Source of the DNA: a virus | Lineage: Duplodnaviria; Caudoviricetes | Reading direction: 5' to 3' (one strand) | Virus record (IMG/VR): IMGVR_UViG_3300033067_001837 | Coordinates: 1-64,000 of that record | Length of the DNA stretch: 64,000 nucleotides | Shown: piece by piece, positions 1 through 64,000 of the stretch | Layout: every line of letters starts with the position of its first letter | Position numbering within the stretch: the stretch's first letter is position 1 | The notes under the pieces: model-generated | The model's input: only the letters and a program-made list of their open reading frames with translations | The model's database searches: none | What the model was told of the DNA's origin: nothing | Made by a program: the position numbers and the translations under genes

Positions 1-2398
1 CTAGTTGTGTGCAGCCGTGGCGGCGTCGAGCGTAGAGGAATATTTCCAGAATAGTATCCAAGTTGGAGGTTCCGATGTGGGTGTACACCACGACCCGGTC
101 TTCGATAAGGTTGCCTAGCTTATCTAGTTCTGCATCGCTCAGGTCAGTGCGTCCGGTGGCCTGCTTGCACATGCGATCCACGGTGTCGTTGATGGTCATT
201 TCCAAGCTGGCGATGCAGATGCGCTCGCCCTTGGGAATCGCGGCCATCAGAACATGGCTGACCAGTGTGGTTTTTCCATGACCAGAGTAACCCGTCCAGA
301 CTGTGAGTTGACTGGGAATCATCCAGAATTTCGTAGCTTTCCTCCAGGGCAACATCATACCTTCGGGGATGCCGCCGCGTTCGGCGTTCTGTCGCCGGGT
401 GGCCTTGACGACTTCTATCCCTTCCTGGAAGGTAATAAACTCTTCGGGCCGCAGGTACTCCGCTTGCCGCAGACACTGAGCGAAGTCCTTGGCGGTCATA
501 CCTTGTTGCAGACACTCGTTGGCGTCTTTGTGCGGGAGCTTAACCAATCGGCAGCGATGCCGGCCCAGACGATGAATAAGTCTCGGAGCCGCTTCCCGTC
601 CAGGCGCGTCCATGTCGAAGCTGATAAAAATTTCATCGAAGCGGGCCAACCGGGATTCTTCGATTTCCAGCCAGTCGTTTTCATCTTCACCAGGCTTCTT
701 TTTCCCGCTACTCACCCCGTTTGGAACGCTGAGTACCGCCGCACCGATTTGATGCCAAGTCAGCGCATCGCAATTTCCTGTAACCGTAATCTGTCGATTT
801 TGGCGAACAAGAAGCATTCCAGAAGGAACCTGAACGCAATACACTATTCCGTCATACGGAATTTTCCGTGTATGCTCTTTGTAATTTTGCCATGACGAAG
901 TTTTTTTATCGTTTAAAATCGTAACCTTAAACCATTCTCCGTAAGTATTTTTACGATCAACGATGCTTGAACAGCGTCCAGACGTGTGCGCAAGAGTCTG
1001 AACCCAACTCGCATTTTCAAAATACTTGCTGGCGTATTCAGTCATATTGCGGTTTGGAACAGAATTCCCATCCCAATGCGTGAGTTCAGCGATCATGAAT
1101 TCGCGCTGCTGCGCATTTGCTTGATAAATCCAGTTCCATGGTAAAAAACGACCAGGAACCCAGTCAGGAATACTTAAGCAAATAGATTGGCATCCATTTG
1201 TTATCGCATTATCACTACACTTGATCCTGCATTCAGTAAGCAATTTACGCAAACGATCTATTTTGCGTTGCCTTTTGAATGCAAACCTAGCGTAACGCAT
1301 CTCCTTGGGTGGATTTCTTGGTGATTGTCCATTTCGTTGATCGATGGAAGCGTCAGCGCTAATCGCGATACATAACGCTAACTGTTGGTTTGTTAATGGA
1401 ATTCCTGGTCCATCAGCAATGCCGCATCTTGGAATCTTGTGCCCATAACCCGCAGGACCGTCATGGGCAGTATGTGTGTAGATACGTCCGCGACCATCCA
1501 TCGAAACAATCTTGTGGTCAGGTGTTGTTTCTGAATGAAAACCGCGCCATTTTCTCTGAATTAACAACCCGTTCCAGGGTTTTTCTACTCGAGCGACAGG
1601 ATCGACAAATTCGATCTTTCCGTCTACACACCATTGAGCCACTGCGCCGCTCTGGTAATCGGAAAAACTCACCCACCCGTCCGGCGTTAGGATCTCGGCA
1701 TTCCCCGGAAAACACTCTCCCTCAGTGATCAATACCTTACGGGAATCCGGCTTAATGAGGTGCCAGCCAAACAACCCCAGGCGAGCGTTTTTCTCCAGTC
1801 GAGTGATTTTTTTACCGTCCGCTTCGCGCTTGATCGCTAGGTACTTGTTATTGAACAATTCCAGCTTCCCATCCTGGAGAATCAGGTAGGGAAAGACGAT
1901 GTCAGCCGGATTATCGGGGTGATTGCTCCAGCTATTCGGCTGTTCAAGGATGTGAAAATCTTTGAGAGTCTCTTCGGTAATCCCGCGTCCCGAGAAGTAG
2001 CGGGCAACCAGTGATTTGGTTTGTGCAGGCTTGCTGGCCGGGGGCCGTTTGGGCTTGGCGTAGGTCTTGGTAGACTTTCTCAGGATCGGCGGTGGAGCCA
2101 TCCCCAGGAAGTTCCGGGCCTGGCGCATTGCTTCACCCAGATCGCAGCTATGCACGAGGCACCAGAGGTCGAGCAGGTCTCCACTCTGATCAGTCGCAAA
2201 GTCTTTCCAGAATCCGGCAGGTTTGTTTCCGTTGACGAGCAGGATGCGGAAGCTGCCCAGGTTCTTGTCAACGCGAGAGGGGTTCAGCGCCACCCACTCG
2301 TTGCCGTCACGCTTACCATCAGTTAGCAGTGCGCGGCAGACCGCTTCGGCATCCCGCGCTAGGTACTGCGCCAGTTCTTTCGGGGTCTCAGGGTTCAT
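1..2398 (-). CDS. T7 gp4/Twinkle-like primase-helicase (runs off window end; contains intein)
   Basis: Manual translation from ATG 2398: TOPRIM ITEGE/CDAL, ISFDMDAPG (DxD), KDANE, Walker A TGYSGHGKT, IASLEM; no stop before position 1, so absent from the ORF track. Confidence 0.9.
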   Translation of the reverse strand, partial: MNPETPKELAQYLARDAEAVCRALLTDGKRDGNEWVALNPSRVDKNLGSFRILLVNGNKPAGFWKDFATDQSGDLLDLWCLVHSCDLGEAMRQARNFLGMAPPPILRKSTKTYAKPKRPPASKPAQTKSLVARYFSGRGITEETLKDFHILEQPNSWSNHPDNPADIVFPYLILQDGKLELFNNKYLAIKREADGKKITRLEKNARLGLFGWHLIKPDSRKVLITEGECFPGNAEILTPDGWVSFSDYQSGAVAQWCVDGKIEFVDPVARVEKPWNGLLIQRKWRGFHSETTPDHKIVSMDGRGRIYTHTAHDGPAGYGHKIPRCGIADGPGIPLTNQQLALCIAISADASIDQRNGQSPRNPPKEMRYARFAFKRQRKIDRLRKLLTECRIKCSDNAITNGCQSICLSIPDWVPGRFLPWNWIYQANAQQREFMIAELTHWDGNSVPNRNMTEYASKYFENASWVQTLAHTSGRCSSIVDRKNTYGEWFKVTILNDKKTSSWQNYKEHTRKIPYDGIVYCVQVPSGMLLVRQNRQITVTGNCDALTWHQIGAAVLSVPNGVSSGKKKPGEDENDWLEIEESRLARFDEIFISFDMDAPGREAAPRLIHRLGRHRCRLVKLPHKDANECLQQGMTAKDFAQCLRQAEYLRPEEFITFQEGIEVVKATRRQNAERGGIPEGMMLPWRKATKFWMIPSQLTVWTGYSGHGKTTLVSHVLMAAIPKGERICIASLEMTINDTVDRMCKQATGRTDLSDAELDKLGNLIEDRVVVYTHIGTSNLDTILEIFLYARRRHGCTQL
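773..1714 (-). mobile_element. Intein (314 aa, LAGLIDADG-type) in primase TOPRIM motif
   Basis: Starts CFPGNAEILTPDGW, block B TTPDHKI, IAISADAS and ELTHWDGN motifs, ends VYCVQVPSG...VTGN/C; removal restores EGE-CDAL. Confidence 0.9.
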
Positions 2399-2784
2399 TC
2401 CCACGGCTCCTTGGCGCACAGGGCATAGAATTCCGGAAGGGTCGGTGGGAAGGGGGACTTACGTTCTTGGACGCATTTGGTCATGCCGCGCTCGATTCGG
2501 GTTAGGGGTATCCGGGAAAGCATCTGCGCCCAGTGAGTAACGGTAGGGCTTACGTTGCCATCCTCATCACAGAATTCTCCGAATTCCGTTATCCACTTTT
2601 TGCCGTAGTTTCTAGTCATTTGCGCCCAGATCATATACATCACCTCGTCACGTAACTCGATGTCCGAGATGTGAAATATCTCGCTCGGTGCAGATGGCTT
2701 GAGATGCTTCGTTTTCTCGTTGGAAGCGAGCTTTGAAAGCAGCGTCGGTTCTGGCTTGTATTTGTCCAACCGTTTCTCGTCCAT
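2395..2784 (-). CDS. Putative helicase loader / replication protein P-like
   Basis: Between initiator and primase-helicase; C-terminal PFPPTLPEFYALC; ATGA overlap with primase start; true start may be near 2640. Confidence 0.55.
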   Translation of the reverse strand: MDEKRLDKYKPEPTLLSKLASNEKTKHLKPSAPSEIFHISDIELRDEVMYMIWAQMTRNYGKKWITEFGEFCDEDGNVSPTVTHWAQMLSRIPLTRIERGMTKCVQERKSPFPPTLPEFYALCAKEPWE

Positions 2785-3544
2785 TTTTCGGGCCTTGAGT
2801 GGTTAAGGTGGATTGGGTGGTGGTTGCGTCGATTTCGTCTTCCCATCTCCGGTTGCTTAACCAGCGAACGGGATCAGGCCAAGGGTTGAAAAACGCTCCC
2901 AAGGCTTGCTTGGTTTCTTTGTCCTTCGCCTGGTTAATGATGGCGTCGAGTATTGTTTCCACCAAATCGGGATTGGGATTCAGTTTGTCCCATGCTTTTC
3001 TTGCGTCCTGCTTACCAACTTTTTTCGGATAGCGAACCCAGAACGCGGTCTCAAACACATCATCCTCACGTTTGCGTGAGGTTTTATGTTCTTTTTCTTC
3101 TCTGTTCTTCTCTTCTCTTATCTTCTCTTTATCTAGCGTTCTAATTTGTTCTTCCGCGTTCTCTTTCGTTTCCGTGCGTTCGCTTGCGTTCGCTTGCGTT
3201 CGCTTGCGTTCTCTCCAAGCTTTTGCCCGTTCGGCGGAACCGTCCTCGCGTCGTGGTTGCCGGATTTCCCATGCCGCCAACCGCCCATCGACAATCATAC
3301 CTTTGGCAGTCATCGCATCCATGATGGAGCGGACAACATCATCATCAACATCGAGAGCAACAGCTATGGTTTCTACGTCAAAACGGGAAACGTCGCCGCG
3401 ATTCTCTGCTTGGCTGGCATGTTCTAGCAAAGCCGCCCATACCGCAATGACAGCTATCCGACTATGAGAGGACTTTCTGGAAATCAAAACCAACTTAGGG
3501 TCGGTAACTGTCCCATGATACCATCGTAACCATTCGATACTCAT
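2648..3544 (-). CDS. Phage replication initiator (replisome organizer / O-like)
   Basis: MSIEWLRWYHGTVTDPK N-terminus, charged linker, FWVRYPKKVGKQDARKAW and WLSNRRWEDE C-terminal motifs; GGAGG before ATG 3544. Confidence 0.75.
   Translation of the reverse strand: MSIEWLRWYHGTVTDPKLVLISRKSSHSRIAVIAVWAALLEHASQAENRGDVSRFDVETIAVALDVDDDVVRSIMDAMTAKGMIVDGRLAAWEIRQPRREDGSAERAKAWRERKRTQANASERTETKENAEEQIRTLDKEKIREEKNREEKEHKTSRKREDDVFETAFWVRYPKKVGKQDARKAWDKLNPNPDLVETILDAIINQAKDKETKQALGAFFNPWPDPVRWLSNRRWEDEIDATTTQSTLTTQGPKNGRETVGQIQARTDAAFKARFQRENEASQAICTERDISHLGHRVT
3175..3211. repeat. 10-bp tandem repeat (TGCGTTCGCT x3.7), candidate origin iterons
   Basis: Perfect repeats inside the initiator gene next to a pyrimidine/purine-skewed tract. 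Confidence 0.6.
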
Positions 3545-3678
3545 AGCCTCCACCCCTCTATCAGCTTCCCGCCTTTTGATAAGTTGCATGATTTACAAGC
3601 GGTCGTTAGGTTATCCATGTTGTTGCTACCGTCTTTGCAGAGCGGGATGATGTGGTCACTATTGAACCAATCTTTCAT
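3541..3678 (-). CDS. Minimal or truncated HNH endonuclease (45 aa)
   Basis: MKDWFNSDHIIPLCKDGSNNMDNLTTACKSCNLSKGGKLIEGWRL; GAGG RBS; stop overlaps initiator ATG. Confidence 0.7.
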   Translation of the reverse strand: MKDWFNSDHIIPLCKDGSNNMDNLTTACKSCNLSKGGKLIEGWRL

Positions 3679-3906
3679 CGTTCAATCCTCAGTTTTTGCA
3701 GGCCGCAGGGCCGTTTCGCTGCTTTGGGGGCCAGCATTACCGGGAGTTGAGAAGGGGAAGGGTTGCCTAAGCGGATGAGATCATGTAGAATTCCGTTATG
3801 CTCTATGAGCATGTTACGGATCTTCACTGGTGCCTATCCTTCTTGCATAAGGTAGTGCTGGTGCTGGCCAGGATTAGGGTTAGCGGCCCATCCTGGCGCA
3901 ATGTGA

Positions 3907-3935
3907 AGTCTACTATCTTGTTTGGTAGAAGTCCA
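3907..3935 (-). promoter_or_regulatory. Sigma70-like promoter with palindromic operator upstream of replication genes
   Basis: TGGACT-17-TAGACT on - strand; operator CTACTAT-N5-TTGGTAG at 3910-3928. Confidence 0.6.
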
Positions 3936-4110
3936 CAGGACATGTGCAAAAATATAAAAGCCTCATCACTGGGGCTTTTTTCTTTTAGGGGTTATCACAT
4001 TCAGGAACGGTGCGGGAGTCGGGGTTTGCGATTGAGCCTCCGCTATCGACGAGGTCGGCCCAACAAAGGGATTGTGCCTACGTTGCTACTTATTTCAGAA
4101 GGCCCTTTAG

Positions 4111-4283
4111 TTGCCGAAGCAAGGCAGCTTCCTTTTCCGCGATCTCCGCGCCTATCTGCGGGGGGTGTTGCAGAAGGCGGGCATTGAAAAAAAGATCAGC
4201 CCGCACAAGCTGCGCCATACTGATGCCACCCACCTGCTCAACGCGGGCGCTGAACGGGTAAACCTCCAGGCGCTGCTCGGCGG
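4111..4283 (+). pseudogene. Tyrosine recombinase (XerC/D-like) C-terminal fragment
   Basis: KAGIEKKISPHKLRHTDATHLLNAGAERVNLQALLG; stops before GH and catalytic Tyr; no N-terminus. Confidence 0.8.
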
Positions 4284-4601
4284 CTTCACCCACACATCAT
4301 CCCATTTGAAGTTTTCTCGGTTAGAGTTTATCACATCGGTTGCGAATGGTTGCGTTGCGGTTATCACGATTCTTCCTTTGCACACGCGACGCAGTTCCTT
4401 CCACAGCAGCGGGAGGTTCGGCGCAATGTCCCAATGATTTCCAGTGACTCCATACGGCGGGTCGGTGATTACGGCGTCCACGGATTTGTCAGGCATTTCC
4501 GGCAGGACTCTGAAACAGTCATCGTGGATAATGGCGTCTAACCAAGCGGTGGAGCGAATGACAGGTGAGCCGGTCACGTCCAGCCTGTAATCAGGTATCA
4601 T
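4280..4601 (-). pseudogene. Truncated beta-class amino DNA methyltransferase (N-terminal half)
   Basis: DCFRVLPEMPDKSVDAVITDPPYG...TATQPF...WDDVWVKP, then runs into antisense integrase fragment; no FxGxG motif. Confidence 0.8.
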
Positions 4602-4891
4602 TAGCGGCTCACCTTATCGTTAAATTCATTAAATTTAGGATGACATACTGAGTCGCATCCATGCCAGTCGAGATTTTGCTTAATGGATAGTTCCATTGAT
4701 TCGATCATGATACATATCATGTCGGCCAAAATAAAGTCTGGAATATCGACTGGATTTTCTATCCCATGCTCGTTTATTTTGAACTTGACATTTTTTATAA
4801 AATACTCTTTAATATTACATGAGAATTTTTGGTTGTAGTAGGTTTTAGTCAATTTTAGTCTACCACACCACGGACTTTCTTTAAAAATCAA
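4601..4891 (-). CDS. Hypothetical phage protein
   Basis: 96-aa ORF whose stop overlaps next ATG. Confidence 0.5.
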   Translation of the reverse strand: MIFKESPWCGRLKLTKTYYNQKFSCNIKEYFIKNVKFKINEHGIENPVDIPDFILADMICIMIESMELSIKQNLDWHGCDSVCHPKFNEFNDKVSR

Positions 4892-4940
4892 ATGGTTATT
4901 AGAACCATCCGAACTATTTTCTAAAATAGAAAAAATAATT

Positions 4941-6242
4941 ATGACATCACAAATTTTAGCACATTATTCTTCTTTAGAAAAAAATTTAAATATAAAAAGT
5001 GTTCGGAATAACGTTACATATTTTTCACCTGTGAATTTTACAGAATCAATGTCTACGGCACGACATCGGTGGTTCCCTTATAAAGAAGGTTTTTCCCCCT
5101 CATTTGTTAAAAAGTTTTTAACTGATTATTGCGATAATCTAACCGGTACAGTTTTCGATCCTTTTTCAGGTGTCGGCACAACTGCGCTTGCAGCTTCGAG
5201 TTTAGGGCTTGAATCTATTGGTTTTGATGTTAATCCACTTGCCATTTTTATTGCAAAAACAAAATCTATAATACTTAGTCTTAAACAGATAAATGAACTA
5301 GAATCTTATGTTAAAGAATTTAGTTTGGCATTATTAATAAATTCTGTTGAACCTCCAAAAAATGAGACTGTCATAAAGTATTTTGATCCTAAATACTTGG
5401 ATGCTATTCTAAAAATTAAATACTTTATTGAGCATTTAAAAATAACTGAATTTGAATCTCTTTTTAAATTAGGTTTACTATCCTTAGTTGAAAAATATTC
5501 AACACACCGTAAAGCTGGAAATGGTGTAAAGAAAAAAACAAGAATAAATTATGGTCATAATGGGCTAACCGCTATAGAAGAAATAAGAGCAGATCTTATA
5601 TTAACTTTAAATTTGTATATCGCTGATTTAAAAATAGATAATAGTCTTTCTAGTATTAAATACTTTCAATGTTCCTCGTTAGATCAAAACGCCTACGAAA
5701 ATATTGATAATATTTCAGCAGTAATTACATCTCCTCCTTATGCTAATTGTTTCGATTATAGTAAAATTTATATGAGAGAACTCTGGCTTTGTGATTTCTT
5801 TTTATCTAAAAATGATCAAAAAAAATTCCGAGATACTTCACTAAGATCACATGTGCATTCTATTTGGGTTCCTCGTTATGAAATAGGTAGTCTTGAAATT
5901 GTTGATAACGAAATTAAAAAAATTATTGAATCTCAGCAACTTTGGTCAAACAAAATTGGTAACATGCTCTCAGGATATTTCAAAGACATCAACAGATTAT
6001 TGCAAGTAATAAAACCTAAATTAAAAAATAAAGCTCTTTTAGGCTTTGTTGTGGGGAATTCATTTTATGGGGGGACTGTCATTGCTACTGATTTGCTAAT
6101 AGCGGAATTAGCACAAAAAAATGGTTATAAAGTAGAAGGAATAGTAACCTATAGAAAAATCATCCCTTCTTCACAACAGTTTAAAAAAATTGAAGATAAT
6201 TATTATATGAGAGAAAGCTTGGTGATTTTCAGAAATGATTAA
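4941..6242 (+). CDS. DNA methyltransferase M1 (probable N4-cytosine)
   Basis: HRWFPYKEGFS, DPFSGVGTT (motif I), ITSPPY (motif IV); AT-rich. Confidence 0.9.
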   Translation: MTSQILAHYSSLEKNLNIKSVRNNVTYFSPVNFTESMSTARHRWFPYKEGFSPSFVKKFLTDYCDNLTGTVFDPFSGVGTTALAASSLGLESIGFDVNPLAIFIAKTKSIILSLKQINELESYVKEFSLALLINSVEPPKNETVIKYFDPKYLDAILKIKYFIEHLKITEFESLFKLGLLSLVEKYSTHRKAGNGVKKKTRINYGHNGLTAIEEIRADLILTLNLYIADLKIDNSLSSIKYFQCSSLDQNAYENIDNISAVITSPPYANCFDYSKIYMRELWLCDFFLSKNDQKKFRDTSLRSHVHSIWVPRYEIGSLEIVDNEIKKIIESQQLWSNKIGNMLSGYFKDINRLLQVIKPKLKNKALLGFVVGNSFYGGTVIATDLLIAELAQKNGYKVEGIVTYRKIIPSSQQFKKIEDNYYMRESLVIFRND

Positions 6243-7497
6243 TAAAATTAATGAATTAACCGCTAGTGAACTGCATTGGGGTGCAGAAATAGCACTCCCA
6301 AATACTAGAAGTCTACAAAATACGCCTCATATAATTGGTGGTAAATACCCTTGTCGGAGCGTTGCATACATACCACGAATGATTTTCAAAAAATATTCTA
6401 GTGAGCATACACATAAAAACTTTAAAGTTATTGATCCTTTTATGGGTTCAGGAACAACAGCTATAGAAGCAAATAAATGCACTTCAGAAATATACGGGTT
6501 GGAAGTTGATCCGTATGCTCGTTTAATAGCTACTGCATCAAATTTAAAATATACTAAATCTGAAATACAACAAATTGAATTAGTTTATAATACGGTGCTT
6601 AATACATGGAAAACTATTAAGCCAAAAAAATCACTTGAGCCACTGCTTGCAAATATTCGTTATTGGTTTACTGAGAATGAATATACTGATTTGCTAAAGC
6701 TTAAAACTGCTATTTTTGACTTAACTTTAGGAAATGAAAAAATAATGAATTTTTTATTAGCTGTTTTTGCCGAAATTATCAGAGCCTGCTCTAAAGCGGA
6801 GAGGCAATCACTTAAGCCGTATATCTCTAAAAGATTTCCTAAAGAACCGAAGTCGGTTTTACCTACTTTTGCTAAAGCTTTAGAAAAATATGTTTTATCA
6901 GTTTCAAATTCTTCATGTAATTTTTCTGATGGTATAATTTGGCTTGAAGGAGATGCTACTAATTTTAAGACAGATTCACAAATAAATATTGCTGTAACTT
7001 CACCACCTTATACAAATGCTTTGGATTACACTCGATGTATAAAACTTGAAAGCTGTTGGCTAGGGTTAATGGATGATGCATATTTATCTTACATAAAAAG
7101 TCAGCAAATAGGAGAAATAAGCAGAATTAAGTCAGTTAATATAGATGCCAATATATTTATGATTATTACCCCATATTTAAAAAATATTCGAGAAATTGAT
7201 TTTAGGCGTTTTCAAACAGTACAAGCATATTTTCAAGATATTTCATCAAATTTAAAATGTGTGTATTCTGCTTTAGTCAATGGTGGTGAGTATCATATGA
7301 TTATAGGTGATAGTGTTATACGAGGTTTTTACATACCGACACATCAAATTATTGCTGAAATAGCCCAAGATTTGGGATATTCATGGGACGGTTATTTTAA
7401 ATATCCAATTAGAGATCATAGAACTTCTATACCTCGAAATGGCAATGGCGGAAAAATAGCTTATGAGCATGTTATAAAACTCGTAAAAAGGATTTAA
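6235..7497 (+). CDS. DNA methyltransferase M2 (probable N4-cytosine)
   Basis: DPFMGSGTT, VTSPPY; overlaps M1 stop. Confidence 0.9.
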   Translation: MINKINELTASELHWGAEIALPNTRSLQNTPHIIGGKYPCRSVAYIPRMIFKKYSSEHTHKNFKVIDPFMGSGTTAIEANKCTSEIYGLEVDPYARLIATASNLKYTKSEIQQIELVYNTVLNTWKTIKPKKSLEPLLANIRYWFTENEYTDLLKLKTAIFDLTLGNEKIMNFLLAVFAEIIRACSKAERQSLKPYISKRFPKEPKSVLPTFAKALEKYVLSVSNSSCNFSDGIIWLEGDATNFKTDSQINIAVTSPPYTNALDYTRCIKLESCWLGLMDDAYLSYIKSQQIGEISRIKSVNIDANIFMIITPYLKNIREIDFRRFQTVQAYFQDISSNLKCVYSALVNGGEYHMIIGDSVIRGFYIPTHQIIAEIAQDLGYSWDGYFKYPIRDHRTSIPRNGNGGKIAYEHVIKLVKRI

Positions 7498-7499
7498 AA

Positions 7500-7739
7500 A
7501 TGAGTATTAACTCACAGTTTCTTTTTTCTTATACAGATCAATTTACAAAGTCCCAATGGGTGAATTGGTCAGAAGGTGCTTTATCCCAAATACCAGAAAA
7601 TAAATTTCACACTAAAAAAGGATTTCAAGAAGCGATTCATAGTGAAGATTCAACCGATAGAACAAGGGCTGGAGAAGCGTACAAATTAGGGTTTCTTAAA
7701 GGACCAATAATAGACAGCAGATTTGATGCAACATCTTAA
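7500..7739 (+). pseudogene. Probable truncated restriction endonuclease N-terminus
   Basis: AT-rich 79-aa ORF directly after two MTases, ending at the island boundary; identity inferred from context. Confidence 0.45.
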
Positions 7740-7834
7740 TAACCAAACATCGCCGTTTTCCTTATATGCCATTCAAAGCGTTGCTTTGCCGCGTTGAAAT
7801 AATCGCCGTCTATCTCACAACCAACAAAGTCCAC
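7736..7834 (-). pseudogene. C-terminal remnant of a DNA methyltransferase
   Basis: VDFVGCEIDGDYFNAAKQRFEWHIRKTAMFGY*, typical G-x-E-I-D-x-x-Y MTase tail. Confidence 0.6.
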
Positions 7835-8219
7835 TAATCAGGTCAATAGTGCAACTTACCCGTATGCACGCTATTGCGCCTTTTTGAATGACTATGGATT
7901 CGCGTTGCATCAACCATGACATTTTAGGACATGAGTGACTTCCTGCTTCAACGAGGCCGGTTTCACCGGGGTCTTGCGACCTCGGCCAGCGCCTTCCTCT
8001 CCACAGGCGTGACTTCCCGCCCAACTGGCGGTAGCCAGCGCTTCGCGCTGGATATTCAGGGCCGCGTCTAAACTCATCATCCATAATCGACGGCATCCCC
8101 AACTCCCGCGCTCGGCGAACGATGTGATGAGGTTTAATCCCCCACAGCCGCGCCAACCGCGCCACTTCCCCGCGACGGTAGGGTGGGGTGTAAGCAGCAA
8201 TAATCTCTGCGTCATCCAT
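7815..8219 (-). CDS. Hypothetical protein (N-terminal HTH-like; 3' end possibly disrupted)
   Basis: EVARLARLWGIKPHHIVRRARELG; coupled to upstream gene. Confidence 0.45.
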   Translation of the reverse strand: MDDAEIIAAYTPPYRRGEVARLARLWGIKPHHIVRRARELGMPSIMDDEFRRGPEYPARSAGYRQLGGKSRLWRGRRWPRSQDPGETGLVEAGSHSCPKMSWLMQRESIVIQKGAIACIRVSCTIDLISGLCWL

Positions 8220-8688
8220 TCATATAATCTTCAGGCAGGCACACCGATTTCGCTAGTTCATCCATCAGCATGTGAGTATAGTGTTTTAATCGATTAAATT
8301 CTTCAGAGGGCAGCATGTTTTTCGCAGCACGCACGAACATGGTTTCAAACGATTCATCGGTGGTTTGTTGTAGATGGGTATTCAGTAGACTGATTTCTCT
8401 GTTATAGGTATTCAGTAACTCACCCACTTCAAAGTATTCTTTCAGCACCTCTGGCGGGAACAACTTTTGTAAAAATTCGCGGTTTTTATAGCGTTTAATG
8501 TTTCGCATTACGGGACTTCCTAATTGTTCGCACAAAACTGCCCTGCGTTTTTGTAGTCGTTCAACTTCGGCGCGAAGATATTGAATGCGCTCCTGGGTAG
8601 ACGGGAGCAAATAGCCGCGTGCATCTACGGGCGTATTAACATCGTAACTGCCCGAGCGAGGGCTGAGGGTCATAGTTTTTTTAGCCAT
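8212..8688 (-). CDS. Hypothetical coiled-coil protein
   Basis: 158-aa ORF in operon. Confidence 0.6.
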   Translation of the reverse strand: MAKKTMTLSPRSGSYDVNTPVDARGYLLPSTQERIQYLRAEVERLQKRRAVLCEQLGSPVMRNIKRYKNREFLQKLFPPEVLKEYFEVGELLNTYNREISLLNTHLQQTTDESFETMFVRAAKNMLPSEEFNRLKHYTHMLMDELAKSVCLPEDYMNG

Positions 8689-8855
8689 AATTCACAAACG
8701 TATCGATTAATAGTCGTAATGGGCCATGTCCGTTCGTGCTGTTCGAACGAACGATATAAGCAGGCACCCATCAAGGGATTAAGTGGGAGGGGCCGGTGTT
8801 CCCAGTGCTGGCAGGTTTCGCAGCGGGGGTTCTTGGCCCAGGTCGGAGACTCCAT
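8670..8855 (-). CDS. Small Cys-rich hypothetical protein
   Basis: MESPTWAKNPRCETCQHW...GAC...VCELW; ATG overlaps helicase TGA. Confidence 0.55.
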   Translation of the reverse strand: MESPTWAKNPRCETCQHWEHRPLPLNPLMGACLYRSFEQHERTWPITTINRYVCELWLKKL

Positions 8856-11800
8856 CAGCGATAACGCTCTCCGGTGACGGCATGGGTGATGGGGTCTAGT
8901 TCCAGGCGATGAACGGCGCGAGTCACTTGGATGTACTTCAAATTCCACTCTTCATTCGGGCCGATGAAGTGAGTATTCCCGTCCTCATCGGTTTCGACCT
9001 GAATGCGGGTGGAGTCGTCAGCGATCACGACTTGGTCGTGCTGTAATCCTTTGCTGTTCCATCCGTCAAAGCCGTTTTGAATAAAACGACTGCCTTCAGG
9101 TACTGTGATGCAAATTGTTTTGCTTCTCGACTTTTTAATCGAGACAATAGGATCGTAATGCCACATGATTCGTTCTGCTAAAAATGCTCCACACAGATCG
9201 TGGTCGATTTTCGCAAGAATTTCATCGGCCTTATATCTGCTGATTCTTAATACTATTTTTATGTTGTAATGATCCGCATTAGTAATAAAAGGACGGATAG
9301 ATTCAAGCTCTTGCAGGGTTATAGGAACCCAGTCATTTGATCTGCTAACCGATTTTTGCGTAGCCAAACGGCTGTTTTTCCAGCTACTAACAAATCCTAT
9401 AGATCGATAAAATGTTTTCAAATTATTACCATAAATATATATGGTAAATATTTGAAAACCATTAACTTCCCTATCTTTAAGGGTTGATATAATACCAAAT
9501 CGCAATAGCATGACCTGTACAGTTTCGGCTATTGATTGGTATTTTGTTTCAAAATGAATGTGGTCAACATTTCCTTTTTTTAAGTTTACGGTTCCGTCCT
9601 CAAACAAACCACGCAAGAACGCCGACTGTACCGTCATAGGTGAATACAAAATCTCTATTGGAATTGACTTGTTTTTTGGGCAAACCCCCACAAACAATTT
9701 CAACCATTTAGAAAGGTAGACAGAAGAAACGTCATATCCTGGCGTTCCTAGATTTTCACAGTAATTAGCATCATAGTTAAACAACTTTTTAACTAAAAAT
9801 TTAAACCGTTCATTGACATCCATATGACTTTTTACCACCCTAAATCCTTTATGATAAACAGTCCCGTCTGCGACCATTAACCCAAGAAACTCACCAAAAT
9901 CTTCATTCATTACAGCAGGAACTGGATAAATTATTGCGCGTTTATCAATTTCACCGCTGTACTTAGGAAGTGTTGGGTAGACTGTTGAATTAATCACCAA
10001 ACCGACCCTTAAACGCAGTAAATCCCCTATACACAAATGTTCGGCGTTGATTCTAACTTGTTGAGTACCATCCCAAGCCGTCATGCCATGGTTGGCGGTA
10101 ACTTCGATGTGATAACCTTTTTTTGTCGTTACAATAAATGTCTCGCTTTCCTCTTGCGTGAATTTATCGACATACATCTTTACCCCGTCCGGTGTTGCTA
10201 TTTTCCCTTGATCGGAAATCTCTTTAATCGGTACAAGACCATTTGGCGTTTCCACTAACGTATCGGGATGAACGCAGCGGTGCGCAGTACTTAGAATTAC
10301 CTGCGCTTTTTCTATCGGTACTTCACCCGCCTTTTTTAACTTCTCGCAAATGACCGGCAACTCTTTGTCGTAGTCCTTCGTAAGTTGTACATAGCGAAAC
10401 AGGTCAGCGTTATATTTTGCTTCCTGCAACACGGTATTCCAGTCCTCGAAAGGGCGAATCTCCGGGTGAGTCACTTTATCGCGGTCGTCAATATAGACCC
10501 CGTAGACGCTTTCAGCGCGATGGATCGCATCTTTCAACTTACCAATCACATGCATCGGTTGCTGACAGTGGGTCGCTGATATTGCACCCTCAAACAGTGC
10601 GGCGTTGGTGCGACTCAAAACCGCATAGGGTTGAGTACGATCCACGGGGCCGATACTGGATTCAATTTGCGGGTGTCCCTTCATCATCGGTAGACCCGGA
10701 TATGCGCCCTGCAAGATCGCATTGCCGACATCGACAATCTCGATTCCAGATCGATAGTTTTGGGTAAGATAGCAGACGCGGGCAGGAAAATCTTTCATTG
10801 CATCAACGGCTCCACGAAAGCCATAGATGGCTTGTTGCGGGTCGCCGACGATAACGATCTGGCATTTTTGCCGATTAATAATATCCATCATGCAAGCGTT
10901 CGAGTCTTGGCAATTCTTCACCAGGACGCCTCCAGCAAAATAAGCGCCGGATTCTACAGAGAGGGTATAAACGAACACAGGTGCAACGCCGCTGCTGTTG
11001 CATCCACCAGGACGGTCTGGTTCGCACATCTCAACACCAACCACCCGCGAGCCGTGAGTGCAGCGGTTTTCTTCGCATCCCGGATTCGCCCTTTTGGATT
11101 CCGATGCGAACCCCCATCCACTTCGATAGCTATTTTCAGTAGGCGCGAAGCAATGTCGATCTTGTAGCAGGTAGGCAATCCGGGAGGTGTGGGCCGTCCA
11201 TTCGACTCGGCAACACCGAGGCTCCATTGCCCATCGGGCCGCAACTGAGTGAGTTCCTGATAAAGCATCTGTTCGCACAGGGTCGGCCCATGCCCGTTGC
11301 CGCCGCGAATCTTGAAAGTGTTCCCACGACTCTTGTGAGTCGCTGATATTTTCTCCCGAACATCTGTTCGCTTCGCTGGATTGGGTATCTCTGTTCGCAC
11401 CACCTTCATCCGCCGACTGATTTTCTCCCGGCGCTGCTGTTCCGCTTCCGGTGTCATGTTGGCGACCCGCCATACCGATCCGCATTTCCGGGAGCAAGTT
11501 TTGTATTCCTTCGACTTTAGGGTTCCACACACCAGACAAGGTGTCCCCGACTTGGAGTGTTCCGGCTGCTTTCCAACCGGAGTCTTGAACCCAAACGGGA
11601 TGATTTGCGGTGCAAACAAACTCGCCTGAATCATGCAGAATCCTGAATAATGGGTTTTGAGTAGGGGTTTTATACGCAGCCGTCACCGGGCTATAGATCA
11701 ACGTCTTACCGCCATCCTGGCTGGATAAAACGCGCCAACGCTTTGAAGGGTTTGCGGCGATAATTTCGATAAGTACCGACCCGCTGTCGGTCTCAACGTA

Positions 11801-13681
11801 AGTTCCGGCAGGGAAACATTCATCCTGCATCAAGTACTTAACATCAGTCAGTACCGGCTGTCGCAACTGCCATGCCTTGAAATAAGCGTCATGCTGCATC
11901 GGGAACGGGTGCCCCACGTCCCAGATCGCATCCAGGAACTGCTGGGCATAACCGTGAACGGCGCGGATATAAGCCTGGTGCCAAGCGTCCGCCAGCTTAG
12001 GTAACTGAGTTGCCTGCCACCGTTGCGTCGATTCCGAGGCATCATACGGGTGGGTTTTGGCGTGCTCGTTATTCAGATGCCGTTCAAACCACTCCAGCGG
12101 GTAATCACTATCCCAACAGTGACGGAGGGTGATGTCAGGGTCTGCGGAGTAAAAGTATCGGTGGAGTCCTTTCATTGCCGCATAGGCCACCTGTTCCTTG
12201 GAAATATCGGAGACGCCTTCGACAGCAAACTCCCGCACGATTCGCCAATTCGGCCAGGTCTCGTTTAGCGTGCTGCGTTTCGGGTGTTGGCCCATTTCCA
12301 TTGCTCGGTAAGCGCGGGAGTGGCCGGTGGTGCAGCGAGTTTTGTCTTTCGGGAAACGCTCCACGGCTTCATCGGCATTGCGCTTATTGAAGCACCACAT
12401 TTCTCCAGGGCCGTCGCCGAGGTGAGCCAGGTAGACCAGGGTAGCGGTATTATGCGTAGGAATACAACCATTTGTCAGAAAAATATGGTCTGGTGATCCT
12501 ACAGAAATACAGGTTGCCTCTGCTGGCTCAACAGGAGTTATAGACCTTATTGCTCTAAACGGAGGATGCTGCGCTGGCTTCATTGACTGAAATTTTCTTT
12601 TCAGTCTAAACGGAATGAATTGCGCTGGCAGCTTAATATACAGCCGATACGATAATTTGCATCGCGTAGGCTTTTCGGATATGGTAGCAGTACCACCAAG
12701 GCTATGAACAATAAACTGTACTTCATTAGCCATTTGCTTACTGGTGGTGGTGTACTCTACAGCAGAGCCAGATACACTTCCGTCTGTATCAAACAATCCT
12801 TGTAGTACAGCCAAACGATCTTCAACGGAAGAAAATATGTAACTTGGCGGAATAAACTTCTCATGCGAGCGCAAACCACGGATTTTAAGTTGATCTAACG
12901 CTTTTGATAACGGATTAAAAAGACCCCTATGTCCCGGTATGGTTTTATGAATACAAGTAAGTCTATAGTCATATTTCCCGGCCTTATTTGTGATCATTCC
13001 GATCTGCGCGATAATATCCCGCACCGCAAAAAGAATCTGATCGTCGGCAGTGCTAAATGTAACGCTTTTGCCACTGATACCGCCATCACCAAGCAACACA
13101 CCAAACAACCAAGGGTCGATTGGCAATCCATCAAACAAGGATTCGTTGTTTATAAAAAAATTTACTGGCTTCGTCATAGGCATAAACCAGTACGAACGAG
13201 TGCCATCCCTTGATTTTGCTTTTGAGCCAGCCATTGTGCGGGTCTTTTCAGCAAGTTCAGATGTGGTTTTGATTAAAAATTTATCGCCGCCGTCACGTAA
13301 ACGATGATCTGAGCGATAGACTTTCCAACGATGATCTGCGTCGGCAATGACGTGAGTTTTGTCAGAAAACTCAATATCGTACAATGATCTAACTCCTTGT
13401 GGATAAACGCCTGTAACTGGATAGGCATTGCCGTCACTTCCAATTACAAGATCGTTGACTGATAACTCAGAAATAGGCTTATAGCCAAACGGAGTCATTA
13501 CTGGTTGATCATTTCTTAGCGCTTTCCCAGTGCCTGCGAAGGCATTGATGCACAGGTTCTCACCTTTTAAAAAGTGCTGGCCGATGACCTGCTGCTCCTG
13601 GGTCGCGATGAATTGCGGCACCGGGGCCGGTTTGATCAATGGAGTCGCTTGATGCTTGGAACGGCGAGCGGCTTTAGGCAT
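8855..13681 (-). CDS. UvrD/Rep-like SF1 helicase with three inteins (about 540 aa spliced)
   Basis: NAFAGTGK/T, QDE/CQD, VGDPQQAIYGFRGA, LTQNYRS, STAHR/SKGL, YIQVTRA; ATG 13681 preferred over TTG 13693. Confidence 0.92.
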   Translation of the reverse strand: MPKAARRSKHQATPLIKPAPVPQFIATQEQQVIGQHFLKGENLCINAFAGTGKALRNDQPVMTPFGYKPISELSVNDLVIGSDGNAYPVTGVYPQGVRSLYDIEFSDKTHVIADADHRWKVYRSDHRLRDGGDKFLIKTTSELAEKTRTMAGSKAKSRDGTRSYWFMPMTKPVNFFINNESLFDGLPIDPWLFGVLLGDGGISGKSVTFSTADDQILFAVRDIIAQIGMITNKAGKYDYRLTCIHKTIPGHRGLFNPLSKALDQLKIRGLRSHEKFIPPSYIFSSVEDRLAVLQGLFDTDGSVSGSAVEYTTTSKQMANEVQFIVHSLGGTATISEKPTRCKLSYRLYIKLPAQFIPFRLKRKFQSMKPAQHPPFRAIRSITPVEPAEATCISVGSPDHIFLTNGCIPTHNTATLVYLAHLGDGPGEMWCFNKRNADEAVERFPKDKTRCTTGHSRAYRAMEMGQHPKRSTLNETWPNWRIVREFAVEGVSDISKEQVAYAAMKGLHRYFYSADPDITLRHCWDSDYPLEWFERHLNNEHAKTHPYDASESTQRWQATQLPKLADAWHQAYIRAVHGYAQQFLDAIWDVGHPFPMQHDAYFKAWQLRQPVLTDVKYLMQDECFPAGTYVETDSGSVLIEIIAANPSKRWRVLSSQDGGKTLIYSPVTAAYKTPTQNPLFRILHDSGEFVCTANHPVWVQDSGWKAAGTLQVGDTLSGVWNPKVEGIQNLLPEMRIGMAGRQHDTGSGTAAPGENQSADEGGANRDTQSSEANRCSGENISDSQESWEHFQDSRRQRAWADPVRTDALSGTHSVAARWAMEPRCCRVEWTAHTSRIAYLLQDRHCFAPTENSYRSGWGFASESKRANPGCEENRCTHGSRVVGVEMCEPDRPGGCNSSGVAPVFVYTLSVESGAYFAGGVLVKNCQDSNACMMDIINRQKCQIVIVGDPQQAIYGFRGAVDAMKDFPARVCYLTQNYRSGIEIVDVGNAILQGAYPGLPMMKGHPQIESSIGPVDRTQPYAVLSRTNAALFEGAISATHCQQPMHVIGKLKDAIHRAESVYGVYIDDRDKVTHPEIRPFEDWNTVLQEAKYNADLFRYVQLTKDYDKELPVICEKLKKAGEVPIEKAQVILSTAHRCVHPDTLVETPNGLVPIKEISDQGKIATPDGVKMYVDKFTQEESETFIVTTKKGYHIEVTANHGMTAWDGTQQVRINAEHLCIGDLLRLRVGLVINSTVYPTLPKYSGEIDKRAIIYPVPAVMNEDFGEFLGLMVADGTVYHKGFRVVKSHMDVNERFKFLVKKLFNYDANYCENLGTPGYDVSSVYLSKWLKLFVGVCPKNKSIPIEILYSPMTVQSAFLRGLFEDGTVNLKKGNVDHIHFETKYQSIAETVQVMLLRFGIISTLKDREVNGFQIFTIYIYGNNLKTFYRSIGFVSSWKNSRLATQKSVSRSNDWVPITLQELESIRPFITNADHYNIKIVLRISRYKADEILAKIDHDLCGAFLAERIMWHYDPIVSIKKSRSKTICITVPEGSRFIQNGFDGWNSKGLQHDQVVIADDSTRIQVETDEDGNTHFIGPNEEWNLKYIQVTRAVHRLELDPITHAVTGERYR
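9056..10276 (-). mobile_element. Intein (407 aa, LAGLIDADG) in helicase motif V
   Basis: CVHPDTLVETPNG, VTANH, GLMVADG, GLFEDG, TICITV...GFDGWN/S. Confidence 0.88.
10913..11818 (-). mobile_element. Intein (302 aa) in Walker B with out-of-frame endonuclease
   Basis: CFPAGTYV, CTANHPVW, VYTLSVESGAYFAGGVLVKN/C. Confidence 0.88.
10954..11634 (-). CDS. Overprinted DUF559/Vsr-like PD-(D/E)XK homing endonuclease inside intein
   Basis: CLVC...CSRKC, REKISATHK (NUMOD3-like), YKIDIA...IAIEVDGGSH...RDAKKTAALTARGWLVLR; +1 frame relative to helicase. Confidence 0.85.
   Translation of the reverse strand: MIQASLFAPQIIPFGFKTPVGKQPEHSKSGTPCLVCGTLKSKEYKTCSRKCGSVWRVANMTPEAEQQRREKISRRMKVVRTEIPNPAKRTDVREKISATHKSRGNTFKIRGGNGHGPTLCEQMLYQELTQLRPDGQWSLGVAESNGRPTPPGLPTCYKIDIASRLLKIAIEVDGGSHRNPKGRIRDAKKTAALTARGWLVLRCANQTVLVDATAAALHLCSFIPSL
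12449..13522 (-). mobile_element. Class 3 intein (358 aa, LAGLIDADG) in Walker A
   Basis: Ala1 (ALRNDQPV), DHRW, ATCISV, PTHN/T give the W-C-T signature; GVLLGDG and GLFDTDG. Confidence 0.88.
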
Positions 13682-13739
13682 GGGGTCTACCAATGTGGTT
13701 GGTAAATGCAGGCAAATTTAGGCTTCGTTGGAGTGCATC

Positions 13740-14066
13740 TTAAAACAGCATTCCCTTCCCCATTAAAAAATCGACATCTTCTTCCAAATCGCTGATATGA
13801 ATGCCGCGATCATAGACGCCGATGTTTATCCATCCTTTCCACTTTTCCGTCATCACCGATTCAGGAGTTGCGACGGGCAGGCAGCGCACGGATACACTGT
13901 AACCCTTGGGAGTCGGGCGAATAATGACGCGCACAGCAGAAGAGGTGCCGATAGCCCGACGAATTTTGCGGGCAACGACTAATGCGCTAATTCCAATTTC
14001 GGTTTCAGTTGACATAATGTTCCAAAAAAAATGCAGGCGTAATGCCTGCCAAAACTTAACAACCAA
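13740..14066 (-). CDS. Hypothetical protein (start probably ATG 14015)
   Basis: First gene of leftward unit, downstream of promoter at about 14078-14108. Confidence 0.55.
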   Translation of the reverse strand: MVVKFWQALRLHFFWNIMSTETEIGISALVVARKIRRAIGTSSAVRVIIRPTPKGYSVSVRCLPVATPESVMTEKWKGWINIGVYDRGIHISDLEEDVDFLMGKGMLF

Positions 14067-14140
14067 AGGAGGATACTTATTATAACAATCATGTGGGTAG
14101 AATGTAAATATTTTTTTCTTATCAGGTCTTGCGCGAAAGA

Positions 14141-14170
14141 CCCCGCCCTGAAGGACGGGGAGGATGTCAA
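14141..14170 (+). mobile_element. IS200/IS605-type end hairpin remnant
   Basis: CCCCGCCCTGAAGGACGGGGAGGATGTCAA; near-identical copies at 19865 and 22130. Confidence 0.65.
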
Positions 14171-14242
14171 AGTAGTCAATTCTTAATAGTTACTGACCGC
14201 TCTTTAGCGGGATTTTTTTGTACACTCATCGCACATCGTGTA

Positions 14243-14275
14243 TTGCAATTTAATAAACATCTTGGTAGACTGCAA
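14243..14275. promoter_or_regulatory. Overlapping divergent promoters with operator
   Basis: + TTGCAA-17-TAGACT; - TTGCAG-17-TAAATT; operator TTAATAA-N5-TTGGTAG at 14250-14268. Confidence 0.6.
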
Positions 14276-14330
14276 CATCTTTCAAGTCAACTACCCCTAC
14301 CTGAAGTCCAGGGTCTCTCGAGAGGTTTAG

Positions 14331-14576
14331 ATGATTCTGAAAACCGTAGTCACCGACCGCGACGGATATACGCTCTATCACAGCCAGCAGCGTCCGATTC
14401 CGCGTTATCACCCTGGGCCGCGCAAACCGATGGCCGAGCGGGTTCCGTATTATCCTCACATCCCACATTACCCAGTCGTGCATCCGGTATCCGCCCGTAT
14501 GACGCAGAAAACCGACCGGCTGTGTGCCGTACTGCTCGGGGTAGCGGTAATGCTGCTGCTTATGGTGGTGTGGTGA
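14331..14576 (+). CDS. Small membrane-anchored protein
   Basis: C-terminal hydrophobic helix LCAVLLGVAVMLLLMVVW; AGAGGT RBS. Confidence 0.6.
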   Translation: MILKTVVTDRDGYTLYHSQQRPIPRYHPGPRKPMAERVPYYPHIPHYPVVHPVSARMTQKTDRLCAVLLGVAVMLLLMVVW

Positions 14577-14938
14577 GCATTGAAATCTATGGCCCAAAGC
14601 CCGGAAGTAAGGGCCGATTGGTGTTGGACTGGGTTAGAACGCAGTTGAACCCCGTTTCCATGGCGCAAGTCGCTGACGGATTACGGAGTATTCATAACTT
14701 GGATACATCCGTCAAGAATCTGCTGGCGCGATTAGTGGAAACGGGTCATTTACAACGCTCTGTTCATGACGGTCGAGCGTTTTTTACTGCGACCGATTTA
14801 GACCCTGACCAACCCCTGAAGAAACACCCGGAAACCTGGAACGATGAGGAACATCAGCAGTTTATGGCGTACTGGGGTAATAAATATTTTGAAAAACAAC
14901 GGAGGAAAAAAATTGAACAGTCTCGCTCAGTTATTTAG
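14573..14938 (+). CDS. Winged-helix DNA-binding protein (BlaI/CopY-like)
   Basis: VLDWV...PVSMAQVADGL...TSVKNLLARLVETGHLQRSVHDGRAFF; GTG overlaps upstream TGA. Confidence 0.6.
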   Translation: MSIEIYGPKPGSKGRLVLDWVRTQLNPVSMAQVADGLRSIHNLDTSVKNLLARLVETGHLQRSVHDGRAFFTATDLDPDQPLKKHPETWNDEEHQQFMAYWGNKYFEKQRRKKIEQSRSVI

Positions 14939-15254
14939 TCCGCGCCAACTTCTCAAGAAGTTTGGCGGTTGTTCGGCGCATCGGGAAATGTCGCTCTCAG
15001 AAGTTCAGCAGCTTGAATGCGCACAAGAGTTGCGTGTTACTCAACTCCTTGGTGATTCACAGGAATACCCTGATTTATTACTGATAACCGAGGATTATTT
15101 TTTTCTGGAGCGGTTAGCGCATGACCTACATGAAATCATGATCTGCTCACCGCTGCATGAGCATGATGCCATCGTTCGTCTGCGCAATACTTTAACTTCG
15201 ATGGCCGAAAAGAAAGTGCTGGATGAATGGGAAGAAGCTTTCTCGAACCCATAA
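14844..15254 (+). CDS. Hypothetical protein (start probably TTG near 14913)
   Basis: GGAGG upstream of TTG; in operon. Confidence 0.5.
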   Translation: MRNISSLWRTGVINILKNNGGKKLNSLAQLFSPRQLLKKFGGCSAHREMSLSEVQQLECAQELRVTQLLGDSQEYPDLLLITEDYFFLERLAHDLHEIMICSPLHEHDAIVRLRNTLTSMAEKKVLDEWEEAFSNP

Positions 15255-15333
15255 AAACGCCCGCTTAATCAGCGGGCTGGCACAGAGGTGTGTGTACGGA
15301 GCGACGAAACTCCGCTTCGCGTGCTAAACGAAG
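15252..15333 (-). ncRNA. Candidate antisense sRNA (about 80 nt)
   Basis: Promoter TTGCAT-17-TACACT (15368-15340), two hairpins, terminator GCCCGCT/AGCGGGC plus T-run. Confidence 0.55.
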
Positions 15334-15378
15334 TAACTGAGTGTAACGACTCAGTAAACAAAATGCAAGGGAAAAATC

Positions 15379-16200
15379 ATGGAAATCTTTAAAGCCGGAC
15401 TCTTTGAGATGAGTTCCTCTGAATACTTAGCGCTGCCCTGCGTCAATCAGAGCTATCTCAAACTGTTTAAGAAGAGCGCCTTTCATGCCTTGACGGCGCG
15501 TTACTCAAAGCCAACATCTGACCAAATTTTCGGGACGCAGTTTCATACGCTGCTTTTGGAGAACGAGAAATTTGATCAGTTATATGTGCGAGAACCAGTC
15601 TATATCATAAATGGACGCAAAGCGGAGGGCAAAGCCGAGCGTGAAGCGGCGAAAGCGATCATTGGCGACCGGGAAACGATTAGCGCCGATCACTGGATTA
15701 TGCTCAACAAAATGCATGAGGAAACCACTACTGACGAAACGGCAGCAGCGTTGTTTAATGAAGGCACCGCCGAGCAGACCTTGATCTGGGAAGACGAACT
15801 AGGGTTTTGGTGCAAGGCGCGAATCGACTGGTTGCCGACTGGAATTACTAACCTGCTTGTTGACGTGAAAACCACCCGGTCGGCGAATCCAAAGGATTTA
15901 CAGCGCGGGGTCGTGGACTGGGGTTATCACTTGCAGGAAGCGTTCTATATCCGGGGCTGGAGGCATGTGTTTGGAGTCGAACCGGATTTTGTGTTCTCGT
16001 TCCATGAGAAACCTCGCGATCCAGAGGATAGGCCAATTCCACCTGTCCTGATTGAGTTAGACCGTCAATTCCGCATGGCTGGCGAACGGGAGATTGTGCG
16101 TCTTATGCAACTCCATCAGCAGTGTACAGCCAGCGGGTATTGGCCTAGCTATACCAAAGGAATCACCTTGCTGTCACCCCCACCCTGGTTTAAGGAGTAA
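15379..16200 (+). CDS. RecE/exonuclease VIII-like PD-(D/E)XK nuclease (DUF3799-like)
   Basis: FGTQFHTLLLE, WCKARIDW, VDVKTT, YHLQEAFY. Confidence 0.85.
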   Translation: MEIFKAGLFEMSSSEYLALPCVNQSYLKLFKKSAFHALTARYSKPTSDQIFGTQFHTLLLENEKFDQLYVREPVYIINGRKAEGKAEREAAKAIIGDRETISADHWIMLNKMHEETTTDETAAALFNEGTAEQTLIWEDELGFWCKARIDWLPTGITNLLVDVKTTRSANPKDLQRGVVDWGYHLQEAFYIRGWRHVFGVEPDFVFSFHEKPRDPEDRPIPPVLIELDRQFRMAGEREIVRLMQLHQQCTASGYWPSYTKGITLLSPPPWFKE

Positions 16201-16206
16201 TAACAC

Positions 16207-16252
16207 GTCAATCACCCCGCCATAAAGGACGGGGTCTAACGCGGAGAATTTC
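16207..16252 (+). mobile_element. Collapsed ISC/IS200-605-like mini-element
   Basis: GTCAATCACCCCGCCATAAAGGACGGGGTCTAACGCGGAGAATTTC. Confidence 0.55.
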
Positions 16253-16340
16253 ATAAAGAGTGACCAACCGATGTCGTTTATAGTAAATTCGGGAGTTAAA
16301 AAAGTGAAAACTCCCAAATCACAACCCACAGAGGTGTTTA

Positions 16341-17225
16341 ATGTCAACTGATTTAATTGCTAATCCTTTTGCGTCCAATGTTGCGGAAATCAAGACCGAC
16401 ACTAGCAGCACGGCGGTTGAGCAGAGTCGGGCGTTTTCCGAAGTCCAGTCATCGATGTTGATCGCAAAGCGGTTTCCGCGTGACCAGCTTTTATGTGTGG
16501 ATCGGATTCTCCAAGCTTGTACCCGGCCCTCGTTAGCCGAAAAAGCAACTTATGCATTCCCACGGGGCAGGGAGTTAGTGACTGGTCCATCGATTCGCCT
16601 AGCGGAGGTTCTAGCCCAGTGTTGGGGGAATATGGATTACGGAATGCGGGAGCTTTCTCGGTTCGTCAAAGACGGGACATCATCCTCTGAAGTGATGGCG
16701 TTTGCCTGGGACTTGGAGACCAACACCAAGCGGCATATTACCTTCTTCATCAAACATTGGCGCGATACCAAGCAGGGTGGGTATGCCTTGCGGGATGAGA
16801 GGGATATTGCTGAACTGATCCTTAATCAAGCCTCCCGGCGTATCCGGGCCTGCATCCTGGGTATTATTCCCACGGATGTTACTGAAGTAGCAGAGCAACA
16901 ATGCGAGACGACTCTCGCTAATAAAGGGGGTGCGCCCCAAGAGCAAATCAAGAAACTGGTGGAGGCATTTAACGTGTATGGAGTGGAAGCAGATCATATT
17001 GTGAAGCGTCTCAAGCATCGGCTTGACTCCGTTAACCAGGCGGAGGTGCTCCAGTTAAAGAAAATCTACACCACGATTCGAGACGGAATGGCAAAACCGG
17101 CTGACTTCTTTGAGATCGCTGATGAACCCGCTGGCAAGGAATCGGCGCTCAACGAAAAACTCAAGAAAGCACCGGCTCATGTCGCTGCTAACCAGACCGC
17201 CGAAGATATTTTGGCGGCGAACTAA
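16341..17225 (+). CDS. Putative single-strand annealing / recombination protein
   Basis: AKRFPRD...YAFPRG...GPSIRLAEVLAQCWGN; adjacent to RecE-like exonuclease. Confidence 0.6.
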   Translation: MSTDLIANPFASNVAEIKTDTSSTAVEQSRAFSEVQSSMLIAKRFPRDQLLCVDRILQACTRPSLAEKATYAFPRGRELVTGPSIRLAEVLAQCWGNMDYGMRELSRFVKDGTSSSEVMAFAWDLETNTKRHITFFIKHWRDTKQGGYALRDERDIAELILNQASRRIRACILGIIPTDVTEVAEQQCETTLANKGGAPQEQIKKLVEAFNVYGVEADHIVKRLKHRLDSVNQAEVLQLKKIYTTIRDGMAKPADFFEIADEPAGKESALNEKLKKAPAHVAANQTAEDILAAN

Positions 17226-17263
17226 TCATTGGATCCCCGCTTTCGTGCGGGGTAGAGGTTCCC

Positions 17264-18238
17264 ATGTCATTAGGATTTAAAATCAAAAAATACCTTCACA
17301 CCATCAACGATGGCGCTTTTGCGAAAGACCTGCGTAAAACGTTGAATGTGGAGCATTCCGACATTATGGCGGCGTTAATGGAGTTGGGCCATGAGGTCAT
17401 TCAAGGTGAAGATGATCGTTGGTATCTGGATGTGTGTGCCAAGCTTGACGAGCCAGAATCAGAACCCGTGATAGAACCACCTATAGCGGCTGAAGCCCCT
17501 ATTATCGAAAAATCAGCAACCGCCAAAAGAACCAGTAAAATGGATTTAGTGTTGGACGTACTGCGACAGAAACATCAGGAAGGCGCTGGCCCGTATACCT
17601 ACGCGCAGTTTGCACAAATTCTTAACGAGGAATTGGTCTATGTGCGGGGTTTGAAAAAGAACATCACCAAATACCGGCCCGAAGAACTTCCGCTGTGGGA
17701 CAGCATGATTATTGTGCAGGACATCCTGAAAAACCTGAAAAACGGCCCAAGGGAGACGTATCAGGACTTGGGGCTGGGTGCCTATCGCTGGAGGCGGCTG
17801 CGGAACTGGTTAGCGGAGGAACAGGTTTCCGGTCGCGGACCCTATCTCGCTAAGGAAATCTGTGGGCGCTGGTGTTCAGTCGCTAGTCTTCGACAGACGC
17901 AACGAGCCATTACCGCGTTACGCCAGCAGGGGAGCGAAGAGGATAAAAAACTGGCCGAGCAGATGATCGTGTATGCCAACCCAGCGTTTAAAAAACCGGC
18001 TGTACCGGATAAAACTGCCATTCTGGCTGCACTGGATGATGTACGGCTTAAGATCATTCCTAAGACTCACCCATTGGCGGAACGTTGGCGAACGGTTTGT
18101 GAAGGGCTGGATAAAATCATTGAGGACTTGGGGTTGGGCGCTGATCATTTGACCCGAGCCGACTTGCAGGGTATGGCCGAATTCTTCAGAGAAATGTCCG
18201 ATCAAATATCCAGCCAAAAACTCGATGTATCTTGTTGA
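17264..18238 (+). CDS. Hypothetical protein
   Basis: 324-aa ORF with AGAGGT RBS. Confidence 0.65.
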   Translation: MSLGFKIKKYLHTINDGAFAKDLRKTLNVEHSDIMAALMELGHEVIQGEDDRWYLDVCAKLDEPESEPVIEPPIAAEAPIIEKSATAKRTSKMDLVLDVLRQKHQEGAGPYTYAQFAQILNEELVYVRGLKKNITKYRPEELPLWDSMIIVQDILKNLKNGPRETYQDLGLGAYRWRRLRNWLAEEQVSGRGPYLAKEICGRWCSVASLRQTQRAITALRQQGSEEDKKLAEQMIVYANPAFKKPAVPDKTAILAALDDVRLKIIPKTHPLAERWRTVCEGLDKIIEDLGLGADHLTRADLQGMAEFFREMSDQISSQKLDVSC

Positions 18239-18492
18239 TACGAAAGGTATTTTTAATGATCGATTCCGAAGAAATGCCCCCAAAAATGTCCACACTCAGT
18301 CAAGCCATGCAGCGCTTATTGAATCCAGAAATAGATCAATCGTTGGTGCGCATTAACGCAGATTTCATCCATCGTTACCCGGAAAAAACCGAGTATATTC
18401 TCAGTCAGATATATGAATTCGGGTATAGAAGCGGAATGGAAGCCACCGGGCAGTTTATCCGGCTGTTAGAGCAGCAGGCGGTGTCAGAATGA
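18232..18492 (+). CDS. Hypothetical protein
   Basis: Coupled to xis by ATGA. Confidence 0.5.
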   Translation: MLIRKVFLMIDSEEMPPKMSTLSQAMQRLLNPEIDQSLVRINADFIHRYPEKTEYILSQIYEFGYRSGMEATGQFIRLLEQQAVSE

Positions 18493-18683
18493 CCACCAAG
18501 CTCTTAACGCTGGATGAGTGGTTAGATGCGCGATTTACCCCCAATGGGCGTCCGACCCGATATACCGTCTATCGCTGGATCAAAAATCGGCGCATTGAGC
18601 CGTTACCGATTCGGTACGGAAGCCAGTTCTATTTCATGGAGAACGCTGAGTATTTTTCAACAGAAGGAAAAACGCATGACTGA
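18489..18683 (+). CDS. xis: Excisionase (lambda Xis-like)
   Basis: LTLDEW...PTRYTVYRWIKNRRIEPLPIRYGSQFYFMENAEY. Confidence 0.75.
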   Translation: MTTKLLTLDEWLDARFTPNGRPTRYTVYRWIKNRRIEPLPIRYGSQFYFMENAEYFSTEGKTHD

Positions 18684-19581
18684 TTTGGTCTTTGAAACTG
18701 ATGATGGCGATTTGGATATTTCGGCTATTTCTGACGCTCTGGCGGCGCTCGGCGACCCGCGCTTCGACCCGCAGCGCTGCTACCTGCCCGCCGACGACGG
18801 ACTCGGCTTCGTGCGCGTTCCCGCCGACCCCGAGTTCGTGATCGGCACGCGGCAAGCAGCGGCGCAGCGGGTCGCCAAAATCATTAACGCCGAGGTGCCC
18901 GACGACGAAATCAACGAGGTGCTCACGCCAACCCCGGAGTTTTACATCGCGCGCTATCCGGTCACCGTCGCCCAGTTCAAAGCCTTCGTCGAAGCGACGC
19001 GGTTCGAGGTCGGCGATGACCGTGCCTTGCGCGACCCGGACCACCGACCCGTGCGTTGGGTCAGTTGGCACGAGGCCCTGGCCTATTGCGACTGGCTGAA
19101 CGATGGCCTCGCCCACTCGCCGGCCTTCGAGGGTAGCGAGATGGCCCGCCGGGTACGCGAAGGTGGCTGGCGGGTTGCCCTGCCCAGCGAACTGGAGTGG
19201 GAGAAGGCGGCGCGGGGCGGGCTGCGGGATGCCGTCTTTCCGTGGGGCGACAAAATCGACCCGAATCGCGCCAATTACGAAGAGACCAGAATCGGCGATA
19301 CCTCAACGGTCGGCTGCTTCCCGGCTAACGGCTACGGTCTATACGACATGATCGGCAACGTCTGGGAGTGGACGCGCAGTCATTATTCAGTTTATCCCTA
19401 CTGTGCGGAGGATGGCCGCGAAAATCTGGCCGCCGGGGACGCCGTCTTCCGGGTCCTGCGCGGCGGCTCGTGGTTCGCTCCCCGCGTTTTCGCGCGCTGC
19501 GCCTACCGCTACTGGGGTCACCCCGACCTCCGCGGCCTCTTCGGTTTTCGGGTGGTGTTGCGTTCGGCCCCTGTTCGTTAG
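18676..19581 (+). CDS. FGE-sulfatase/C-type lectin-fold protein, DGR target-like
   Basis: YPVTVAQF, PVRWVSWHEA, LPSELEWEKAARG, GLYDMIGNVWEW, RVLRGGSW...GFRVV; high GC. Confidence 0.9.
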   Translation: MTDLVFETDDGDLDISAISDALAALGDPRFDPQRCYLPADDGLGFVRVPADPEFVIGTRQAAAQRVAKIINAEVPDDEINEVLTPTPEFYIARYPVTVAQFKAFVEATRFEVGDDRALRDPDHRPVRWVSWHEALAYCDWLNDGLAHSPAFEGSEMARRVREGGWRVALPSELEWEKAARGGLRDAVFPWGDKIDPNRANYEETRIGDTSTVGCFPANGYGLYDMIGNVWEWTRSHYSVYPYCAEDGRENLAAGDAVFRVLRGGSWFAPRVFARCAYRYWGHPDLRGLFGFRVVLRSAPVR

Positions 19582-19660
19582 CTCTGGCCTCGGGGAACTC
19601 TGGCCTCTGGGACTCTGAGTCCCGGCCTCTGGAGGGGGTTCGGGGGAAACTTCCCCCGCC
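19450..19660 (+). other. DGR variable region plus downstream CTCTGG repeats and GC hairpin
   Basis: A-poor NNC/NNT codons between GGSW and GFR; CTCTGG repeats after stop; hairpin CGGGGGA-AACT-TCCCCCG at 19641-19658. Confidence 0.65.
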
Positions 19661-19683
19661 AGAAATTCTCATTTTGGCCCAAA

Positions 19684-19875
19684 ATGTACGTCCAGCGCAA
19701 GTTGGGCTGCGGCGCATACCTGCAAGACCGATTCAAACAGGCGGCGCTTCTGATCAAGGGTGACTGCGACAACTTCTCTGACAAGGTTCAGCAACTGGTT
19801 GAACGCACCCTGCATCTGGAAAATGAAATTGAGCAGATCAGAAGCAAGAAGCATCGCTATCCCTCCCCGCCCTAA
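19684..19875 (+). CDS. Chimeric small ORF (end of insert plus original phage gene tail)
   Basis: Second TCTGAC at 19777-19782 is in frame. Confidence 0.4.
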   Translation: MYVQRKLGCGAYLQDRFKQAALLIKGDCDNFSDKVQQLVERTLHLENEIEQIRSKKHRYPSPP

Positions 19876-19894
19876 AGGACGGGGAGGATGTCAA
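19865..19894 (+). mobile_element. IS200/IS605-type end hairpin remnant
   Basis: CCCCGCCCTAAAGGACGGGGAGGATGTCAA. Confidence 0.65.
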
Positions 19895-19910
19895 TAATCA
19901 TGTGGAGTGG

Positions 19911-22007
19911 ATGATGAGAAAGCTTGCTACGATTGCTAGAATAAACCGTATTTTTCCGCACCCCAATGCAGATAATCTGGAACTGGCGCAAATTCGCGGC
20001 TGGCAGGTCTGCATCAAAAAAGGGGAGTTCCATGAGAAACCTATCGGCTGTCCATCTGGACTTTGCGTTTATGTGGAAATTGACTCGGTTCTCCCGGAAC
20101 GCCCGGAGTTTGAGTTTTTGCGGGAGCGGAAATTCCGTATTAAGACGATCCGGTTACGCGGAGAATTAAGTCAGGGTATTGCGTTTCCGCTGTCGATTCT
20201 TCCAGATGGAACTGAGTGGATTGAAGGTTTGGATGTTACCGAAGCACTCGGCATTACCCTCTATCAACCGCCGATCCCGGCGTGTTTGGGTGGTGATGTT
20301 GTAGGCACGTTCCCATCGTTTATTCCGAAAACCGACTGCGAGCGGATTCAGAATCATCAGTGGATTCTGGAAGAACTGGCGGATATGGAATGGGGAGTGA
20401 CTGAGAAGCTCGACGGCTGCTTTGAACGTAATGCCTATCTTCCATTATGGGACGGAGGAAGTATAACAATGGGTGAAATTGTCTTGCATGGTAAAAGACC
20501 AACCCTAATAGGGATGGACTCAACCGGTAAGTTAATTCCTTGCGAAATTACTGATGTTTTCAGGAACGGTAAAAAAGATAACTGGATAGATGTTTTTTAC
20601 AATCCAGTTCATAAAGCTAATCATGCCGGGAAGTCTGGAAGGATGCGGGTAACAAAAAACCACAAGATATTTTTGTCTTCTGGTAAAGAAGTCTTTGCAG
20701 GTGACTTGAAGATTTCTGATAAATTGATTTCTTACGAGGAATCACCAGACAAAAATTGCCTACATTATATCGAGTCATCCCTTCTAGGGTGTGGCAGTAT
20801 TTGTCCGAAACTTGGAAAGAACAATAAATATCAGGAAAGTCATAAGTCTGATCATGGTGAATTTTGTAATTATATAGAGCAAATACTAGGAGAGTGTTTT
20901 GCCTCACAGCGAACAGTGATTAGTGGGTATGGTACAAATATGACACAGGTTGCATCAAGAACCTATAAGGAGATGGATAGATTAAGATTGAAATGGTATC
21001 CGAATGGAAAAAAGTCACTTCCAGAAAATTTAAACTGGATTGATGATTTTTCATTTGCGAAGCTATATATGGATGATGGCTATATAGCTCATTCGGAACT
21101 TCAAAACGATAGGGCAAACATTGCAACAAATGGATTTACCAAGAGCGAAGTTGAAAGATTAGCGGCTAAACTTGAGGAAATGTATGGTGTTTTAACGAGT
21201 ATCCAAGAGTCAAGGGGGTATTGCTCAATAAGGATAAACTACCGAAAAGGAAGTATTGATAATTTCTGGAACGCTATTGCAAGACATATTCATCCAGTCT
21301 TTAAATATAAGCTTCCAGAAAAGTATCGCTCAACGGAATTCACTCCGTATATATCCTGCAAGAAGGAGAAAAATCCTGTTTATGTTGATGTTACGAGAAT
21401 AAAAGAAATTCCTCCGATAGAAGATAACTTTCCAAGCGGGCGTACTGGGTTTGATTTGGAAACAACAACGCACAATTATATATGCGGCGGGTTGTTAGTT
21501 CATAATTCCAGTTGCACCGTTTGGTGGGAAGACGACGTTCTGCATGTTTGTTCGCGTAATTGGGAGTTAAAACCCGACGACCGCAATGCATTCTGGCAGG
21601 TCGCGAATCGTGAAAATTTGGTAGATAAGCTGTGCGGAATGCCGATTGCTCTGCAAGGTGAATTGTTGGGGCCGAAAATTCAGGGTAACGCTTACAAAAT
21701 TAATAAGCCGACCCTGTTTTTCTTTGATGCTTACGATTTTAAGCAAAATCGCTATCTGGATTTTTTAGAGTTTCGCGAACTCTGTGATCACCTGGATTTA
21801 GAGGTGGTGCCGATGATCGCTTACCGCGCTCGGTTAAAGTCAATAGATACCCTGCTGGCGGAAGCGGACGCCGATAGCCAGTTGCGCAATAGTTGTCCAC
21901 GAGAGGGTCTAGTCTGGAGACCGCTGCATGAACGCTATGATTCGCGGATAGGTCGGGTTGCGTTTAAAGCCATCTCCAATCGGTTCTTGTTGAAGGTTAA
22001 AGATTGA
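19911..22007 (+). CDS. ATP-dependent RNA ligase (DRB0094/Rnl5-like) with intein
   Basis: RKLATI...HPNADNLELA...GWQV, IRLRGELSQG, PKTDCERIQN, TEKLDG/SS, LQGELLGP, REGLV, FKAISNRFL. Confidence 0.9.
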   Translation: MMRKLATIARINRIFPHPNADNLELAQIRGWQVCIKKGEFHEKPIGCPSGLCVYVEIDSVLPERPEFEFLRERKFRIKTIRLRGELSQGIAFPLSILPDGTEWIEGLDVTEALGITLYQPPIPACLGGDVVGTFPSFIPKTDCERIQNHQWILEELADMEWGVTEKLDGCFERNAYLPLWDGGSITMGEIVLHGKRPTLIGMDSTGKLIPCEITDVFRNGKKDNWIDVFYNPVHKANHAGKSGRMRVTKNHKIFLSSGKEVFAGDLKISDKLISYEESPDKNCLHYIESSLLGCGSICPKLGKNNKYQESHKSDHGEFCNYIEQILGECFASQRTVISGYGTNMTQVASRTYKEMDRLRLKWYPNGKKSLPENLNWIDDFSFAKLYMDDGYIAHSELQNDRANIATNGFTKSEVERLAAKLEEMYGVLTSIQESRGYCSIRINYRKGSIDNFWNAIARHIHPVFKYKLPEKYRSTEFTPYISCKKEKNPVYVDVTRIKEIPPIEDNFPSGRTGFDLETTTHNYICGGLLVHNSSCTVWWEDDVLHVCSRNWELKPDDRNAFWQVANRENLVDKLCGMPIALQGELLGPKIQGNAYKINKPTLFFFDAYDFKQNRYLDFLEFRELCDHLDLEVVPMIAYRARLKSIDTLLAEADADSQLRNSCPREGLVWRPLHERYDSRIGRVAFKAISNRFLLKVKD
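20418..21506 (+). mobile_element. Intein (363 aa, LAGLIDADG) in ligase motif I
   Basis: CFERNA..., VTKNHKI, LYMDDG, GFDLETTTHNY...LVHN/S. Confidence 0.9.
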
Positions 22008-22129
22008 TTTTTTACTGTCATTCTACCAATGACCTTGGTAGAATGGTGGGGTTTAATGGGTTATTACAACAGATTGCGATGTTTTTCAAACAAAACAAAC
22101 TCATGACCCTACTTTTTGAGTGCCGCAAG

Positions 22130-22159
22130 CCCCGTCCTTGAGGGCGGGGAGGATGTCAA
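22130..22159 (+). mobile_element. IS200/IS605-type end hairpin remnant
   Basis: CCCCGTCCTTGAGGGCGGGGAGGATGTCAA. Confidence 0.65.
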
Positions 22160-22206
22160 AAATTGGTCACTGCGTTTAAAATCCCTGAACAAAATGGGAG
22201 AATCTG

Positions 22207-22446
22207 ATGAATCTTTACCTACTCACTCAAACCGAGAATCATAGCTACAATACTTACGATTCTTGCGTGGTGGCGGCGAAGAATGGAGAGTCCGCTCGGC
22301 GGATTCGTCCCGACTGCAACAGTTGGGAAAAAGCCGACCATTATTCCGCTTGGGCGTTTAGTCCTGAACAAGTCAAGATCGAACTGTTAGGAACCTCGAA
22401 TAGTTGTGTAGAGAAACTCATCTTGGCTTCATTTAATGCCGGGTAG
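22207..22446 (+). CDS. Hypothetical phage protein
   Basis: GGGAG RBS; YDSCVVAA motif. Confidence 0.65.
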   Translation: MNLYLLTQTENHSYNTYDSCVVAAKNGESARRIRPDCNSWEKADHYSAWAFSPEQVKIELLGTSNSCVEKLILASFNAG

Positions 22447-22482
22447 TGATCAACCGATGATGAGGATTTAGTCGATAAATAG

Positions 22483-22511
22483 TTGCATCCTACTAACTTC
22501 ATTGATAGAAT
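22483..22511 (+). promoter_or_regulatory. Sigma70 promoter with operator
   Basis: TTGCAT-17-TAGAAT; CTACTAA-N5-TTGATAG. Confidence 0.7.
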
Positions 22512-22562
22512 GCGCAGTGCTAGTTCTTTTAAACTACTTTTTTTCTATTGTGAGGAAAAATA

Positions 22563-22946
22563 ATGAGCGATGTGCAAGACGAATTTGGCGTAGATTCCGG
22601 GCGGAAATTCGTGGCGTTGACCAGCCTTGAACGGCTGGCATCACTGCTGATGGAACTGTCTTTTCAGGAGCTTATAGATGCCGAAGCGGCCATTCATGTG
22701 CGGATTAGCGATGTCGCTGCGGAAGAAAAGGATAAGCTGATGAAGAGTGCTGCGATGGTTGCGGCGCATTTTGGCGTTAAGCCTGAAGTCCTTTTTTCGG
22801 CTCCAGCTACCAAGCGGGCTAGTAGAAAAAAGGATACCGTCGTAAAATTCACGCATCCCGATGACCCAAAGAAGACTTGGTCTGGGAAGGGCCGGAAGCC
22901 AGCTTGGGTCAGTGAACTGCCTGAGACACAGTTGGCGGCGGAGTAA
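22563..22946 (+). CDS. hns: H-NS family protein
   Basis: KFTHPDDPKKTWSGKGRKPAWV. Confidence 0.85.
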   Translation: MSDVQDEFGVDSGRKFVALTSLERLASLLMELSFQELIDAEAAIHVRISDVAAEEKDKLMKSAAMVAAHFGVKPEVLFSAPATKRASRKKDTVVKFTHPDDPKKTWSGKGRKPAWVSELPETQLAAE

Positions 22947-22955
22947 GAGGTTTGA

Positions 22956-23043
22956 GGACGGGCTGCAATGACGGCGAATTGCATTCGGCTGTAAACCGAA
23001 GGCCCACCGGGCTAAGTAGGTTCAAATCCTACCTCGTCCACCA
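22956..23043 (+). tRNA. tRNA-Tyr(GUA)
   Basis: Acceptor GGACGGG/CTCGTCC-A-CCA; anticodon arm TTCGG-CTGTAAA-CCGAA; long variable arm; GTAGG-TTCAAAT-CCTAC. Confidence 0.9.
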
Positions 23044-23053
23044 CAGAACAGGC

Positions 23054-23300
23054 GTTGAGTCCCCGCCTTGTGAGTTTGTGACTGTCATCCTTGACAGCCC
23101 CAAATTCGCAAAGACTCAACCAGCCGACTTTAACGAGTAAACGACATTGAATGAAGCGAAAGCGAGATACCTTGGGGTGCTTCATCAGCTCCAAGCTCTA
23201 TCGTCAAAAGCGATGCTGCCCGATGCGGTTGATGGGCGAACGCTGCGACTGAACGACTTCAATGATCTCGGCGAGATGACCTTTACCGTTGATCGAGAGG
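23054..23300 (+). ncRNA. omegaRNA (HEARO-like) scaffold of IscB
   Basis: GTTGAGTC/GACTCAAC-CAGCC stem; ACCTTGGGGTGCTTCATCAGCTCCAAGCTCT; GGCGAGATGA pairing partner; directly 5' of iscB. Confidence 0.8.
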
Positions 23301-23310
23301 GTTTACACCC

Positions 23311-24621
23311 ATGAATTCTGTGTTTGTACTGAGTAGTACCCAAAATCCGTTAATGCCGACCCGTCCGGCGCGGGCGCGAAAACTCTTAACAGCGGGTCGT
23401 GCGGCAGTTTACCGTCTACACCCTTTCACGATCATTCTGAAAGATCGGGCTGATGGTGAAACACAGGATGTCGAGGTGAAAGTTGATCCAGGTAGCAAGA
23501 CGACCGGGATTGCGCTGGTAGGCCACTTTGAACAACAGGGCGCGGTGGTGCTGTGGGGTGCAAACCTGAATCATCGCGGCCAAGCCATAAAGAATAACTT
23601 GGAGTCCCGGAGTTCGCTACGTCGGAGTCGCCGGGGCCGAAAAACTCGTTATCGGAAATCCAGGTTTTTGAATAGAACTCGCAAAGCAGGTCGGCTACCG
23701 CCATCCGTGGAAAGCCGAGTAGGCAATACCGAGTCTGTAATTTACCGATTAGCTTCACGCTGTCCAATTACTGAGGCCAGCGTGGAGATCGTCAAATTCG
23801 ACATGCAAGCGATGGTCAACCCGGAAATCAGTGGAACTGAGTACCAACAGGGTGAGTTAGCCGGATACGAGGTCAGGGAGTATCTCCTGGAGAAATGGCA
23901 CCGCGCCTGCGCTTATTGCGGCGCGAAAGAGGTTCCGCTCCAAGTTGAGCATATTTATCCCAAGGCGCTTGGTGGTAGCAACCGGGTTTCCAATCTGACT
24001 TTGGCGTGTCAACCCTGTAACCAGAAAAAAGGTAGTCGCCTAATTGATGAGTTTATTAAAGACCAACCGGAACTACTTAAACTAATTAAGTCACAAGCAA
24101 AGACACCTTTAAAAGATGCCGCCGCTGTTAATGCTTCTCGATGGGCGCTAGTGAATCGACTTAAGCAGTGGCTACCTGTCGCCACAGGAAGTGGCGGACG
24201 CACCAAGTTCAATCGTACCCGACAAGGTTACAACAAAGATCACTGGATTGACGCCGCTTGTGTTGGCGAAAGTGGCGAACAGGTCACGATTCGGAAGGGG
24301 ATGAAACCCTTGGTTATTACAGCGAAAGGTCGCGGTACGCATCAGGTGGTTCGCACGGACAAGTACGGCTTTCCGCGTGGAAAAGCGGGGCGTATTAAGC
24401 GGGCATTCGGTTTCTCAACCGGCGACATCGTGAATCTTAATCAGCCAAAAGGAAAATATGCGGGAACGTATATTGCTCGACTGACAAGTATTCGAATAAA
24501 AGGTCAGTTCGATATTAAATGGTCGGATGCAAGAATATCCGCAAACCACAAACACTTCACACTCATTCAACGCAACGACGGGTTTGACTATGCAACAACT
24601 GAACGAAAAAACACAACGTAA
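23311..24621 (+). CDS. iscB: IscB RNA-guided endonuclease
   Basis: PLMP, RuvC-I VDPGSKTTG, Arg-rich bridge helix, RuvC-II VEIVKFD, HNH CAYC...EHIYP...N...CQPCN, RuvC-III HWIDA. Confidence 0.95.
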   Translation: MNSVFVLSSTQNPLMPTRPARARKLLTAGRAAVYRLHPFTIILKDRADGETQDVEVKVDPGSKTTGIALVGHFEQQGAVVLWGANLNHRGQAIKNNLESRSSLRRSRRGRKTRYRKSRFLNRTRKAGRLPPSVESRVGNTESVIYRLASRCPITEASVEIVKFDMQAMVNPEISGTEYQQGELAGYEVREYLLEKWHRACAYCGAKEVPLQVEHIYPKALGGSNRVSNLTLACQPCNQKKGSRLIDEFIKDQPELLKLIKSQAKTPLKDAAAVNASRWALVNRLKQWLPVATGSGGRTKFNRTRQGYNKDHWIDAACVGESGEQVTIRKGMKPLVITAKGRGTHQVVRTDKYGFPRGKAGRIKRAFGFSTGDIVNLNQPKGKYAGTYIARLTSIRIKGQFDIKWSDARISANHKHFTLIQRNDGFDYATTERKNTT

Positions 24622-24634
24622 CAAGGGGTAATGT

Positions 24635-25750
24635 TTGAAAATCAAAACCGCTAGAAACAACCTACTCAATCCCATAGCTGCCGTTATTGGTGCCATTCAG
24701 CAGAAACAAACCCTCCCAACTTTAACCGGAGTGCTCATTCAAGCGCGCAGCGACGGCACCGTCTTTACCGGGACAGACCTAGAAATTCAACTCACCGCAA
24801 AGACCGACCTCATTCCCGAAGCGGAAGGTGGCTGGTCCATCCCGGCGAAACGTCTTCATGATATTTTGCGAGTGCTCCCGGATGACGCTGATGTCACGCT
24901 CGCTGTTGAAAAGGACGGTAAAACTACGCTACGGAGTGGGCGGAGTCGGTTCGTGTTGAAGGCCTTGCCCGAATGTGATTATCCTAACCTTCTCGACATT
25001 CCGTATGGTGGGACGATTTCGATTGCGCAAGGTAATTTGAAGAAGGCCATTACTGCAACTGCGTATGCAATGGCCGTGCAGGACGCGCGTTATTATCTGA
25101 ATGGACTCTCACTGGAGTGCTCATCGACTAAGCTCACCGTCTGCGCGACGGATGGGCATCGATTAGCTGTCACTTCCATCAAAAACGCCGAGATTCAGGT
25201 CGATGAAGACCAGTCCATGATTTTGCCGAACAAGAGCATCGGGGCGTTAATGAAGTTGCTGGACGAAGACAGCGAGGAACAGGTGACAGTCCTACTGGGC
25301 AAGAACCACGTTCGGGTCAATAGCGGATCGCTGTTTCTGGTGGCTAAGCTCATTAATGGCGAGTTCCCGAACTACAAGCGGGTTATTCCTCGTGAACCAC
25401 CGAGTAACGTCCTGGTATCGCGAGAGGAACTGTTGGGGTTATTGCGGCGCGTTTCCTTGCTGTTGAACGCAAAATCGAATAACGGATTGGAGATTACGTT
25501 CAACTCCGGATCGCTGAGTGCGCGAGCTACGAATACGGATAACGAAGAGGCTAATGATGAAATCTCTGTTGAGTACAACAATGGTCTGTTTGTCTCCGGT
25601 TACAACTACCGTTATCTTCAAGACGCGGTTCAGGCTATTGATGGGAAATCGTTAAAGTGGTCTTTCTCCGGTCCGTTGAACTCCATTCTGATTGAAGACG
25701 CCGATACGCCTGACGCCGGTTTGCATGTTATCATGCCAATGCGGCTATAG
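24635..25750 (+). CDS. dnaN: DNA polymerase III beta sliding clamp
   Basis: GTDLEI, QDARYYLNG, ATDGHRLA, FPNYKRVIP, VIMPMRL. Confidence 0.95.
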   Translation: MKIKTARNNLLNPIAAVIGAIQQKQTLPTLTGVLIQARSDGTVFTGTDLEIQLTAKTDLIPEAEGGWSIPAKRLHDILRVLPDDADVTLAVEKDGKTTLRSGRSRFVLKALPECDYPNLLDIPYGGTISIAQGNLKKAITATAYAMAVQDARYYLNGLSLECSSTKLTVCATDGHRLAVTSIKNAEIQVDEDQSMILPNKSIGALMKLLDEDSEEQVTVLLGKNHVRVNSGSLFLVAKLINGEFPNYKRVIPREPPSNVLVSREELLGLLRRVSLLLNAKSNNGLEITFNSGSLSARATNTDNEEANDEISVEYNNGLFVSGYNYRYLQDAVQAIDGKSLKWSFSGPLNSILIEDADTPDAGLHVIMPMRL

Positions 25751-25815
25751 TTGATCGCCTATCTCACTCAGATAGGCGAGATAGGCGAGATAGGCTTTTA
25801 CCTGGGGGGTGGATA

Positions 25816-26310
25816 ATGGCGAAAATAACGGCAACCCGTCGTGCGTTGATTCGTACCCGCATTGCGCAATTAGCGAAAAAATACCCGGCGTTCCGTAAAG
25901 GTAAAGAGGTGGTGCCATTAAAAATCGGCATCTATCAGGATTTGCAGAGCCTGGAACCGGGACTGTCTGAAAAAGAACTCAGCGAAATCTTCCTCCATTA
26001 CTGCTGGACTTATTACTATAAATTAGCGCTCACCCAGAAAATCGAACGCTACGACTTATTTATGAATCCAGCAGGAACGGTGGGAGAACCGGCTAAACAG
26101 TATGCTCAGCATCTTTTAGAAACCCGCTATTGTGTGAAGAAGGAAAATAAGCCGAAGGTTTTGCATCCTCCCCAAAAACCACTAGAAATTAAGGTGCAGT
26201 TAAACCCCAACAAATCATCGGTGGTGTCGGTGCAAATCAAGAAACGCACCCCGGTAGAACCTGTTATTGTGCCTGTGGCGCATCGAAAAAAAATGAGGAC
26301 TAAAACGTGA
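25816..26310 (+). CDS. ProQ/FinO-domain RNA chaperone
   Basis: YPAF...PLKIGIYQDL...YKLAL...RYDL...AGTV. Confidence 0.8.
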   Translation: MAKITATRRALIRTRIAQLAKKYPAFRKGKEVVPLKIGIYQDLQSLEPGLSEKELSEIFLHYCWTYYYKLALTQKIERYDLFMNPAGTVGEPAKQYAQHLLETRYCVKKENKPKVLHPPQKPLEIKVQLNPNKSSVVSVQIKKRTPVEPVIVPVAHRKKMRTKT

Positions 26311-26546
26311 ATCGAAATAATAGGAAGAGTTTTTTAATGAATTTTCAGGCGTTTCGCGACTGGTCACTGCTCCACCCTACGGCATACGGTAGTCGAATTA
26401 TGGATGAAATCATGGTCATTGACTGGCCGCAGGGCCATCGGGGGGCGCTGCGAGAGATTGCAGAGATTAAACGGCTGAGTCGGGAAATGGAAAATTTGCA
26501 AAAAATATCGAATTTAGGGGTTGCATCCTACCAAGAGTCTTGTTAG
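26307..26546 (+). CDS. Hypothetical protein
   Basis: GTGA coupling with ProQ-like gene. Confidence 0.5.
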   Translation: MNRNNRKSFLMNFQAFRDWSLLHPTAYGSRIMDEIMVIDWPQGHRGALREIAEIKRLSREMENLQKISNLGVASYQESC

Positions 26547-26549
26547 AAT
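26521..26549 (+). promoter_or_regulatory. Sigma70 promoter with operator for Y-RNA/Ro60 unit
   Basis: TTGCAT-17-TAGAAT; CTACCAA-N5-TTGTTAG. Confidence 0.75.
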
Positions 26550-26555
26550 AGCCTT

Positions 26556-26638
26556 GTCCTGTGGTGAAGAAATCAGTTACTTCGAACTGACCGTTCACTC
26601 TGAATTATAAACTATCTGATTTCGCTAGTTCCCAGGCC
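26556..26638 (+). ncRNA. Y RNA-like 1 (no tRNA module)
   Basis: CCTG/CAGG ends; GAAATCAG/CTGATTTC stem; shares GTGGTGAAGA...GTTACTTCGA with RNA 3. Confidence 0.6.
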
Positions 26639-26639
26639 G

Positions 26640-26796
26640 TAGAAATCGCTTTTGGTAGTGCAGATCACCGTTTCATCGGAAACTTTTTGTCGCAAGTTCA
26701 AATCTTGCTCCTGAATACGTGAATTCAGGGTAGCTCAGTGGCAGAGCAAAAGTGTAAAAACAGCGGTCATCGATTTTTCTCCAAGAGCGATTTCTA
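26640..26796 (+). ncRNA. Y RNA-like 2 (YrlA-type, permuted tRNA module)
   Basis: Terminal stem TAGAAATCGCTTTTGG/CCAAGAGCGATTTCTA; T arm GCAAG-TTCAAAT-CTTGC; closed acceptor CCTGAAT/ATTCAGG; D arm TAGCTCAGTGGCAGAGC. Confidence 0.8.
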
Positions 26797-26947
26797 AAAA
26801 GTTATTGAGTGGTGAAGAGAACGGTTACTTCGACATTTAATCGGCTGGTCGCGGGTTCAAATCCCGCTCGTTGAATAAAATTCAACGGTAGCTCAGTGGT
26901 CAGAGCAGCAAAATTTCCGTTTTCGCCGTTTCCCTTGATAGCTTTTT
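26797..26947 (+). ncRNA. Y RNA-like 3 (YrlA-type, permuted tRNA module)
   Basis: Terminal stem AAAAGTTATTGAG/CTTGATAGCTTTT; T arm GCGGG-TTCAAAT-CCCGC; CGTTGAAT/ATTCAACG; D arm TAGCTCAGTGGTCAGAGC. Confidence 0.82.
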
Positions 26948-26954
26948 CAACTTC

Positions 26955-26984
26955 GGCCTGAGATATTTCTCTCGGGCCTTTTTT
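26955..26984 (+). terminator. Intrinsic terminator between Y RNAs and Ro60 gene
   Basis: GGCCTGAGA...TCTCGGGCC followed by T6. Confidence 0.7.
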
Positions 26985-26995
26985 ATTGGGAAAAT

Positions 26996-28381
26996 ATGAT
27001 GAAAATCAACACCAAGCCTTCTGATTATCGTCTAGATCATGAAGCGCCGCGCCTCGCCGGTGGGGCAGGGATGATTCCCGCCAAGCAATCTCCAGAATCC
27101 TTGTTGCGTCGGGTGATTCTAACGAACCTGCTATGGGAAGATATGGCCTACAGCACCGGGAAAGCAGCGGTCGCGCAGATTCAGTCCCTGGTTGAACAGA
27201 TTCAGCCCGAGACGGTCGCACAGTTGGCGATTGAGGCGCGAATGGAGCAGAAGCTACGGCATGTTCCGTTGCTCCTGGCTCGTGAACTGGCGCGTCAGCC
27301 TGTGTCTCGTGGGCTAGTGGGATTGTTGCTCCCGAAAATTATTCAACGCCCGGACGAACTCACTGAGTTCCTGGCGCTATACTGGCAGGACGGACGCTGT
27401 CCCATCGCCAAGCAGGTGAAGGTTGGTCTAGCGAAAGCCTTTCAACGCTTCGACGCTTACCAGTTAGCAAAATGGAACCGGAAGGACACCATTAAGCTGC
27501 GGGACGTACTGTTTATGGTACACGCCAAGCCTGCGAATGACGAGCAAGCGGGGTTGTGGAAACAGTTGGCGTCAAATACCTTACCGACCCCGGACACTTG
27601 GGAAGTGGCGCTGTCGGTCGGGAAGGATAAGAAGGCGACTTTTGAGCGACTCATTCAAGAGCGCAAGCTCGGTGCGTTGGCATTCCTGCGGAATCTGCGG
27701 AACATGATTGAGGCCGGGGTCAATGACGAGGTGATCCTGCAAGGCTTCAAGACCATTAATCCGCAATGGATTCTCCCGGTCAACGGGTTGGCGGCGGCTC
27801 AACATGCACCTCGGTTTACGGCGGAGATTGAAGAACTATTAATCCGTGGGCTGACCGACATACCTAAGCTGCCTGGAAAGACAATCCTGGTGGTGGACGT
27901 TTCGGGTTCGATGGATAAGAAAATCAGCGGTAAAAGCCAGTTTACCCGCCTGCATGTCGCGGGAGCCTTGGCGTTTCTGGCGCGGGAACTCTGCGAACGG
28001 GCGGTGATTTACGCGACGGCGGGTTGTGATCGTACCCGCGTACATAGAACAGCACCGCTGCCGAATCTGCGGGGGTTTGGATTATCGAAAGCGGTTTTGA
28101 CTGCCAGGACTCAACTTGGGGGCGGTGGCATCTTCACCCGGCAATGTCTGGAGTTTATTAAAGAAAGGGAAGGCTCCGCCGACCGAATTATCGTTTTCTC
28201 CGATAGCCAGGACTGTGATCGTGTCAAGACAGTCCCGAAACCGTTTGGGAAAACCAACTACCTGATTGATGTCAGCGCCGAACAGCGCGGCGTAAATTAC
28301 GAAGGGGTATGGACAGCGGAGATTTCTGGCTGGAGTGAGAAGGTGTTGAATTTTATTGCGGCGGTGGAACAGCTAAGTTAA
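26996..28381 (+). CDS. rsr: Ro60/TROVE-vWA RNA-binding protein
   Basis: IQRPDELTEFL, FDAYQLAKW, LRDVLFMVHAKP, TPDTWEV, LRNLRN, MIDAS VDVSGSM. Confidence 0.92.
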   Translation: MMKINTKPSDYRLDHEAPRLAGGAGMIPAKQSPESLLRRVILTNLLWEDMAYSTGKAAVAQIQSLVEQIQPETVAQLAIEARMEQKLRHVPLLLARELARQPVSRGLVGLLLPKIIQRPDELTEFLALYWQDGRCPIAKQVKVGLAKAFQRFDAYQLAKWNRKDTIKLRDVLFMVHAKPANDEQAGLWKQLASNTLPTPDTWEVALSVGKDKKATFERLIQERKLGALAFLRNLRNMIEAGVNDEVILQGFKTINPQWILPVNGLAAAQHAPRFTAEIEELLIRGLTDIPKLPGKTILVVDVSGSMDKKISGKSQFTRLHVAGALAFLARELCERAVIYATAGCDRTRVHRTAPLPNLRGFGLSKAVLTARTQLGGGGIFTRQCLEFIKEREGSADRIIVFSDSQDCDRVKTVPKPFGKTNYLIDVSAEQRGVNYEGVWTAEISGWSEKVLNFIAAVEQLS

Positions 28382-28386
28382 GTTCC

Positions 28387-28415
28387 TTGCGTTCTACCAA
28401 CCAGCTTGGTAGAAT
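28387..28415 (+). promoter_or_regulatory. Sigma70 promoter with perfect operator
   Basis: TTGCGT-17-TAGAAT; CTACCAA-CCAGC-TTGGTAG. Confidence 0.75.
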
Positions 28416-28498
28416 AGGGTTAATGGAGCCTAGAAACCTCCCACCCTAATCGAATTTTTCTGCTGATTTTTCCTCTGCGTTGCACCCAGGTTTCAATT

Positions 28499-28570
28499 TG
28501 GGGATCGGAGGGTCGGGAAATACTCAATACTCGACGCCGGTTTAGGTGCGGTTTCTAGCCTCCTATCTCC
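28499..28570 (+). ncRNA. C4-like antisense RNA in antirepressor leader
   Basis: Closing stem GGGGATCGGAGG/CCTCCTATCTCC; GGTTTCTAG complementary to CTAGAAACC (28430) and CTAGAAA (28578, at RBS). Confidence 0.55.
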
Positions 28571-28595
28571 AACATTCCTAGAAAGGAGCCTAAGC

Positions 28596-29366
28596 ATGTC
28601 CACGCAGTCGATTGGTTTTTCCTCCCTCATTAGTCGAGACGTTTTCCAGTCCGGCATCTTATCTGATCAATCACAGATCGATCTTAAATCATATTTCGTT
28701 GGTGTGAAGCTGCGCTACGAGTCCGGCGATGAGTTTCCTTACGATCTTGTTGAGTTGGTTCCTACAGTGTTTACTCGGAAGGATATAGCTGTTGATTCCT
28801 TAAAAAATGACTTTACGCAAGGCATTGATTTTACCGGCTCCGTCTCCAGACGGAGCGACGATAACCCTAACCCGCCCATTACCTACCGCCTGTCCCCACT
28901 GGCTTTCGAGTTCATGGTTGCCCGCAAGAGCAAAGATGTGTTCAGCCTGTACCACACTATCTTTCACCTTAAAACCACACCGCCAACCCTATCTACCGAA
29001 CCTGTTGACCTTGATCTAATGATCCAGCAAAACGCCATGATTGGTAAGGCGATCATTGAACTAAAATCTCAACGCGAAGCGATGCAGGCTATACAGCGGG
29101 ATGTTTCCGACATCAAAGCAGCGCTCCCTACAGCCAAGACGCACACCACGATTCGCGCTTATGCCGCAACGCACAATATCCGGTTAGCTCCGCGTGTAGC
29201 GCAGCGACTGGGTAAGCGCTACTCTCATATCACGATCAATCAGGGGTTAGCGATTAACGCTATACCTGATGATCTCTATGGCACGGTCAACGCTTACCCT
29301 AACGCAATTATTCATCAGGTATTTACTGATGAGTTTGGTGGGATTCAACAGAAGGAAGCCGCATGA
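28596..29366 (+). CDS. Antirepressor-like protein
   Basis: AntA-like N-part (DFTQGIDF...YRLS), coiled coil, C-terminal YGTVNAYP. Confidence 0.6.
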   Translation: MSTQSIGFSSLISRDVFQSGILSDQSQIDLKSYFVGVKLRYESGDEFPYDLVELVPTVFTRKDIAVDSLKNDFTQGIDFTGSVSRRSDDNPNPPITYRLSPLAFEFMVARKSKDVFSLYHTIFHLKTTPPTLSTEPVDLDLMIQQNAMIGKAIIELKSQREAMQAIQRDVSDIKAALPTAKTHTTIRAYAATHNIRLAPRVAQRLGKRYSHITINQGLAINAIPDDLYGTVNAYPNAIIHQVFTDEFGGIQQKEAA

Positions 29367-29611
29367 TGATGACTCTTATTGATCAAATCAACAACGCCGC
29401 CGAACGAGAATTGGCGGGATACAAGCCTGACACTGATGACGGCATTTGCTCAGTCCTAAGCCTGCTGAATAACATCGATGAATATATCGATGGTGTTATA
29501 GAGGGGTCGGAGTTGGCTGTCAGTGACGCCGTGGAGATCAGTGAAATGGTTTCCATGATTCGTGTCAAACTGGGCTTCCCGGCGACCTTCCACACCAAGC
29601 CTTGTCAATAA
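29363..29611 (+). CDS. Hypothetical protein
   Basis: ATGA coupling. Confidence 0.55.
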   Translation: MMMTLIDQINNAAERELAGYKPDTDDGICSVLSLLNNIDEYIDGVIEGSELAVSDAVEISEMVSMIRVKLGFPATFHTKPCQ

Positions 29612-29633
29612 AATCAATAGTTGACACTCGCTG

Positions 29634-29885
29634 ATGGTTGCGCTAGGCTACGTCTGTTCCATGTGGAACACGGGATTAGCCTCCCGGAACCTCAAGCGCG
29701 AAAGCGCCATCAGCGATACCGGCGTATTTTTTACGCCTGCTATTTCTATGGCGGGATTGCGGGATGGACTCGTAAGAGTCGCCGGGTTCCTTGAGGCCGG
29801 TAAGGCTAACTTCCCGCAGTACCGCCACCATCTCTGGTTAGCCTCAGCAGTGGCGGTATCCAATCCTCAAGGAGTACCGTTATGA
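29634..29885 (+). CDS. Ash-family-like ORF overlapping C4 RNA
   Basis: GVFF...MAG...AGKAN pattern; may be only the translation of the RNA element. Confidence 0.4.
   Translation: MVALGYVCSMWNTGLASRNLKRESAISDTGVFFTPAISMAGLRDGLVRVAGFLEAGKANFPQYRHHLWLASAVAVSNPQGVPL
29749..29830 (+). ncRNA. C4 antisense RNA (P1/P7-type)
   Basis: TGGCGG...CCGCCA-CCA ends; GACTC-GTAA-GAGTC hairpin; AGGCTAA pairs with TTAGCCT up- and downstream; promoter TTGACA-17-TAGGCT at 29621-29649. Confidence 0.75.
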
Positions 29886-30730
29886 AAGTTGAAACTCCCC
29901 TGATTAGGGTTACTCACTACGGCCCCGTTCATTTTGGTGCGGCTGTCGAATGTCAAGCGCTGGTTTTGGAAAATGGCGAACGCGGCTTTAATCGCCGACA
30001 AGTCATGCAACTCATTGGTTTTCATAAAGATAATCGGTCTGACCGTTTTCGCTCTTTTTTGGCTGAAATCGCTCCTAACGCTTTGACTTTGTTTAATAAA
30101 TCCGAGTCACCAGTCGTTATGCCGAATGGCGGTCGAGCGATATTCATCCCGTGCGATGTTATCCCCGATTTTGCAATGGGCGTTATTCGCCAAGCCGTCG
30201 CGGGGACGCTTCATGCGAAACGCAAAGGGCTGATTGAGCCTTGTCTGAAAATTCAAGACTCCCTCGCTAAGGTTGGTATTACCGCGCTCATTGACGAAGC
30301 CACTGGCTATCAATACCACCGTGCGCCGGACGCACTCCAAGACCTGTTTGATCGGCTGATTCGGCAAACGGCATCCGACTGGGAACGGCGGTTTCATCCA
30401 GACTTCTACGAAGCGATTTATCGGTTGTTTAACTGGCGATACAATCCTGCCAAGCCGAAGCCGTTTATCGTCGGTAAGATCACCTTGCAATGGGTTTATG
30501 AGCCGGTGTTTCCCTCAGAAATCCTTGTTGAAATTAAGGAACGCCAAAGGAGCGAGAAAATGCATCAATGGCTAGAAACGGGCGGATTAACGTTGTTAGA
30601 AAAACAGCGTGATGCGGTAATGATGATTGCCCGGTCATCCACGGATTTCAAGGATTTTGATAACCGTTGCGCCTGTGCGTTTTTCAAGCGCGGACAAATG
30701 TCGATCCTGTATCCGAGGGAGGCCGCATGA
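29882..30730 (+). CDS. P63C-domain antirepressor-like protein
   Basis: LAKVGITALIDEATGYQ...DALQ...WERRF...KMHQWL. Confidence 0.85.
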   Translation: MKVETPLIRVTHYGPVHFGAAVECQALVLENGERGFNRRQVMQLIGFHKDNRSDRFRSFLAEIAPNALTLFNKSESPVVMPNGGRAIFIPCDVIPDFAMGVIRQAVAGTLHAKRKGLIEPCLKIQDSLAKVGITALIDEATGYQYHRAPDALQDLFDRLIRQTASDWERRFHPDFYEAIYRLFNWRYNPAKPKPFIVGKITLQWVYEPVFPSEILVEIKERQRSEKMHQWLETGGLTLLEKQRDAVMMIARSSTDFKDFDNRCACAFFKRGQMSILYPREAA

Positions 30731-30906
30731 AACTCACCGACGCGGTGGACGACTTGGTTGTGGCGCACAGTCTATTGTCGCTGCTCTACCATAGTCGGTT
30801 TGATGAAATGGATAGTCACGCCTTCCAAGGTGTATATCACCTTCTCAATGATGCCATGGAACGACTCCGATTAACGCTAATCCGCATCGGCCACCCGCTG
30901 CCCTAG
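30727..30906 (+). CDS. Hypothetical protein
   Basis: ATGA coupling; GGAGG RBS. Confidence 0.55.
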   Translation: MKLTDAVDDLVVAHSLLSLLYHSRFDEMDSHAFQGVYHLLNDAMERLRLTLIRIGHPLP

Positions 30907-30910
30907 CCTA

Positions 30911-30937
30911 AAAGCCCCTCTCATTGAGAGGGGCTTT
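30911..30937. terminator. Bidirectional terminator between convergent arms
   Basis: AAAGCCCCTCTCA-T-TGAGAGGGGCTTT. Confidence 0.8.
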
Positions 30938-30940
30938 CCA

Positions 30941-33900
30941 TTAGAACCGCTCGTTCTCCACCAGCTTCCGCATTCCCTTACTAGCGATATACATGCCCTG
31001 GTTTGACTTCTGGTGGGCCTGCCGGCGCTGTTTAAAGGCATTCTGGATGCGTTGCGGGGTAATCCGAATGAGCGGATTCTTTCGGTTGAACTCCGCAATC
31101 GCTTTCCTGAACTCCGCAATTCCTTCCTCGTCGCGGGCCTCGCGAGCATAGACCAGACCTTGAATCAGATTCTGCGCCCGACGTTCCCGTTCAGTTTTGA
31201 ACTCGAACAGCAGATTGTTTTCCTGGTACGCCTCAAAGACTTCGGCGGGCTGGAAACCGAGCGCCTGGGACACCCACTGGCCGGTGCCAACATCATTCGT
31301 TAGTTGATCGCCGCGCCGGGTCTTGATGCCCTCGGTCTCATAGCGATAGGCTTTCACCATGTTCGCCAGCGGGGACGGGAGTAGCGACTCAAACGCCCGG
31401 TAGCCCATATCCGCACTCTTTCGTTCCCTGGCATAATTCGCATCACGCACGGCATCCGCGAATTTGAACGTCAACCCAAACGCCGGGCCAGCGAGTTGCT
31501 TCATGTACTCACTGACCAGTTCCTGCCCTTCTAAATCACTCGGCGGCTTTCGCACCCAGAACCGAATCAAGTCCAGACTCAAGCGTGGTGATAATGAAAT
31601 TCCATCCTTAGCTCCCAACAGCATCGGAGCCATCCCGACTGGTCCGGTCATTACCGCTTGCCGACCGCGTTCCCCGATCATTTCGGTAAGTTGTTGGTTG
31701 GCCCACAGTTCAAAATCCCACGGATCATCATCATCACCAAACGCCGCCTCCATGGCTTTCATCATCAGCACCACCATCGTGTAAATCGGTAAGCCCATGG
31801 CTCCACCCAGCAGACTGGCGTTCAGCATCATCCAACCCAACCGTGCCCGGGCTTCGGCACGTTCGGAAGGATCAATTCCCTTGCGCATCGGCATCGACTG
31901 ATACGCATCTCGCAGCAGCCGCCAGGTCATTATCTGTGCGTAAGTACGAAACAGCGTCAACACTCGCGCCATATCGCTGCGCATCCAGCGGGCGCGGTTC
32001 GCGTTACTGTAATCGCCCTGGGTGAAAGCAATCGCTTTATAGGCGTAATCCTGAGCGATGCGATGCGCCTCTTCGCGGGGTTTATCCTTCAACTGTTCGC
32101 GCATCAGACGATAAGCGGCAATCGCGGTCACTTCGCGGTTCGCGACTTCGGAATGATGGAACAGGAACGCGCCGGTCTTCATCGTTAAATCCCACAGACG
32201 ACTGGCCTTACCCTGCCAGTTATCCCGCATCTGCCAGCTATCCTCACCCAGACCCGCTAACTGCGTCGTGGCGGAACGCGATACCCGTCCAGAACGCTCC
32301 AGGAACTCCATAAGGCGGCCCATATCGCCCTGATACTCACCGCCCAGGATTTCCATTCCGGCAGCCTCTAATGGGCTAATAGCGCGGTCTATGGTGTAAC
32401 CCTGAGCCTCCAGGGCTTTAATCGCTTGTTGATACTCCGCTTCATCCGTATAAGTGGAATACTTCACCTCATTCTGCGAAATCCCGTTCGCATCCGGTAC
32501 GGTGCGGCTGGCTTTCAACGCCATCGGCGGTTTCAACGGATTGACACCCATCTTCCGCCAGCGATTCAAGACGCTGGAATAATCGTACATCGCTTTATGA
32601 ATTGCGCCGAACGCGGCCCCACCGCCAAATTTGGACGCCAGTTCCGGGAAGGTCATCAGTGGCAACTGTGACAAGTTCACCATCGCCGTTGAGGGATTCG
32701 TGAGGTGCCAGATAAAGCCCAGAGCGGTCAGACGGTTCGCCCAGGTCGCATTGGTGGGATTCATTAACCAGTCGTAGGACTTAATCAGTTCATTCAGAAT
32801 TGCGCCAGCTTTTGCTTGATCATTTTCATGGGCCGATAGTCCCGTAACTTCTCGCTCCATCTGATAAAGTTGTTCCGACAGCACGTCCGCATAGCGTAGT
32901 CGCGCTATCATGTTTGCGGAACCGTTCATAAACCTCCCGTAGGCCCGCAGCGCATCCCGGTTATAACCAAAGATGCCCTTGCGCCGCAGCAGGTGTTTCC
33001 GCACCGATAAGTCGGGCAAATTCTCCAGATAGAGATCGTACAGCGACTGTTTCAGCGCATCCCGTTCTTTCGGGTTGCGTACCGATTCATCAATGAACTG
33101 GTACATTTCACCCACGAACGTCCCACTGGGGGCAGACTCAATCTTGTCGCGTATGATCTGGTAATCTGTGTTGACTGTCCAACCGGCCTTTTCGAGTAAC
33201 TGGCGAGCCTGCTTCTGTTCGTGGATCGTCTCGAATTTCGAGAATGCCACTTCCTTCTCCAGCTTCGGCTGACCTGCCTCATCCAAGACCGGCTGTCCGG
33301 TACGCTTATTAATTTGCGGAATCATCCGTTCGGCAAAGACTTCGTACTTTCCATAGCGGGTCAGCGGGACATACGGCTGCCGACCTCGAGCAGCTTCAGC
33401 GTACAACTGAATCGACGCCATCATATTCTCTTGCCGGGCCTTGAACGCATAGTTCATAGCGCGATACAGCATTTGGGCATCTTCAGGGAGTTGCACCAAT
33501 TCAGCCCGCATCGCCGCGTGTTCTTCCGGCACAAAGGACTTCTGCGAGACCCGATCTACCAGGACGTTAATCGCCCGGCGTTGTGAACTGACAATCAAAT
33601 TTTCCAGCTTCCCGTAGGTCGCTCGATCCCGATCCATCAGTTCCCGCATCCGGGCCGCATGGGGTAGCTCATCGATCTTACGGCGCAACTGATAAAGCGC
33701 TTTCTGCTCATTGGAGAGCGTTTGATAGGTATTCTTCGCCTTTAAAATAGCTGAAGGATCAATTGGGCCGACCGGATCACTGATCTTGAAGCTTATCCCC
33801 GGTGAGTAGCGTTCCCCACGCTTAAACAACCGATACAGCGCCTCCACGACCGTCTTATCCTTGAGGGCTGCTGTCGCCCACTGCTGTTGAAGCTGCGCTG

Positions 33901-36900
33901 CCTCGGCCACATCCGCGTGATTATCGGCCATCCGCTTGGCGCGTTCCATCGTCACCCGAACCATCCCATAACCGGCCCGTCCCACTCGCTCCTTCATGGC
34001 GGCATACTTCATGTCATTGACGGACTGATAATTCTCAAACACCCGCTGTACCATATCCGCCAAAATAGGACTTTGCTTTTTCAGTTCCACAATCTTTTGC
34101 GTCAGCACCCCATACCAGCGCACTCGTTCAGCATAGGTGTAATCCGTGTCATCAATCTCACGGGGCGGGAGCGGTTTCGTAGGATCAATGCTGTGTAGCG
34201 TCGATCCATGAAGAATGTAGTCGAACAGATAAGCCGTCTGCCGATTACGCCCGGCCTCGCGCTGCCACTGTGGCACTAGACCATCGTACATATCGCGCTT
34301 AATGCGGCTCTTGGCACCGTCAATCAGTGAAGCAGCGTTCTCAAAGAACTCGGCAGACGGTAGCAACGTCCGTCCCAGTGCCGGGATTTTTCGGCTGGCG
34401 AGTTCAACTAACTGCTGGCGGGTCATCAGCCCCAACCCACGATTAAACCAGTCACGACCTTTATCCCACAACTTCTCCATCGTGAACGGGTCGGGCTGCT
34501 GGTCAAGAATCAACTGGCCAATATCGTCGTTGATGGATTGAGGGGTTGGAAGGGAGTAGCGGATGTCGGAATTAACGCTTAACGCCGTTCTGAAATTCGA
34601 CTGTAGCACCACATCCTTATCGGCGATGCCATCTCGGAACATCGTATTACGGTAAGGCGGGGTCGCTTGCCGTTCTTCCGGCGTCATCTCCAGACGGCTT
34701 GCGGTATCGCGAGCTTCAATTTCTCCAAAATTGCGCTTATAAAGCCCACCAGGACCCCATTTACTAATTTCAAGTGTAAGATTATTTTCTATTTTTACGG
34801 CAGCTTTACGTTTTTCTTCTGCATTCGCACGCTCTTGGCTACCGCGTGGCAGACTATCGCGTAGTCTGGCGAATTTAGTCTTATTGGTTCGCGCCTTTTT
34901 CTGCTGCTTGGTCAGTAGTTCAATCTCGCGCTTGGCGCGTTCGATAACTTCATAATCCTTTTTGAAAAATAAATCATCCTCATCATACAGTGACGAACTT
35001 GCTCCGGGGCTATGGCCTTCTATCGCCTGTACCGCGTGCTGCAATTCATGGATCAATGTCTTCTTAGCGTCTTCATACGTATGCGCCCTAATGTTAATCC
35101 GTTGATCGTTCCGGCCATATGAACCGCCTGCATCATGTATATTCGGATTAATGGTGAGATTAACATTTATACCCTGGAGTTGTGGATAATCAGAAAACAA
35201 TTGTGGATGAGAAACGATTTGCTCTAGTTGAGTCTGAATGCGATTTAGTGTTTCAGGCTGCTGTTGAATCCAGTCCGCGTTGAACGAAAAATCGCTATCG
35301 TCGATTTCAAATCTCCAACGATTATCGAATCCCTTGAACCAGCCTGTTTCCTTGCGTACCGTCTCTGCATCTTCACCGCTCTCAACTCGTTGTTTCGCTT
35401 GTTGCAGTAGCGGCTGATTCGCCGTAGTGGCTCGCACACCCGCATAGCTCTGCACCACGCTCTTTTTCCCGGAAAACACCCAGCGGCTCGTTGCCTCTTC
35501 ACCCTGATTCAGCTTCGCCTGAGATTCCCGCGCAAATTGCAGCACGTCGGTCATCGTTAGCGAGTTCACGAAGTCCTTGGCTAAACCGAATCGTCTCAAT
35601 ACCGCTTTAATCAAGTGCAGCAGCTTGTTCGTTGCCGCCAGCAACAGCCCGATCTTCTCATGCAGTCCGCGTTCAACAGTGACCGCAAAGATTTCACTGG
35701 CGCGATCCAGCTTACTTAAACCAGGCTGAGACGCATCGACTTGTGCGGCAATGGAACGAATTTCGCGATTATCGACCTTCTCCAGACGATCCAGTGCGTT
35801 CAGTACTTGAACGAACTCGGAAGAATCACGAAGATTCTGTGATGACCAATGACCTACAACCTCATGGGATAATACCTCTCTCGCTCTATCTAAAGAAGCA
35901 AGATTATCGGCAATTAGATAAATCTGATTGCTGCGTAAATCATAGAAACCTTCGGCGCGGGGGTCATTGAGGCGTTCCTGTAGGTCAGTAGACAGATCGG
36001 AAACGGACTGAACCACGTTCACCGTCAACCCGGCTCGTTGCCAAGCGACTCGATGCGGGTCAATCAGTTTTTCGACCCCAGAAGCAGAAACCCCGGAAGG
36101 GGCCGGGGTCTGTGGATTCGATTTGGAGTAAACCATGCCCGCAACGGGCGTTCCTGTTAAGCCTTCACGCAACTGTTGTACAACATCCGCCAGTAATCTT
36201 CTGGATTCTCCCACCCCTTCTCCGCTTCTTGATGAAAGGGTAAGCAGATAAGCTGTTCTCTTAAGCGTCGCGCTCCCTGCCTGCGCCGCTCGCGCTCCTG
36301 GGGACTCAGCGAGTGTTGTGAACAAATCTTCTCCAAACGCTCGCCCGGTGTCAGTGTTGATAAATCTTCTGTTTTCGAAGTCATAGCGAATCGCCTTTAA
36401 ATCAGGAACGTTCTCCAGTATATTCTGATTCGACTTTTCAATCAATGACTGGAAATCAGCTTCATCATTTCCTTTCCACTGAATGCCTTGTTTTTCATGC
36501 GGCCACAGGTGCTTGGTCGTACCATGTTTAATAGCTGACGCCAGCATATTCTCGGTGCGTCGGTAAACCGCAATATCGGTGAGTCCCATCGGGTCTCCGA
36601 TAAATACGAGGCCATTATTAGCAGCATAATCAGAGACGGCAGCATAGAAACGACTTCCTTGACCGCCCTCTTTCAGATTGGAGACGTTAATCCAAACGGA
36701 TTGCTTGCGCCGCATTACATAGCCGTGTCTTGTTTCTGAAACTCCACTTTCATCAGTATAAGGAACCCGAATCTCCCATGCCTGCTCAGCATCCACTTCT
36801 AGCGCTTCCGACTTCGGGAGTTCCCGGACAGTAAAATCGGGGACAACCTGCTGAAAGACCTCGGGTAGATTTTTGGAAGTAGCCTTCGGATTCTGGAACA

Positions 36901-39900
36901 GCGCCGGGTCTTGCGCCAACAAACGCAGGGCGGTCGTAACAATCTGAGGTTGTGGAGAATTAACGGTAGGCTCGATGATAGATGGGAGACTGTCAGAGCT
37001 AATGGACGGTAGGATAATCGGCTTTGGTTCAAACCCGCTGGCCGTCATCAGTTCTGGTTTCAGCAACGCTACCCAGCTTTCGCCGCCACTGGTGACATCC
37101 ACAGCGTCATAACCAGCGTCCAAAATCAGTTGAGTCAGTTCTGCTGTTAGCTCATCGCTTTGCTGTCCCCAAGTTTCGTCGGTAATCCCGATATTCAGAG
37201 CCGCCTGCTTGTTCAGCCGAATCCATGCGCTATCCGTAGACTCAATGGGCTGAAAGATGACTTCATCTTCCTGCAAGATCGGCAACACTTCTTCGTTGAC
37301 TATCAACGGATTGAGCGGTTGGCGATACTGAATTTTCTTGGTTTTCCCTAATGAGAAGAACGAAGCCGTCCCTTTCTTCTTGGCAATATACACGCCATGG
37401 CCTTCCGTGGCTCCGAAGCTGGGTCCGCCCTCTGGCATGACGCCACGATACCCGGTAACTTGGGGCTGTTGATCGTAAGCGTGTTCTTCCTGCCAGCGTT
37501 TAAATAACTGCTCTCCTTTCAGATGTACCCACTCTCGATCTGCGGCAGGAGTTCCGGTATACAGTCGCTGACCGTTCGGCGCATCAGCGACCCAGGCACC
37601 GTTGTTCTGGTAGACCTTAACCGGCGACTCCAGAACCTGCAACTCGGTCGTCCCGTACTGAATGGCACGATATCCGCGTTGACGCGCTTCCTGGGCCACC
37701 AGGGTATCCATGGCTACACCCATCGCTTGATAGGGGTCGCCGGGGAGTTCTAACTCAGCGACCTTTTTCAGCCAGTCCGTTTTCGGGAACCATTTACTTG
37801 CTAATGCTTCGGATGGCAACCCTTCAAACGCCTCGACTTCGCTTTCCGGCACCACCAGTAACTCATTGGGCTGGAAGGTGAAGGTGTTTTCCACCATATC
37901 CGGCTGCGCGTCGGCATCCAGGAAGTAGAAGGTGCCTGCCTGAATCGCTCCGGTAGCCGGGCTACTGACTTTACGGTAAGCGGTTACTCGATTTCCTCCA
38001 ATAGTGACGGACGCTTTCTTTGCGGCGTTCATCGCGGCCCGACTAAACAGCGGTTGGCCCTGCATGACCGACGCTACCATGTCGGGTGTAATGTCGATAC
38101 TATGAACCGACTCTATCGCATTCACAGTGTTAATCTTGGTCTGACCGACCTGAGTGCCCCACTTCTTGATGTACTTATTGATTTCGTTAGGGATCGTCTC
38201 ATTATACAGACGCTTTAAAAATTTATCTCCACCCCCTTTGTACCTTTTTGATTGCTGCTCACCCGTTGTCCAAGCAACTTTATCATACCCGTTTTCTGTT
38301 GCGTATCTCAGCATCCGCTTAAAGACAAGACCGGCCCAGCCGGAAAGAGTCTGTCCAGACCCTGTAATAGTTTGCTTAAAGGGAGCATTAGGGACTCCAT
38401 CTGCAATCTCATTTGCATCTTGTGCTGCTAATGCGATAGCTTCTTCTGGAGAATAAGCGAGATAGTGTACTTCACGTCCGGCACTTCTTCCTTCTGCGTC
38501 AGTTACATAATAGTTATGTTTGTTTTCTGGGGGTGCATTTGGGTTGGAATCAATAGCCGTCCATCCAGTTGTATCTGTTGTAAGTAATATATACCCCCTA
38601 TCCTTCCCCTCCTGATGTCTCTTGCTTTGAATCTCCTCAATAAACAATACCTGCTTTCCATTTTCATCAGTACGATCATTAAACCTTACCCATGCAATAG
38701 CCCGCCCATCTGCTATATCACCATAATGTGTTTCGTCTGTAGTATAGGGTTCAATGTTGGGATTTGTTATAACTAACTCCCGTTGATTTTTTCCACCAGG
38801 TAAAGTCCATTTTGTATTTCTATTTTGGCTGAGCTTGTATTCATTTATTAACTCAGGATAACGCTTTTCTAGAGCATCGTAATGATACGATCCATCTACA
38901 TAATTATTATTTTCATCAAAAATTTCCCAAAAACCTGTATCAACCCTATACTTTACTCTATTACTTGGAATTCCAAACTCAGTTTCTTCCACCTGAATCT
39001 CATTGCTCCGCACAAACGCCAACACATCCTCTTTCGGCACCAGCGTTTTCTGTCCGCGCAGCCATTCCAGCGTTCCCGTCCAGTCCAGTTCTTCCTGCTT
39101 CACCTGGCCTTTCTTCACCAAGTTTTCCAGGATCGACGCCCATTGCGGGCCAGGCGCTTTCTTTTGCGAAAGGTCGTTAATAACCTTGGATAATCCCGAA
39201 TAGAACATCGGATTCGGCTGATCACCGCGTGAAATCGCCGCTTGATCCGCAATCTGCACGTCACCCCGAGCCGCCTTTCGTACCCCGGCCTGCGCCCAGT
39301 TCACCAGATCTTCCAGGGTCAGCTTAGACGCATTGATCGGGTAGCCGCGCTGAATGAACCAGCCACGCATAGTGTTGACCAGTCGCCGTAGGAAATCGGC
39401 GATCTTCGGGCTGATGGTCTTAGCGACCCACTCAATGAACTTCCCGTCTGCTACCTGGAAGTCCGCTAAACGGCCCTGAGAGACCGCTTCTTCTACCAAG
39501 TAAGCGGTGTACTCCTTGGGATCGTTCGTGGCACCAGCGGCCTCCAGGCGGGCATACACGCGATTTAGGAATTGACGTAGCGCCGGATTCTTCTCCTGCG
39601 CCGGATTCTTCACCAGTTTCATCGCCGCCGCGTCAACATCGGCCTGTTGCTGGCCGTGAATCATCTCATGCAGCAGTACACTGGGCGCAGCTTCGGTAGA
39701 TAGATTCGGGAGAACCGCAAAGGTTAAACCGCTGCGGGGATCGAATATTCCAACCAATCGGCCATTACCACGAATTTCTTGAATAGCATCATCTTGTTGA
39801 CGCCCAGTCTTCTCCGCAAACACCCGTGCAATATCATCAACTTCTTTCGAGTTAATCAGCACCAGCCCGCCTTTCTGGCCTTTCTCGCCACGCGCTAGTA

Positions 39901-42900
39901 TCTTATCCAGCGCACCTGACAGGTGTGGGAATCGTTCACGGATGGCAGCAACGAATCCGGACTTTGACAGACCGGGGGCCGTGGCCTTAGTGCGAGATGC
40001 CTGAGCGCGTTGTCCCAGAATGTTATCCGCCGTCAAGCGACGGGTGGTGTCAGTGATTGCTCCTTTCACCACTGCCTGCTGATTATTCAGGCGTTCTTGC
40101 AGAATCTTCGCCCAACGGAAATCAAAGTCATCGGGCATATTATTGGCGAATAGCCAATGCACGTTCGCCTGGGATTTCAGACCGTACCGGGCGATGCGCC
40201 CGCTCACCTGTTCGAACTCAGACGCTTTATAAGGAATCGCGACGTTGTATTGGAAGGATGGACGGTTTCCGGTGGTATCATGCAGTGACAGCCCGGTTCC
40301 GCCCTTCGCCATTGTCGCAATCAAAATGCGGGGGCCAGTATTGGCTTGTTTCCAACTTTCACGATTCGTTGTGTTCTTCTGAGCGGTCAGCGCCCCAGTA
40401 TATTCCGCCACTGAACCTTTACCGAAAACAGGTTCAAGTAGTTCCATCATTGTTTTCACCGGCGATTCCAGCCGAGTCACCATGTCAGCGTTTTTAAACG
40501 CCTGTGCCATGTAGCGAGAATAAGCCGAAAAAAGTCCTTGGTTTTCAATGATCTGGTAAGGCATCCCGTCTGGTGAGAATTTAGTGACTTCCACCATTGC
40601 GCCCAAGGTGGATTTCCATTTATTCTCCAACTCCAGCATGTCGTCAATCGTAAACTGTTTATTTCTGATTTGATTAATCAGATACTTTAATGCGCCAATG
40701 GCTTGCGGTTTGTCGCCTTTAAATTTTTCGTTAGCTACTGCGGATAAAATGTCTGACCTTTCACCATTAATAGCCGCGTTAATTTTTGCTATAATCCGCT
40801 TTTCACCGGTGTCATCTGTAACATCATTCCAGATACCAAATGTACCTAATTCTAATGGAGCTTTTGCGCTCAAAAACACGACAGCCTTATTCGCCGGATT
40901 AGCTTGTAGGTCTTGTTCAATCATTCGCGCTGTGGGGGCCAGCTTACCGAACTCCGCTAACCGTTTTTTAGTATTTTCACGCTGCATCTTGATCATATCT
41001 TTAATGGGTGCCGCCTCTTCAGAGGGGTCAGCCATTGCCGCGTCAAACACACCAATAATCGGATTGTAGTACTTTTCGTAGAATTCGGCATCAATCGCAA
41101 CCGGCGTTAGATGGGTAATGCTCGCTTCCCGTCCGTCCGGTAAAGAACCAAGTTCAATCGGGCGATGAGACATTAAGTTACGGTCAACGAACCATTGGCG
41201 GGCTTTTTGTCCGGCTTCAAGCTGTTCAATCATAAACTCCAATTGAGCCGCTTCAAATAAACGAATACTGGCTAACCGTTCTTCTTGGCTGAGTTTTGGG
41301 TCAGCAATAAAGGTCGGTGAAGCGGGCCATTTAATAGTTAAACGAGGTTCGGCATTCCTTTTCTTGCGATCCTTGGTCAACTGAATATCTGCGCCATGTT
41401 CAATCGCCCAAATTTGGAAACCGTTTAGCGGTAAATCTTTATAGAGGATATTCTCACGCTTGGCGAGTTCGTCATAATCACTAAACAAACCACTATTAGC
41501 GAGGTATTCAGATTCACTAGGGGTTTCAAATGGGGTAGCGCTGGAATAGAAGGTAAACTTGGCGCGGCGCATTAATTCTCCGGCGTTGTTTGCGCCTTCG
41601 CTGCCGTCGATAATGTTTTTAACCTTATGGGCTTCATCAAAAATCAGAACCGTATCCTTATTAACCACAATCCGTTGCTCATCTTCACCGCCAAACTCAA
41701 TCGTACTATGGCTTTTATAGTGAGTAACTCTGGCATTGCGCGGATTTTGAATACGGGCGTAGGTAATAATATCGACTCGCGGATCATTAATCCCATAATC
41801 CGGTAAATCCTGCTGACGGACTTGGTCAATCAAAGCATTGCTGTTGGTAAAGTACAACACTCGAGCATCCGGGGAGCGCGCCAGAATTTCCTTAATTAGT
41901 CCACCGATCACAAATGTCTTACCACTACCAGGATCGGAAGACAGCATAAACGCCGGTTTCTTCTCGTAATTCGCTAATGCCTTACCAATATCTTCGATCT
42001 GCCAGTCTACCACCTGGCGCGGCATAAACTCTAATCCGCGTTCGATAAGACCAACGGTGTCCTGGCTAACTTGGCTGCGATAATCTTTTGTACGGGGAGA
42101 TTCAGTCCCCATGCTGACTCGATCACCTGATCCGGTATCTCCACGAGCGAGAGTTCGGATTCTTCCGCGTAACTGGTCAAGTACTGCATTACTGCTTGCT
42201 CGACGAGTTCCGGTTGCTCCTGTTTCAGTAAATATAGTTCCTCGGGAGACAGGGATTCCGAGGTTTTGGGCAATGGCATAAGCAAGTCCTTCTTGAATGG
42301 CTTGTTGGCGATATTCGACATCCGTCACCATACGATTCGCAATTTTCTTTATTTGCGATTGTATCGGCACACTGAAAGGATCGGATTTTAAATACTTATG
42401 AAAGATCGCCTCAACAAAAGCCGTGGTTTTATTCTTGAACGGCCCGAACGCATAGGTTTTTTTATCAAAGCGAGGACGGAAATAGAAGCCGGTTTCCTTG
42501 TCAAAATGGCGGGGTTGGTTCCATGGAGCTAATTCAGAATTTACTAAAATAGGTATCGTTTCGTTAGTTTCCGGCAACGTCACTAATACGGCATCGCCCA
42601 CGGAAAACGCCCATTCCCATTGACGATTTATAGTGGTTTCGACACCCCGTTCCTTGAGAATTTCCGCAACCGTTTTCGGAGCAACAACGGCTTCGGTAGC
42701 AGGAGCAGATGTGGGTTTCGTGGCTGGAGGTACGACCGTTTCAGCCTGCATGTCTTCAATAAAACGAACGACATAGGGCTGCATCCGCTTAACCATTTCT
42801 GGGTCTTTAAAGCGATCCAGCAACGCCCGGATCACCAGGCGCATCGCTTCACGAATATCCTCAGCGGCATTTTTGAAGTGAGCGATAGCCGATTGAAACA

Positions 42901-45900
42901 GCGGCTTAGCCTTGGCGTAAGTTTCCTCATCGAACGTCGGATTCATGGACAACCGACCATTCCCGCCAAATAATTCGGCCAGCGCATCCAGGGTATCGCT
43001 CAGACCTTTAGCGGTTTCACGAATAGCAGAAGCTGCAACTTGTCCAGCAGTCGGTTGTGGCTCGGGGGTAGGGGCAGGTTTGGGTTGTTTTTCATCCTGA
43101 TCTTTTGCGACCTCTTGATTAAGCAGGTCATCAAACATGGCATTAAGATCGGTTTCCGCTAGTGTTGGTGCAACGTCTTTCGGGGTAGCTTTAGGCGATT
43201 CAGTCGGTTTAGGCGCTTTAGCTTCTTTAGGCGGTGGGTTTAAAATGTCATCTGCATTCGGCAAATTCTCGGTTTCCAGAACCTCATCAGCTTCGGCATC
43301 CGGCACCGCATTTTCCTGTGGCGGTTGCGCCATAAGTAGCGTCTCTCCATCCGGGAAGGTCACGGTTTCCAGAGTATAGTATTTCAGCGCATCCTGGGCG
43401 GCGGGCGAGAGTTGCGACTTGAGACGCTCCAGGTCTTCGGCGATAAACGACTCGTTATTCTCAATCGACTCTTCATAATAAGTGAGTGTTATTTTATCGC
43501 TTTCGGGAATAACCTTATCATTTGACGCAGGTGTGGGTTCTTGGAAAGATTCAGCAAACAAATCGTCGTTCGTATTAACCGAAGCATCTTTAGCGTTTTT
43601 ACGAATTTGCTCATAGATCGATTTTATATCTTTTGTTGGGGTTCCTAGTCTCCGAAGTTCTGCTTTCGGGTCAGCTTGTTGCGTACCAAATAACTGCCAA
43701 AAACCAATCTGTGCTTCTGTCAATGCCGCTGCATTCGTTTTCGTCAGCGGATCATACGGACGAATCTCCCAACGCCATTTTCTACCTTCAACTTCTGCGT
43801 TGTAATGACGCACCGGCTGTTGTAGGTGCTCATCCAGTGCCTGCGCCAGTTTTTCCTGGTACTGATTTTCGCGATCCTGTTCAGCGTTTCGTGCTTGAGC
43901 AACCGCTGCATAAATCCGTTTACCACCGCCCCGATTCTTGGGTGCGTAGTCCGTGAGCGCTTGACGCAACGCTGCCAGCATGGCATTGGCATTATATCGG
44001 TTAGTTTCCCCGATCTGGTAAGTGTATTCCAGGCGATTATCGGGATCATTAAAGACCGGGTAATTATCTTGAGAGAGCGCTTCAGCCATTCCGTCCAGAG
44101 AAAGCCCGAACTCGGAAAATACATAGCGCATTTTACCATCGATATTACCCAACAGCAGGTTCTTATTGCCGTTCAGATCAATGTGTTCTTGATTGATAAT
44201 TTCGGAATCCAGACCGCCAAGCTTGCTGATCGCCAGCAGAAGATCGTCGGTTTCTGGATTCGGCGGTTCTACTACGGGAGCAGAGGGCGGACGACTTGCA
44301 GGAGTCCCTGATCCCACTCCGCTACTGGGCGGTGGATTAGGTTGTCCACTTGCTCCGGTGTCAGGTTTTCCAGTTGCCCCTGGAGTTGCAGGAGCAGCAG
44401 CAGGGCGCGGCGTTGAACTGGGTTGAGTTCTGGCAGGGTTGAGCTTGGCGGCTCCATCTTCATTCGCATAAACTCCTAAAATTTCGTAGCGTTCACCGAC
44501 TGGTAAAATTACCAGTGGCGTAATGGTTTGAATGTCTTGATAGATTCGATGCGCTTCACCCATTGCCATATCATTCGGCAACTCTTTATGTCCCCACCAG
44601 GGCGCATCGGTATAGATGATATGGTTGCCTGCCGCTTTGGCGCGAGCTAAAGCATCCCGAACTTGCCGATAGGTTTCAATCGGAACCAAATCTTGACCAT
44701 TATAGCTATTCGTACCATAGTACGGTGGATCATAAATCGCAAGAACATGAGCGCCAGTTTGTTGAGTTACCTGAAAACTATCTCCAGTATGTACAATAAT
44801 TTTGAAGTTAGGCCGGGTTTTCTTAATTTGTTCGATATTGTTTTGTATGCCATTAATATTATTAGAAATTACCCTAACAGCATTATCGTACAGTATATTG
44901 ACTTTAGCTGAATAATCTTCACCGGCTTGTATTCTATTCGGTGTCTGTTTATTACCTTGGTCAATTATCGCCTGTAAAACCGCTCGCAATTCATCTTGTG
45001 AAGCAGGAATGGAATCTAAAATGCCACTCAAATTGCGCGCTAAAGTTGCTTGTGAAAGTAAGCGAACACTGCCTTTTTCGTCACGTCCAGCCGCTTGGCT
45101 CTTAACCGCCATATCATTCAGTAATTGAGTAACTTGCGGTTCTGTGTTGCGGATATGACCCGCAATTTCAATAAATCGATCTGCGGTGATGCGGTTTTGG
45201 TTAACACTACCGTCAGGGTTAACACCCGCAAACATTTGAATTTTTTTGGAGCGATCTTCATTTAATTCATATAAATGAATCTCTTGGGTATTGATCGCAA
45301 CGCGAGCGGCAACCGCTAATCCCCATCCGCCACTGCCGCCGAAATAATCATGAATCGTGGTAATCGACGGAATTACGCCACGTAATTGATACCGAAAATA
45401 AGGAAATGCGACTTGCGCAACCTTCCGCTTCCCACCTTGGAAAGTCGGAATACCGTTTGCTGCGCTCAAGTCATCTTTAACAAGATTACCCTTTGTCGCT
45501 TCCTTGAGTTGCGGGTTTTGTTGTTCAAATTCTTGTACCACCTCATGCATCCAGGGTGGTGTCATTGATTTAGGTGAAGCGCCTTTACCGTCTTCCGTAG
45601 GAATAATGAGTTCGTAATTCGACAGACGATCTTTGGCGGTTTTCGGAACTTCTATTTTCGCATCTTTTGTGGGAGACGTTGTTGGGGTTTCTGCTGCCGA
45701 CGCTGTGGGCGTTGCAGTAGAACTAGCCGCTTTTTGTGCAGATGGTGTTACTGTCTTCTTTCCCTGCTTCTTGGCAGTCTCTACCGTCTGAGTATGCAGC
45801 GATTCAGTGAGTTCCGGCTCACCAACGATCCGCGCAATCCGGTTCCAGATCGGCAAGCTATGTTCCCACGGCAAGAACGGATGAGTCGCGTGAGCCGTGT

Positions 45901-48856
45901 GAATTTGTACCGGCGTCATCACCTGCGGGTGAATGGGGGCGGGAGCGACTTTGGGAGCAGCAGGCGGTGTCCGAGCGGCAGTGATTTGCGCAACTCGCTG
46001 TGCGGACACTTGAGCAGCGCGACGAAGTAGGCCCAGAGTGCGACTGGCACCGCTGGTGTCCAGGGTCGTAGTTTTCCCGGTCAATGGATTAGTGAGCGTA
46101 GAAACAGCCGGGGCTGGAGCAATCGACGGAGCGTTTGCATCATTCAGGCCGGAGAGCGCCTGTTGCTGGCTTTGCGGATTAACGGGTTGCCCACTATTGG
46201 GCGTTGCCATCAGTGGGGCATTGGCGGCGTTCAAACCAGACAACGCCTGTTGCCGATTCTCCAGAGCAGCAATTTCTGTATCAATATTCTGCTGGTCAGC
46301 CGCTGTTGGGGCCGACATCTGTAAGCCCTGTAAGGTTGCTAGACGCCCTTCTTCCTGCTGCGCCTGGCTCTGTAAACCGGCTTGCTGACCGATTTGTTGA
46401 GTCGCCAAGAAGTCCTGTTCACGTTGATTGCGCTGTGTAATGATGGTCTGCATCGCCCGCTGTACCACCGCTTTTTCCTGCGGGGTCGTGGGCTTAATCT
46501 GTTGCCAGATGGACAGTTGCGCATCTTCTTCGGTGCGTAGGGCTTTTTCTTCCGGGGTACTCACAAACGTCTGGAGACGTTGCTCTATGGTCGAGGGTGT
46601 GGGTGTAAACGATGGAGCGGTTTCGGTAGGCGTCTTAGGGGTGACAATCAGTGAGTCCAGCGGCTTTGTAGGCTTGCCGTTGATACTGTCCTGCAACTGT
46701 AAAAGCTGTCCATAAGCTTTCGCTTTACGCTGACGCAGTGGTTCAATATCGGGAGCAGACAATCCACGCAGTTGCGTTGATTCATTAATCTGTTGGTCAA
46801 TCTCAGCAATCTCGTTATTTAACAACGATCGCTGTTTCTCAACAACAGTTTCGTTGAGGGCGTCTAGATAGGAAATCGGAGTGTCAGTGCGGGCAGCTTG
46901 GCGAGCAGTCGCGGCTTGCGCTAAGGTTTCAGGGGCTTCTCCGATGACCTGAGCGTGTTTTCTCGTTGCTGTAACCTCATCGTCTAGCGTATCCAGACGA
47001 CGATCAAAGCGATCTTGCCATTCGGGAGTTTGGGCGTCAATCGCCTCGGGCGTGAGCGGTTGGCGAAGCGCGTCAAATTGGATGGGGTCGAGGGTCTGAA
47101 TGTCATTGAGACTAGGGAGGCCACCGACAGAAGTATTGCGGGCGGCTTCGGCTTGCTGTGTAGCCTGCTGCTTCGCTTGTTCTTGAGTACGAACTTCATC
47201 AGCGATACGCTGCTGCTCGGTCATTAAGTCGCGATTCACACCAAAAGCAGCGCCACCTTGTTCCAAGACGGGCCTGAGCTTCTGGAGACCTTGCAGATCA
47301 ATATCGCCGGTTGCAGCCCCTTCGCGGTCTACCCATCCAGTTAATCCTGGACTGTCATTACCCAAAAAACTGAGAATCCCGGCTTGCTGTTTTGGCTCCA
47401 TCGACTGCCAAAGCTCGCCCAGAACCTTTTGTCGCTCTGCTTGAATATCAGGTGATTCTTCCTTGCGGGACGTGATTTCAGCGTTGATATTCCCGATAGC
47501 ATTCGCCAAGTTTTCATTCTTGGTTTTCTTCTGTAACCACTGGCCGAGTACCGCCAGGTTATCCAGTGATTGTTCCGGCATCGCCGACAGGACGTTCGGG
47601 TCTTCGGCTAACCCCACCAGAGTTTCAGCATCACGCGGATTTTGTACGAATCGTTCGTGGATTTTTGAACCTGTCTTGACAGCACCGCCCACCAAGCCAA
47701 ACATACCTAACAGCGCCAGAGTCGGCGGCGCAACCTTCTTAAACGCCTCAACAGCGCCACTGAGACCCTGATAAGCAGGTAACGCGGAATCTATCGGCTG
47801 TCCTGCCAGGTACGCATCAATCTTGGCTTGGTTGTTTCCTTGGTTATATTCAGTAACGGTTTCGGTGGCTAACTCACCACCAACTGCTGTACCTGCGGCT
47901 GCTGCACGAATTCCTGCCTTCTTAAAAGCGTTTCCGGTGATTTTGGAAAGTGCAGACTTACCGAGTAATTTCAGGGCGATACCACCACCCACCATCGTCA
48001 GAGCATTACCTACTGCCTCGGGGCCGGCCTCCCATAAAGCGGAGTTTTCGGCAATCGGCAGCATATCGGCATAGAGTTTTGCCTTTTCTTCTTCATTCAA
48101 ACTACGCTGCTGTTTCTTTTGAGATTCCGCCTCAGCAGTTTGAAAAATATCATTCAAAACTTGGTTGCCCATCATGCGGAAAGCCGCAGTACCGGACGCA
48201 CCCATACTTGCTGCGATACCACCCACAATACCGGAACCCGGAATCGGAACCGCCGCTTGAGTTAATGCGCCACCGGCCAAGGCAGCCGGAATTGCAGCAC
48301 CCATCGAAACGCCGCTAAATCCGATACTGGGGATCGCTTCTCGAATTGACTCGCTAGTGGAATCCGTATTACCCGCAGCAATCTGCTGTTGAATAGCCTC
48401 GTTGTTCTTTTGTTCAAGTTCTTTTTGCGCAGCAAACGCAGCTACCGCTTCGGGTGAATACTCATCCGGGCGTTTCAGCCCTTCCTTCATCTGGTAATAG
48501 GCACTCGGTAACGTGGTGCCCAAGCTCTTTCCGGCATCCCATAGGGCGCTGGCGGTATTGCTGAGATCGAATAAAGGTTTATCTTCTTGAGATACTGCGG
48601 TCTGTACAGGCGGCAAACTCGCCGCGTACTCTTCCGGGGTCTTACCTGTAGGCGTCCCGTACTGACTCAATCCTTGCCGAACGCCAGGGGTTCCTGAATA
48701 GGTCGGTAGGTCTTGTAGCGCCGATAATCCCACACCGGACAAGCCTTGTTGATAAGCTTGCATCAGCGGATTTTCCGGGAGTGCCGGAGTTATGGTGGAC
48801 GGAACCTCGGTGGGGAGAGCAGATTCGTCGTCATACCAATTAGCCATATCAATCAC
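30941..48856 (-). CDS. Giant polyvalent (DarB-like) virion/ejection protein, 5971 aa
   Basis: Adenine MTase (YFGGSG, DPPY), SF2 helicase (DPGSGKT, DEAH, QVSGRIAR), HExxH motifs, ART-like domains, LPD23-like, PLxRFG-like (VPLTRYG). Confidence 0.9.
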   Translation of the reverse strand: MIDMANWYDDESALPTEVPSTITPALPENPLMQAYQQGLSGVGLSALQDLPTYSGTPGVRQGLSQYGTPTGKTPEEYAASLPPVQTAVSQEDKPLFDLSNTASALWDAGKSLGTTLPSAYYQMKEGLKRPDEYSPEAVAAFAAQKELEQKNNEAIQQQIAAGNTDSTSESIREAIPSIGFSGVSMGAAIPAALAGGALTQAAVPIPGSGIVGGIAASMGASGTAAFRMMGNQVLNDIFQTAEAESQKKQQRSLNEEEKAKLYADMLPIAENSALWEAGPEAVGNALTMVGGGIALKLLGKSALSKITGNAFKKAGIRAAAAGTAVGGELATETVTEYNQGNNQAKIDAYLAGQPIDSALPAYQGLSGAVEAFKKVAPPTLALLGMFGLVGGAVKTGSKIHERFVQNPRDAETLVGLAEDPNVLSAMPEQSLDNLAVLGQWLQKKTKNENLANAIGNINAEITSRKEESPDIQAERQKVLGELWQSMEPKQQAGILSFLGNDSPGLTGWVDREGAATGDIDLQGLQKLRPVLEQGGAAFGVNRDLMTEQQRIADEVRTQEQAKQQATQQAEAARNTSVGGLPSLNDIQTLDPIQFDALRQPLTPEAIDAQTPEWQDRFDRRLDTLDDEVTATRKHAQVIGEAPETLAQAATARQAARTDTPISYLDALNETVVEKQRSLLNNEIAEIDQQINESTQLRGLSAPDIEPLRQRKAKAYGQLLQLQDSINGKPTKPLDSLIVTPKTPTETAPSFTPTPSTIEQRLQTFVSTPEEKALRTEEDAQLSIWQQIKPTTPQEKAVVQRAMQTIITQRNQREQDFLATQQIGQQAGLQSQAQQEEGRLATLQGLQMSAPTAADQQNIDTEIAALENRQQALSGLNAANAPLMATPNSGQPVNPQSQQQALSGLNDANAPSIAPAPAVSTLTNPLTGKTTTLDTSGASRTLGLLRRAAQVSAQRVAQITAARTPPAAPKVAPAPIHPQVMTPVQIHTAHATHPFLPWEHSLPIWNRIARIVGEPELTESLHTQTVETAKKQGKKTVTPSAQKAASSTATPTASAAETPTTSPTKDAKIEVPKTAKDRLSNYELIIPTEDGKGASPKSMTPPWMHEVVQEFEQQNPQLKEATKGNLVKDDLSAANGIPTFQGGKRKVAQVAFPYFRYQLRGVIPSITTIHDYFGGSGGWGLAVAARVAINTQEIHLYELNEDRSKKIQMFAGVNPDGSVNQNRITADRFIEIAGHIRNTEPQVTQLLNDMAVKSQAAGRDEKGSVRLLSQATLARNLSGILDSIPASQDELRAVLQAIIDQGNKQTPNRIQAGEDYSAKVNILYDNAVRVISNNINGIQNNIEQIKKTRPNFKIIVHTGDSFQVTQQTGAHVLAIYDPPYYGTNSYNGQDLVPIETYRQVRDALARAKAAGNHIIYTDAPWWGHKELPNDMAMGEAHRIYQDIQTITPLVILPVGERYEILGVYANEDGAAKLNPARTQPSSTPRPAAAPATPGATGKPDTGASGQPNPPPSSGVGSGTPASRPPSAPVVEPPNPETDDLLLAISKLGGLDSEIINQEHIDLNGNKNLLLGNIDGKMRYVFSEFGLSLDGMAEALSQDNYPVFNDPDNRLEYTYQIGETNRYNANAMLAALRQALTDYAPKNRGGGKRIYAAVAQARNAEQDRENQYQEKLAQALDEHLQQPVRHYNAEVEGRKWRWEIRPYDPLTKTNAAALTEAQIGFWQLFGTQQADPKAELRRLGTPTKDIKSIYEQIRKNAKDASVNTNDDLFAESFQEPTPASNDKVIPESDKITLTYYEESIENNESFIAEDLERLKSQLSPAAQDALKYYTLETVTFPDGETLLMAQPPQENAVPDAEADEVLETENLPNADDILNPPPKEAKAPKPTESPKATPKDVAPTLAETDLNAMFDDLLNQEVAKDQDEKQPKPAPTPEPQPTAGQVAASAIRETAKGLSDTLDALAELFGGNGRLSMNPTFDEETYAKAKPLFQSAIAHFKNAAEDIREAMRLVIRALLDRFKDPEMVKRMQPYVVRFIEDMQAETVVPPATKPTSAPATEAVVAPKTVAEILKERGVETTINRQWEWAFSVGDAVLVTLPETNETIPILVNSELAPWNQPRHFDKETGFYFRPRFDKKTYAFGPFKNKTTAFVEAIFHKYLKSDPFSVPIQSQIKKIANRMVTDVEYRQQAIQEGLAYAIAQNLGIPVSRGTIFTETGATGTRRASSNAVLDQLRGRIRTLARGDTGSGDRVSMGTESPRTKDYRSQVSQDTVGLIERGLEFMPRQVVDWQIEDIGKALANYEKKPAFMLSSDPGSGKTFVIGGLIKEILARSPDARVLYFTNSNALIDQVRQQDLPDYGINDPRVDIITYARIQNPRNARVTHYKSHSTIEFGGEDEQRIVVNKDTVLIFDEAHKVKNIIDGSEGANNAGELMRRAKFTFYSSATPFETPSESEYLANSGLFSDYDELAKRENILYKDLPLNGFQIWAIEHGADIQLTKDRKKRNAEPRLTIKWPASPTFIADPKLSQEERLASIRLFEAAQLEFMIEQLEAGQKARQWFVDRNLMSHRPIELGSLPDGREASITHLTPVAIDAEFYEKYYNPIIGVFDAAMADPSEEAAPIKDMIKMQRENTKKRLAEFGKLAPTARMIEQDLQANPANKAVVFLSAKAPLELGTFGIWNDVTDDTGEKRIIAKINAAINGERSDILSAVANEKFKGDKPQAIGALKYLINQIRNKQFTIDDMLELENKWKSTLGAMVEVTKFSPDGMPYQIIENQGLFSAYSRYMAQAFKNADMVTRLESPVKTMMELLEPVFGKGSVAEYTGALTAQKNTTNRESWKQANTGPRILIATMAKGGTGLSLHDTTGNRPSFQYNVAIPYKASEFEQVSGRIARYGLKSQANVHWLFANNMPDDFDFRWAKILQERLNNQQAVVKGAITDTTRRLTADNILGQRAQASRTKATAPGLSKSGFVAAIRERFPHLSGALDKILARGEKGQKGGLVLINSKEVDDIARVFAEKTGRQQDDAIQEIRGNGRLVGIFDPRSGLTFAVLPNLSTEAAPSVLLHEMIHGQQQADVDAAAMKLVKNPAQEKNPALRQFLNRVYARLEAAGATNDPKEYTAYLVEEAVSQGRLADFQVADGKFIEWVAKTISPKIADFLRRLVNTMRGWFIQRGYPINASKLTLEDLVNWAQAGVRKAARGDVQIADQAAISRGDQPNPMFYSGLSKVINDLSQKKAPGPQWASILENLVKKGQVKQEELDWTGTLEWLRGQKTLVPKEDVLAFVRSNEIQVEETEFGIPSNRVKYRVDTGFWEIFDENNNYVDGSYHYDALEKRYPELINEYKLSQNRNTKWTLPGGKNQRELVITNPNIEPYTTDETHYGDIADGRAIAWVRFNDRTDENGKQVLFIEEIQSKRHQEGKDRGYILLTTDTTGWTAIDSNPNAPPENKHNYYVTDAEGRSAGREVHYLAYSPEEAIALAAQDANEIADGVPNAPFKQTITGSGQTLSGWAGLVFKRMLRYATENGYDKVAWTTGEQQSKRYKGGGDKFLKRLYNETIPNEINKYIKKWGTQVGQTKINTVNAIESVHSIDITPDMVASVMQGQPLFSRAAMNAAKKASVTIGGNRVTAYRKVSSPATGAIQAGTFYFLDADAQPDMVENTFTFQPNELLVVPESEVEAFEGLPSEALASKWFPKTDWLKKVAELELPGDPYQAMGVAMDTLVAQEARQRGYRAIQYGTTELQVLESPVKVYQNNGAWVADAPNGQRLYTGTPAADREWVHLKGEQLFKRWQEEHAYDQQPQVTGYRGVMPEGGPSFGATEGHGVYIAKKKGTASFFSLGKTKKIQYRQPLNPLIVNEEVLPILQEDEVIFQPIESTDSAWIRLNKQAALNIGITDETWGQQSDELTAELTQLILDAGYDAVDVTSGGESWVALLKPELMTASGFEPKPIILPSISSDSLPSIIEPTVNSPQPQIVTTALRLLAQDPALFQNPKATSKNLPEVFQQVVPDFTVRELPKSEALEVDAEQAWEIRVPYTDESGVSETRHGYVMRRKQSVWINVSNLKEGGQGSRFYAAVSDYAANNGLVFIGDPMGLTDIAVYRRTENMLASAIKHGTTKHLWPHEKQGIQWKGNDEADFQSLIEKSNQNILENVPDLKAIRYDFENRRFINTDTGRAFGEDLFTTLAESPGARAAQAGSATLKRTAYLLTLSSRSGEGVGESRRLLADVVQQLREGLTGTPVAGMVYSKSNPQTPAPSGVSASGVEKLIDPHRVAWQRAGLTVNVVQSVSDLSTDLQERLNDPRAEGFYDLRSNQIYLIADNLASLDRAREVLSHEVVGHWSSQNLRDSSEFVQVLNALDRLEKVDNREIRSIAAQVDASQPGLSKLDRASEIFAVTVERGLHEKIGLLLAATNKLLHLIKAVLRRFGLAKDFVNSLTMTDVLQFARESQAKLNQGEEATSRWVFSGKKSVVQSYAGVRATTANQPLLQQAKQRVESGEDAETVRKETGWFKGFDNRWRFEIDDSDFSFNADWIQQQPETLNRIQTQLEQIVSHPQLFSDYPQLQGINVNLTINPNIHDAGGSYGRNDQRINIRAHTYEDAKKTLIHELQHAVQAIEGHSPGASSSLYDEDDLFFKKDYEVIERAKREIELLTKQQKKARTNKTKFARLRDSLPRGSQERANAEEKRKAAVKIENNLTLEISKWGPGGLYKRNFGEIEARDTASRLEMTPEERQATPPYRNTMFRDGIADKDVVLQSNFRTALSVNSDIRYSLPTPQSINDDIGQLILDQQPDPFTMEKLWDKGRDWFNRGLGLMTRQQLVELASRKIPALGRTLLPSAEFFENAASLIDGAKSRIKRDMYDGLVPQWQREAGRNRQTAYLFDYILHGSTLHSIDPTKPLPPREIDDTDYTYAERVRWYGVLTQKIVELKKQSPILADMVQRVFENYQSVNDMKYAAMKERVGRAGYGMVRVTMERAKRMADNHADVAEAAQLQQQWATAALKDKTVVEALYRLFKRGERYSPGISFKISDPVGPIDPSAILKAKNTYQTLSNEQKALYQLRRKIDELPHAARMRELMDRDRATYGKLENLIVSSQRRAINVLVDRVSQKSFVPEEHAAMRAELVQLPEDAQMLYRAMNYAFKARQENMMASIQLYAEAARGRQPYVPLTRYGKYEVFAERMIPQINKRTGQPVLDEAGQPKLEKEVAFSKFETIHEQKQARQLLEKAGWTVNTDYQIIRDKIESAPSGTFVGEMYQFIDESVRNPKERDALKQSLYDLYLENLPDLSVRKHLLRRKGIFGYNRDALRAYGRFMNGSANMIARLRYADVLSEQLYQMEREVTGLSAHENDQAKAGAILNELIKSYDWLMNPTNATWANRLTALGFIWHLTNPSTAMVNLSQLPLMTFPELASKFGGGAAFGAIHKAMYDYSSVLNRWRKMGVNPLKPPMALKASRTVPDANGISQNEVKYSTYTDEAEYQQAIKALEAQGYTIDRAISPLEAAGMEILGGEYQGDMGRLMEFLERSGRVSRSATTQLAGLGEDSWQMRDNWQGKASRLWDLTMKTGAFLFHHSEVANREVTAIAAYRLMREQLKDKPREEAHRIAQDYAYKAIAFTQGDYSNANRARWMRSDMARVLTLFRTYAQIMTWRLLRDAYQSMPMRKGIDPSERAEARARLGWMMLNASLLGGAMGLPIYTMVVLMMKAMEAAFGDDDDPWDFELWANQQLTEMIGERGRQAVMTGPVGMAPMLLGAKDGISLSPRLSLDLIRFWVRKPPSDLEGQELVSEYMKQLAGPAFGLTFKFADAVRDANYARERKSADMGYRAFESLLPSPLANMVKAYRYETEGIKTRRGDQLTNDVGTGQWVSQALGFQPAEVFEAYQENNLLFEFKTERERRAQNLIQGLVYAREARDEEGIAEFRKAIAEFNRKNPLIRITPQRIQNAFKQRRQAHQKSNQGMYIASKGMRKLVENERF

Positions 48857-48909
48857 CCTTTAAAAACTAAAAAACCCACCGAAGCGGGTTGAATAGAATA
48901 CTGCTTTGT

Positions 48910-50793
48910 TCAACGCATATTATGAATTTGTTGATAGCTTAACCCATCGACATACTGACCGGTTTTTGGATCAATCATGCCGTAAGTACCGCTACCTGAT
49001 TTGTAGATTTGACCCTGTTTGGCAGATTTACCGTCACCTAAAGGTTGGATGTTATTCCATTGTTCAAATAATTCCGTATTGAAAATTTCTCGACCGTTTT
49101 CATCCATGCTTTTATAAACACCAGGCATTTCATTAGAGCCTCCACTAGCAGGACGATTCGCCATAATCGCATTGCGCTGCGCTTCCAAAGCGCGACCTTG
49201 GCCTTTATCCATTATTTCCATATAAGCTTTAAGATCGTTAAGCTTTTGTTCAGCCTGCTTATCACCGCGTTCCGCTGCGTATTTCAAAGCAGCAAACTCA
49301 TTCGCTGCTGATTTAGAAGCCATCTCGTTTTCAGAACCTAACAGGTTTGACGCTATACCCGCCTGTACACCATGGCTCTGTTGTAAAGCTCGAGTGGCAC
49401 TATCATTTTGTGCTAGACCAATTTGTAATGCTTCTATGGCAGCACGACGCTGGCGTCCTTTACCCTTCCCATAGTCATTTGGCGCATCCTTGAGTTTCTG
49501 AATTAACGCAGCCCGCTCTTCCTGCAACGCGCTCATATCCGGGGACGGAGCCAGTTGGCTCATCATGGCCCGAATCGCGTTAGTTTGCGCTTCCTGTTCA
49601 ACCGTAGGTAGTCCTTGCGCTTTGCGGTTCGCATTGCGAATATCGCGCATCGCGGCTGTCTGAGAGTCAATCGTCTTGACCCGCGCATCAATCGCGGCTT
49701 GTTCTTCAGGGGTGCGTCCGCCGACAACGGAGAGGGTGCCGCCGCTTTGGCGTTGACCATAGAAGGTCGCTGATCCTTTGCCTGGAACAGCATATTCCGT
49801 AATAGCACCGCCATGTTCCATACCGGCTTTAGTGGCGTCGTTGGGTATATATCCTCTTGCTCCGAACGATTGTTCCAACCCCATTTGCTGACCAAACCGA
49901 GTAACATTTTCATTACTTTGGACAGCAGCAGTGTATTCTTTCGGTGTACCAAAACGTTCCTTCATCAATATATTTTCATCATAACCCGGTGGTTTTCCGC
50001 TAATAGCGTTATTGACTTCTGGGTTATTCAAGGAACGATAGCCATTAGATATTAAAGGCCCAGCTTCTTGTGCGACTTGACTTCTCTCTCGCATATCCTT
50101 AAGTGCAGCACCATCTCCAAGATAGGAAAGTACACCATTAATGTCGGTTCCCCCTAATTTCTTTGTAGGATCGGGAGGTGTTACTCCTACCTGATTAAGC
50201 GGCGCTGATACCGGAGCCTTAACAGATTGCATCTGCTTTTGAATAGTCTCTTTATTATTATAGACTTGTCCTTGTGGCCCCTGAATAATAGGTACATCAC
50301 CTTCAAACCCGATAACCTTATTAGCATTATTCGCTGCCATAGCCTGCTTCGCTTCTAGACTATCTAATGTTCCTTCGCCTAATGGAGATGGGTACATCAT
50401 CATCCCAACTCCACCTGCCACCCTACTTACAGGAGATGCGGCTATTTTTGTTAATCCGTTAGCTAACTGCGTTCCTACTCCTACAGGTTGTTTAGGAATA
50501 GCTGTGGTAGTTGTGCTAACTGGTTGTTTTGGGGCGTTTCGCAAATTACGCAATGCGTCATAATCAACAAGACCTCGAGTGGGTGCTTGAGAAAAATTAG
50601 CAGGTGTGGCACCCGATTTTATTTGGCTCGGAGTTACCGGGGTGCCTTGCATTAATGATCGCAATTCACTAGGGGTAAACGGTCTATCAAACATTAATCC
50701 AGCCATTTTTCTTCTCCTACCTACCAGGCATAAAAAACCCCGAAATCTCAGGGTTGTCTTTAATCTACAGAAATTGTTTTGTTTGTTAATCAC
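48910..50793 (-). CDS. Putative internal virion/ejection protein (start probably 50706)
   Basis: Ala/Gln/Gly-rich; upstream of giant gene; AGGAG RBS before MAGLMF. Confidence 0.6.
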   Translation of the reverse strand: MINKQNNFCRLKTTLRFRGFLCLVGRRRKMAGLMFDRPFTPSELRSLMQGTPVTPSQIKSGATPANFSQAPTRGLVDYDALRNLRNAPKQPVSTTTTAIPKQPVGVGTQLANGLTKIAASPVSRVAGGVGMMMYPSPLGEGTLDSLEAKQAMAANNANKVIGFEGDVPIIQGPQGQVYNNKETIQKQMQSVKAPVSAPLNQVGVTPPDPTKKLGGTDINGVLSYLGDGAALKDMRERSQVAQEAGPLISNGYRSLNNPEVNNAISGKPPGYDENILMKERFGTPKEYTAAVQSNENVTRFGQQMGLEQSFGARGYIPNDATKAGMEHGGAITEYAVPGKGSATFYGQRQSGGTLSVVGGRTPEEQAAIDARVKTIDSQTAAMRDIRNANRKAQGLPTVEQEAQTNAIRAMMSQLAPSPDMSALQEERAALIQKLKDAPNDYGKGKGRQRRAAIEALQIGLAQNDSATRALQQSHGVQAGIASNLLGSENEMASKSAANEFAALKYAAERGDKQAEQKLNDLKAYMEIMDKGQGRALEAQRNAIMANRPASGGSNEMPGVYKSMDENGREIFNTELFEQWNNIQPLGDGKSAKQGQIYKSGSGTYGMIDPKTGQYVDGLSYQQIHNMR

Positions 50794-51524
50794 TAACGAA
50801 ACAAAGCACGGGATGCATCCGTAGTTGCAAACGGATCGTTATTTAAACGACTAGTATCATTGTTTTTGTATGGATTTTTAAACCCGGAACCACCTGTAGA
50901 TGCCAATCCGGCACGATTCAAATCACTCTTCAATACGCTATCCATGGGTTTTTGCGGAGTCGCGCTTAATCCAAAAAGACTGGCTAATTGCGCCATTTGC
51001 TTGGGGTCATTCCAGTCTGGTATCGAGGGTGTTGTCGTTACAGCCGGGGTCTGCATCGATTGATAGGTACTGGCTGCTTTATTTAGTCGATCCGCCATGG
51101 ATAAATCTTGACCAGTGACACTCAAGTTGGTGGCAGGGGTAGGCAAAGCAGTGACAGGACTGCTTAATCCGCTGCTTACTCGCTCGTTCATATCCTTCCC
51201 AGCAGCCGATGAGTAATCAATAGTGGGAACGGATGTTTGCGGCAAGGCTGTGACAGACGCGCCAATACCCGGTGTGGTAATCGGCGCTGTGGTTACAGCA
51301 GGCGTTGCGGGACTAGCAGGTTTCTGTGGATTCGTAGCATCACTAAAACTATTGGGCTTTGTTGTAGCTGCCTTGTTAGGATCAGGTAAAGCGGCGATAC
51401 CGGCTTTAGCGCCACCGAGAATCGCGGCGTTATTAGCGGTTGACCCTGGTGGGAAATAGGTCGTTGAGGAACCACTGACGAAATTACCGTCGTTGTTTTT
51501 GTTCGGGGTTACTGATGTAATCAT
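50793..51524 (-). CDS. Low-complexity putative virion protein
   Basis: Thr/Pro/Ala-rich; in virion block. Confidence 0.55.
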   Translation of the reverse strand: MITSVTPNKNNDGNFVSGSSTTYFPPGSTANNAAILGGAKAGIAALPDPNKAATTKPNSFSDATNPQKPASPATPAVTTAPITTPGIGASVTALPQTSVPTIDYSSAAGKDMNERVSSGLSSPVTALPTPATNLSVTGQDLSMADRLNKAASTYQSMQTPAVTTTPSIPDWNDPKQMAQLASLFGLSATPQKPMDSVLKSDLNRAGLASTGGSGFKNPYKNNDTSRLNNDPFATTDASRALFR

Positions 51525-51605
51525 TAGAATTCCTATAATAAAAAACCCCGCAAGGGCGGGGTCGTCAGGTTTGAATACTATTAGCGAATAACGGCTGCAA
51601 TCTTT

Positions 51606-52319
51606 TCAGCAGACCGCTGACAGGATTTGGCGCATGGGGTATTGCCGCGTATATCGTTTTTTTTCAATATCTTCGTCAGCCAGTATCTCAGCCAACAGGA
51701 TCGCCGCAATTTCCTTCAACGAGGCGTGATCTCGGAGGTTAGCTTTTGTGGGCAGATTCCGTTCTTTAACAATCTGGTTTTTGGTTCCGCCGAAAATAGG
51801 TTTGTAAGTGGCGTTCGTACAAATCGCAAACCCGGCAGCGCTGACATCGTGGGCCTGCAAAACAGCGGTATGGTGATTTCTAACCACCTTTCCTTGCGCC
51901 CTGGTGACGGCACGCTGCTGATCTTCGATAGGTGCCTTAGTATTATCAAACACCCGATCAACGATAGAGAGGTCGCCCTCTTCAACCTTTAAAAAGGTTT
52001 CGTTGACCTTGAACCGAAAATCTGGGGATAGGTAGCCAGAGTATTCTACGGCCAGCAGCTTGTGCGCCCAGGTTCCGCCACCGCGATCTACCCGTGCCTT
52101 ACTGGTTTTTAACACATCGATTTTGGCTACATGTAGATTTTTACAAACAGAATCAATGGCTTCTATTGAGCTTTCAGTATCAAGCCAACGTCTAGGCTCT
52201 TTGTTCGTCGGACTCCCTGCGGCCACATAAAGGTCGTTGAGGTTGACCATATCGCCGTCCGTGCGAATTTTAAATTGACCATCCAGGGTGAAAGTCGTGA
52301 TAGAATGTTGAGCAGTCAT
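51606..52319 (-). CDS. KilA-N domain protein
   Basis: IRTDGDMVNLNDLY...GGGTWAHKLLAVEYSGYLSPDF. Confidence 0.85.
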   Translation of the reverse strand: MTAQHSITTFTLDGQFKIRTDGDMVNLNDLYVAAGSPTNKEPRRWLDTESSIEAIDSVCKNLHVAKIDVLKTSKARVDRGGGTWAHKLLAVEYSGYLSPDFRFKVNETFLKVEEGDLSIVDRVFDNTKAPIEDQQRAVTRAQGKVVRNHHTAVLQAHDVSAAGFAICTNATYKPIFGGTKNQIVKERNLPTKANLRDHASLKEIAAILLAEILADEDIEKKRYTRQYPMRQILSAVC

Positions 52320-52435
52320 GTTGCTTCCTTAAAAGATTCAGCAGCGTTGATAGGCTCCCGTCTTAATGGAAGACGGGAGTTGTCTACTCAATGGATTAGT
52401 AGATGAACGCATCATAACTGCAATATTCTATGCTG

Positions 52436-53194
52436 TCAACTCTCCCACTCAGCGGTTTTTCGGCTGCGAACATAGGGTTCTGGCCGAATCGTGATATTCA
52501 AGTTCGCATTCGCCCGCCGACTCTCTAACGTCCGATAGTCCACCGGCTTACCTACCAGATTTTCAAATTCATGGGAATGGAAGCGTTGCCGACCGGCTTC
52601 AACCGTATCCGCATCCCGCTTCTGGTAGGCATAAGACAGCGCACCTTGTATTAAAGCTTCACGCAACTGTTCAGGCGGTTCATCCACGTCCGACTTTCTC
52701 CCTGCCCAGGTCATTTCTTCTAGTGGGAGTCGATAAACCGTCAAATACAGCTTGTCCGCCACAACTGGAATCGGATATAGTGCCAGCCGAAATGGCTTAT
52801 TTTCTTCCAGATAATGTGTCGGGGTTCCGGTGGTAGTACGATGATCCGCAGTTTCCCGATGATCGCGCAACTGAGTTTTAATCATCGAAATCCCGGTTGA
52901 GTTTAATAGTACGTCTTCAATAGACAGAATGCGCTGATCAAGCTCATAGATAGCTGTACCGGCCCACACGTTAATTTGACAGAGCTCCGCTTCGGTATCG
53001 CGGTAACAGTGAGTGCGAATGGCAATTTCACGGTGAGTATTGTTTAAATACTGAATTAATTCGGCATTCTTGAAAAGACAAGAACTATCATCGAACTCCC
53101 AAAAATAGGTAAATCCAGCCGGGGCAGCGCCGGTATCTCCGCCTAAATCATCACTGCGCAACCGAATATCGTAAACTAAAGAAAGGGGAGTCAT
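52436..53194 (-). CDS. Putative head-tail adaptor
   Basis: ELIQYLN...GTPTHY...LYPIP...ALSYAYQKRDADT. Confidence 0.6.
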   Translation of the reverse strand: MTPLSLVYDIRLRSDDLGGDTGAAPAGFTYFWEFDDSSCLFKNAELIQYLNNTHREIAIRTHCYRDTEAELCQINVWAGTAIYELDQRILSIEDVLLNSTGISMIKTQLRDHRETADHRTTTGTPTHYLEENKPFRLALYPIPVVADKLYLTVYRLPLEEMTWAGRKSDVDEPPEQLREALIQGALSYAYQKRDADTVEAGRQRFHSHEFENLVGKPVDYRTLESRRANANLNITIRPEPYVRSRKTAEWES

Positions 53195-53378
53195 ATTAGG
53201 AACCTTCTTGAAAAACCAAGGACGTAATTGCGCATTGGGAAATTTTATGAAAAGTCTGTACTGCTTTCAATTGTTTCATTTTTTCTTCTTGTGTATTAGA
53301 GTATTTATAAGCTAGATCGCTTATCGTAGTTGCTCCGTAATTATTAAAAATCTAATAGTGGACGACAAAAAATATTCT

Positions 53379-55703
53379 TTAATAAAGACCTATGGGGTAA
53401 ATAGTCAGCGTAGGGTCAGTTACCGGTAATTCAGTTAATCTACCCTCATTATCAATTTGGTATACTAGCGGGCCATTCCTGATTCCGCAAGAAATCTTAT
53501 TAATAATTACCGAAAAATAATCAGATATTCCAGTAGTGTTATTATACACAGGGAAATATGATTTTATGTTAAAATTAGCGGAATATACAGCATAATCATA
53601 GCCCACATACTGCCTCGGATCAATAACGCACGAGAACCCGTATTTACTAGTATCTTTAACAGCCGCCGGAGGATTACTAACAATTATAGAGTACATCGCG
53701 TCTATAGCAGAGAATCTAATATTAACTGGCGTATTAGTTGTTAATTCAAAGTCATCTGATCCCACCGGAAAATAATAACCTTGATTAAACCGATCCGAAG
53801 TTATTCCTCGATCTACCGCGCCCTCCGTAGTGGCGCTAGTATCCTCGTTTCTACTATTTTCTTGACTGTTATTATTTTCGTTTACTATATCAATATTATC
53901 TATTTTTAATAGGCAAGTAGTATTTCCATACCACTTATAATTATAGTGTGAATCTACTGTTGAAGTTCCATTAGTAGCATTTGTGTTATAATGAGTAATA
54001 TAATCCGAGTTGTTTGTGTTTATTACACTTAAAATACTTTTATACTTTACATCAATAAATCCTATAAAAAATACCTGTTCTTTTTTATACTGCGTTTGAT
54101 TATCTTGTGTAGATAAATTATTAGATAATACCCCTCCAGTGTATTCGTCTAAAGTATAAGAAGAAACAGAGTCTAAGCTCATATCTGCTATAAAAGACGT
54201 TGTATTTACAAGGCTAACGTTAAAAATATTCTCATTATTAACCTTAAATATAACATTCTTTAGGGTATTTTGTACCCCAACTTCTTTCTTATGATAAGTA
54301 TTTGCTCGGCTTGCTAAATAATAAGTATCATCTTCTCTTTTATTGTATTGATTTACCTCAGTAAATGCTATTTCATTTTTATAATTATAAGGTGGATATA
54401 TTTCCTCTACCATCATATAAGTAATAACGTCAGAATCATTATAAGTCATTGCAATCGGATATTCAACCGAAGTTGCAGAGCTAGTTAAATTAGTATAATT
54501 ATAAGTTATATTCGCACTAAGCAACTGCCCGTTTTCGTGGTATGTTTTATCGGAATTATTAATTATGCTAATAGTATTTATTACTTCCACGTTATGCCAA
54601 TAACCTATTTCTGTCTTCGTAATTTCTACACTATCTGTATTATGAGTAACTAAACACTCTATAGCCCTAATCTCGTCAATATTTGTTGATGTTAAATTAT
54701 TATCTAAAAATGCAAACTTACTTCCATCCTTACTAAAACGCACCGGCCATAATAATTTACGAACGTTATACTCGCCGCCGATAAAGAACTTTTTTACTTC
54801 TCCAACTTTAGTTAAAGAATTTCCTGTTCCGGCCACGAAAGAGGTTAAAGAAAACTCATTATTATTTGCTACGGTAACAGCCACATAGCGATATTCTGTA
54901 ACACCCTCATCATCTTTTAGTTCTACATTTCCCGCCCAAAATCCAGCGATAAATCCTATTCCGATTAACTTACTAAAAAATTCTCCATTCTTATACAATA
55001 ACCCTGTTACGCCAATTGGAGACGATTTGCTAGATAATCTTAAATAACAGTCATACCCTGAAAAATAAGTTCTTGATTCTAGTAAAATACTCGTATTCTT
55101 AAAGCTACCCATCGGCCCATCGCCACAGGAGCTATGCCACCAAGAGTATAAATTATCACTACTATCTACAAAAAACTGATTGCCTGATTGTTTACGAGAT
55201 GGAGCTTTGGGAGTAGTTTTAAAAGTATGTTCTTTTTTATTATACTCTACAACTAATGTAGAAAATGGCAAATACGGATCGTAGTAATAAGTATTATCAA
55301 CTAACGGTAAAGTATTTAATGGGGATTTAGGAGTATAAATTCCGTTTAAATTATTATCTGTTTTTGGGTAAAAAATAAATCCCCTGCTTATTTTCTTGAA
55401 TACTTCGCCAAACGCAGGGTATGTTGCAACCTCAATAGTATTAATCCCGCTATTACTAATCACTCTTATCCTGGTTAAATCAGGTAAAATAACTACTCTA
55501 TGCCCGGATTCAATTCCGCCGAGATGCATCCGTTGAACTAGCCCGCCAAGAACGACTCGTGCTATCGGCAAATACCTCGCAGACAACACTGTGTCGCCAA
55601 TAAAACGCTTAATGGATTCTTTCCATTCACGCCCACCGACCGGCTGTTTTGCGAGGTGTTTCCAGTCCACAATTATCCTTCGTAGGTATAGGTTTCTGAA
55701 CAA
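53379..55703 (-). CDS. AT-rich putative structural protein
   Basis: 774 aa, Asn/Thr/Tyr-rich, in virion operon. Confidence 0.55.
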   Translation of the reverse strand: MFRNLYLRRIIVDWKHLAKQPVGGREWKESIKRFIGDTVLSARYLPIARVVLGGLVQRMHLGGIESGHRVVILPDLTRIRVISNSGINTIEVATYPAFGEVFKKISRGFIFYPKTDNNLNGIYTPKSPLNTLPLVDNTYYYDPYLPFSTLVVEYNKKEHTFKTTPKAPSRKQSGNQFFVDSSDNLYSWWHSSCGDGPMGSFKNTSILLESRTYFSGYDCYLRLSSKSSPIGVTGLLYKNGEFFSKLIGIGFIAGFWAGNVELKDDEGVTEYRYVAVTVANNNEFSLTSFVAGTGNSLTKVGEVKKFFIGGEYNVRKLLWPVRFSKDGSKFAFLDNNLTSTNIDEIRAIECLVTHNTDSVEITKTEIGYWHNVEVINTISIINNSDKTYHENGQLLSANITYNYTNLTSSATSVEYPIAMTYNDSDVITYMMVEEIYPPYNYKNEIAFTEVNQYNKREDDTYYLASRANTYHKKEVGVQNTLKNVIFKVNNENIFNVSLVNTTSFIADMSLDSVSSYTLDEYTGGVLSNNLSTQDNQTQYKKEQVFFIGFIDVKYKSILSVINTNNSDYITHYNTNATNGTSTVDSHYNYKWYGNTTCLLKIDNIDIVNENNNSQENSRNEDTSATTEGAVDRGITSDRFNQGYYFPVGSDDFELTTNTPVNIRFSAIDAMYSIIVSNPPAAVKDTSKYGFSCVIDPRQYVGYDYAVYSANFNIKSYFPVYNNTTGISDYFSVIINKISCGIRNGPLVYQIDNEGRLTELPVTDPTLTIYPIGLY

Positions 55704-57622
55704 GAATTACCGGACGAGAACGACGACCCTGACGAAACCGATGCTCCCACGTTCATTGCGCTCATTGCTGATCCCGCTAACTGCGCCGCAGTTCGAGCAA
55801 CAGCATCTAATGAATCCTGCGCAATCTTAGTAAGCTGCAACATTTTAGTTTGCTCTAAGTCTGCTTGTTTAATCGTTTTATCCGCGTTGAACTTATCTAC
55901 ATTCAGCAGATAATCAAGTTTCTGTAATTCGGTTCCGATATAAGCCTTTTCCGCTTCATGCTTTAACGCATACCCCTGCATTTGATTTCGGTATACATCA
56001 GACGCTGCCCCTAACCGGACGGATTCCGCTTGAACCTCGGCTTTATATTTTTCAAGCTGCGCTGTCCAAGTTTGTAGTCCAAGCTGCAACGTCTCTAATT
56101 GCAAAGAAGCCTCGGTTTTCGCAGCGTCTATGTTTTTCGCATACGCTTCTACTTCCGAAGAAAAACCTTGCACCAGCGCTTTATAGATTTCTACTTTCCC
56201 TTGCTCTGCGCGCACGGACTCCCCATAGGCTTTCCATTCAGCTTCCCAAGCACTAATCTCCGTAGCATACAACTTTACTCGCTCAGCGGCGTATTGCAAT
56301 TTACCTAGTTCACCTTGCAATAACGCATTTGTTGCTTCCACTTCAGCCTTATACAAGCTAACTCTACTATTAACTGATTCAATTTGCGTTTTATAAAGTT
56401 CAACTTCTTGCTGATTTAAATCAGAAATTAATTTCTGTCCCTCTAGCTGTGCTTTATACACTTCAATATTGCTTAACTCTAGTTGTATCTCGCTATTAAT
56501 TGTGCTAAATTGGATTTGCCACATTTGCCCTTTAGCCTGAAACACATTAACTGCCGCGTCCAACAGCTTTATCTGTACGTCTGCTGCCTTCGCTGCTAGA
56601 TCACCACAGACCCCATAAAGTTTAATTAGCGCATCTTTGTGCATCGCTTCATACGTAATCCCTTGCTGCACAGCAAACCGCATGTTCTCAATTTCAAGTT
56701 TCGCTTCCTCGATCCATAAATTAAGGTTCAACTCAGACTTTTTATCCACTGACTTCTGACGAATCTCCGTCAGCTTAACCTCTAACGATCCACCCGGTAG
56801 AGTAAAGCCACGAGCCAGCCAATCAGCTATTGCCGTTTGCTCGGCTTGATAAGCCATGCGATCTTCAATGAAGTACGCTCGATTTCGCATCGCTAACGCT
56901 ACATCATTAGGAATTCCCGTACCGCCTGATAGTAACGTATTAATTTTTTCCACAAGCCCTAACACTGTATCACTTATCTGTAATTTGGCTGACGAAAAAA
57001 ACTGATTCACAATGTCGGTAAAGCCAATATCCTGCGGAAGCGACGGGGCTTCTGGAAGATTGTCCCGTAGACCGGCAATAGTTGCTTGAATCCCTGAAAT
57101 ATCCGGGGGGTCTAACGTGGGCAATACAATATTTATAGGGGAAACTATCTGCGGTAATTCAATGGTCGGTTTATCTGGATATGTAGGAGCCTTAAACGGA
57201 TCAGGTTCATTTGGCGGATTAGGTAAATTTCGTGAAGGCACACCAATAAATTTTAACTCTGGGGATTTTCCTTGAAAGGTCGGGCGGGGTATCTCAAAAA
57301 AGTAATCGCTAAAATCCGCGTCTATAGTAGGCGGTTCAGTAGGGGCGTCCGTATCCTTCCAAGTCAAGTCAGGAACGTCAGGTTCTGGTTGTGGTCGCAT
57401 ATATTCCGGTAAACTACCCGAATTCACTGATGGATTTAGCGATGCTGAGTCTATCGTACTTATGTTTTGAGTAAACGACTGGCTAATCATTTGCAGCGCG
57501 TCCAGCGCGGTTTGATAAGCCTCATCGCCTTTCTCAGTAAAGTGACTAATCTGACTTTCGACAATATCGAAAGTCCCCGCACCTACTCCCGTCACCAACC
57601 CACAACCGCCGTCCAGACTCAT
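55673..57622 (-). CDS. Putative virion structural protein with coiled coil
   Basis: Pro-rich N-part, ARGFTLPGG, repeated YKA/EVE heptads. Confidence 0.6.
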   Translation of the reverse strand: MSLDGGCGLVTGVGAGTFDIVESQISHFTEKGDEAYQTALDALQMISQSFTQNISTIDSASLNPSVNSGSLPEYMRPQPEPDVPDLTWKDTDAPTEPPTIDADFSDYFFEIPRPTFQGKSPELKFIGVPSRNLPNPPNEPDPFKAPTYPDKPTIELPQIVSPINIVLPTLDPPDISGIQATIAGLRDNLPEAPSLPQDIGFTDIVNQFFSSAKLQISDTVLGLVEKINTLLSGGTGIPNDVALAMRNRAYFIEDRMAYQAEQTAIADWLARGFTLPGGSLEVKLTEIRQKSVDKKSELNLNLWIEEAKLEIENMRFAVQQGITYEAMHKDALIKLYGVCGDLAAKAADVQIKLLDAAVNVFQAKGQMWQIQFSTINSEIQLELSNIEVYKAQLEGQKLISDLNQQEVELYKTQIESVNSRVSLYKAEVEATNALLQGELGKLQYAAERVKLYATEISAWEAEWKAYGESVRAEQGKVEIYKALVQGFSSEVEAYAKNIDAAKTEASLQLETLQLGLQTWTAQLEKYKAEVQAESVRLGAASDVYRNQMQGYALKHEAEKAYIGTELQKLDYLLNVDKFNADKTIKQADLEQTKMLQLTKIAQDSLDAVARTAAQLAGSAMSAMNVGASVSSGSSFSSGNSCSETYTYEG

Positions 57623-57623
57623 C

Positions 57624-59381
57624 TCACCGTCTCCGACTGAGCGGTTCAACCGCTACTCGTAATTGATCAATTTCTGCTGGGCCAACCCCTTGCAGACCTA
57701 ACGCATAGTACACTGACTGAATGCCACGACCCGGCTTAACTACCCCGTCTCGATAGCTCTCTCTAGTCATTGGTGGCAACCGATACTGCCACTGTTGTTT
57801 ACGCCCATACCGATCACTAATAACCTGCAATGTTATGTCACCCTTGGTGCGAGCCTGGCAATTCACGTCGCGAATCCGCTTCAATAAATCAGTCCCCAGG
57901 TTACTAAACCCAGTTTGCATCGTCCACACAATATCACCATCATCATCCTGCTCGGCGTCTACGGCAAACAGACCGTTAGCGGTAGCTAGATACAGTGTCC
58001 CCTGGAACTGCGCCATTCCGCGAACTGCATGGGTAAACAGATAGGTGCTCACTGCGCCGGTTTCTGCGTTCACCACATGAACGGTCTCAGTAGTCTGTCC
58101 GAGCAACATATCACTGGCAATCAAGGTGTCAGATAACACCCCCGCCAATACTAACGAACTCCCCAAGAGTTCGCTTATCAATAACGGTGCGTCTTCTTCC
58201 AAAGTCGGCGCGTAAACCGTTATCAGGTTAACCAACGTCTCTGTGATCAGTAATGCGTCAGCTAACACTGGCGCAGATGTTGCCTCATTACCAACCAGCG
58301 TTTCACTGATCGTTAGAACATCGACTATTTCAACCCAGGCAGACGAAGCAATTTCTTCCGTGATATAAACTACATCCGACAGTCCACCAAGAAGATGTTG
58401 GTGGCTATGCAACACATCAATAATCGCTAAAGTATCGACTAATTCAGGCAATAAAAACTGCGAATTCAGTGTTTCGCTGATCGCTAAAGTATCGACTAAC
58501 GGCCCATGTAGAACAACGCCAAGCTGTTCTGTCGGCTGCAAATCCTCCTGGATCGTTCCCTGGAGCCATACTGCCCCTGACAGGTTCTCAGTAATAACCG
58601 CCGCGTCTGCAAAAGGCAGTGCAGAATCATCTAGTTCCTCTGAAATCAGCAGCGTATCACGCAGTATGTCACTAACAACGACGCCAGTTAGCGTCTCACT
58701 AACAACTAGCGCATCTTCAATCGCTTCTACTTCTTGTCGATTAGTAAGAACCGTGATTTCGGTTTGGTCTACAAACTCTTCAGATATTAATGTCCCAGAA
58801 ACATCATAAACTAACCGAGCTAAAAGCCCTTCAACAATATCCGGCTTCTCCTTACCATTAATAAACCCTGGCCCAGTATATTCAATAAACCCAAAATTAA
58901 ACGATGCAACATCTTGAGTTTCTACCCCGGCAGCAGTTGCAACCCACTTCATTAAAAAGTTAGACGTTAAACTCGCAGCATCAGGTAACTCTATTGAAAC
59001 TAATGCTCCATGCCTTACACCAATTCCAACATATCCTTCCCCAGTAAATTCAACAACGTCTGAAGATTCTGTAGCTATTAGAGTTGTTGTAATATCCCTA
59101 GCATCCGTTACTCCTACTAAAGTAACTACATCATGGGCAGAAATGGATATTAGCGTTGCACTAATCGGCTCAACAGGCTGTGGAACAATAACTTCTAAAT
59201 ACCCAACATCCGCCTGCTCTACGGCTATTAAGCTCGCAGTTATCGGTTCAATATCAGGCGCGGATCGGAGAACTAGCAGAGTTCCAACAGGATGCTCATA
59301 AGGAGACTTTAAAACCAAGTCAGCCGTGTAAACGTGGCTAGTAGGTTCACCGCCGAAGTTAAGATTAACTATTGTTGCCAT
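57624..59381 (-). CDS. Putative tail protein with D-T-L-x-I-S-E repeats
   Basis: More than ten acidic short repeats; C-terminal NAETGAVSTY...TGFSNLGT domain. Confidence 0.6.
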   Translation of the reverse strand: MATIVNLNFGGEPTSHVYTADLVLKSPYEHPVGTLLVLRSAPDIEPITASLIAVEQADVGYLEVIVPQPVEPISATLISISAHDVVTLVGVTDARDITTTLIATESSDVVEFTGEGYVGIGVRHGALVSIELPDAASLTSNFLMKWVATAAGVETQDVASFNFGFIEYTGPGFINGKEKPDIVEGLLARLVYDVSGTLISEEFVDQTEITVLTNRQEVEAIEDALVVSETLTGVVVSDILRDTLLISEELDDSALPFADAAVITENLSGAVWLQGTIQEDLQPTEQLGVVLHGPLVDTLAISETLNSQFLLPELVDTLAIIDVLHSHQHLLGGLSDVVYITEEIASSAWVEIVDVLTISETLVGNEATSAPVLADALLITETLVNLITVYAPTLEEDAPLLISELLGSSLVLAGVLSDTLIASDMLLGQTTETVHVVNAETGAVSTYLFTHAVRGMAQFQGTLYLATANGLFAVDAEQDDDGDIVWTMQTGFSNLGTDLLKRIRDVNCQARTKGDITLQVISDRYGRKQQWQYRLPPMTRESYRDGVVKPGRGIQSVYYALGLQGVGPAEIDQLRVAVEPLSRRR

Positions 59382-60259
59382 TAGCTAGGCACCACTCGAT
59401 CTTGTATAACGGCTGTTTGCTGGGGTTCAGTATGATCAAACGCTACTACATAAAACTCGCGGGTAGTTGATAATCCGGTAAATGTGTATTGTCCGTTAGA
59501 ATCACTCCAAGTTGTTTGAACTAATGCTCCAGTCTCTGAATCATGTATACGAGCCATGTAGGCACCAGGAACTAAAAATTCCGTTATAGTCCCAGAAACT
59601 ACTCCTTCTCCCGCTATAACTTCCCCGCCGTTCGAGTCAAACTCAGGATATTCAATAGAATTGAACCCAGCCGGAGGAGTATAAGTAAAATCGGCTTCTG
59701 CAAAATGCGCCGTTATATACTGCACAATAGTATAGCTATATACATTAACCGCTGGGTAAAGCGGTAATGATATATTTAACCCAGAAACAGCCGGAGTAGC
59801 GTCAATACCCGGCGTTCCTCCGCCTACCCATACCCCGTCAATAGATACCCAAAAATCTCCAGAGTATAAATCATAAGCAATCCCTACAACATTATTTGTA
59901 ATCCATACAGGCAAATAGGCAATAATTTCACTATCCGAACTACCTATTTTCGTATATCTAATGGTACCCTTAGCTTCTACCCCAAATCCATCCTCTGTTC
60001 TAATAAAATGAGAAGTTCCTATATCTGAATTAAGTAAAACATGGTTTTTTGTTACTAATCCTATAGCCATAACTGGATTTTCTGCAAAATTTGTAACCAT
60101 ATGGCACTCAAAATACCATCGCCCTCCACCCAATTTTGCCCGAGTAGCCCGTGCAATTCTAGGAGTACCAGTTCCAGCTAACGGAGTAGCTTTTAAATTT
60201 CCATCAGACAATGCAACATTAGCATCTTTATCATCCGGGTTCCACGTTACAGTTGCCAT
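59381..60259 (-). CDS. SPRY-domain tail/receptor-binding protein
   Basis: TWNPDDK...LSDGNL...GRWYFE...VVGIAYDL...LYPAV...YTPPAGF. Confidence 0.75.
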   Translation of the reverse strand: MATVTWNPDDKDANVALSDGNLKATPLAGTGTPRIARATRAKLGGGRWYFECHMVTNFAENPVMAIGLVTKNHVLLNSDIGTSHFIRTEDGFGVEAKGTIRYTKIGSSDSEIIAYLPVWITNNVVGIAYDLYSGDFWVSIDGVWVGGGTPGIDATPAVSGLNISLPLYPAVNVYSYTIVQYITAHFAEADFTYTPPAGFNSIEYPEFDSNGGEVIAGEGVVSGTITEFLVPGAYMARIHDSETGALVQTTWSDSNGQYTFTGLSTTREFYVVAFDHTEPQQTAVIQDRVVPS

Positions 60260-60260
60260 T

Positions 60261-62045
60261 TTAAATTACCGTAATCGCGCCTAGTGCATCAAAATCCCGC
60301 GAGTATGTCTCATAATCAGACTGACTCGCTACTCCCACTACAAAATAATCCCCTGGAGCTACATTATTAAACTCCCAAGCACCCGTTAGGCCATCTGATA
60401 CCGTAGTGCCCACTTTATCTCCATTAGGGTAAGTGTAAAGATGTACCGTTCTAGCTGCAAAATTACCCAATGAAGTATCCAATCGCAAAGTGCCACTAAT
60501 TACTGAAGTATTTTCATTAACATTTACCTGTAACGGAACAATAGCTGAATCTGTTAAAGCAGGAACACTTGAATCTGTTACCATAACCTCTACATTTTCA
60601 CTACCATCAGTAGTAAACGTAGTAGTTAATAACCCGGCAGTAGATAAATTCGCGGCATCTGTCCAACTTTTACTAATTAAACTCCAAAAGTAAGGTGAAG
60701 TGCCTCCGATAGCTGTACCCACCGAAGCAGTATACGCCACATTAACTGTAGCATCTGGCATTATTGCTGGAACAATACTAAGTGCCGTCACTCCACCGCT
60801 CGTAGTTACAGAAAAAGTAGCTACTCCCGTATCGGTTTGAAGCAGAGCATCAGTAACCGTAACTTGAACTGTATACTCTCCTAAACTAATCGGAGTAAAT
60901 GAAATCACATTAGCTACTATTGTAAAAACTGTAACATTAGTCGAATCTTTAACTGTACCAGACCAACTAATAGGAACAATTCCTCCAGTAGTCGTACCAA
61001 TCGTTTCATTATATAATTCATTAACGATTGCTGTTGGTAAAGAATTAATTGATAAAATTGGCGGGCCAGATGAAACAGACACAACCGCTGTGGTATAAAT
61101 AGCGGTATAAACGTCGTGGTAACTAAAATCAACTTCTGTAAATGGTGTATAAGTAACAAAGTCAGTTGTTGTAGCCAAACTAGATACAGCCCCAACAATC
61201 ATATACTTTGAATCACCATACACAACATCGTTAATAATCTCTGTGTGTGTATAAACTAAAGTCCATGTTGTCCCGTTTGTTGACTTATATATCAAATTAT
61301 CAGATATAATATACAATCCATCACTTGTCGCAAGGCACCCGTTGTTTGTTAAAGGCGCACCACTTCCAATAACTGTCCAAGTTGTTCCGCCATTTAAAGT
61401 AAACACTGAAGTTCTTGGGAATCCAGTCGTGACAATCCCATAACTCCCTGAAATCATACTTACTTTTAATGTACCATCTATATAAAAAGTTCCAGAAGAT
61501 GTACTAGACTCGCTTGACCAAGTAATTCCATTCGTAGATGTTCTCCATTTTAAAGTAGTTAAAGCGCCTAATACCGTATAGAATGCATACAATGTGCTGC
61601 CGACAATAGTTAATACCGGTATAGAGTTAACAGGGTATGGAGATGGTGAGAACGTGTACATCAAAACCGGGCTACCAGTATCATACAATCGCATTAAATG
61701 GTAAGACGGACTTGATGAAGCATTTTTATACGGTAAAAAGTCAATTCCGTTAAACCGTAACGGTATCCCATATCTACTATCGCTAGAGATATAATACGAA
61801 TTAGAAAAATAATCAATATCTGATAATCGTGATTGCAGCGCACCGATAAACGAAGTTCCAACATAATAGGTAGGAGAAAAATAAAAGCTATTTTCCGTTA
61901 TATGGAGTTTAGTGGTAGAAATAATAGTATCTGTTATATTATTCCCAATAGTAACAATATCCGACACAGTATCGTAAACATATAATCGCCGTGCCCCATT
62001 AAAAGACCCACTAACCTCGCCAGCTATAAAGACCCAATTGCCCAT
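60261..62045 (-). CDS. Tail fibre-like protein with beta-propeller-like and Ig-like domains
   Basis: STNGITW/STNGTTW repeats, two LP-x-A-x-V...GG..P..W Ig repeats. Confidence 0.7.
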   Translation of the reverse strand: MGNWVFIAGEVSGSFNGARRLYVYDTVSDIVTIGNNITDTIISTTKLHITENSFYFSPTYYVGTSFIGALQSRLSDIDYFSNSYYISSDSRYGIPLRFNGIDFLPYKNASSSPSYHLMRLYDTGSPVLMYTFSPSPYPVNSIPVLTIVGSTLYAFYTVLGALTTLKWRTSTNGITWSSESSTSSGTFYIDGTLKVSMISGSYGIVTTGFPRTSVFTLNGGTTWTVIGSGAPLTNNGCLATSDGLYIISDNLIYKSTNGTTWTLVYTHTEIINDVVYGDSKYMIVGAVSSLATTTDFVTYTPFTEVDFSYHDVYTAIYTTAVVSVSSGPPILSINSLPTAIVNELYNETIGTTTGGIVPISWSGTVKDSTNVTVFTIVANVISFTPISLGEYTVQVTVTDALLQTDTGVATFSVTTSGGVTALSIVPAIMPDATVNVAYTASVGTAIGGTSPYFWSLISKSWTDAANLSTAGLLTTTFTTDGSENVEVMVTDSSVPALTDSAIVPLQVNVNENTSVISGTLRLDTSLGNFAARTVHLYTYPNGDKVGTTVSDGLTGAWEFNNVAPGDYFVVGVASQSDYETYSRDFDALGAITVI

Positions 62046-62090
62046 CGTCTTTCTCCTACTCCCCGGAGAATCGGGGAGTGTTAGCTTTGA

Positions 62091-62504
62091 TTAAGCGTTG
62101 CCTTCGGTGATCTTCGAGATGCCGCCTGAAGTATCCAAACTCACCTCACCGCCTGTCACAATATTGACGTTGTTCAGGATGATCTCTTTTCCCGAACTCG
62201 TCGGGCCGACCGTGAAATCCGCTACCGCTGCATCTGCCGAAGTCGTCGCCCGTGCGTAACCTGCCGTACCATCAGCGACCGCTGTTCCTGCGGTGACTGC
62301 CGAAAAGGTCAACACGCCATTGGACACGGTACCAGACGGATCGGAGAACGTCAGCGTCACTAGAAGTGTCCCGGTTGCCGCACTGTTAACTCCAGGTGAC
62401 GTTCCGGTATAGATTTTCAGCTTCCCCGCACCGGAACCCGCATCAATCGCAGTCAGTACGTCAGTAATGCGCGTAGTCCGTAAACTTGTTATATAAGAAG
62501 GCAT
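62091..62504 (-). CDS. Putative tail protein
   Basis: GKLKIYTGT...LLVTL...GTAGYAR. Confidence 0.65.
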   Translation of the reverse strand: MPSYITSLRTTRITDVLTAIDAGSGAGKLKIYTGTSPGVNSAATGTLLVTLTFSDPSGTVSNGVLTFSAVTAGTAVADGTAGYARATTSADAAVADFTVGPTSSGKEIILNNVNIVTGGEVSLDTSGGISKITEGNA

Positions 62505-62517
62505 CGGTTATTACTCC

Positions 62518-63113
62518 TTACGCATTCGCCAGGGACACAGAATAAGTCACCGATAGCTGATCACCGGTAGTCGGTAATGAGCGCACCGTTCCATACTTCA
62601 CAGCGGTTAACAAGACTCCAGACGTACTGGCTTTAGTTGAACTCGACAACAACCCGCAGCCCCATACGGACACGCTATCTGATGCAGTCGTAAACACCGC
62701 AGGATTACTGGTATTGTGAGTGGTTTTGCTGGCAGGAACAGATTCCACAAACTCAACACGAGTCGCTTGTGAATACTGCGTGGTCAACTCAGTGGCCGTA
62801 GACGAGAAAGTCGCTGCCGTTAGCGTATCCGCTAACGTTATGTTGCCGCTAAAAGGGGCCAGATAGAACGCTGTGTAGCGAGTTCCGTTCCCAATCGCCG
62901 CACTTAACAGATAGTTGATTCCTTCTGTTGTCAATAGGTTCGGGTATTTCTGAGTTCCTAGTCCATCCGGTGCGGTGACCTGGTAAACTCCCTTAATTGT
63001 CGCATGAGCGATCAGTAACTCACCCCGCTCATTAACGTCGTAATTAAAATTACGAAAGTGCCGATACAAATCACGCCAATATTTAGGCTTTAGCGCCTGT
63101 GTTATTTCCAACA
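62518..63113 (-). CDS. Putative tail protein
   Basis: NLLTTEGINYLL...GDQLSVTY; GAGG RBS before ATG 63113. Confidence 0.65.
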
Positions 63114-63133
63114 TCGTTCTGTCCTCTCGACAG

Positions 63134-63331
63134 TTAAAATTTACCGACTGGACAACGGGTTGCCGTTCTCCCAATAATTAAACAACCGCAGTGTCCGCAG
63201 CGTTTAAACACAATTCCTTTTAGCGTCGAGCACCGAAGATGCTCACACTTTTCACAAATCGCTTTCCTCCGATCTCGCTCTTCTTTAGATCGCGTTAAGC
63301 GCCACACCATTAGCAAAAACCTCAGAAACAA
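63134..63331 (-). CDS. Small Cys-rich (Zn-binding) protein
   Basis: ICEKCEH...CGHCGC...CPVGKF. Confidence 0.5.
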   Translation of the reverse strand: MFLRFLLMVWRLTRSKEERDRRKAICEKCEHLRCSTLKGIVFKRCGHCGCLIIGRTATRCPVGKF

Positions 63332-64000
63332 TAATGTCCGACGCTTGCTGTTCTGTATGATCTACGGAGTTCGCCATTAACACTTGTCGCAGCCCGTCAT
63401 GAACACAATAGGCGAGTACGCCCTGCTCACTATTCCCAGCGCTATACCTCTCCTGCGTAGTGCGAACCAGAATACCTCCCGGCTTCCCAACACAGAGATA
63501 CCCATCCCGATCTAAAAACGCACACTGGCGAGAGGGAAAAGAACCTTGCCCCAGGAATAAATCATAAGGAACTTCCAGGACTGACCCTCGAGCCGCTCCA
63601 ACACTGGCGACCGGGCGCTGCGTCATTTCGTAAGCATTACTGCCCTGTAGATAATAGATTCTATCCGCCAGGCCCACATAGATTCCGTCCTCGGCGGCTC
63701 CTAATAATTGAATCGATGATTCAAACTGGTAGAATCCACGCGACGGAAAAACACAGTGCGGGGATAATTCGCTGGTAAACCATAATACGTTCCCAGTCGC
63801 GCACCACAGCCGCCCTTTAAACGCTACCAAGCACTGCCCAGCAAACGGGCGAACCGCATAAAGACCTTCCAACCGTTTACCAATGGGTGCGTTACTCAAC
63901 AGCACCGTTGTAGCCTGTGGGGCGATAACAGCCTGCCGCAACAACTCGACTGGCCCGTTTTGTTCAGTTCGATAAATCGCAAAATTCACCCCGGATGCTG
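63285..64000 (-). CDS. Putative tail tubular/stabilization protein (5' end beyond window)
   Basis: FKGRLW...LWFTSEL...DGIYVG beta-propeller-like. Confidence 0.55.
   Translation of the reverse strand, partial: ASGVNFAIYRTEQNGPVELLRQAVIAPQATTVLLSNAPIGKRLEGLYAVRPFAGQCLVAFKGRLWCATGNVLWFTSELSPHCVFPSRGFYQFESSIQLLGAAEDGIYVGLADRIYYLQGSNAYEMTQRPVASVGAARGSVLEVPYDLFLGQGSFPSRQCAFLDRDGYLCVGKPGGILVRTTQERYSAGNSEQGVLAYCVHDGLRQVLMANSVDHTEQQASDIIVSEVFANGVALNAI

Follow-up and report, generated by a model that had tools for sequence, protein, structure and literature searches.

Intein 2 of a phage UvrD-like helicase is overprinted, in the +1 frame of the same strand, with a gene predicted to encode a Vsr-like homing endonuclease. 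The sequence analysed was a 64,000-nucleotide stretch of the IMG/VR record IMGVR_UViG_3300033067_001837 (hereafter named the window), for which the original prediction had proposed an intein with its endonuclease in a second reading frame. This was borne out. The 226-aa product of the +1 ORF passed the Pfam threshold for DUF559 (36.6 bits compared with a cut-off of 20.6). The present analysis demonstrates dual coding, selection on each of the two frames, two folds, family-wide conservation and signs of transfer. Out-of-frame intein endonucleases have already been published, and the prediction was correct in describing them as rare recent reports; the gain here is one of breadth and mechanism and not a new concept. 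We consider it highly probable that the locus as a whole is a mobile intein in which two genes are written over one DNA stretch. The coordinates of the features are given in Table 1.

Table 1. Features of the helicase gene, its second intein and the overprinted nuclease gene (positions in the window)
Feature	Position	Strand	Basis
Helicase precursor ORF, 1612 aa	8855..13693	-	ORF list; PF00580
Intein 2, 302 aa (precursor aa 626-927)	10913..11818	-	Motifs; exact gap in intein-less homologues
Intein N-terminal HINT part, aa 1-99, blocks A and B	11522..11818	-	AF2 beta strands, pLDDT 82-96; conserved in alignment A2
Block B TANH (T70-A-N-H73)	11600-11611	-	Invariant in alignment A2
Intein-frame linker, aa 100-250	11069..11521	-	Open, unstructured, not conserved; AF2 pLDDT 34-40, without secondary structure
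Intein C-terminal HINT part, aa 251-302, blocks F and G, end VLVKN	10913..11068	-	AF2 beta strands, pLDDT mostly 75-94; alignment A2
AGGA Shine-Dalgarno-like motif (putative function)	11641..11644	-	6 nt upstream of nuclease ATG (11632-11634)
Homing endonuclease ORF, 226 aa + stop (10954-10956)	10954..11634	-	+1 frame; Pfam DUF559; alignment A1; AF2
CxxC...CxxxC zinc-ribbon-like segment, nuclease aa 33-52	11479..11538	-	Cys pattern conserved in most relatives; pLDDT 83-88
Vsr-like (EDxHD/DUF559) catalytic domain, nuclease aa 113-226	10957..11298	-	Structure match; profiles; invariant columns

Two reading frames over one stretch of DNA

The host ORF encodes a UvrD-like SF1 helicase precursor containing three inteins, with a mature protein of ~545 aa. 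Intein 2 is inserted into helicase motif II (DE|CQD), and the intein-less homologue P0002 (546 aa) reads ...IDE|YQD... at this point. Because the C1, T70-x-x-H73, N302 and C+1 motifs are present and the alignments with P0002, P0003 and P0005 show a gap of exactly 302 aa between DE and xQD, the boundaries of the intein are fixed, with C1 at codon 11816-11818, N302 at codon 10913-10915 and C+1 at codon 10910-10912.

The nuclease ORF is offset by +1 from the helicase ORF on the same strand (13693-11634 = 2059 = 3x686+1). Both frames stay open over the 681-nt overlap, as originally stated, and the third frame has seven stops. Read in the helicase frame, the nuclease gene gives the intein linker, which cannot be aligned across relatives save for LLQDRH, the shadow of the nuclease PTCYKIDI motif. 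The earlier description of a featureless centre was right in that this part is unstructured and open, but its length is ~150 aa (intein residues 100-250) and not ~190 aa. A seemingly domain-less intein centre can thus conceal a complete and selected gene.

The predicted product of the +1 frame

We are confident, on the basis of modelling, that the +1 product is a Vsr-like/EDxHD (DUF559) nuclease, with a presumed cleavage target. The DUF559 profile matched 12/12 nuclease family members tested, and the AF2 model of the window nuclease had a mean pLDDT of 80.6. VIA-align of the model (~aa 113-226) gave clear Z-scores of 12.4 for 3hrl, 11.4 for 3r3p (I-Bth0305I; rmsd 2.9 A over 94 residues) and 10.7 for 1cw0 (Vsr), and the nuclease profile gave values of 3e-9 for 3hrl and 0.009 for 3r3p against PDB sequences; Foldseek with the whole model returned weak E-values, the best being 4e-3. 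PHROGs matched one family with unknown function and nothing else. Residues D160, E171, H177, D186 and K188/189 are invariant in the nuclease family (alignment A1) and D173 is nearly so, and the window copy keeps all of them. Putative catalytic roles were assigned to D160, E171, D173, H177, D186, K188 and K189 by alignment only.

The product had been read originally as a Zn-finger followed by NUMOD3-like and DUF559/Vsr-like parts. The first and last of these hold, as a zinc-ribbon-like segment, whose profile match is a weak treble-clef one only (DUF2116, E = 0.1), and as the DUF559/Vsr-like domain. The NUMOD3-like part was not confirmed, as searches with 12 nuclease family members gave no Pfam NUMOD match at E <= 1; aa 49-102 form a conserved helical region in the alignment and the AF2 model.

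Selection on both frames

Both frames are open through selection and not by chance. The helicase frame stays open as long as no T-ending nuclease codon precedes an AAN, AGN or GAN codon, and nothing further is needed. In the window, T-ending codons occur at 0/47 such sites compared with 44/178 elsewhere. When the nuclease codons were permuted synonymously, a mean of nine helicase-frame stops appeared and 5 of 100,000 trials were stop-free (P(0) = 5e-5). The nested copies of the family have T-ending codons at 0.4% of the positions before AAN, AGN or GAN compared with 25% elsewhere; the corresponding values for the free-standing and split copies are 34.3% and 34.5%.

The nuclease frame in the overlap is under purifying selection at the family level. 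Substitutions were summed over 17 diverged family pairs by host codon position 1/2/3, giving 1043/569/569 in the overlap and 434/291/1021 in the flanks. The flanks peak at helicase third positions, and the maximum in the overlap falls, in each of the 17 pairs, on host position 1, the counterpart of nuclease position 3. The locus offers a clear case of dual coding in nature, with each frame under a different and measurable constraint.

Distribution and arrangements of the family

Conservation of the +1 ORF had been proposed as a check. Related loci, 98 in all, came from phages in GenBank and from IMG/VR and MAG contigs, and in 92 of them the nuclease ORF sits at the +1 offset within a long host ORF, with nuclease identities of ~30-43%; an in-frame, +2 or antisense nuclease occurs in none of the 98. 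The intein carried by the host ORF of the nested loci has the pattern CF..GT...HN|C/S and in most cases follows the DE of helicase motif II. At least 277 matches to the family are present in IMG/VR, almost none of them annotated, and CP-T1 gp10, MR14 gp44 and NVP1194O_69 are annotated as a helicase or coiled-coil protein only; overprinted nucleases are missed by standard gene callers and GenBank records. A blastn comparison of the region with GenBank phages gave no match, and a single-pattern scan of genome contigs found three short MAG contigs only, which says little on cellular genomes.

Free-standing, contiguous overprinted and split states are all present among the relatives. Two relatives (L054 and L088) occur in split-intein form, split exactly as split inteins are. 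A joint reading, to which we give about even chances, takes +1 overprinting with an EDxHD nuclease as the norm in a phage intein family that ranks among the largest and targets motif II of many unrelated SF1/SF2 helicases. The overprinted intein would be a living intermediate that connects free-standing endonuclease genes next to a helicase gene with contiguous overprinted inteins and with the fractured genes of split inteins, all sharing the frame relation, and the +1 register would be favoured since synonymous choices in the nuclease can avoid all helicase-frame stops. Linking the contiguous, split and free-standing forms of one endonuclease family bears on the origins of split inteins and of intein endonucleases. 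The family also supplies a set of Vsr-like endonucleases of practical use, presumably aimed at helicase motif II sequences.

Signs of transfer and the state of the nuclease

Metagenome contigs from other studies are ~90-95% identical with the window over the intein, with no indels. The same contigs diverge by 43-53% within the 30 nt past the C-terminal junction, which is all that each contig offers there, yet they encode the same extein motif. Such strong conservation of the intein next to a divergent extein suggests homing. Two related loci (L058 and L059) differ by ~0.5% within the element and by ~6-7% outside it. No close relative of the window's N-extein turned up in IMG/VR, and the presence or absence of the intein among close helicase alleles is therefore visible through metagenome contigs only.

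The nuclease, and perhaps homing with it, might be decaying in this phage, so that the ORF would be an intact-looking relic and the element would persist through splicing alone. The window copy has Gly140 and Cys203 where >=90% of relatives have Glu and Phe respectively, and the displaced nuclease start, the penultimate Lys of the intein and the missing NUMOD match can be read in the same way. We nevertheless regard decay as unlikely. All of the invariant family residues in alignment A1 are retained (22/22), including the D/E/D/H/D/K set, and the nuclease ORF is free of stops and gives a confident AF2 model. Furthermore, among the few variants listed for the close-relative contigs, 4/5 of those within the nuclease core are at third positions of nuclease codons, and these contigs conserve the intein far more than the extein beside it.

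Proposed route of nuclease expression

The endonuclease has an ORF of its own in the +1 frame, and splicing and nuclease production would therefore be uncoupled. This had been proposed originally and is supported by the frame conservation in 92/98 loci, the stop avoidance, the switch in substitution phase, the two differing predicted structures and the indel-free assemblies. The prediction had named internal initiation or frameshifting as the route; from the position of the ATG and the enrichment of Shine-Dalgarno-like motifs, we favour internal initiation at a predicted start site. Such motifs precede 29/80 nuclease starts in the family compared with 10.8% of control ATGs (p = 2e-9). RNA folding around the nuclease start was unremarkable (z = 0.36).

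In the case of +1 ribosomal frameshifting from the intein frame, the nuclease would be made as an N-extein/N-intein/nuclease fusion or, with two shifts, as an effectively in-frame endonuclease. It would fit this route that the +1 ORF opens within block B, that the window has no start codon near the zinc ribbon, its ATG being 32 codons upstream, and that no sigma-70-like promoter was found upstream of the nuclease start on the - strand, where two promoter-like matches equal the expectation from shuffling. Most relatives, in contrast, have the ATG just upstream of the zinc ribbon, by 2-12 codons, in addition to the enriched Shine-Dalgarno-like motifs. Frame 0 would need no openness if ribosomes left it, yet it is stop-free in 92 loci, and the split-intein and free-standing relatives carry the nuclease as a gene of its own. 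Frameshifting thus appears quite improbable compared with internal initiation.

Predicted splicing competence of the intein

Intein 2 is a predicted class 1 HINT intein, putatively active in splicing. Since its frame is free of stops, it is contiguous and predicted to splice in cis. AF2 predicted a HINT fold in which aa 1-99 and 251-302 form beta strands with pLDDT values mostly above 80, and the Pfam PT-HINT match was weak (24.2 bits, under the 27.7 cut-off). A PHROGs head-protein match to the intein frame was also weak and was judged spurious. The normal splicing blocks originally claimed are present as C1, TxxH, N302 and C+1, but the penultimate residue is Lys (VLVKN) in place of the usual block G His. 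A penultimate His is common in inteins but not obligatory; the relatives mostly end in VHN, with SN or GN in ~10%.

The sub-threshold HINT matches and the penultimate Lys would also suit an insert that does not splice, a tolerated in-frame insertion hiding an endonuclease, as with the ShiLan domain of actinophage methylases. We hold this to be very improbable, since none of Cys1, TxxH, the terminal Asn and the +1 Cys is missing, 302 unspliced aa within the catalytic DE-xQD motif would be disruptive, both ends of the AF2 model show HINT strands predicted with confidence, and two relatives are split exactly like split inteins. HINT domains that tolerate a disordered insert of 150 aa may be of practical interest.

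Compensating assembly frameshifts, against which the prediction had advised a check, would make the arrangement an artefact of two indels that put an ordinary in-frame endonuclease domain out of frame; this reading, with nothing found in its favour and next to no probability left, is refuted by the identical +1 offset in 92 independent loci from many samples, by stop avoidance specific to the helicase frame and by contigs from independent metagenome assemblies (four runs of three studies), in which the region has neither insertions nor deletions.

Proposed mechanism

In the mobile intein that we propose, the helicase mRNA would be translated in frame 0 straight through the 302-aa intein, of which aa 1-99 and 251-302 would fold into the HINT domain, linked by ~150 unstructured aa. 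Splicing would then excise the intein and join DE to CQD, restoring helicase motif II. Ribosomes starting on the same mRNA at the internal AGGA-N6-ATG (11634) would make a free 226-aa homing endonuclease, probably laid out as an unconstrained leader, the zinc ribbon, a helical DNA-binding region and the Vsr-like catalytic domain. The endonuclease would presumably cut helicase alleles that lack the intein, close to the codons of motif II, and repair would copy the intein together with the nuclease gene into the cut allele. Within the overlap, selection acts on the nuclease protein, and the helicase frame is selected solely for freedom from stops.

Relation to known systems

An out-of-frame LAGLIDADG endonuclease in the cyanobacterial dnaX intein was reportedly first proposed by Gorbalenya in 1998. 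Our literature search did not find a same-strand +1 EDxHD helicase-intein family described. The dnaX intein resembles the window intein in that its endonuclease ORF overlaps on the same strand and in that the endonuclease frame is constrained, under purifying selection, with the intein frame relaxed; secondary invasion of a mini-intein was the proposed origin (bioRxiv 10.64898/2026.09.14.751524). It differs in its LAGLIDADG type, its +2 frame, its other host gene and its occurrence in cellular cyanobacteria.

The non-canonical inteins of actinobacteriophages are contiguous and have an in-frame centre with no recognizable fold and a separate overlapping endonuclease ORF, related, as here, to free-standing phage endonucleases and with signs of ongoing transfer (bioRxiv 10.1101/2025.01.02.630785). 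However, their Vsr-like endonucleases are antisense, their same-strand out-of-frame case is endonuclease VII-like in frame 3, and the genes that harbour them are those for DNA polymerase, minor capsid, terminase and thymidylate synthase, whereas the Vsr-like/EDxHD nuclease of the window shares the strand of its host gene, is offset by +1, lies in helicase motif II and belongs to a much larger family.

In fractured genes, a free-standing Vsr-like endonuclease gene lies between the halves of a split intein (Dassa et al. 2009, PMC2677866). The window shares with them the Vsr-like endonuclease, a phage DNA-metabolism gene and the overlap of the 3' end of the nuclease with the downstream intein part. 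Its nuclease is fully overprinted and does not lie between two genes, whereas L054 and L088 have exactly the fractured-gene split form. I-Bth0305I, the prototype EDxHD homing endonuclease (Taylor et al. 2011, PMC3239194; PDB 3r3p), likewise carries its Vsr-like catalytic domain at the C-terminus, after an N-terminal DNA-binding region. Its gene lies in a group I intron of recA, and its modules are of the NUMOD2/HTH type, whereas the window nuclease, which sits within an intein, has a zinc ribbon and gave no match to a NUMOD profile. The ShiLan insertion is also stop-free in the host frame and hides an endonuclease ORF in another frame, but it has no splicing domain and its nuclease is of the HNH type in frame 3, whereas the overlap in the window is flanked by a complete HINT domain.

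The nuclease frame and its host intein

The helicase precursor, encoded in a 110,582-bp virus record graded complete by CheckV, devotes 1067 of its 1612 residues to inteins, and ~545 aa remain once all three are removed. Its closest database relative, the intein-less homologue P0002 (546 aa; 50% identity over the segment searched), aligned with a clean gap at each intein. At the intein 2 site P0002 reads ...IDE/YQD... (slashes mark junctions), and intein 2 therefore interrupts helicase motif II between DE and CQD. Intein 2 begins with Cys1, carries T70-x-x-H73 in block B, ends with Asn302 and is followed by Cys at +1; its penultimate residue is Lys where His is usual. Intein 1 begins with Ala, has a class-3-like (W/C/T) appearance and is inserted in the Walker A motif. 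Runoff metagenome contigs from another study join window position 12438 to 13523 with 10 other letters between, and represent a related helicase allele without intein 1 but with intein 2. The C-terminal junction of intein 3 is an unusual GWN/S.

Features of the helicase locus (window coordinates)
Feature	Position	Strand	Residues	Remarks
Helicase precursor, UvrD-like SF1	8855-13693	-	1612 aa	ORF; interrupted by three inteins
Intein 1	12449-13522	-	aa 58-415	
Intein 2	11818-10913	-	aa 626-927	Contains the nuclease ORF
Intein 3	9056-10276	-	aa 1140-1546	In-frame LAGLIDADG_3 (Pfam 9e-32)
Nuclease ORF	10954-11634	-	226 aa	+1 to helicase frame (13693-11634 = 3x686+1)

The nuclease product scored above the Pfam DUF559 threshold (36.6 bits compared with 20.6), and its AlphaFold model, built with 12 family members as input, had a mean pLDDT of 80.6. 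In model superpositions, residues ~113-226 matched the DUF559 protein 3hrl (Z 12.4, rmsd 1.9 Å over 91 residues), homing endonuclease I-Bth0305I (catalytic domain, 3r3p; Z 11.4), and Escherichia coli Vsr (1cw0; Z 10.7). This Vsr-like domain is preceded by a zinc-ribbon-like CxxC...CxxxC segment and by three conserved helices. The DUF559/Vsr-like module of the original prediction was upheld by Pfam and by the structures; the label 'NUMOD3-like' was not confirmed, because none of the 12 family members had a match to a Pfam NUMOD model. The window nuclease keeps 22 of 22 invariant family residues and departs from consensus at two near-invariant positions, Gly140 (for Glu) and Cys203 (for Phe). 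The model of the intein-frame product of the same DNA differed strongly from that of the nuclease: it showed confident HINT strands at residues 1-99 and 251-302, and residues 100-250 were predicted without secondary structure (pLDDT 34-40).

Both frames are kept open

The only source of a helicase-frame stop is a T-ending nuclease codon followed by AAN, AGN or GAN. In the window, T-ending codons occupy 0 of 47 places before these codons and 44 of 178 before other codons. The corresponding values were 20 of 5628 (0.4%) and 25% in nested relatives, and 34.3% and 34.5% in free-standing and split copies. Synonymous codon permutation of the window ORF gave a mean of 9 helicase-frame stops, with none in 5e-5 of trials (direct binomial estimate, 1.6e-6), and the third frame has 7 stops across the overlap. 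Chance is excluded as the reason that both frames are open.

Substitution phase was counted over 17 diverged locus pairs. Summed counts at host codon positions 1, 2 and 3 were 1043, 569 and 569 in the overlap core, and 434, 291 and 1021 in the flanking intein ends and exteins. Host position 1, which is nuclease position 3, was maximal within the overlap in every one of the 17 pairs, and the nuclease protein is therefore the constrained product there. The helicase frame in the overlap is constrained to nothing more than staying open. The sole conserved-looking intein-frame motif, LLQ(D/N)RH, is the intein-frame reading of PTCYKIDI, an invariant motif of the nuclease.

The original prediction had named compensating assembly frameshifts as a possible artefact. 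We compared region 8800-13750 with contigs from four public runs in three studies. One run gave an identical 110.6-kb contig, probably the source of the window, and a second run of the same study showed no differences. Relatives from the remaining studies, one of runoff and one of lake water, are ~5-15% different and span both intein 2 junctions with no inserted or deleted letters, which rules out such frameshifts.

Related loci

Among GenBank phages, tblastn located the nuclease in Vibrio phage CP-T1 (gp10), Pseudomonas phage MR14 (gp44) and Vibrio phage 1.194.O (NVP1194O_69), at the same +1 offset. In each record the locus is a single CDS annotated as helicase or 'coil containing', and both the intein and the nested open nuclease frame (246-263 aa) are unannotated. 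Two scans of IMG/VR, by protein and by family profile, supplied 92 loci out of at least 277 matches, and a genome-contig scan added three MAG contigs, giving 98 related loci. At 92 of the 98 (93 if a locus cut by its contig end, L020, is included) a long ORF enclosed the nuclease at +1, and at none of them was the nuclease in frame, at +2 or antisense. The second-frame nuclease of the original prediction is confirmed, and its reading as an overprinted homing endonuclease is supported.

The intein of the host ORFs has the form CF..GT...HN followed by C or S and almost always comes directly after motif II DE; the hosts are helicases of DEAH, SNF2 and UvrD type. The DE/.../CQD junction of the window recurs at L099. 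At L058 and L059 (GIDICW/CF...HN/CEEAQS) and L050 (FEGCDV/CF...HN/CWVEEA), the junctions are not the DE motif and the host protein therefore differs, which hints at extein switching.

Three loci, L006 (1513-3370), L008 (2809-4573) and L043 (3355-5623), have free-standing nuclease genes immediately upstream of the helicase gene, the nuclease 3' end overlapping the helicase start; stops in their -1 frame were not avoided. At L054 (2579-4990) and L088 (2417-4903) the intein is split, with the nuclease, still at +1, between its N and C halves and stops breaking the helicase frame in the overlap, an arrangement known as a 'fractured gene' (Dassa et al. 2009, PMC2677866). At L025 (2805-5065) the open frame of the N-terminal helicase part is that of the nuclease, and the C-terminal part keeps to the usual host frame, reflecting either a one-base assembly indel or a different fused or split arrangement.

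The overprinted-nuclease intein is real, selected, widespread and largely unannotated, and the concept is already known. Endonucleases encoded outside the intein frame were reportedly proposed by Gorbalenya in 1998. Actinophage inteins have antisense LAGLIDADG, antisense Vsr-like and frame-3 endonuclease VII-like enzymes (bioRxiv 10.1101/2025.01.02.630785), and a cyanobacterial dnaX intein has a +2 LAGLIDADG enzyme under frame-specific selection (bioRxiv 10.64898/2026.09.14.751524). Split inteins, group I introns and free-standing genes are all known settings of Vsr-like (EDxHD) endonucleases (PMC2677866; PMC3239194). In the literature searched, no paper described an EDxHD gene that overprints, on the same strand and at +1, a contiguous intein in helicase motif II.

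Candidate nuclease start and proposed expression route

Most relatives have an ATG 2-12 codons before the zinc ribbon, and SD-like motifs were present at 29 of 80 relatives' starts compared with 10.8% of control ATGs within the same host ORFs (p = 2e-9). The only candidate start in the window is ATG 11634, with AGGA upstream at 6-nt spacing. This ATG overlaps intein block B and is separated from the zinc ribbon downstream by 32 codons. The first residues of the product had pLDDT below 50, and the listed variants in this stretch fall on helicase third positions, so the intein frame governs it. No promoter-like site or unusual RNA structure was found upstream of the window start. The simplest reading is that the nuclease would be made by internal initiation on the helicase mRNA. 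In several relatives, including the three GenBank phages, the SD-like GAGG/GGAGG is spelled out by the intein-frame codons for conserved acidic residues immediately preceding the overlap (DDEV in CP-T1), and the same bases therefore serve as intein codons and as a putative ribosome-binding site.

Possible mobility of the element

In the runoff and lake-water relatives, similarity to the window stops within a few bases of the intein 2 C-terminal junction, with 13 and 16 differences in the following 30 nt; the extein motif is kept (DSNGCMTNI and TNPCVANIV compared with DSNACMMDI in the window). In the intein part of the lake-water contig 12 of 225 positions differ. L058 and L059, two contigs of a single metagenome, differ by ~0.5% over the nuclease ORF plus C-terminal intein part (~3200-4060) and by ~6-7% outside the element, in the helicase gene and flanks, a contrast that suggests recent transfer of the element. 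Together with the drop at the junction, this is the pattern expected of intein transfer between diverged alleles and, in small samples, is suggestive of it.

What the first reader, a model, noticed from the sequence alone, without database searches (positions are those of the whole stretch)
18676..19875. DGR target cassette inserted in frame into a small phage gene between TCTGAC repeats
Seen: the GC-rich segment 18736-19782 (1047 bp) is bounded by TCTGAC at 18730 and 19777, both in frame. Removing it gives a coherent MTDLVFETDDGDLDISAI-SD-KVQQLVERTLHLENEIEQIRSKK protein. The insert borrows the phage start codon and carries an FGE-sulfatase domain, a VR-like 3' end, CTCTGG repeats and a GC hairpin. 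No TR or RT is in the window. Phage DGR targets are usually tail proteins; this one is in the early operon. Inference: a captured bacterial DGR target that may still be diversified in trans by a host DGR.
Basis: partly seen in the sequence, partly recalled or inferred. Interest (0 to 1): 0.72.

Follow-up and report, generated by a model that had tools for sequence, protein, structure and literature searches.

The report
Bacterial DGR fragment fused into phage gene
A phage picked up about 1 kb of a bacterial hypermutation (DGR) cassette, namely the variable sensor domain of a NACHT-type protein plus a scrap of the reverse transcriptase gene; it overwrote most of a small phage gene and left an in-frame chimera with no machinery to diversify it.

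Summary
The sequence features are real.

- **What the segment is.** Window 18736 to about 19725 is foreign DNA. It has GC 0.67 and GC3 0.80, against 0.48 and 0.48-0.58 for the phage. It is 82.6% identical in DNA to a Competibacteraceae gene.
- **What it encodes.** It carries the last 281 codons of a bacterial NACHT-FGE/C-type-lectin DGR target. This includes the variable repeat (VR), the family-conserved post-VR repeats and two hairpins.
- **New: an RT scrap.** A roughly 40-nt remnant of the matching DGR reverse transcriptase gene follows at 19686-19725.
- **A complete relative exists.** An Accumulibacter contig holds the full cassette: target, template repeat (TR) and RT.
- **No machinery in the phage.** The 110-kb phage has no TR and no RT. 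No cognate TR was found anywhere I could search.
- **The fusion is derived.** Two related phage contigs lack the segment. At that position they carry a 133-aa gene whose N-terminus matches the window's first 18-20 codons.
- **So the event was a replacement.** Codons about 21-133 of that gene were overwritten. It was not a clean insertion into a 50-aa gene. The TCTGAC repeat is at chance level (P 0.57; 0.25 in frame). The end of the supposed tail ORF (19862-19875) reads into a repeated phage intergenic hairpin.

Diversification in trans and a decoy function both remain untested. Read-level data could not be obtained.

The parts
18489..18683 (+). Upstream phage gene, Exc-like (64 aa). Its stop overlaps the ATG of the chimeric gene by 8 nt.
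   Evidence: PF07825 Exc, E 3.7e-8. The same overlap and gene order are seen in related phage contigs L274 and L276.
18676..19581 (+). Chimeric ORF of 301 codons. It joins the phage gene X start to the bacterial FGE/C-type-lectin domain and ends at the donor's own stop codon.
   Evidence: ORF listing; Pfam; an AGGA Shine-Dalgarno-like motif lies about 8 nt upstream.
18676..18735 (+). Phage-derived head: the first 20 codons of gene X (133 aa in relative L274).
   Evidence: tblastn of the L276 product: 15 of 21 residues identical over window 18676-18738, E 2.7e-6. blastn homology to L276 runs up to window 18737. Junction alignment A5.
18733..18738 (.). Left recombination junction. A short GAC-G(C) microhomology is shared by phage gene X and the donor genes.
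   Evidence: Alignment A5; protein alignment A1.
18736..19578 (+). Donor-derived coding part: the last 281 codons of a bacterial NACHT-FGE DGR target. It comprises a linker with the LGDPRFDPQR motif plus a complete FGE-sulfatase/CLec domain.
   Evidence: 66-72% protein identity to genes of Accumulibacter, Competibacteraceae and gammaproteobacterial MAGs, many of them longer. 82.6% DNA identity over 735 nt to L098. NACHT+FGE architecture in L190 and L216.
19453..19581 (+). Variable repeat (VR). The variable codons lie in 19474-19491 and 19510-19542, and the 3' constant (IMH-like) part runs from 19543.
   Evidence: Alignment with a bona fide TR and its VR in Accumulibacter contig L216: 20 of 26 TR adenines differ in the window. 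A content is 3.9%.
19582..19660 (+). Family-conserved post-VR segment. It holds CTCTGG/CTCGG repeats, hairpin 1 at 19609-19623 and GC hairpin 2 at 19641-19658.
   Evidence: Conserved downstream of paralogous VRs in G001, G002 (unpublished), G003 and G459. Both hairpins appear in the centroid DNA fold; the z-score is only -2.0.
19686..19725 (+). Remnant of a DGR reverse transcriptase gene. It encodes VQRKLGCGAYLQ, the motif that lies just before YVDD in the RT.
   Evidence: blastn 33 of 38 nt to the L216/L217 RT, E 3.4e-7 among 20 RT loci and 8.5e-7 among 49. A second RT (L219) matches at the homologous position. In 2.67 Mb of loci translated in six frames, the top five distinct hits are all DGR RTs at this motif.
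19726..19861 (.). Sequence of unassigned origin, GC about 0.5.
   Evidence: No significant match to donor loci, to relatives or elsewhere in the phage. The RT-family HMM alignment across it is not significant.
19862..19894 (+). Copy of a repeated phage intergenic hairpin element, immediately upstream of the RNA ligase gene.
   Evidence: Copies at 14141, 16215, 22130 (minus strand) and 76797; 4 matches in the window against 0.01 expected.
19911..22007 (+). RNA ligase gene, interrupted by an intein. This is where homology to the related phage resumes.
   Evidence: blastn: L274 2373-2878 matches window 19911-20416, and L274 2892-3428 matches window 21519-22054. Pfam.

Best explanation
**What it is.** The locus is a recombination scar. 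About 1 kb copied from a bacterial DGR cassette replaced codons about 21-133 of a small early-region phage gene ('gene X').

**Content of the foreign piece.**
- The 3' 281 codons of a NACHT-FGE/C-type-lectin target gene, with its VR.
- The VR's 3' constant part and the family-typical downstream repeats and hairpins.
- A scrap of about 40 nt of the cassette's reverse transcriptase gene. The TR, the accessory gene and nearly all of the RT are missing.

**Consequence.** The left junction happens to be in frame. The phage's own ribosome-binding site and ATG should therefore translate a 301-aa protein made of 20 phage residues plus a stand-alone CLec ligand-binding domain.

**Shown.** The foreign origin, the homology to genuine DGR targets, the RT remnant, the absence of a TR and an RT in the phage, and the derived state relative to related phages.

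**Inferred.** The mechanism was illegitimate or template-switch recombination at short microhomologies. The acquisition was recent, because the composition is not ameliorated. The VR is now frozen unless a compatible DGR acts in trans. Whether the chimera does anything for the phage is unknown. The default reading is a neutral or recently acquired passenger.
For: **Foreign origin**
- GC 0.667 and GC3 0.80, against a phage mean of 0.477 and GC3 of 0.48-0.58.
- It is the strongest GC island in 110 kb.
- 82.6% DNA identity to Competibacteraceae contig L098, running 63 nt past the stop codon.

**The family is a real DGR target family**
- Accumulibacter contig L216 carries the full cassette. Its parts are a NACHT+FGE target, a VR, the same hairpin, an AAC-rich TR 70 nt further on, and an RT.
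- The L216 VR differs from its own TR at 14 adenines, with about one non-adenine difference inside the core.
- The window VR differs from that TR at 20 of 26 adenines.

**RT remnant**.

**No DGR machinery in the phage**.

**The fusion is derived, and the event was a replacement**
- L274 shows the order Exc, 133-aa gene X, RNA ligase, with no FGE domain.
- The gene X N-terminus of L276 matches the window head.
- Homology breaks at 18737 and resumes at 19911.

**No sign of decay in the coding part**: the phage copy departs from otherwise invariant alignment columns at 3 of 78 positions. That is within the range of the bacterial homologues, 0-10.
Against: - The origin of 19726-19861 is unexplained, so the right junction is not located.
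- The in-frame fusion, the intact 301-codon frame and the fully intact post-VR elements are also what selection for a functional or still-targetable gene would leave. However, an in-frame junction has a one-in-three chance, and a recently acquired GC-rich frame stays open easily.
- Only two short related contigs define the ancestral state.
- No reads were available to rule out an assembly chimera or to look for VR polymorphism.
Confidence: 0.72

Rival explanations
1. Live remote target. The phage VR is still rewritten in trans by a DGR of the host, during lysogeny or infection, because it keeps the VR flanks and the downstream recognition elements.
For: - The post-VR segment and hairpin 2 are identical to those behind VRs in G001 and G003.
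- The VR's 5' scaffold (GTCCTGCGCGGCGGCTCGTGG) is identical to family TRs. Its 3' constant block matches the G491 TR over about 25 nt, up to the point where TR and VR normally diverge.
- Transplanting the IMH plus hairpin is sufficient to target a heterologous gene in BPP-1 (PMC3240598).
- Trans diversification of incomplete loci was inferred for this DGR lineage (PMC10907252).
- The Exc-like gene suggests a temperate lifestyle.
Against: - No cognate TR was found. Strict 'differs only at adenines' patterns gave 0 hits in JGI metagenome contigs (two patterns) and in IMG/VR (one pattern).
- All three family TRs aligned with the window VR (G003, G459, G491) are one codon longer than it and carry further non-adenine differences.
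- The host is unknown, and the phage's GC of 0.48 is far from the donor-like genomes at 0.67-0.73.
- The 90% protein cluster has a single member, so no VR variants are on record.
- Wu et al. argue that targets remote from a phage DGR would not be inherited with it (PMC5758913). The mirror case, a phage-borne target of a cellular DGR, has no precedent that I found.
Confidence: 0.12
2. Selected anti-defence or decoy gene. The phage expresses a stand-alone copy of the sensor domain of a host NACHT-CLec antigen sensor. The copy would mask the sensed ligand, or poison sensor assembly, early in infection.
For: - The donor family is NACHT+FGE. Such DGR-diversified proteins are proposed antigen sensors of anti-phage conflict systems (PMC10907252).
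- The chimera sits in an early DNA-metabolism region, with a conserved Shine-Dalgarno motif and translational coupling to the upstream gene.
- The domain is complete and departs from invariant family residues no more often than the bacterial homologues do.
Against: - There is no functional evidence of any kind.
- There is no second phage with a similar capture. The closest FGE proteins in IMG/VR are at most 35% identical.
- The RT scrap and the unassigned filler look like an unselected accident.
- The gene that was destroyed is conserved in the two relatives.
- PADLOC gave no match.
Confidence: 0.1
3. Clean in-frame insertion of 1047 bp, with a TCTGAC target duplication, into a 50-aa phage gene.
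For: - TCTGAC occurs at both proposed ends in the same frame, and the joined frame is open to 19875.
- The roughly 170-nt gap between the neighbouring genes would be filled neatly by such a gene.
Against: - A shared 6-mer is expected by chance (P 0.57; 0.25 in frame).
- The joined protein has no homologue.
- Relatives carry a 133-aa gene with the same N-terminus but a different continuation, and homology resumes only at 19911.
- The ORF's last codons run into a repeated intergenic hairpin.
- Donor homology ends near 19725, which is 57 nt before the proposed boundary.
Confidence: 0.03
4. Assembly artefact: a bacterial fragment spliced into the phage contig by the metagenome assembler.
For: The record is a metagenome-assembled virus. 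The composition jump is abrupt. No reads could be examined.
Against: - The fragment is internal, with syntenic phage DNA continuing on both sides.
- There are no long shared repeats at the junctions that would mislead an assembler.
- The left junction is a 3-5-nt microhomology inside a codon, which gives an in-frame fusion.
Confidence: 0.03

Closest known systems
Incomplete ('degenerate') DGR loci and trans-diversified targets of the cellular clade-5 DGR lineage, described in Thiohalocapsa PB-PSB1 with Accumulibacter among the hosts (PMC10907252)
   Same: - The target type is the same: a C-terminal CLec/FGE domain of NACHT/STAND proteins.
- The VR is retained while the RT, TR or accessory gene is missing or pseudogenised.
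- The closest RT match to the remnant is an Accumulibacter DGR RT.
   Different: - This copy is in a phage genome, not a bacterial chromosome.
- Only the sensor domain was kept, fused to a phage gene start.
- No RT or TR is anywhere in the replicon.
- I did not place the RT remnant or the L216 RT in the published clade-5 tree.
Accumulibacter sp. GCA_029255285.1 contig JAPUVI...C60 (locus L216): NACHT-FGE target, VR, hairpin, TR and RT
   Same: - About 80% DNA identity over the VR and the post-VR segment. Hairpin 2 is the same apart from one loop base.
- The TR scaffold is identical on the 5' side.
- The RT carries the ...LGCGAYL... motif found as a scrap in the window.
   Different: - It is a complete cassette.
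- Its TR is one codon longer than the window VR and has several non-adenine differences, so it is a relative of the donor and not the donor itself.
FGE-sulfatase-type DGR variable proteins: category 'b' of Wu et al. 2018 (PMC5758913), exemplified by Treponema denticola TvpA (PDB 2Y3C)
   Same: - An FGE-sulfatase domain with the VR at the extreme C-terminus.
- A sequence match to 2Y3C, E 6e-11, and to FGE structures, E 7e-22.
   Different: - TvpA is a lipoprotein with its DGR in the same genome.
- Here there is no signal peptide and no anchor domain, and the N-terminus is 20 residues of a phage protein.
Bordetella phage BPP-1 DGR (mtd-avd-TR-brt), the prototype phage DGR
   Same: - A phage-borne CLec-fold variable protein with the VR at the 3' end and a GC-rich inverted repeat downstream.
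   Different: - BPP-1 carries its own TR, Avd and RT, and diversifies a tail-fibre protein.
- This phage has none of the machinery, and the protein is not in a structural module.
- Hairpin 2 lies about 60 nt after the stop, against 4-34 bp in the phage DGRs compared by Guo et al. Its loop (AACT) does not fit their GRNA consensus (PMC3240598).

Membership tests
DGR target (variable protein) gene | A ligand-binding scaffold that tolerates variation (CLec/FGE-sulfatase fold), with the variable region at the C-terminus | tested here: met
   PF03781, E 1.1e-47. Sequence matches to FGE structures and to TvpA 2Y3C. The hypervariable positions are confined to the last 45 residues in the family alignment. 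The fold was not confirmed structurally: the AF2 model reached only pLDDT 36.
DGR target (variable protein) gene | A VR paired with a cognate TR that differs from it (almost) only at TR adenines | tested here: not met
   - No TR in the phage.
- Strict adenine-only patterns gave 0 hits in metagenome contigs and viral contigs.
- Related TRs (G003, G459, G491) show a strong adenine bias (20 of 26 adenines differ) but also non-adenine differences and a one-codon length difference.
- The VR therefore bears the mark of past DGR mutagenesis, but no partner is known.
DGR target (variable protein) gene | A 3' constant (IMH-like) block and a GC-rich inverted repeat downstream of the VR | tested here: met
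   The constant block GGTTTTCGGGTGGTGTTGCG and the hairpin at 19641-19658 are conserved in VR loci of G001, G003, G459 and unpublished G002. Their function was not tested.
Complete diversity-generating retroelement | A DGR-type reverse transcriptase gene | tested here: not met
   PF00078 gave no hit in the 110,582-bp record. Only a roughly 40-nt remnant is present, at 19686-19725.
Complete diversity-generating retroelement | A template repeat, usually with an accessory gene (avd) | tested here: not met
   BLAST of 19380-19800 against the whole record finds only itself. avd was not searched for separately.
NACHT/STAND NTPase antigen-sensor protein | A NACHT (or other STAND) NTPase module N-terminal to the sensor domain | tested here: not met
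   The 301-aa product has only the FGE domain. Homology to full-length relatives starts at residue about 21, downstream of their NACHT module.
Insertion with target-site duplication (transposon-like or precise insertion) | Direct repeats beyond chance at both ends, and an empty site in relatives that equals the flanks joined | tested here: not met
   The 6-mer repeat is expected by chance. The relatives' site holds a 133-aa gene, not the joined flanks.
Formylglycine-generating enzyme (catalytic) | The catalytic cysteine pair in the C-terminal region | not tested
   By eye, the C-terminal region has a single Cys, in the ARCAYR motif, and this region is the hypervariable VR. That human FGE uses two cysteines there is from my own knowledge. 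No alignment-based check was made.

The most novel reading that the evidence does not exclude
The phage has domesticated the antigen-binding domain of a host NACHT-CLec immune sensor. Expressed early as a stand-alone protein, it could act as a decoy that masks the phage-derived ligand or poisons sensor oligomerisation. Because it keeps the VR flanks and hairpins, a lysogenised host's own DGR could even re-diversify it. That would make it a phage gene evolved by host hypermutation machinery.
Probability: 0.1. Interest if true: 0.8.

Novelty: new member of a known kind. Interest (0 to 1): 0.42.

Why it matters
- **A rare kind of transfer.** It documents part of a cellular DGR cassette moving from a bacterium into a phage. 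The part is the variable sensor domain of a putative NACHT anti-phage sensor. Phage DGR work has centred on self-contained cassettes that diversify tail proteins.
- **A testable case if functional.** If the chimera were functional, or still targetable, it would allow a test of sensor mimicry as counter-defence and of cross-replicon DGR targeting.
- **Most likely an accident, but still informative.** It shows how patchy illegitimate recombination builds in-frame chimeras in phage early regions.
- **A methodological warning.** A plausible 'excised' ORF and a short flanking repeat are not evidence of a clean insertion. Two related contigs overturned that reading.

Tried and rejected
**Read-level test**
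No coverage or VR polymorphism data were obtained, and read laying was not used.

**Empty allele of a 50-aa gene**
- The joined protein shares no three 5-residue words with any protein of 27-88 aa among 5.8 billion.
- There was no significant tblastn hit upstream of 80 RNA-ligase homologue loci or in 8 loci found with the 294-aa neighbour.
- The 24-nt joined junction is absent from IMG/VR.
- The 324-aa neighbour found no relative in IMG/VR. It did find two in the large protein collection, and these resolved the question.

**Cognate TR**
It was shortened to 60 and then 45 letters. Both gave 0 hits.
- BLAST in G001-G003, in 93 genomes of G001's order, and in the RT loci found in that order and in 401 genomes of G003's order found only related TRs, not cognate ones.

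**The tail 19726-19875 as further RT remnant**
- An HMM built from 46 family RTs aligns it in the right frame and register. The score is -0.5 bits and not significant. DNA identity collapses after 19725. Rejected.

**Structure**
- AlphaFold2 on the 15-sequence alignment gave pLDDT 36, so no fold search was run.

**Host**
- The Atlas search with DnaN was uninformative.
- There was no prophage relative in 401 genomes of G002's order.
- Relatives cannot be drawn for a virus record.

**Other**
- P0011 could not be located on a contig.
- PADLOC gave no match.
- An early misreading of mine, a 7-bp TTCTGAC repeat, was corrected. The exact repeat is 6 bp.
Full report
**1. The observation**

The window is the first 64 kb of a 110,582-bp IMG/VR virus record that CheckV rates as complete. 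ATG 18676 overlaps the stop of an Exc-like gene by 8 nt. It opens a 301-codon frame that ends at TAG 19579-19581.

Residues 87-294 match FGE-sulfatase PF03781, E 1.1e-47. The stretch is the most extreme GC island of the whole record, with a peak of 0.697. Positions 18736-19660 have GC 0.667 and GC3 0.80. The phage mean is 0.477, and neighbouring genes have GC3 of 0.48-0.58.

TCTGAC is present at 18730-18735 and at 19777-19782 in the same frame. The record holds no reverse transcriptase, no second FGE domain and no second copy of the 3' region.

**2. What the foreign DNA is**

The protein has thousands of relatives. The best are 66-72% identical. They come from Accumulibacter, Competibacteraceae, Thiodictyon and other gammaproteobacterial MAGs, and many are longer.

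In the alignment, homology starts at residue about 21 (ALAALGDPRFDPQR). The C-terminus shows the classic pattern of a DGR variable repeat. An invariant scaffold (RVxRGGSW, ARCAxR, GFRVVLRS) is interleaved with positions that differ in every sequence.

At the DNA level the insert is 82.6% identical over 735 nt to a Competibacteraceae contig (L098). The match runs 63 nt beyond the stop codon.

That MAG (G001) holds four paralogous VR copies. An unpublished Methylococcales MAG (G002) holds two. Most of these copies share the post-VR CTCGG/CTCTGG repeats, the palindrome GGGACTCTGAGTCCC, and the hairpin CGGGGG-loop-CCCCCG with one or two loop bases varying. G001 C48 and C31 lack the hairpin, and in G001 C350 it is degenerate. 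The claims that rest on G002 are these two extra copies, the GC of its loci and its RT hits. None is essential to the argument.

**3. Proof that this is a DGR target family**

An Accumulibacter contig (G003 C60 = L216) carries a complete cassette:
- an 846-aa NACHT + FGE protein with the homologous VR and hairpin;
- an AAC-rich template repeat 70 nt further on;
- a 313-aa RT.

Its VR differs from its TR at 14 adenines, with roughly one non-adenine difference in the core. This served as the positive control.

Against the same TR, the window VR differs at 20 of 26 adenines. It also has several non-adenine differences and is one codon shorter. Adenine is 3.9% of the window VR, against 17.3% in the rest of the insert.

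The window VR therefore carries the footprint of adenine mutagenesis from a related TR that is not this one. Two of the G001 VRs share the short length class.

**4. A remnant of the RT gene**

The conserved post-VR segment ends at about 19660. Within 30 nt after it, the window reads ...FWPKMY VQRKLGCGAYLQ... . This matches the L216 RT just upstream of its YVDD motif (FWSNVY...VRRELGCGAYLRYVDD).
- blastn gives 33 of 38 nt, E 3.4e-7 among 20 RT loci and 8.5e-7 among 49.
- A second RT (L219) matches at the homologous position.
- When the 22-aa peptide is searched against 2.67 Mb of fetched loci in six frames, the top five distinct hits are all DGR RTs at this motif.
- Identity collapses after 19725.
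- A family HMM does not significantly extend the match.

In L216 the hairpin and this motif lie about 1.5 kb apart, with the TR between them. The window copy has therefore lost the TR and almost all of the RT. Either a larger capture decayed, the donor locus was already degenerate, or the copying was patchy.

**5. The ancestral state**

The 324-aa upstream neighbour has two relatives in the large protein collection. Their contigs show the same gene order.
- *L274.* The order is: a homologue of the 324-aa protein, a 78-aa gene, Exc, a 133-aa gene ('gene X') and an uninterrupted 335-aa RNA ligase.
- *L276.* The contig ends 49 codons into gene X. Its product starts MSDLQFETEDGDLDINAIFEAANRH. The window starts MTDLVFETDDGDLDISAISD.

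DNA homology to L276 runs to window 18737. Homology to L274 breaks after 18654 and resumes only at 19911, the start of the RNA ligase.

No trace of the remainder of gene X is found in the record. The left junction is a GAC-G(C) microhomology.

The fusion is therefore derived. The event replaced about 113 codons of gene X with 1,175 nt:
- 990 nt of donor DNA;
- 136 nt of unassigned sequence;
- a copy of a repeated phage intergenic hairpin at 19862-19894. Other copies lie at 14141, 16215, 22130 and 76797, with 4 in the window against 0.01 expected;
- 16 nt of spacer before the RNA ligase start.

**6.

- The 50-aa protein obtained by excising 18736-19782 has no homologue.
- Its C-terminal end (19862-19875) lies inside the intergenic hairpin element.
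- A shared 6-mer between the two junction zones is expected in 57% of shuffles, and in frame in 25%.

The 'insertion between TCTGAC repeats' is therefore not supported. The core idea holds: a bacterial DGR target was captured and fused to a phage start codon.

**7. Function**

The coding part shows no decay. It makes 3 departures from 78 otherwise invariant columns, one of them in the phage-derived head. The bacterial homologues range from 0 to 10. The Shine-Dalgarno motif and the overlap with the upstream gene are conserved in the relatives. Translation of a stand-alone CLec domain is therefore likely. However, an unameliorated recent acquisition would look the same without any selection.

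For trans-diversification:
- *In favour.* The target-side elements are intact, and family TRs share both VR flanks. In BPP-1, the IMH plus hairpin suffice to target a heterologous gene (PMC3240598). Trans action on incomplete loci was inferred for this lineage (PMC10907252).
- *Against.* No cognate TR was found in the phage, in JGI metagenome contigs, in IMG/VR or in the bacterial genomes searched. The host is unknown. The read-level test was not possible.

I put this at about 0.12, and a selected decoy or anti-defence role at about 0.10.

**8. Comparison and verdict**

The nearest known things are the incomplete DGR loci of the cellular NACHT-associated DGR lineage (PMC10907252) and the FGE-type variable proteins such as TvpA (PMC5758913).
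- As a DGR target, the locus meets the scaffold criterion and the downstream-element criterion.
- It fails the cognate-TR criterion.
- As a DGR, it fails on both the RT and the TR.

It is best filed as a degenerate DGR fragment, unusual for sitting in a phage early region as an in-frame chimera. It is interesting as a record of host-to-phage transfer of an immune-sensor domain. The evidence favours a recombination accident over a designed trans-diversified cassette.

Noticed in passing
window 19911-22007 (intein about 20417-21518): The RNA ligase gene (PHA02142 OB-fold plus RNA_ligase) is interrupted by an intein with a LAGLIDADG_2 endonuclease. Related phage contig L274 has an uninterrupted 335-aa RNA ligase, which is an intein-free allele with 77-80% DNA identity on both sides.
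   Followed up: partly
window 14141-14170, 16215-16234, 19862-19894, 22130-22159 (minus strand); genome 76797-76816: A repeated intergenic hairpin element, CCCCGCCCTAAAGGACGGGG(AGGATGTCAA). There are 4 copies in the window against 0.01 expected. Two inverted copies flank the RNA ligase gene. Its function is unknown; it could be a terminator or a regulatory or recombination site.
   Followed up: partly
window 23311-24621: A 436-aa protein with RRXRR (E 9e-68) and HNH domains, that is, IscB-like. It lies just upstream of a phage-encoded DnaN (24635-25750).
   Followed up: partly
window 22563-22946: A phage-encoded 127-aa protein with an H-NS C-terminal DNA-binding domain (E 1.3e-8). This hints at a proteobacterial host.
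   Followed up: no
window 30941-48856 (minus strand): A single open frame of 5,971 codons. It was seen only in the ORF listing.
   Followed up: no
L285 (G459:C191:3581-6708), TR-like copy at contig 5081-5208: Two convergent VR-bearing genes flank a TR-like repeat whose second half has lost its AAC codons. It differs from both VRs at many non-adenine positions. This looks like a decaying DGR locus in a bacterium of G001's order.
   Followed up: partly
This suggests several TRs, or relic targets.
   Followed up: partly
L274:1979-2380: Gene X, the phage gene destroyed in the window, is a 133-aa protein with no Pfam match and only a weak PHROG hit (phrog_22456, E 0.0012, unknown function).
   Followed up: partly

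Follow-up and report, generated by a model that had tools for sequence, protein, structure and literature searches.

Organization of the locus

The window analysed here is a stretch of 64,000 nucleotides that forms the first 64 kb of a 110,582-bp IMG/VR virus record, which is rated complete by CheckV. A gene cluster containing an IscB nuclease gene and its omegaRNA was identified in this window. All members of the cluster lie on the + strand, in the order intein-bearing RNA ligase, small open reading frame, H-NS-like gene, tRNA-Tyr, omegaRNA, iscB, dnaN, ProQ, Y-RNA-like genes and Ro60 (Table 1). The iscB gene sits in an early/replication operon beside dnaN, H-NS and ProQ, and the IscB element is present as a single copy in the phage genome. 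The same genome is crowded with inteins and HNH genes.

The preliminary description of this DNA placed the omegaRNA scaffold 10 nt after the CCA of the tRNA. This spacing was reproduced: ARAGORN and Rfam both end the CCA at 23043, and the match to the HEARO model and the DNA homology of related copies both start at 23054. The description also stated that dnaN begins 13 nt past iscB with no right-end hairpin in between. Both parts hold, as the gap from the iscB stop to the dnaN start is 13 nt and the distal end carried by the relatives is absent downstream as well as genome-wide. The closest homologue of the window dnaN (P0002) shows 78% identity and shares its N-terminus.

Table 1. Features of the tRNA-Tyr, iscB and dnaN region, in coordinates of the window
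Feature	Position	Strand	Basis and remarks
H-NS-like gene	22563..22946	+	Pfam Histone_HNS 1.3e-8; upstream neighbour in the same orientation
tRNA-Tyr(GTA), class II, long variable arm, encoded CCA	22956..23043	+	ARAGORN; Rfam tRNA 39.7 bits
Predicted 16-nt guide: last 6 nt of the tRNA (C71, C72, A73, CCA) and 10-nt trailer (23044-23053)	23038..23053	+	Lies 5' of the scaffold; OgeuIscB taken as model for the length
omegaRNA scaffold (omegaRNA-proximal element end)	23054..23310	+	HEARO match 23054-23286; 7-sequence alignment
Subfamily hairpin within the scaffold	23079-23098	+	omegaRNA alignment
iscB, 436 aa	23311..24621	+	Pfam, PDB matches, alignment; stop codon 24619-24621
Breakpoint, end of element homology	24610..24611	+	BLASTN against four to five relatives; alignment
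24-nt junction: new iscB stop (24619-24621) and dnaN Shine-Dalgarno (24623-24628)	24611..24634	+	Read from the sequence
dnaN (sliding clamp), TTG start at 24635	24635..25750	+	Three Pfam DNA_pol3_beta domains

The IscB protein and its selection

The gene iscB encodes a protein with a Pfam RRXRR match (9e-68) and an HNH domain. Chains of solved IscB structures in the PDB match this protein with E values of 1e-21 to 2.5e-40. In an alignment with eight IscBs, the RuvC residues D59, E159, H311 and D314, the HNH residues H214, N228 and N237, and the four zinc cysteines are invariant. The earlier claim that the RuvC and HNH catalytic residues look intact is confirmed by this alignment together with the Pfam and PDB matches. 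The PLMP, RuvC, bridge helix, HNH, RuvC-III and TAM-interacting regions are all intact, and the C-terminal block is conserved. With its PLMP/RRXRR N-terminus, split RuvC, Arg-rich bridge helix, inserted HNH and C-terminal TAM-interacting region, the protein has the complete architecture of an IscB (OMEGA) nuclease.

The window copy is not decaying and is under strong purifying selection. The dN/dS ratio between the window iscB and its relatives is 0.04-0.07, a value obtained at saturated dS, and its dN of 0.13-0.15 is no higher than that among mobile copies (0.12-0.16). The GC3 of the window iscB is 0.48, whereas that of the relatives is 0.54-0.84 and tracks their own flanks; the overall GC of the phage is 0.477. 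Because GC3 has reached the phage value while the reading frame is open and conserved, the gene appears to have resided in this AT-richer genome long enough to ameliorate.

The omegaRNA scaffold

Positions 23054-23286 match the Rfam HEARO model (RF02033), which represents the IscB omegaRNA, from its first to its last position (1-211) with 56.8 bits, a score that lies below the gathering score of 83 and corresponds to E values of 8e-11 locally and 7.5e-9 for the whole window. Close relatives score 40-61 bits, whereas more distant canonical IscB loci score 106-145 bits. RNAalifold analysis of seven omegaRNAs predicted 71 pairs, more than half of which (38/71) show compensatory changes, and the window sequence keeps the pairs throughout. 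A cognate omegaRNA of conserved structure is accordingly present directly upstream of iscB on the same strand. A small hairpin in the scaffold region covers the ribosome-binding site of iscB.

The window scaffold has no match to the first hairpin that is canonical in the HEARO model. The preliminary description had noted that the first stem lacks the CCCC...GGGG-type hairpin found elsewhere in the window. Such hairpins occur at 14141, 16215, 19865, 22130 and 76797 of the phage genome. The absence is real, but it is no peculiarity of the window copy. Six close relatives have the window-type first stem and inner hairpin, and the seventh, L008, differs in that region. All 10 members of the subfamily, mobile-looking copies included, lack the CCCC...GGGG hairpin. 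The CCCC...GGGG hairpins of the phage were also considered as the missing ends of the window element and were rejected in this role; they look like the termini of another IscB subfamily, a canonical one (L012/L013).

Relatives and boundaries of the element

Relatives were collected by two scans. A protein-seeded scan of IMG/VR gave six loci with 76-82% amino acid identity (L004-L009, of which L004 and L005 are the same DNA). Four more loci, with 75-82% identity (L015-L018), came from a scan of species genomes and lie in metagenome-assembled genomes (MAGs) of Candidatus Competibacteraceae and other Pseudomonadota. The nine distinct relatives form a clade with the window protein with support of 100/100.

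On the left side, homology begins at exactly 23054 in all six copies with a mappable proximal end, five of them (L004, L006, L007, L015 and L016) listed by BLASTN. The left flank differs in all seven copies, the window included, and the guide is therefore simply flank DNA. This agrees with the work of Meers et al. (10.1101/2023.03.14.532601), in which the IscB scaffold stems from an end of the transposon and the guide is encoded beyond the element boundary. On the right side, homology to the window ends at 24610/24611 in four to five relatives and earlier in more divergent copies. Six relatives with a complete ORF-distal flank continue for a further ~140-150 bp past the iscB stop, and a short hairpin and a conserved terminus form the end of this segment. 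The contig of L006 ends before this terminus. The distal end of most relatives closes with a motif similar to the 23079-23098 hairpin. The full element is ~1.7 kb long (1,703 bp in L004). One MAG contains 13 matches to the element; eight of these are additional copies of its terminal ~50 bp, solo or as fragments. The terminus is thus a true transposon end that occurs repeatedly.

The four bases after the distal terminus are NNGG in 13 of 15 independent copies. NNGG can be inferred from these sequences to be the insertion motif and the target-adjacent (TAM-like) motif of the subfamily. OgeuIscB uses a motif of broadly the same type, NNRR (PMC9640706). Several copies with identical termini thus occur at unrelated sites (seven left flanks, 15 distal termini). 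Judged from its sequence, the object is an IS200/IS605-type IscB/omegaRNA element of an already known kind, and its subfamily is at home in Competibacteraceae-like Gammaproteobacteria. Mobile homologues with the same ends at unrelated sites had been named in the preliminary description as evidence that would speak against an immobilised, domesticated nuclease. Such copies exist and share the left end, but their right end is absent from the window copy.

Loss of the distal end and of mobility

The window copy lacks the distal ~140 bp of its relatives from 24611 on, and with them the terminal hairpin and the cleavage-side terminus. A tolerant pattern search of the whole 110,582-bp phage for the distal segment found none, and the source assembly spans the junction in one contig at even depth. 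The stop codon of the relatives has been changed in the window, where the reading frame continues through the breakpoint, ends at a new stop just ahead of the ribosome-binding site of dnaN and is 7 codons longer than in the relatives. The sequence to the right of the breakpoint does not begin with NNGG. An ancestral spacer composed of the trailer followed by the dnaN Shine-Dalgarno sequence with an AAGG motif was tried and set aside as a guess only, its position 5 misfitting the relatives.

Elements of the IS200/IS605 type carry subterminal hairpins at both ends; in the window copy the proximal end is complete from 23054 and the distal end is missing. The copy is therefore no longer excisable by peel-and-paste transposition. 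The suggestion that the nuclease is immobilised stands, as the lost segment is kept by 6/6 relatives with a complete ORF-distal flank. The description of the element as one without transposon-end hairpins is correct for the ORF-distal end and has to be withdrawn for the omegaRNA-proximal end, which carries its own hairpin. A search of the 110,582-bp record with positive controls gave no Y1 transposase TnpA (PF01797); a host-encoded TnpA is possible.

Two further copies on viral contigs, L008 and L009, also lack the distal end. These losses are independent because each copy groups with an end-bearing copy in the tree. Recurrent end loss fits a TnpA-free life in phages, in a small sample that includes short contigs of uncertain viral status.

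The tRNA neighbour and transcription

The tRNA-Tyr gene lies outside the mobile element, as the homology of the relatives starts only at 23054. No tRNA was found upstream in the fetched flanks of about 35 related IscB loci, so that the adjacency of tRNA and omegaRNA lacks the conservation that would be expected of a guide processed with a tRNA. An upstream tRNA as a general feature of phage IscBs was likewise rejected, since four isolate or uncultured phage loci from GenBank either show no tRNA or have their nearest one on the opposite strand at a distance of ~900 nt. From these comparisons, the adjacency is most likely incidental, a landing place of the window copy. The tRNA-dnaN spacer is an unsurprising landing site because a compact phage genome has few non-coding sites and because IscB insertions are kept with preference where transcription of the same sense arrives from upstream (Meers et al., 10.1101/2023.03.14.532601).

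No terminator was predicted on the + strand between 21900 and 24800, and no promoter or terminator was predicted between the tRNA and the scaffold. A promoter-like site is located at 22153-22182. As no + strand terminator is predicted from this site through iscB, read-through from H-NS and the tRNA is the likely source of the omegaRNA. The H-NS-like gene is probably part of the same transcript, which would run on through the tRNA and omegaRNA. According to Meers et al. (10.1101/2023.03.14.532601), transcription of IscB omegaRNAs has to come from outside, and iscB tends to share the orientation of the gene that precedes it.

Four sequencing runs were used as contigs, and the RNA evidence consists of contigs of one metatranscriptome library, which is no proof of transcription. 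One contig of the RNA library (X2) starts at base 1 of the tRNA, matches the window to 23054 and then continues into sequence absent from the phage. This contig may represent an empty allele, another organism or a chimera. Gaps in the coverage of the region by runs X2-X4 carry no weight as evidence.

Guide and target

In the predicted fold, the unpaired stretch between the acceptor stem of the tRNA and the first scaffold stem is exactly 14 nt long (23040-23053). In OgeuIscB, mismatches at positions 1-14 abolish cleavage, whereas positions 15-16 are dispensable (PMC9640706). The preliminary description considered a guide that is set by tRNA processing (10 nt or less) or that includes the tRNA 3' end. 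A cut of tRNA 3' maturation in the trailer would leave 10 nt or less. By analogy with OgeuIscB, which needs ~14 bp, such a guide would be too short for the nuclease to use. If the same requirement applies to the window protein, a functional guide has to extend at least over the CCA and A73. The agreement of the unpaired stretch with the OgeuIscB minimum may be a numerical coincidence.

No second match to the 16-nt guide was found in the phage genome and no match elsewhere in the collections searched. The best matches in four element-carrying genomes of the home lineage have 2 mismatches. Host tRNA-Tyr genes are not expected targets because the phage-specific trailer makes up the seed half of the guide. 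The proposal that the nuclease could target host tRNA or att loci is unlikely on both grounds.

The empty allele or an orthologous locus was sought by protein-seeded scans with dnaN and H-NS and with a dnaN alignment in viral and metagenome contigs, and no close relative was found. Exact scans for the 3' half of the tRNA and for the tRNA end with the trailer found nothing. Searches of isolate phages by blastn with the region and the tRNA gave nothing, or only a distant tRNA-Tyr of Aeromonas phages.

Proposed role and alternative explanations

We consider it probable, with appreciable room for doubt, that the locus is a stranded, end-truncated IscB/omegaRNA element behind a tRNA that persists as a transposase-independent, RNA-guided homing or competitor-cutting nuclease. 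This reading starts from the anatomy, boundaries, truncation, integrity and purifying selection described above, to which a putative course of transcription, guide length, target and homing is added. A non-autonomous element inserted into the short spacer between the phage tRNA-Tyr and dnaN, in the sense of the operon. The ORF-distal ~140 bp were lost later, and excision by TnpA is no longer possible. The omegaRNA would have no promoter of its own and would be made by read-through of the H-NS/tRNA transcript. The guide would be the sequence 5' of 23054, that is, the 10-nt trailer with the ACCA or CCACCA end of the tRNA. In nature such a guide would have a single target, the tRNA-dnaN spacer in insert-free sibling phages, with an NNGG-type motif behind it. 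The phage's own copy would be protected, as the scaffold now follows the guide sequence. Cutting of the sibling spacer would drive copying of the cassette by repair, for which transposon ends are unneeded. Persistence as such a nuclease would fit a phage rich in inteins and HNH genes, and the tRNA position would be an available transcribed non-coding landing site rather than a dedicated tRNA-guide fusion. TnpA-independent "non-restorative homing" has been discussed for TnpB/IS605 (PMC13565253).

The loss of the distal end, the absence of TnpA, the lack of a found target and a HEARO score under the gathering score could also mean that the copy is an inert relic, in which truncation ended the life cycle of the element and an intact gene has not yet decayed. 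We regard this as unlikely. The GC3 now equals the phage value and has moved 6-36 points away from that of the relatives; during this shift the reading frame stayed open, dN/dS remained at 0.04-0.07 and the catalytic residues were kept. The pairs of the omegaRNA are maintained by compensatory changes, and the low HEARO score is common to mobile relatives (40-61 bits).

Slightly less probable still is a functional coupling of tRNA and guide, for which the chances appear slim. RNase P and 3'-end processing would determine where the omegaRNA begins, or the tRNA would stay attached in folded form as a 5' cap before a 14-nt single-stranded guide, as a natural counterpart of engineered tRNA-gRNA arrays. 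It is consistent with the exactly 14 unpaired nucleotides, given that OgeuIscB needs the TAM-proximal 14 bp, with the absence of a terminator or promoter between tRNA and scaffold, and with the RNA-library contig that begins at base 1 of the tRNA and runs through the trailer. The left boundary, however, makes the tRNA flank and not element, and about 35 related loci have no upstream tRNA; moreover, phages offer few non-coding landing sites, so that chance adjacency is not rare.

A specific form of such a junction is still more speculative, and we would give it little credence. RNase P would cut at the 5' end of the tRNA, the folded tRNA-Tyr would act as a cap, and A73, CCA and the trailer would make up a minimal guide of 14 nt; or 3' maturation would compete with guide formation and thereby tune the nuclease. 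If this were true, a functional junction together with the end loss in three viral copies would mean that phage IscBs are becoming transposase-free, tRNA-linked, RNA-guided homing nucleases.

Domestication for the benefit of the phage, aimed at something other than the phage itself (a locus of the host, a competing element or a regulatory binding site) in the manner of the TldR-type exaptation of TnpB, is equally hard to credit: the copy is immobilised yet conserved, it is placed in an early/replication operon by dnaN, H-NS and ProQ, and the same end was independently lost in two other viral copies, but its nuclease residues are intact, unlike those of the nuclease-dead TldR, its guide is local flank as in any fresh insertion, the four home-lineage genomes hold no match with fewer than 2 mismatches, and no orthologous loci that could show a conserved guide were found.

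The locus provides a clean natural IscB/omegaRNA pair that lacks the transposase-dependent end and is under strong purifying selection in a phage, as a transposase-independent role of Cas9 ancestors in homing or phage competition would predict. The termini of the subfamily give NNGG as a candidate target motif, and a compact nuclease of 436 amino acids with a defined scaffold. The tRNA junction bears on how the 5' ends of IscB guides form. The picture of the family is unchanged, as elements of this kind were known before and the tRNA is probably a chance neighbour.

Comparison with known systems

The closest known systems are the IscB-omegaRNA elements of the IS200/IS605 type, represented by OgeuIscB (PDB 7UTN/7XHT), GstIscB of Meers et al. 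and the HEARO RNAs (RF02033). The window protein has the same domain order, catalytic residues and Arg-rich bridge helix. It shares with them the upstream sense omegaRNA with a HEARO-like fold, a guide from the outside flank and the dependence on outside transcription, and TnpA is not nearby, as for most IscBs. The window copy differs by its deleted ORF-distal end and by a guide flank formed by the 3' end of a tRNA and its trailer. Its subfamily replaces the canonical first hairpin and hence reaches only 40-61 bits with HEARO.

The ~1.7-kb copies of the same subfamily (L004, L006, L007 and L015-L018) have the same proximal terminus and omegaRNA structure, and their proteins are 75-82% identical to the window IscB. 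Except for L006, these copies keep the distal end of ~140-150 bp with the terminal hairpin and NNGG; their GC3 is 0.54-0.84, and none has a tRNA neighbour.

SegB of phage T4 (PMC2330249, cited in PMC13565253) offers a parallel in position. Both nuclease genes are wedged between conserved phage genes beside tRNAs, and both would be expected to cut the insert-free allele and to be copied by repair. Target recognition by SegB is a property of the protein, whereas the window IscB would be directed by its guide RNA to a putative homing site.

The TldR repressors derived from TnpB (10.1101/2023.11.30.569447) resemble the window IscB in being RNA-guided transposon nucleases that have lost mobility and have been retained. 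TldR is nuclease-dead and carries conserved guides to host promoters, whereas the window IscB has its catalytic residues and its guide is plain flank.

Complementary words near the omegaRNA 5′ end and behind iscB

An 11-nt word near the 5′ end of the omegaRNA was found in all full relatives of the window IscB element, where it is the exact reverse complement of a word located directly behind the iscB stop codon. Both words are invariant among the full relatives. The proximal (omegaRNA-side) word of the window copy carries two changes, and its distal (ORF-side) partner has been lost. The word pair could serve in synapsis of the ends or in pairing between the 5′ and 3′ parts of the RNA.

Two other IscBs of the clade, present on the viral contigs L008 and L009, also have no distal transposon end, and terminator-like hairpins follow. 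L008 contains a divergent scaffold with three short direct repeats immediately upstream.

Coordinates of the features described in the text
Feature	Sequence	Position
CCCC...GGGG hairpin	window	14141-14170
CCCC...GGGG hairpin	window	16207-16252
CCCC...GGGG hairpin	window	19855-19894
CCCC...GGGG hairpin	window	22130-22159
CCCC...GGGG hairpin	whole record	76797-76816
11-nt word pair	L004 (equivalent places in L006, L007, L015-L018)	3071-3081 vs 4631-4641
Proximal 11-nt word	window	23059-23069
Missing distal end with hairpins behind iscB; direct repeats upstream of the scaffold	L008	3700-3770, 5290-5340
Missing distal end with hairpins behind iscB	L009	1180-1290
C4/c4-2 antisense RNA	window	29744-29832
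C4/c4-2 antisense RNA	L005	4485-4574
C4/c4-2 antisense RNA	L008	2036-2102
RNA ligase gene with intein	window	19902-22007

Genes and RNAs around iscB

Within 2-5 kb of iscB, the window and the contigs of two unrelated relatives carry C4/c4-2 antisense RNAs (P1/P7 immunity type). Functions in RNA repair and RNA chaperoning are abundant in the region, including an RNA ligase, Ro60/Y-RNA genes and a nearby ProQ; the RNA ligase gene is split by an intein that contains a LAGLIDADG endonuclease.

In a sediment metatranscriptome library (run X2), one contig begins exactly at base 1 of the tRNA-Tyr and tracks window positions 22956-23054 through the trailer, after which it continues into a T-arm-like sequence absent from the phage. 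A contig of the source study (run X3) bears a different tRNA-Tyr, the 3′ part of which matches the phage tRNA (23008-23044) and which departs from the phage sequence immediately after CCA. This may be the tRNA of the host, and hence a clue to its identity.

CCCC...GGGG hairpins

The phage genome contains five CCCC...GGGG hairpins that are similar to those at the ends of elements from another, canonical IscB subfamily. In L013, a locus of that subfamily, the distal end shows a 93% match with 30 nt of the window (19855-19884). The hairpin at 16207-16252 has a 5′ flank of the proximal type together with a 3′ tail of the distal type. An identical 10-nt tail stands behind three of the five and overlaps with -35-like hexamers. 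These hairpins may represent solo IS ends, act as terminator-promoter modules, or do both.
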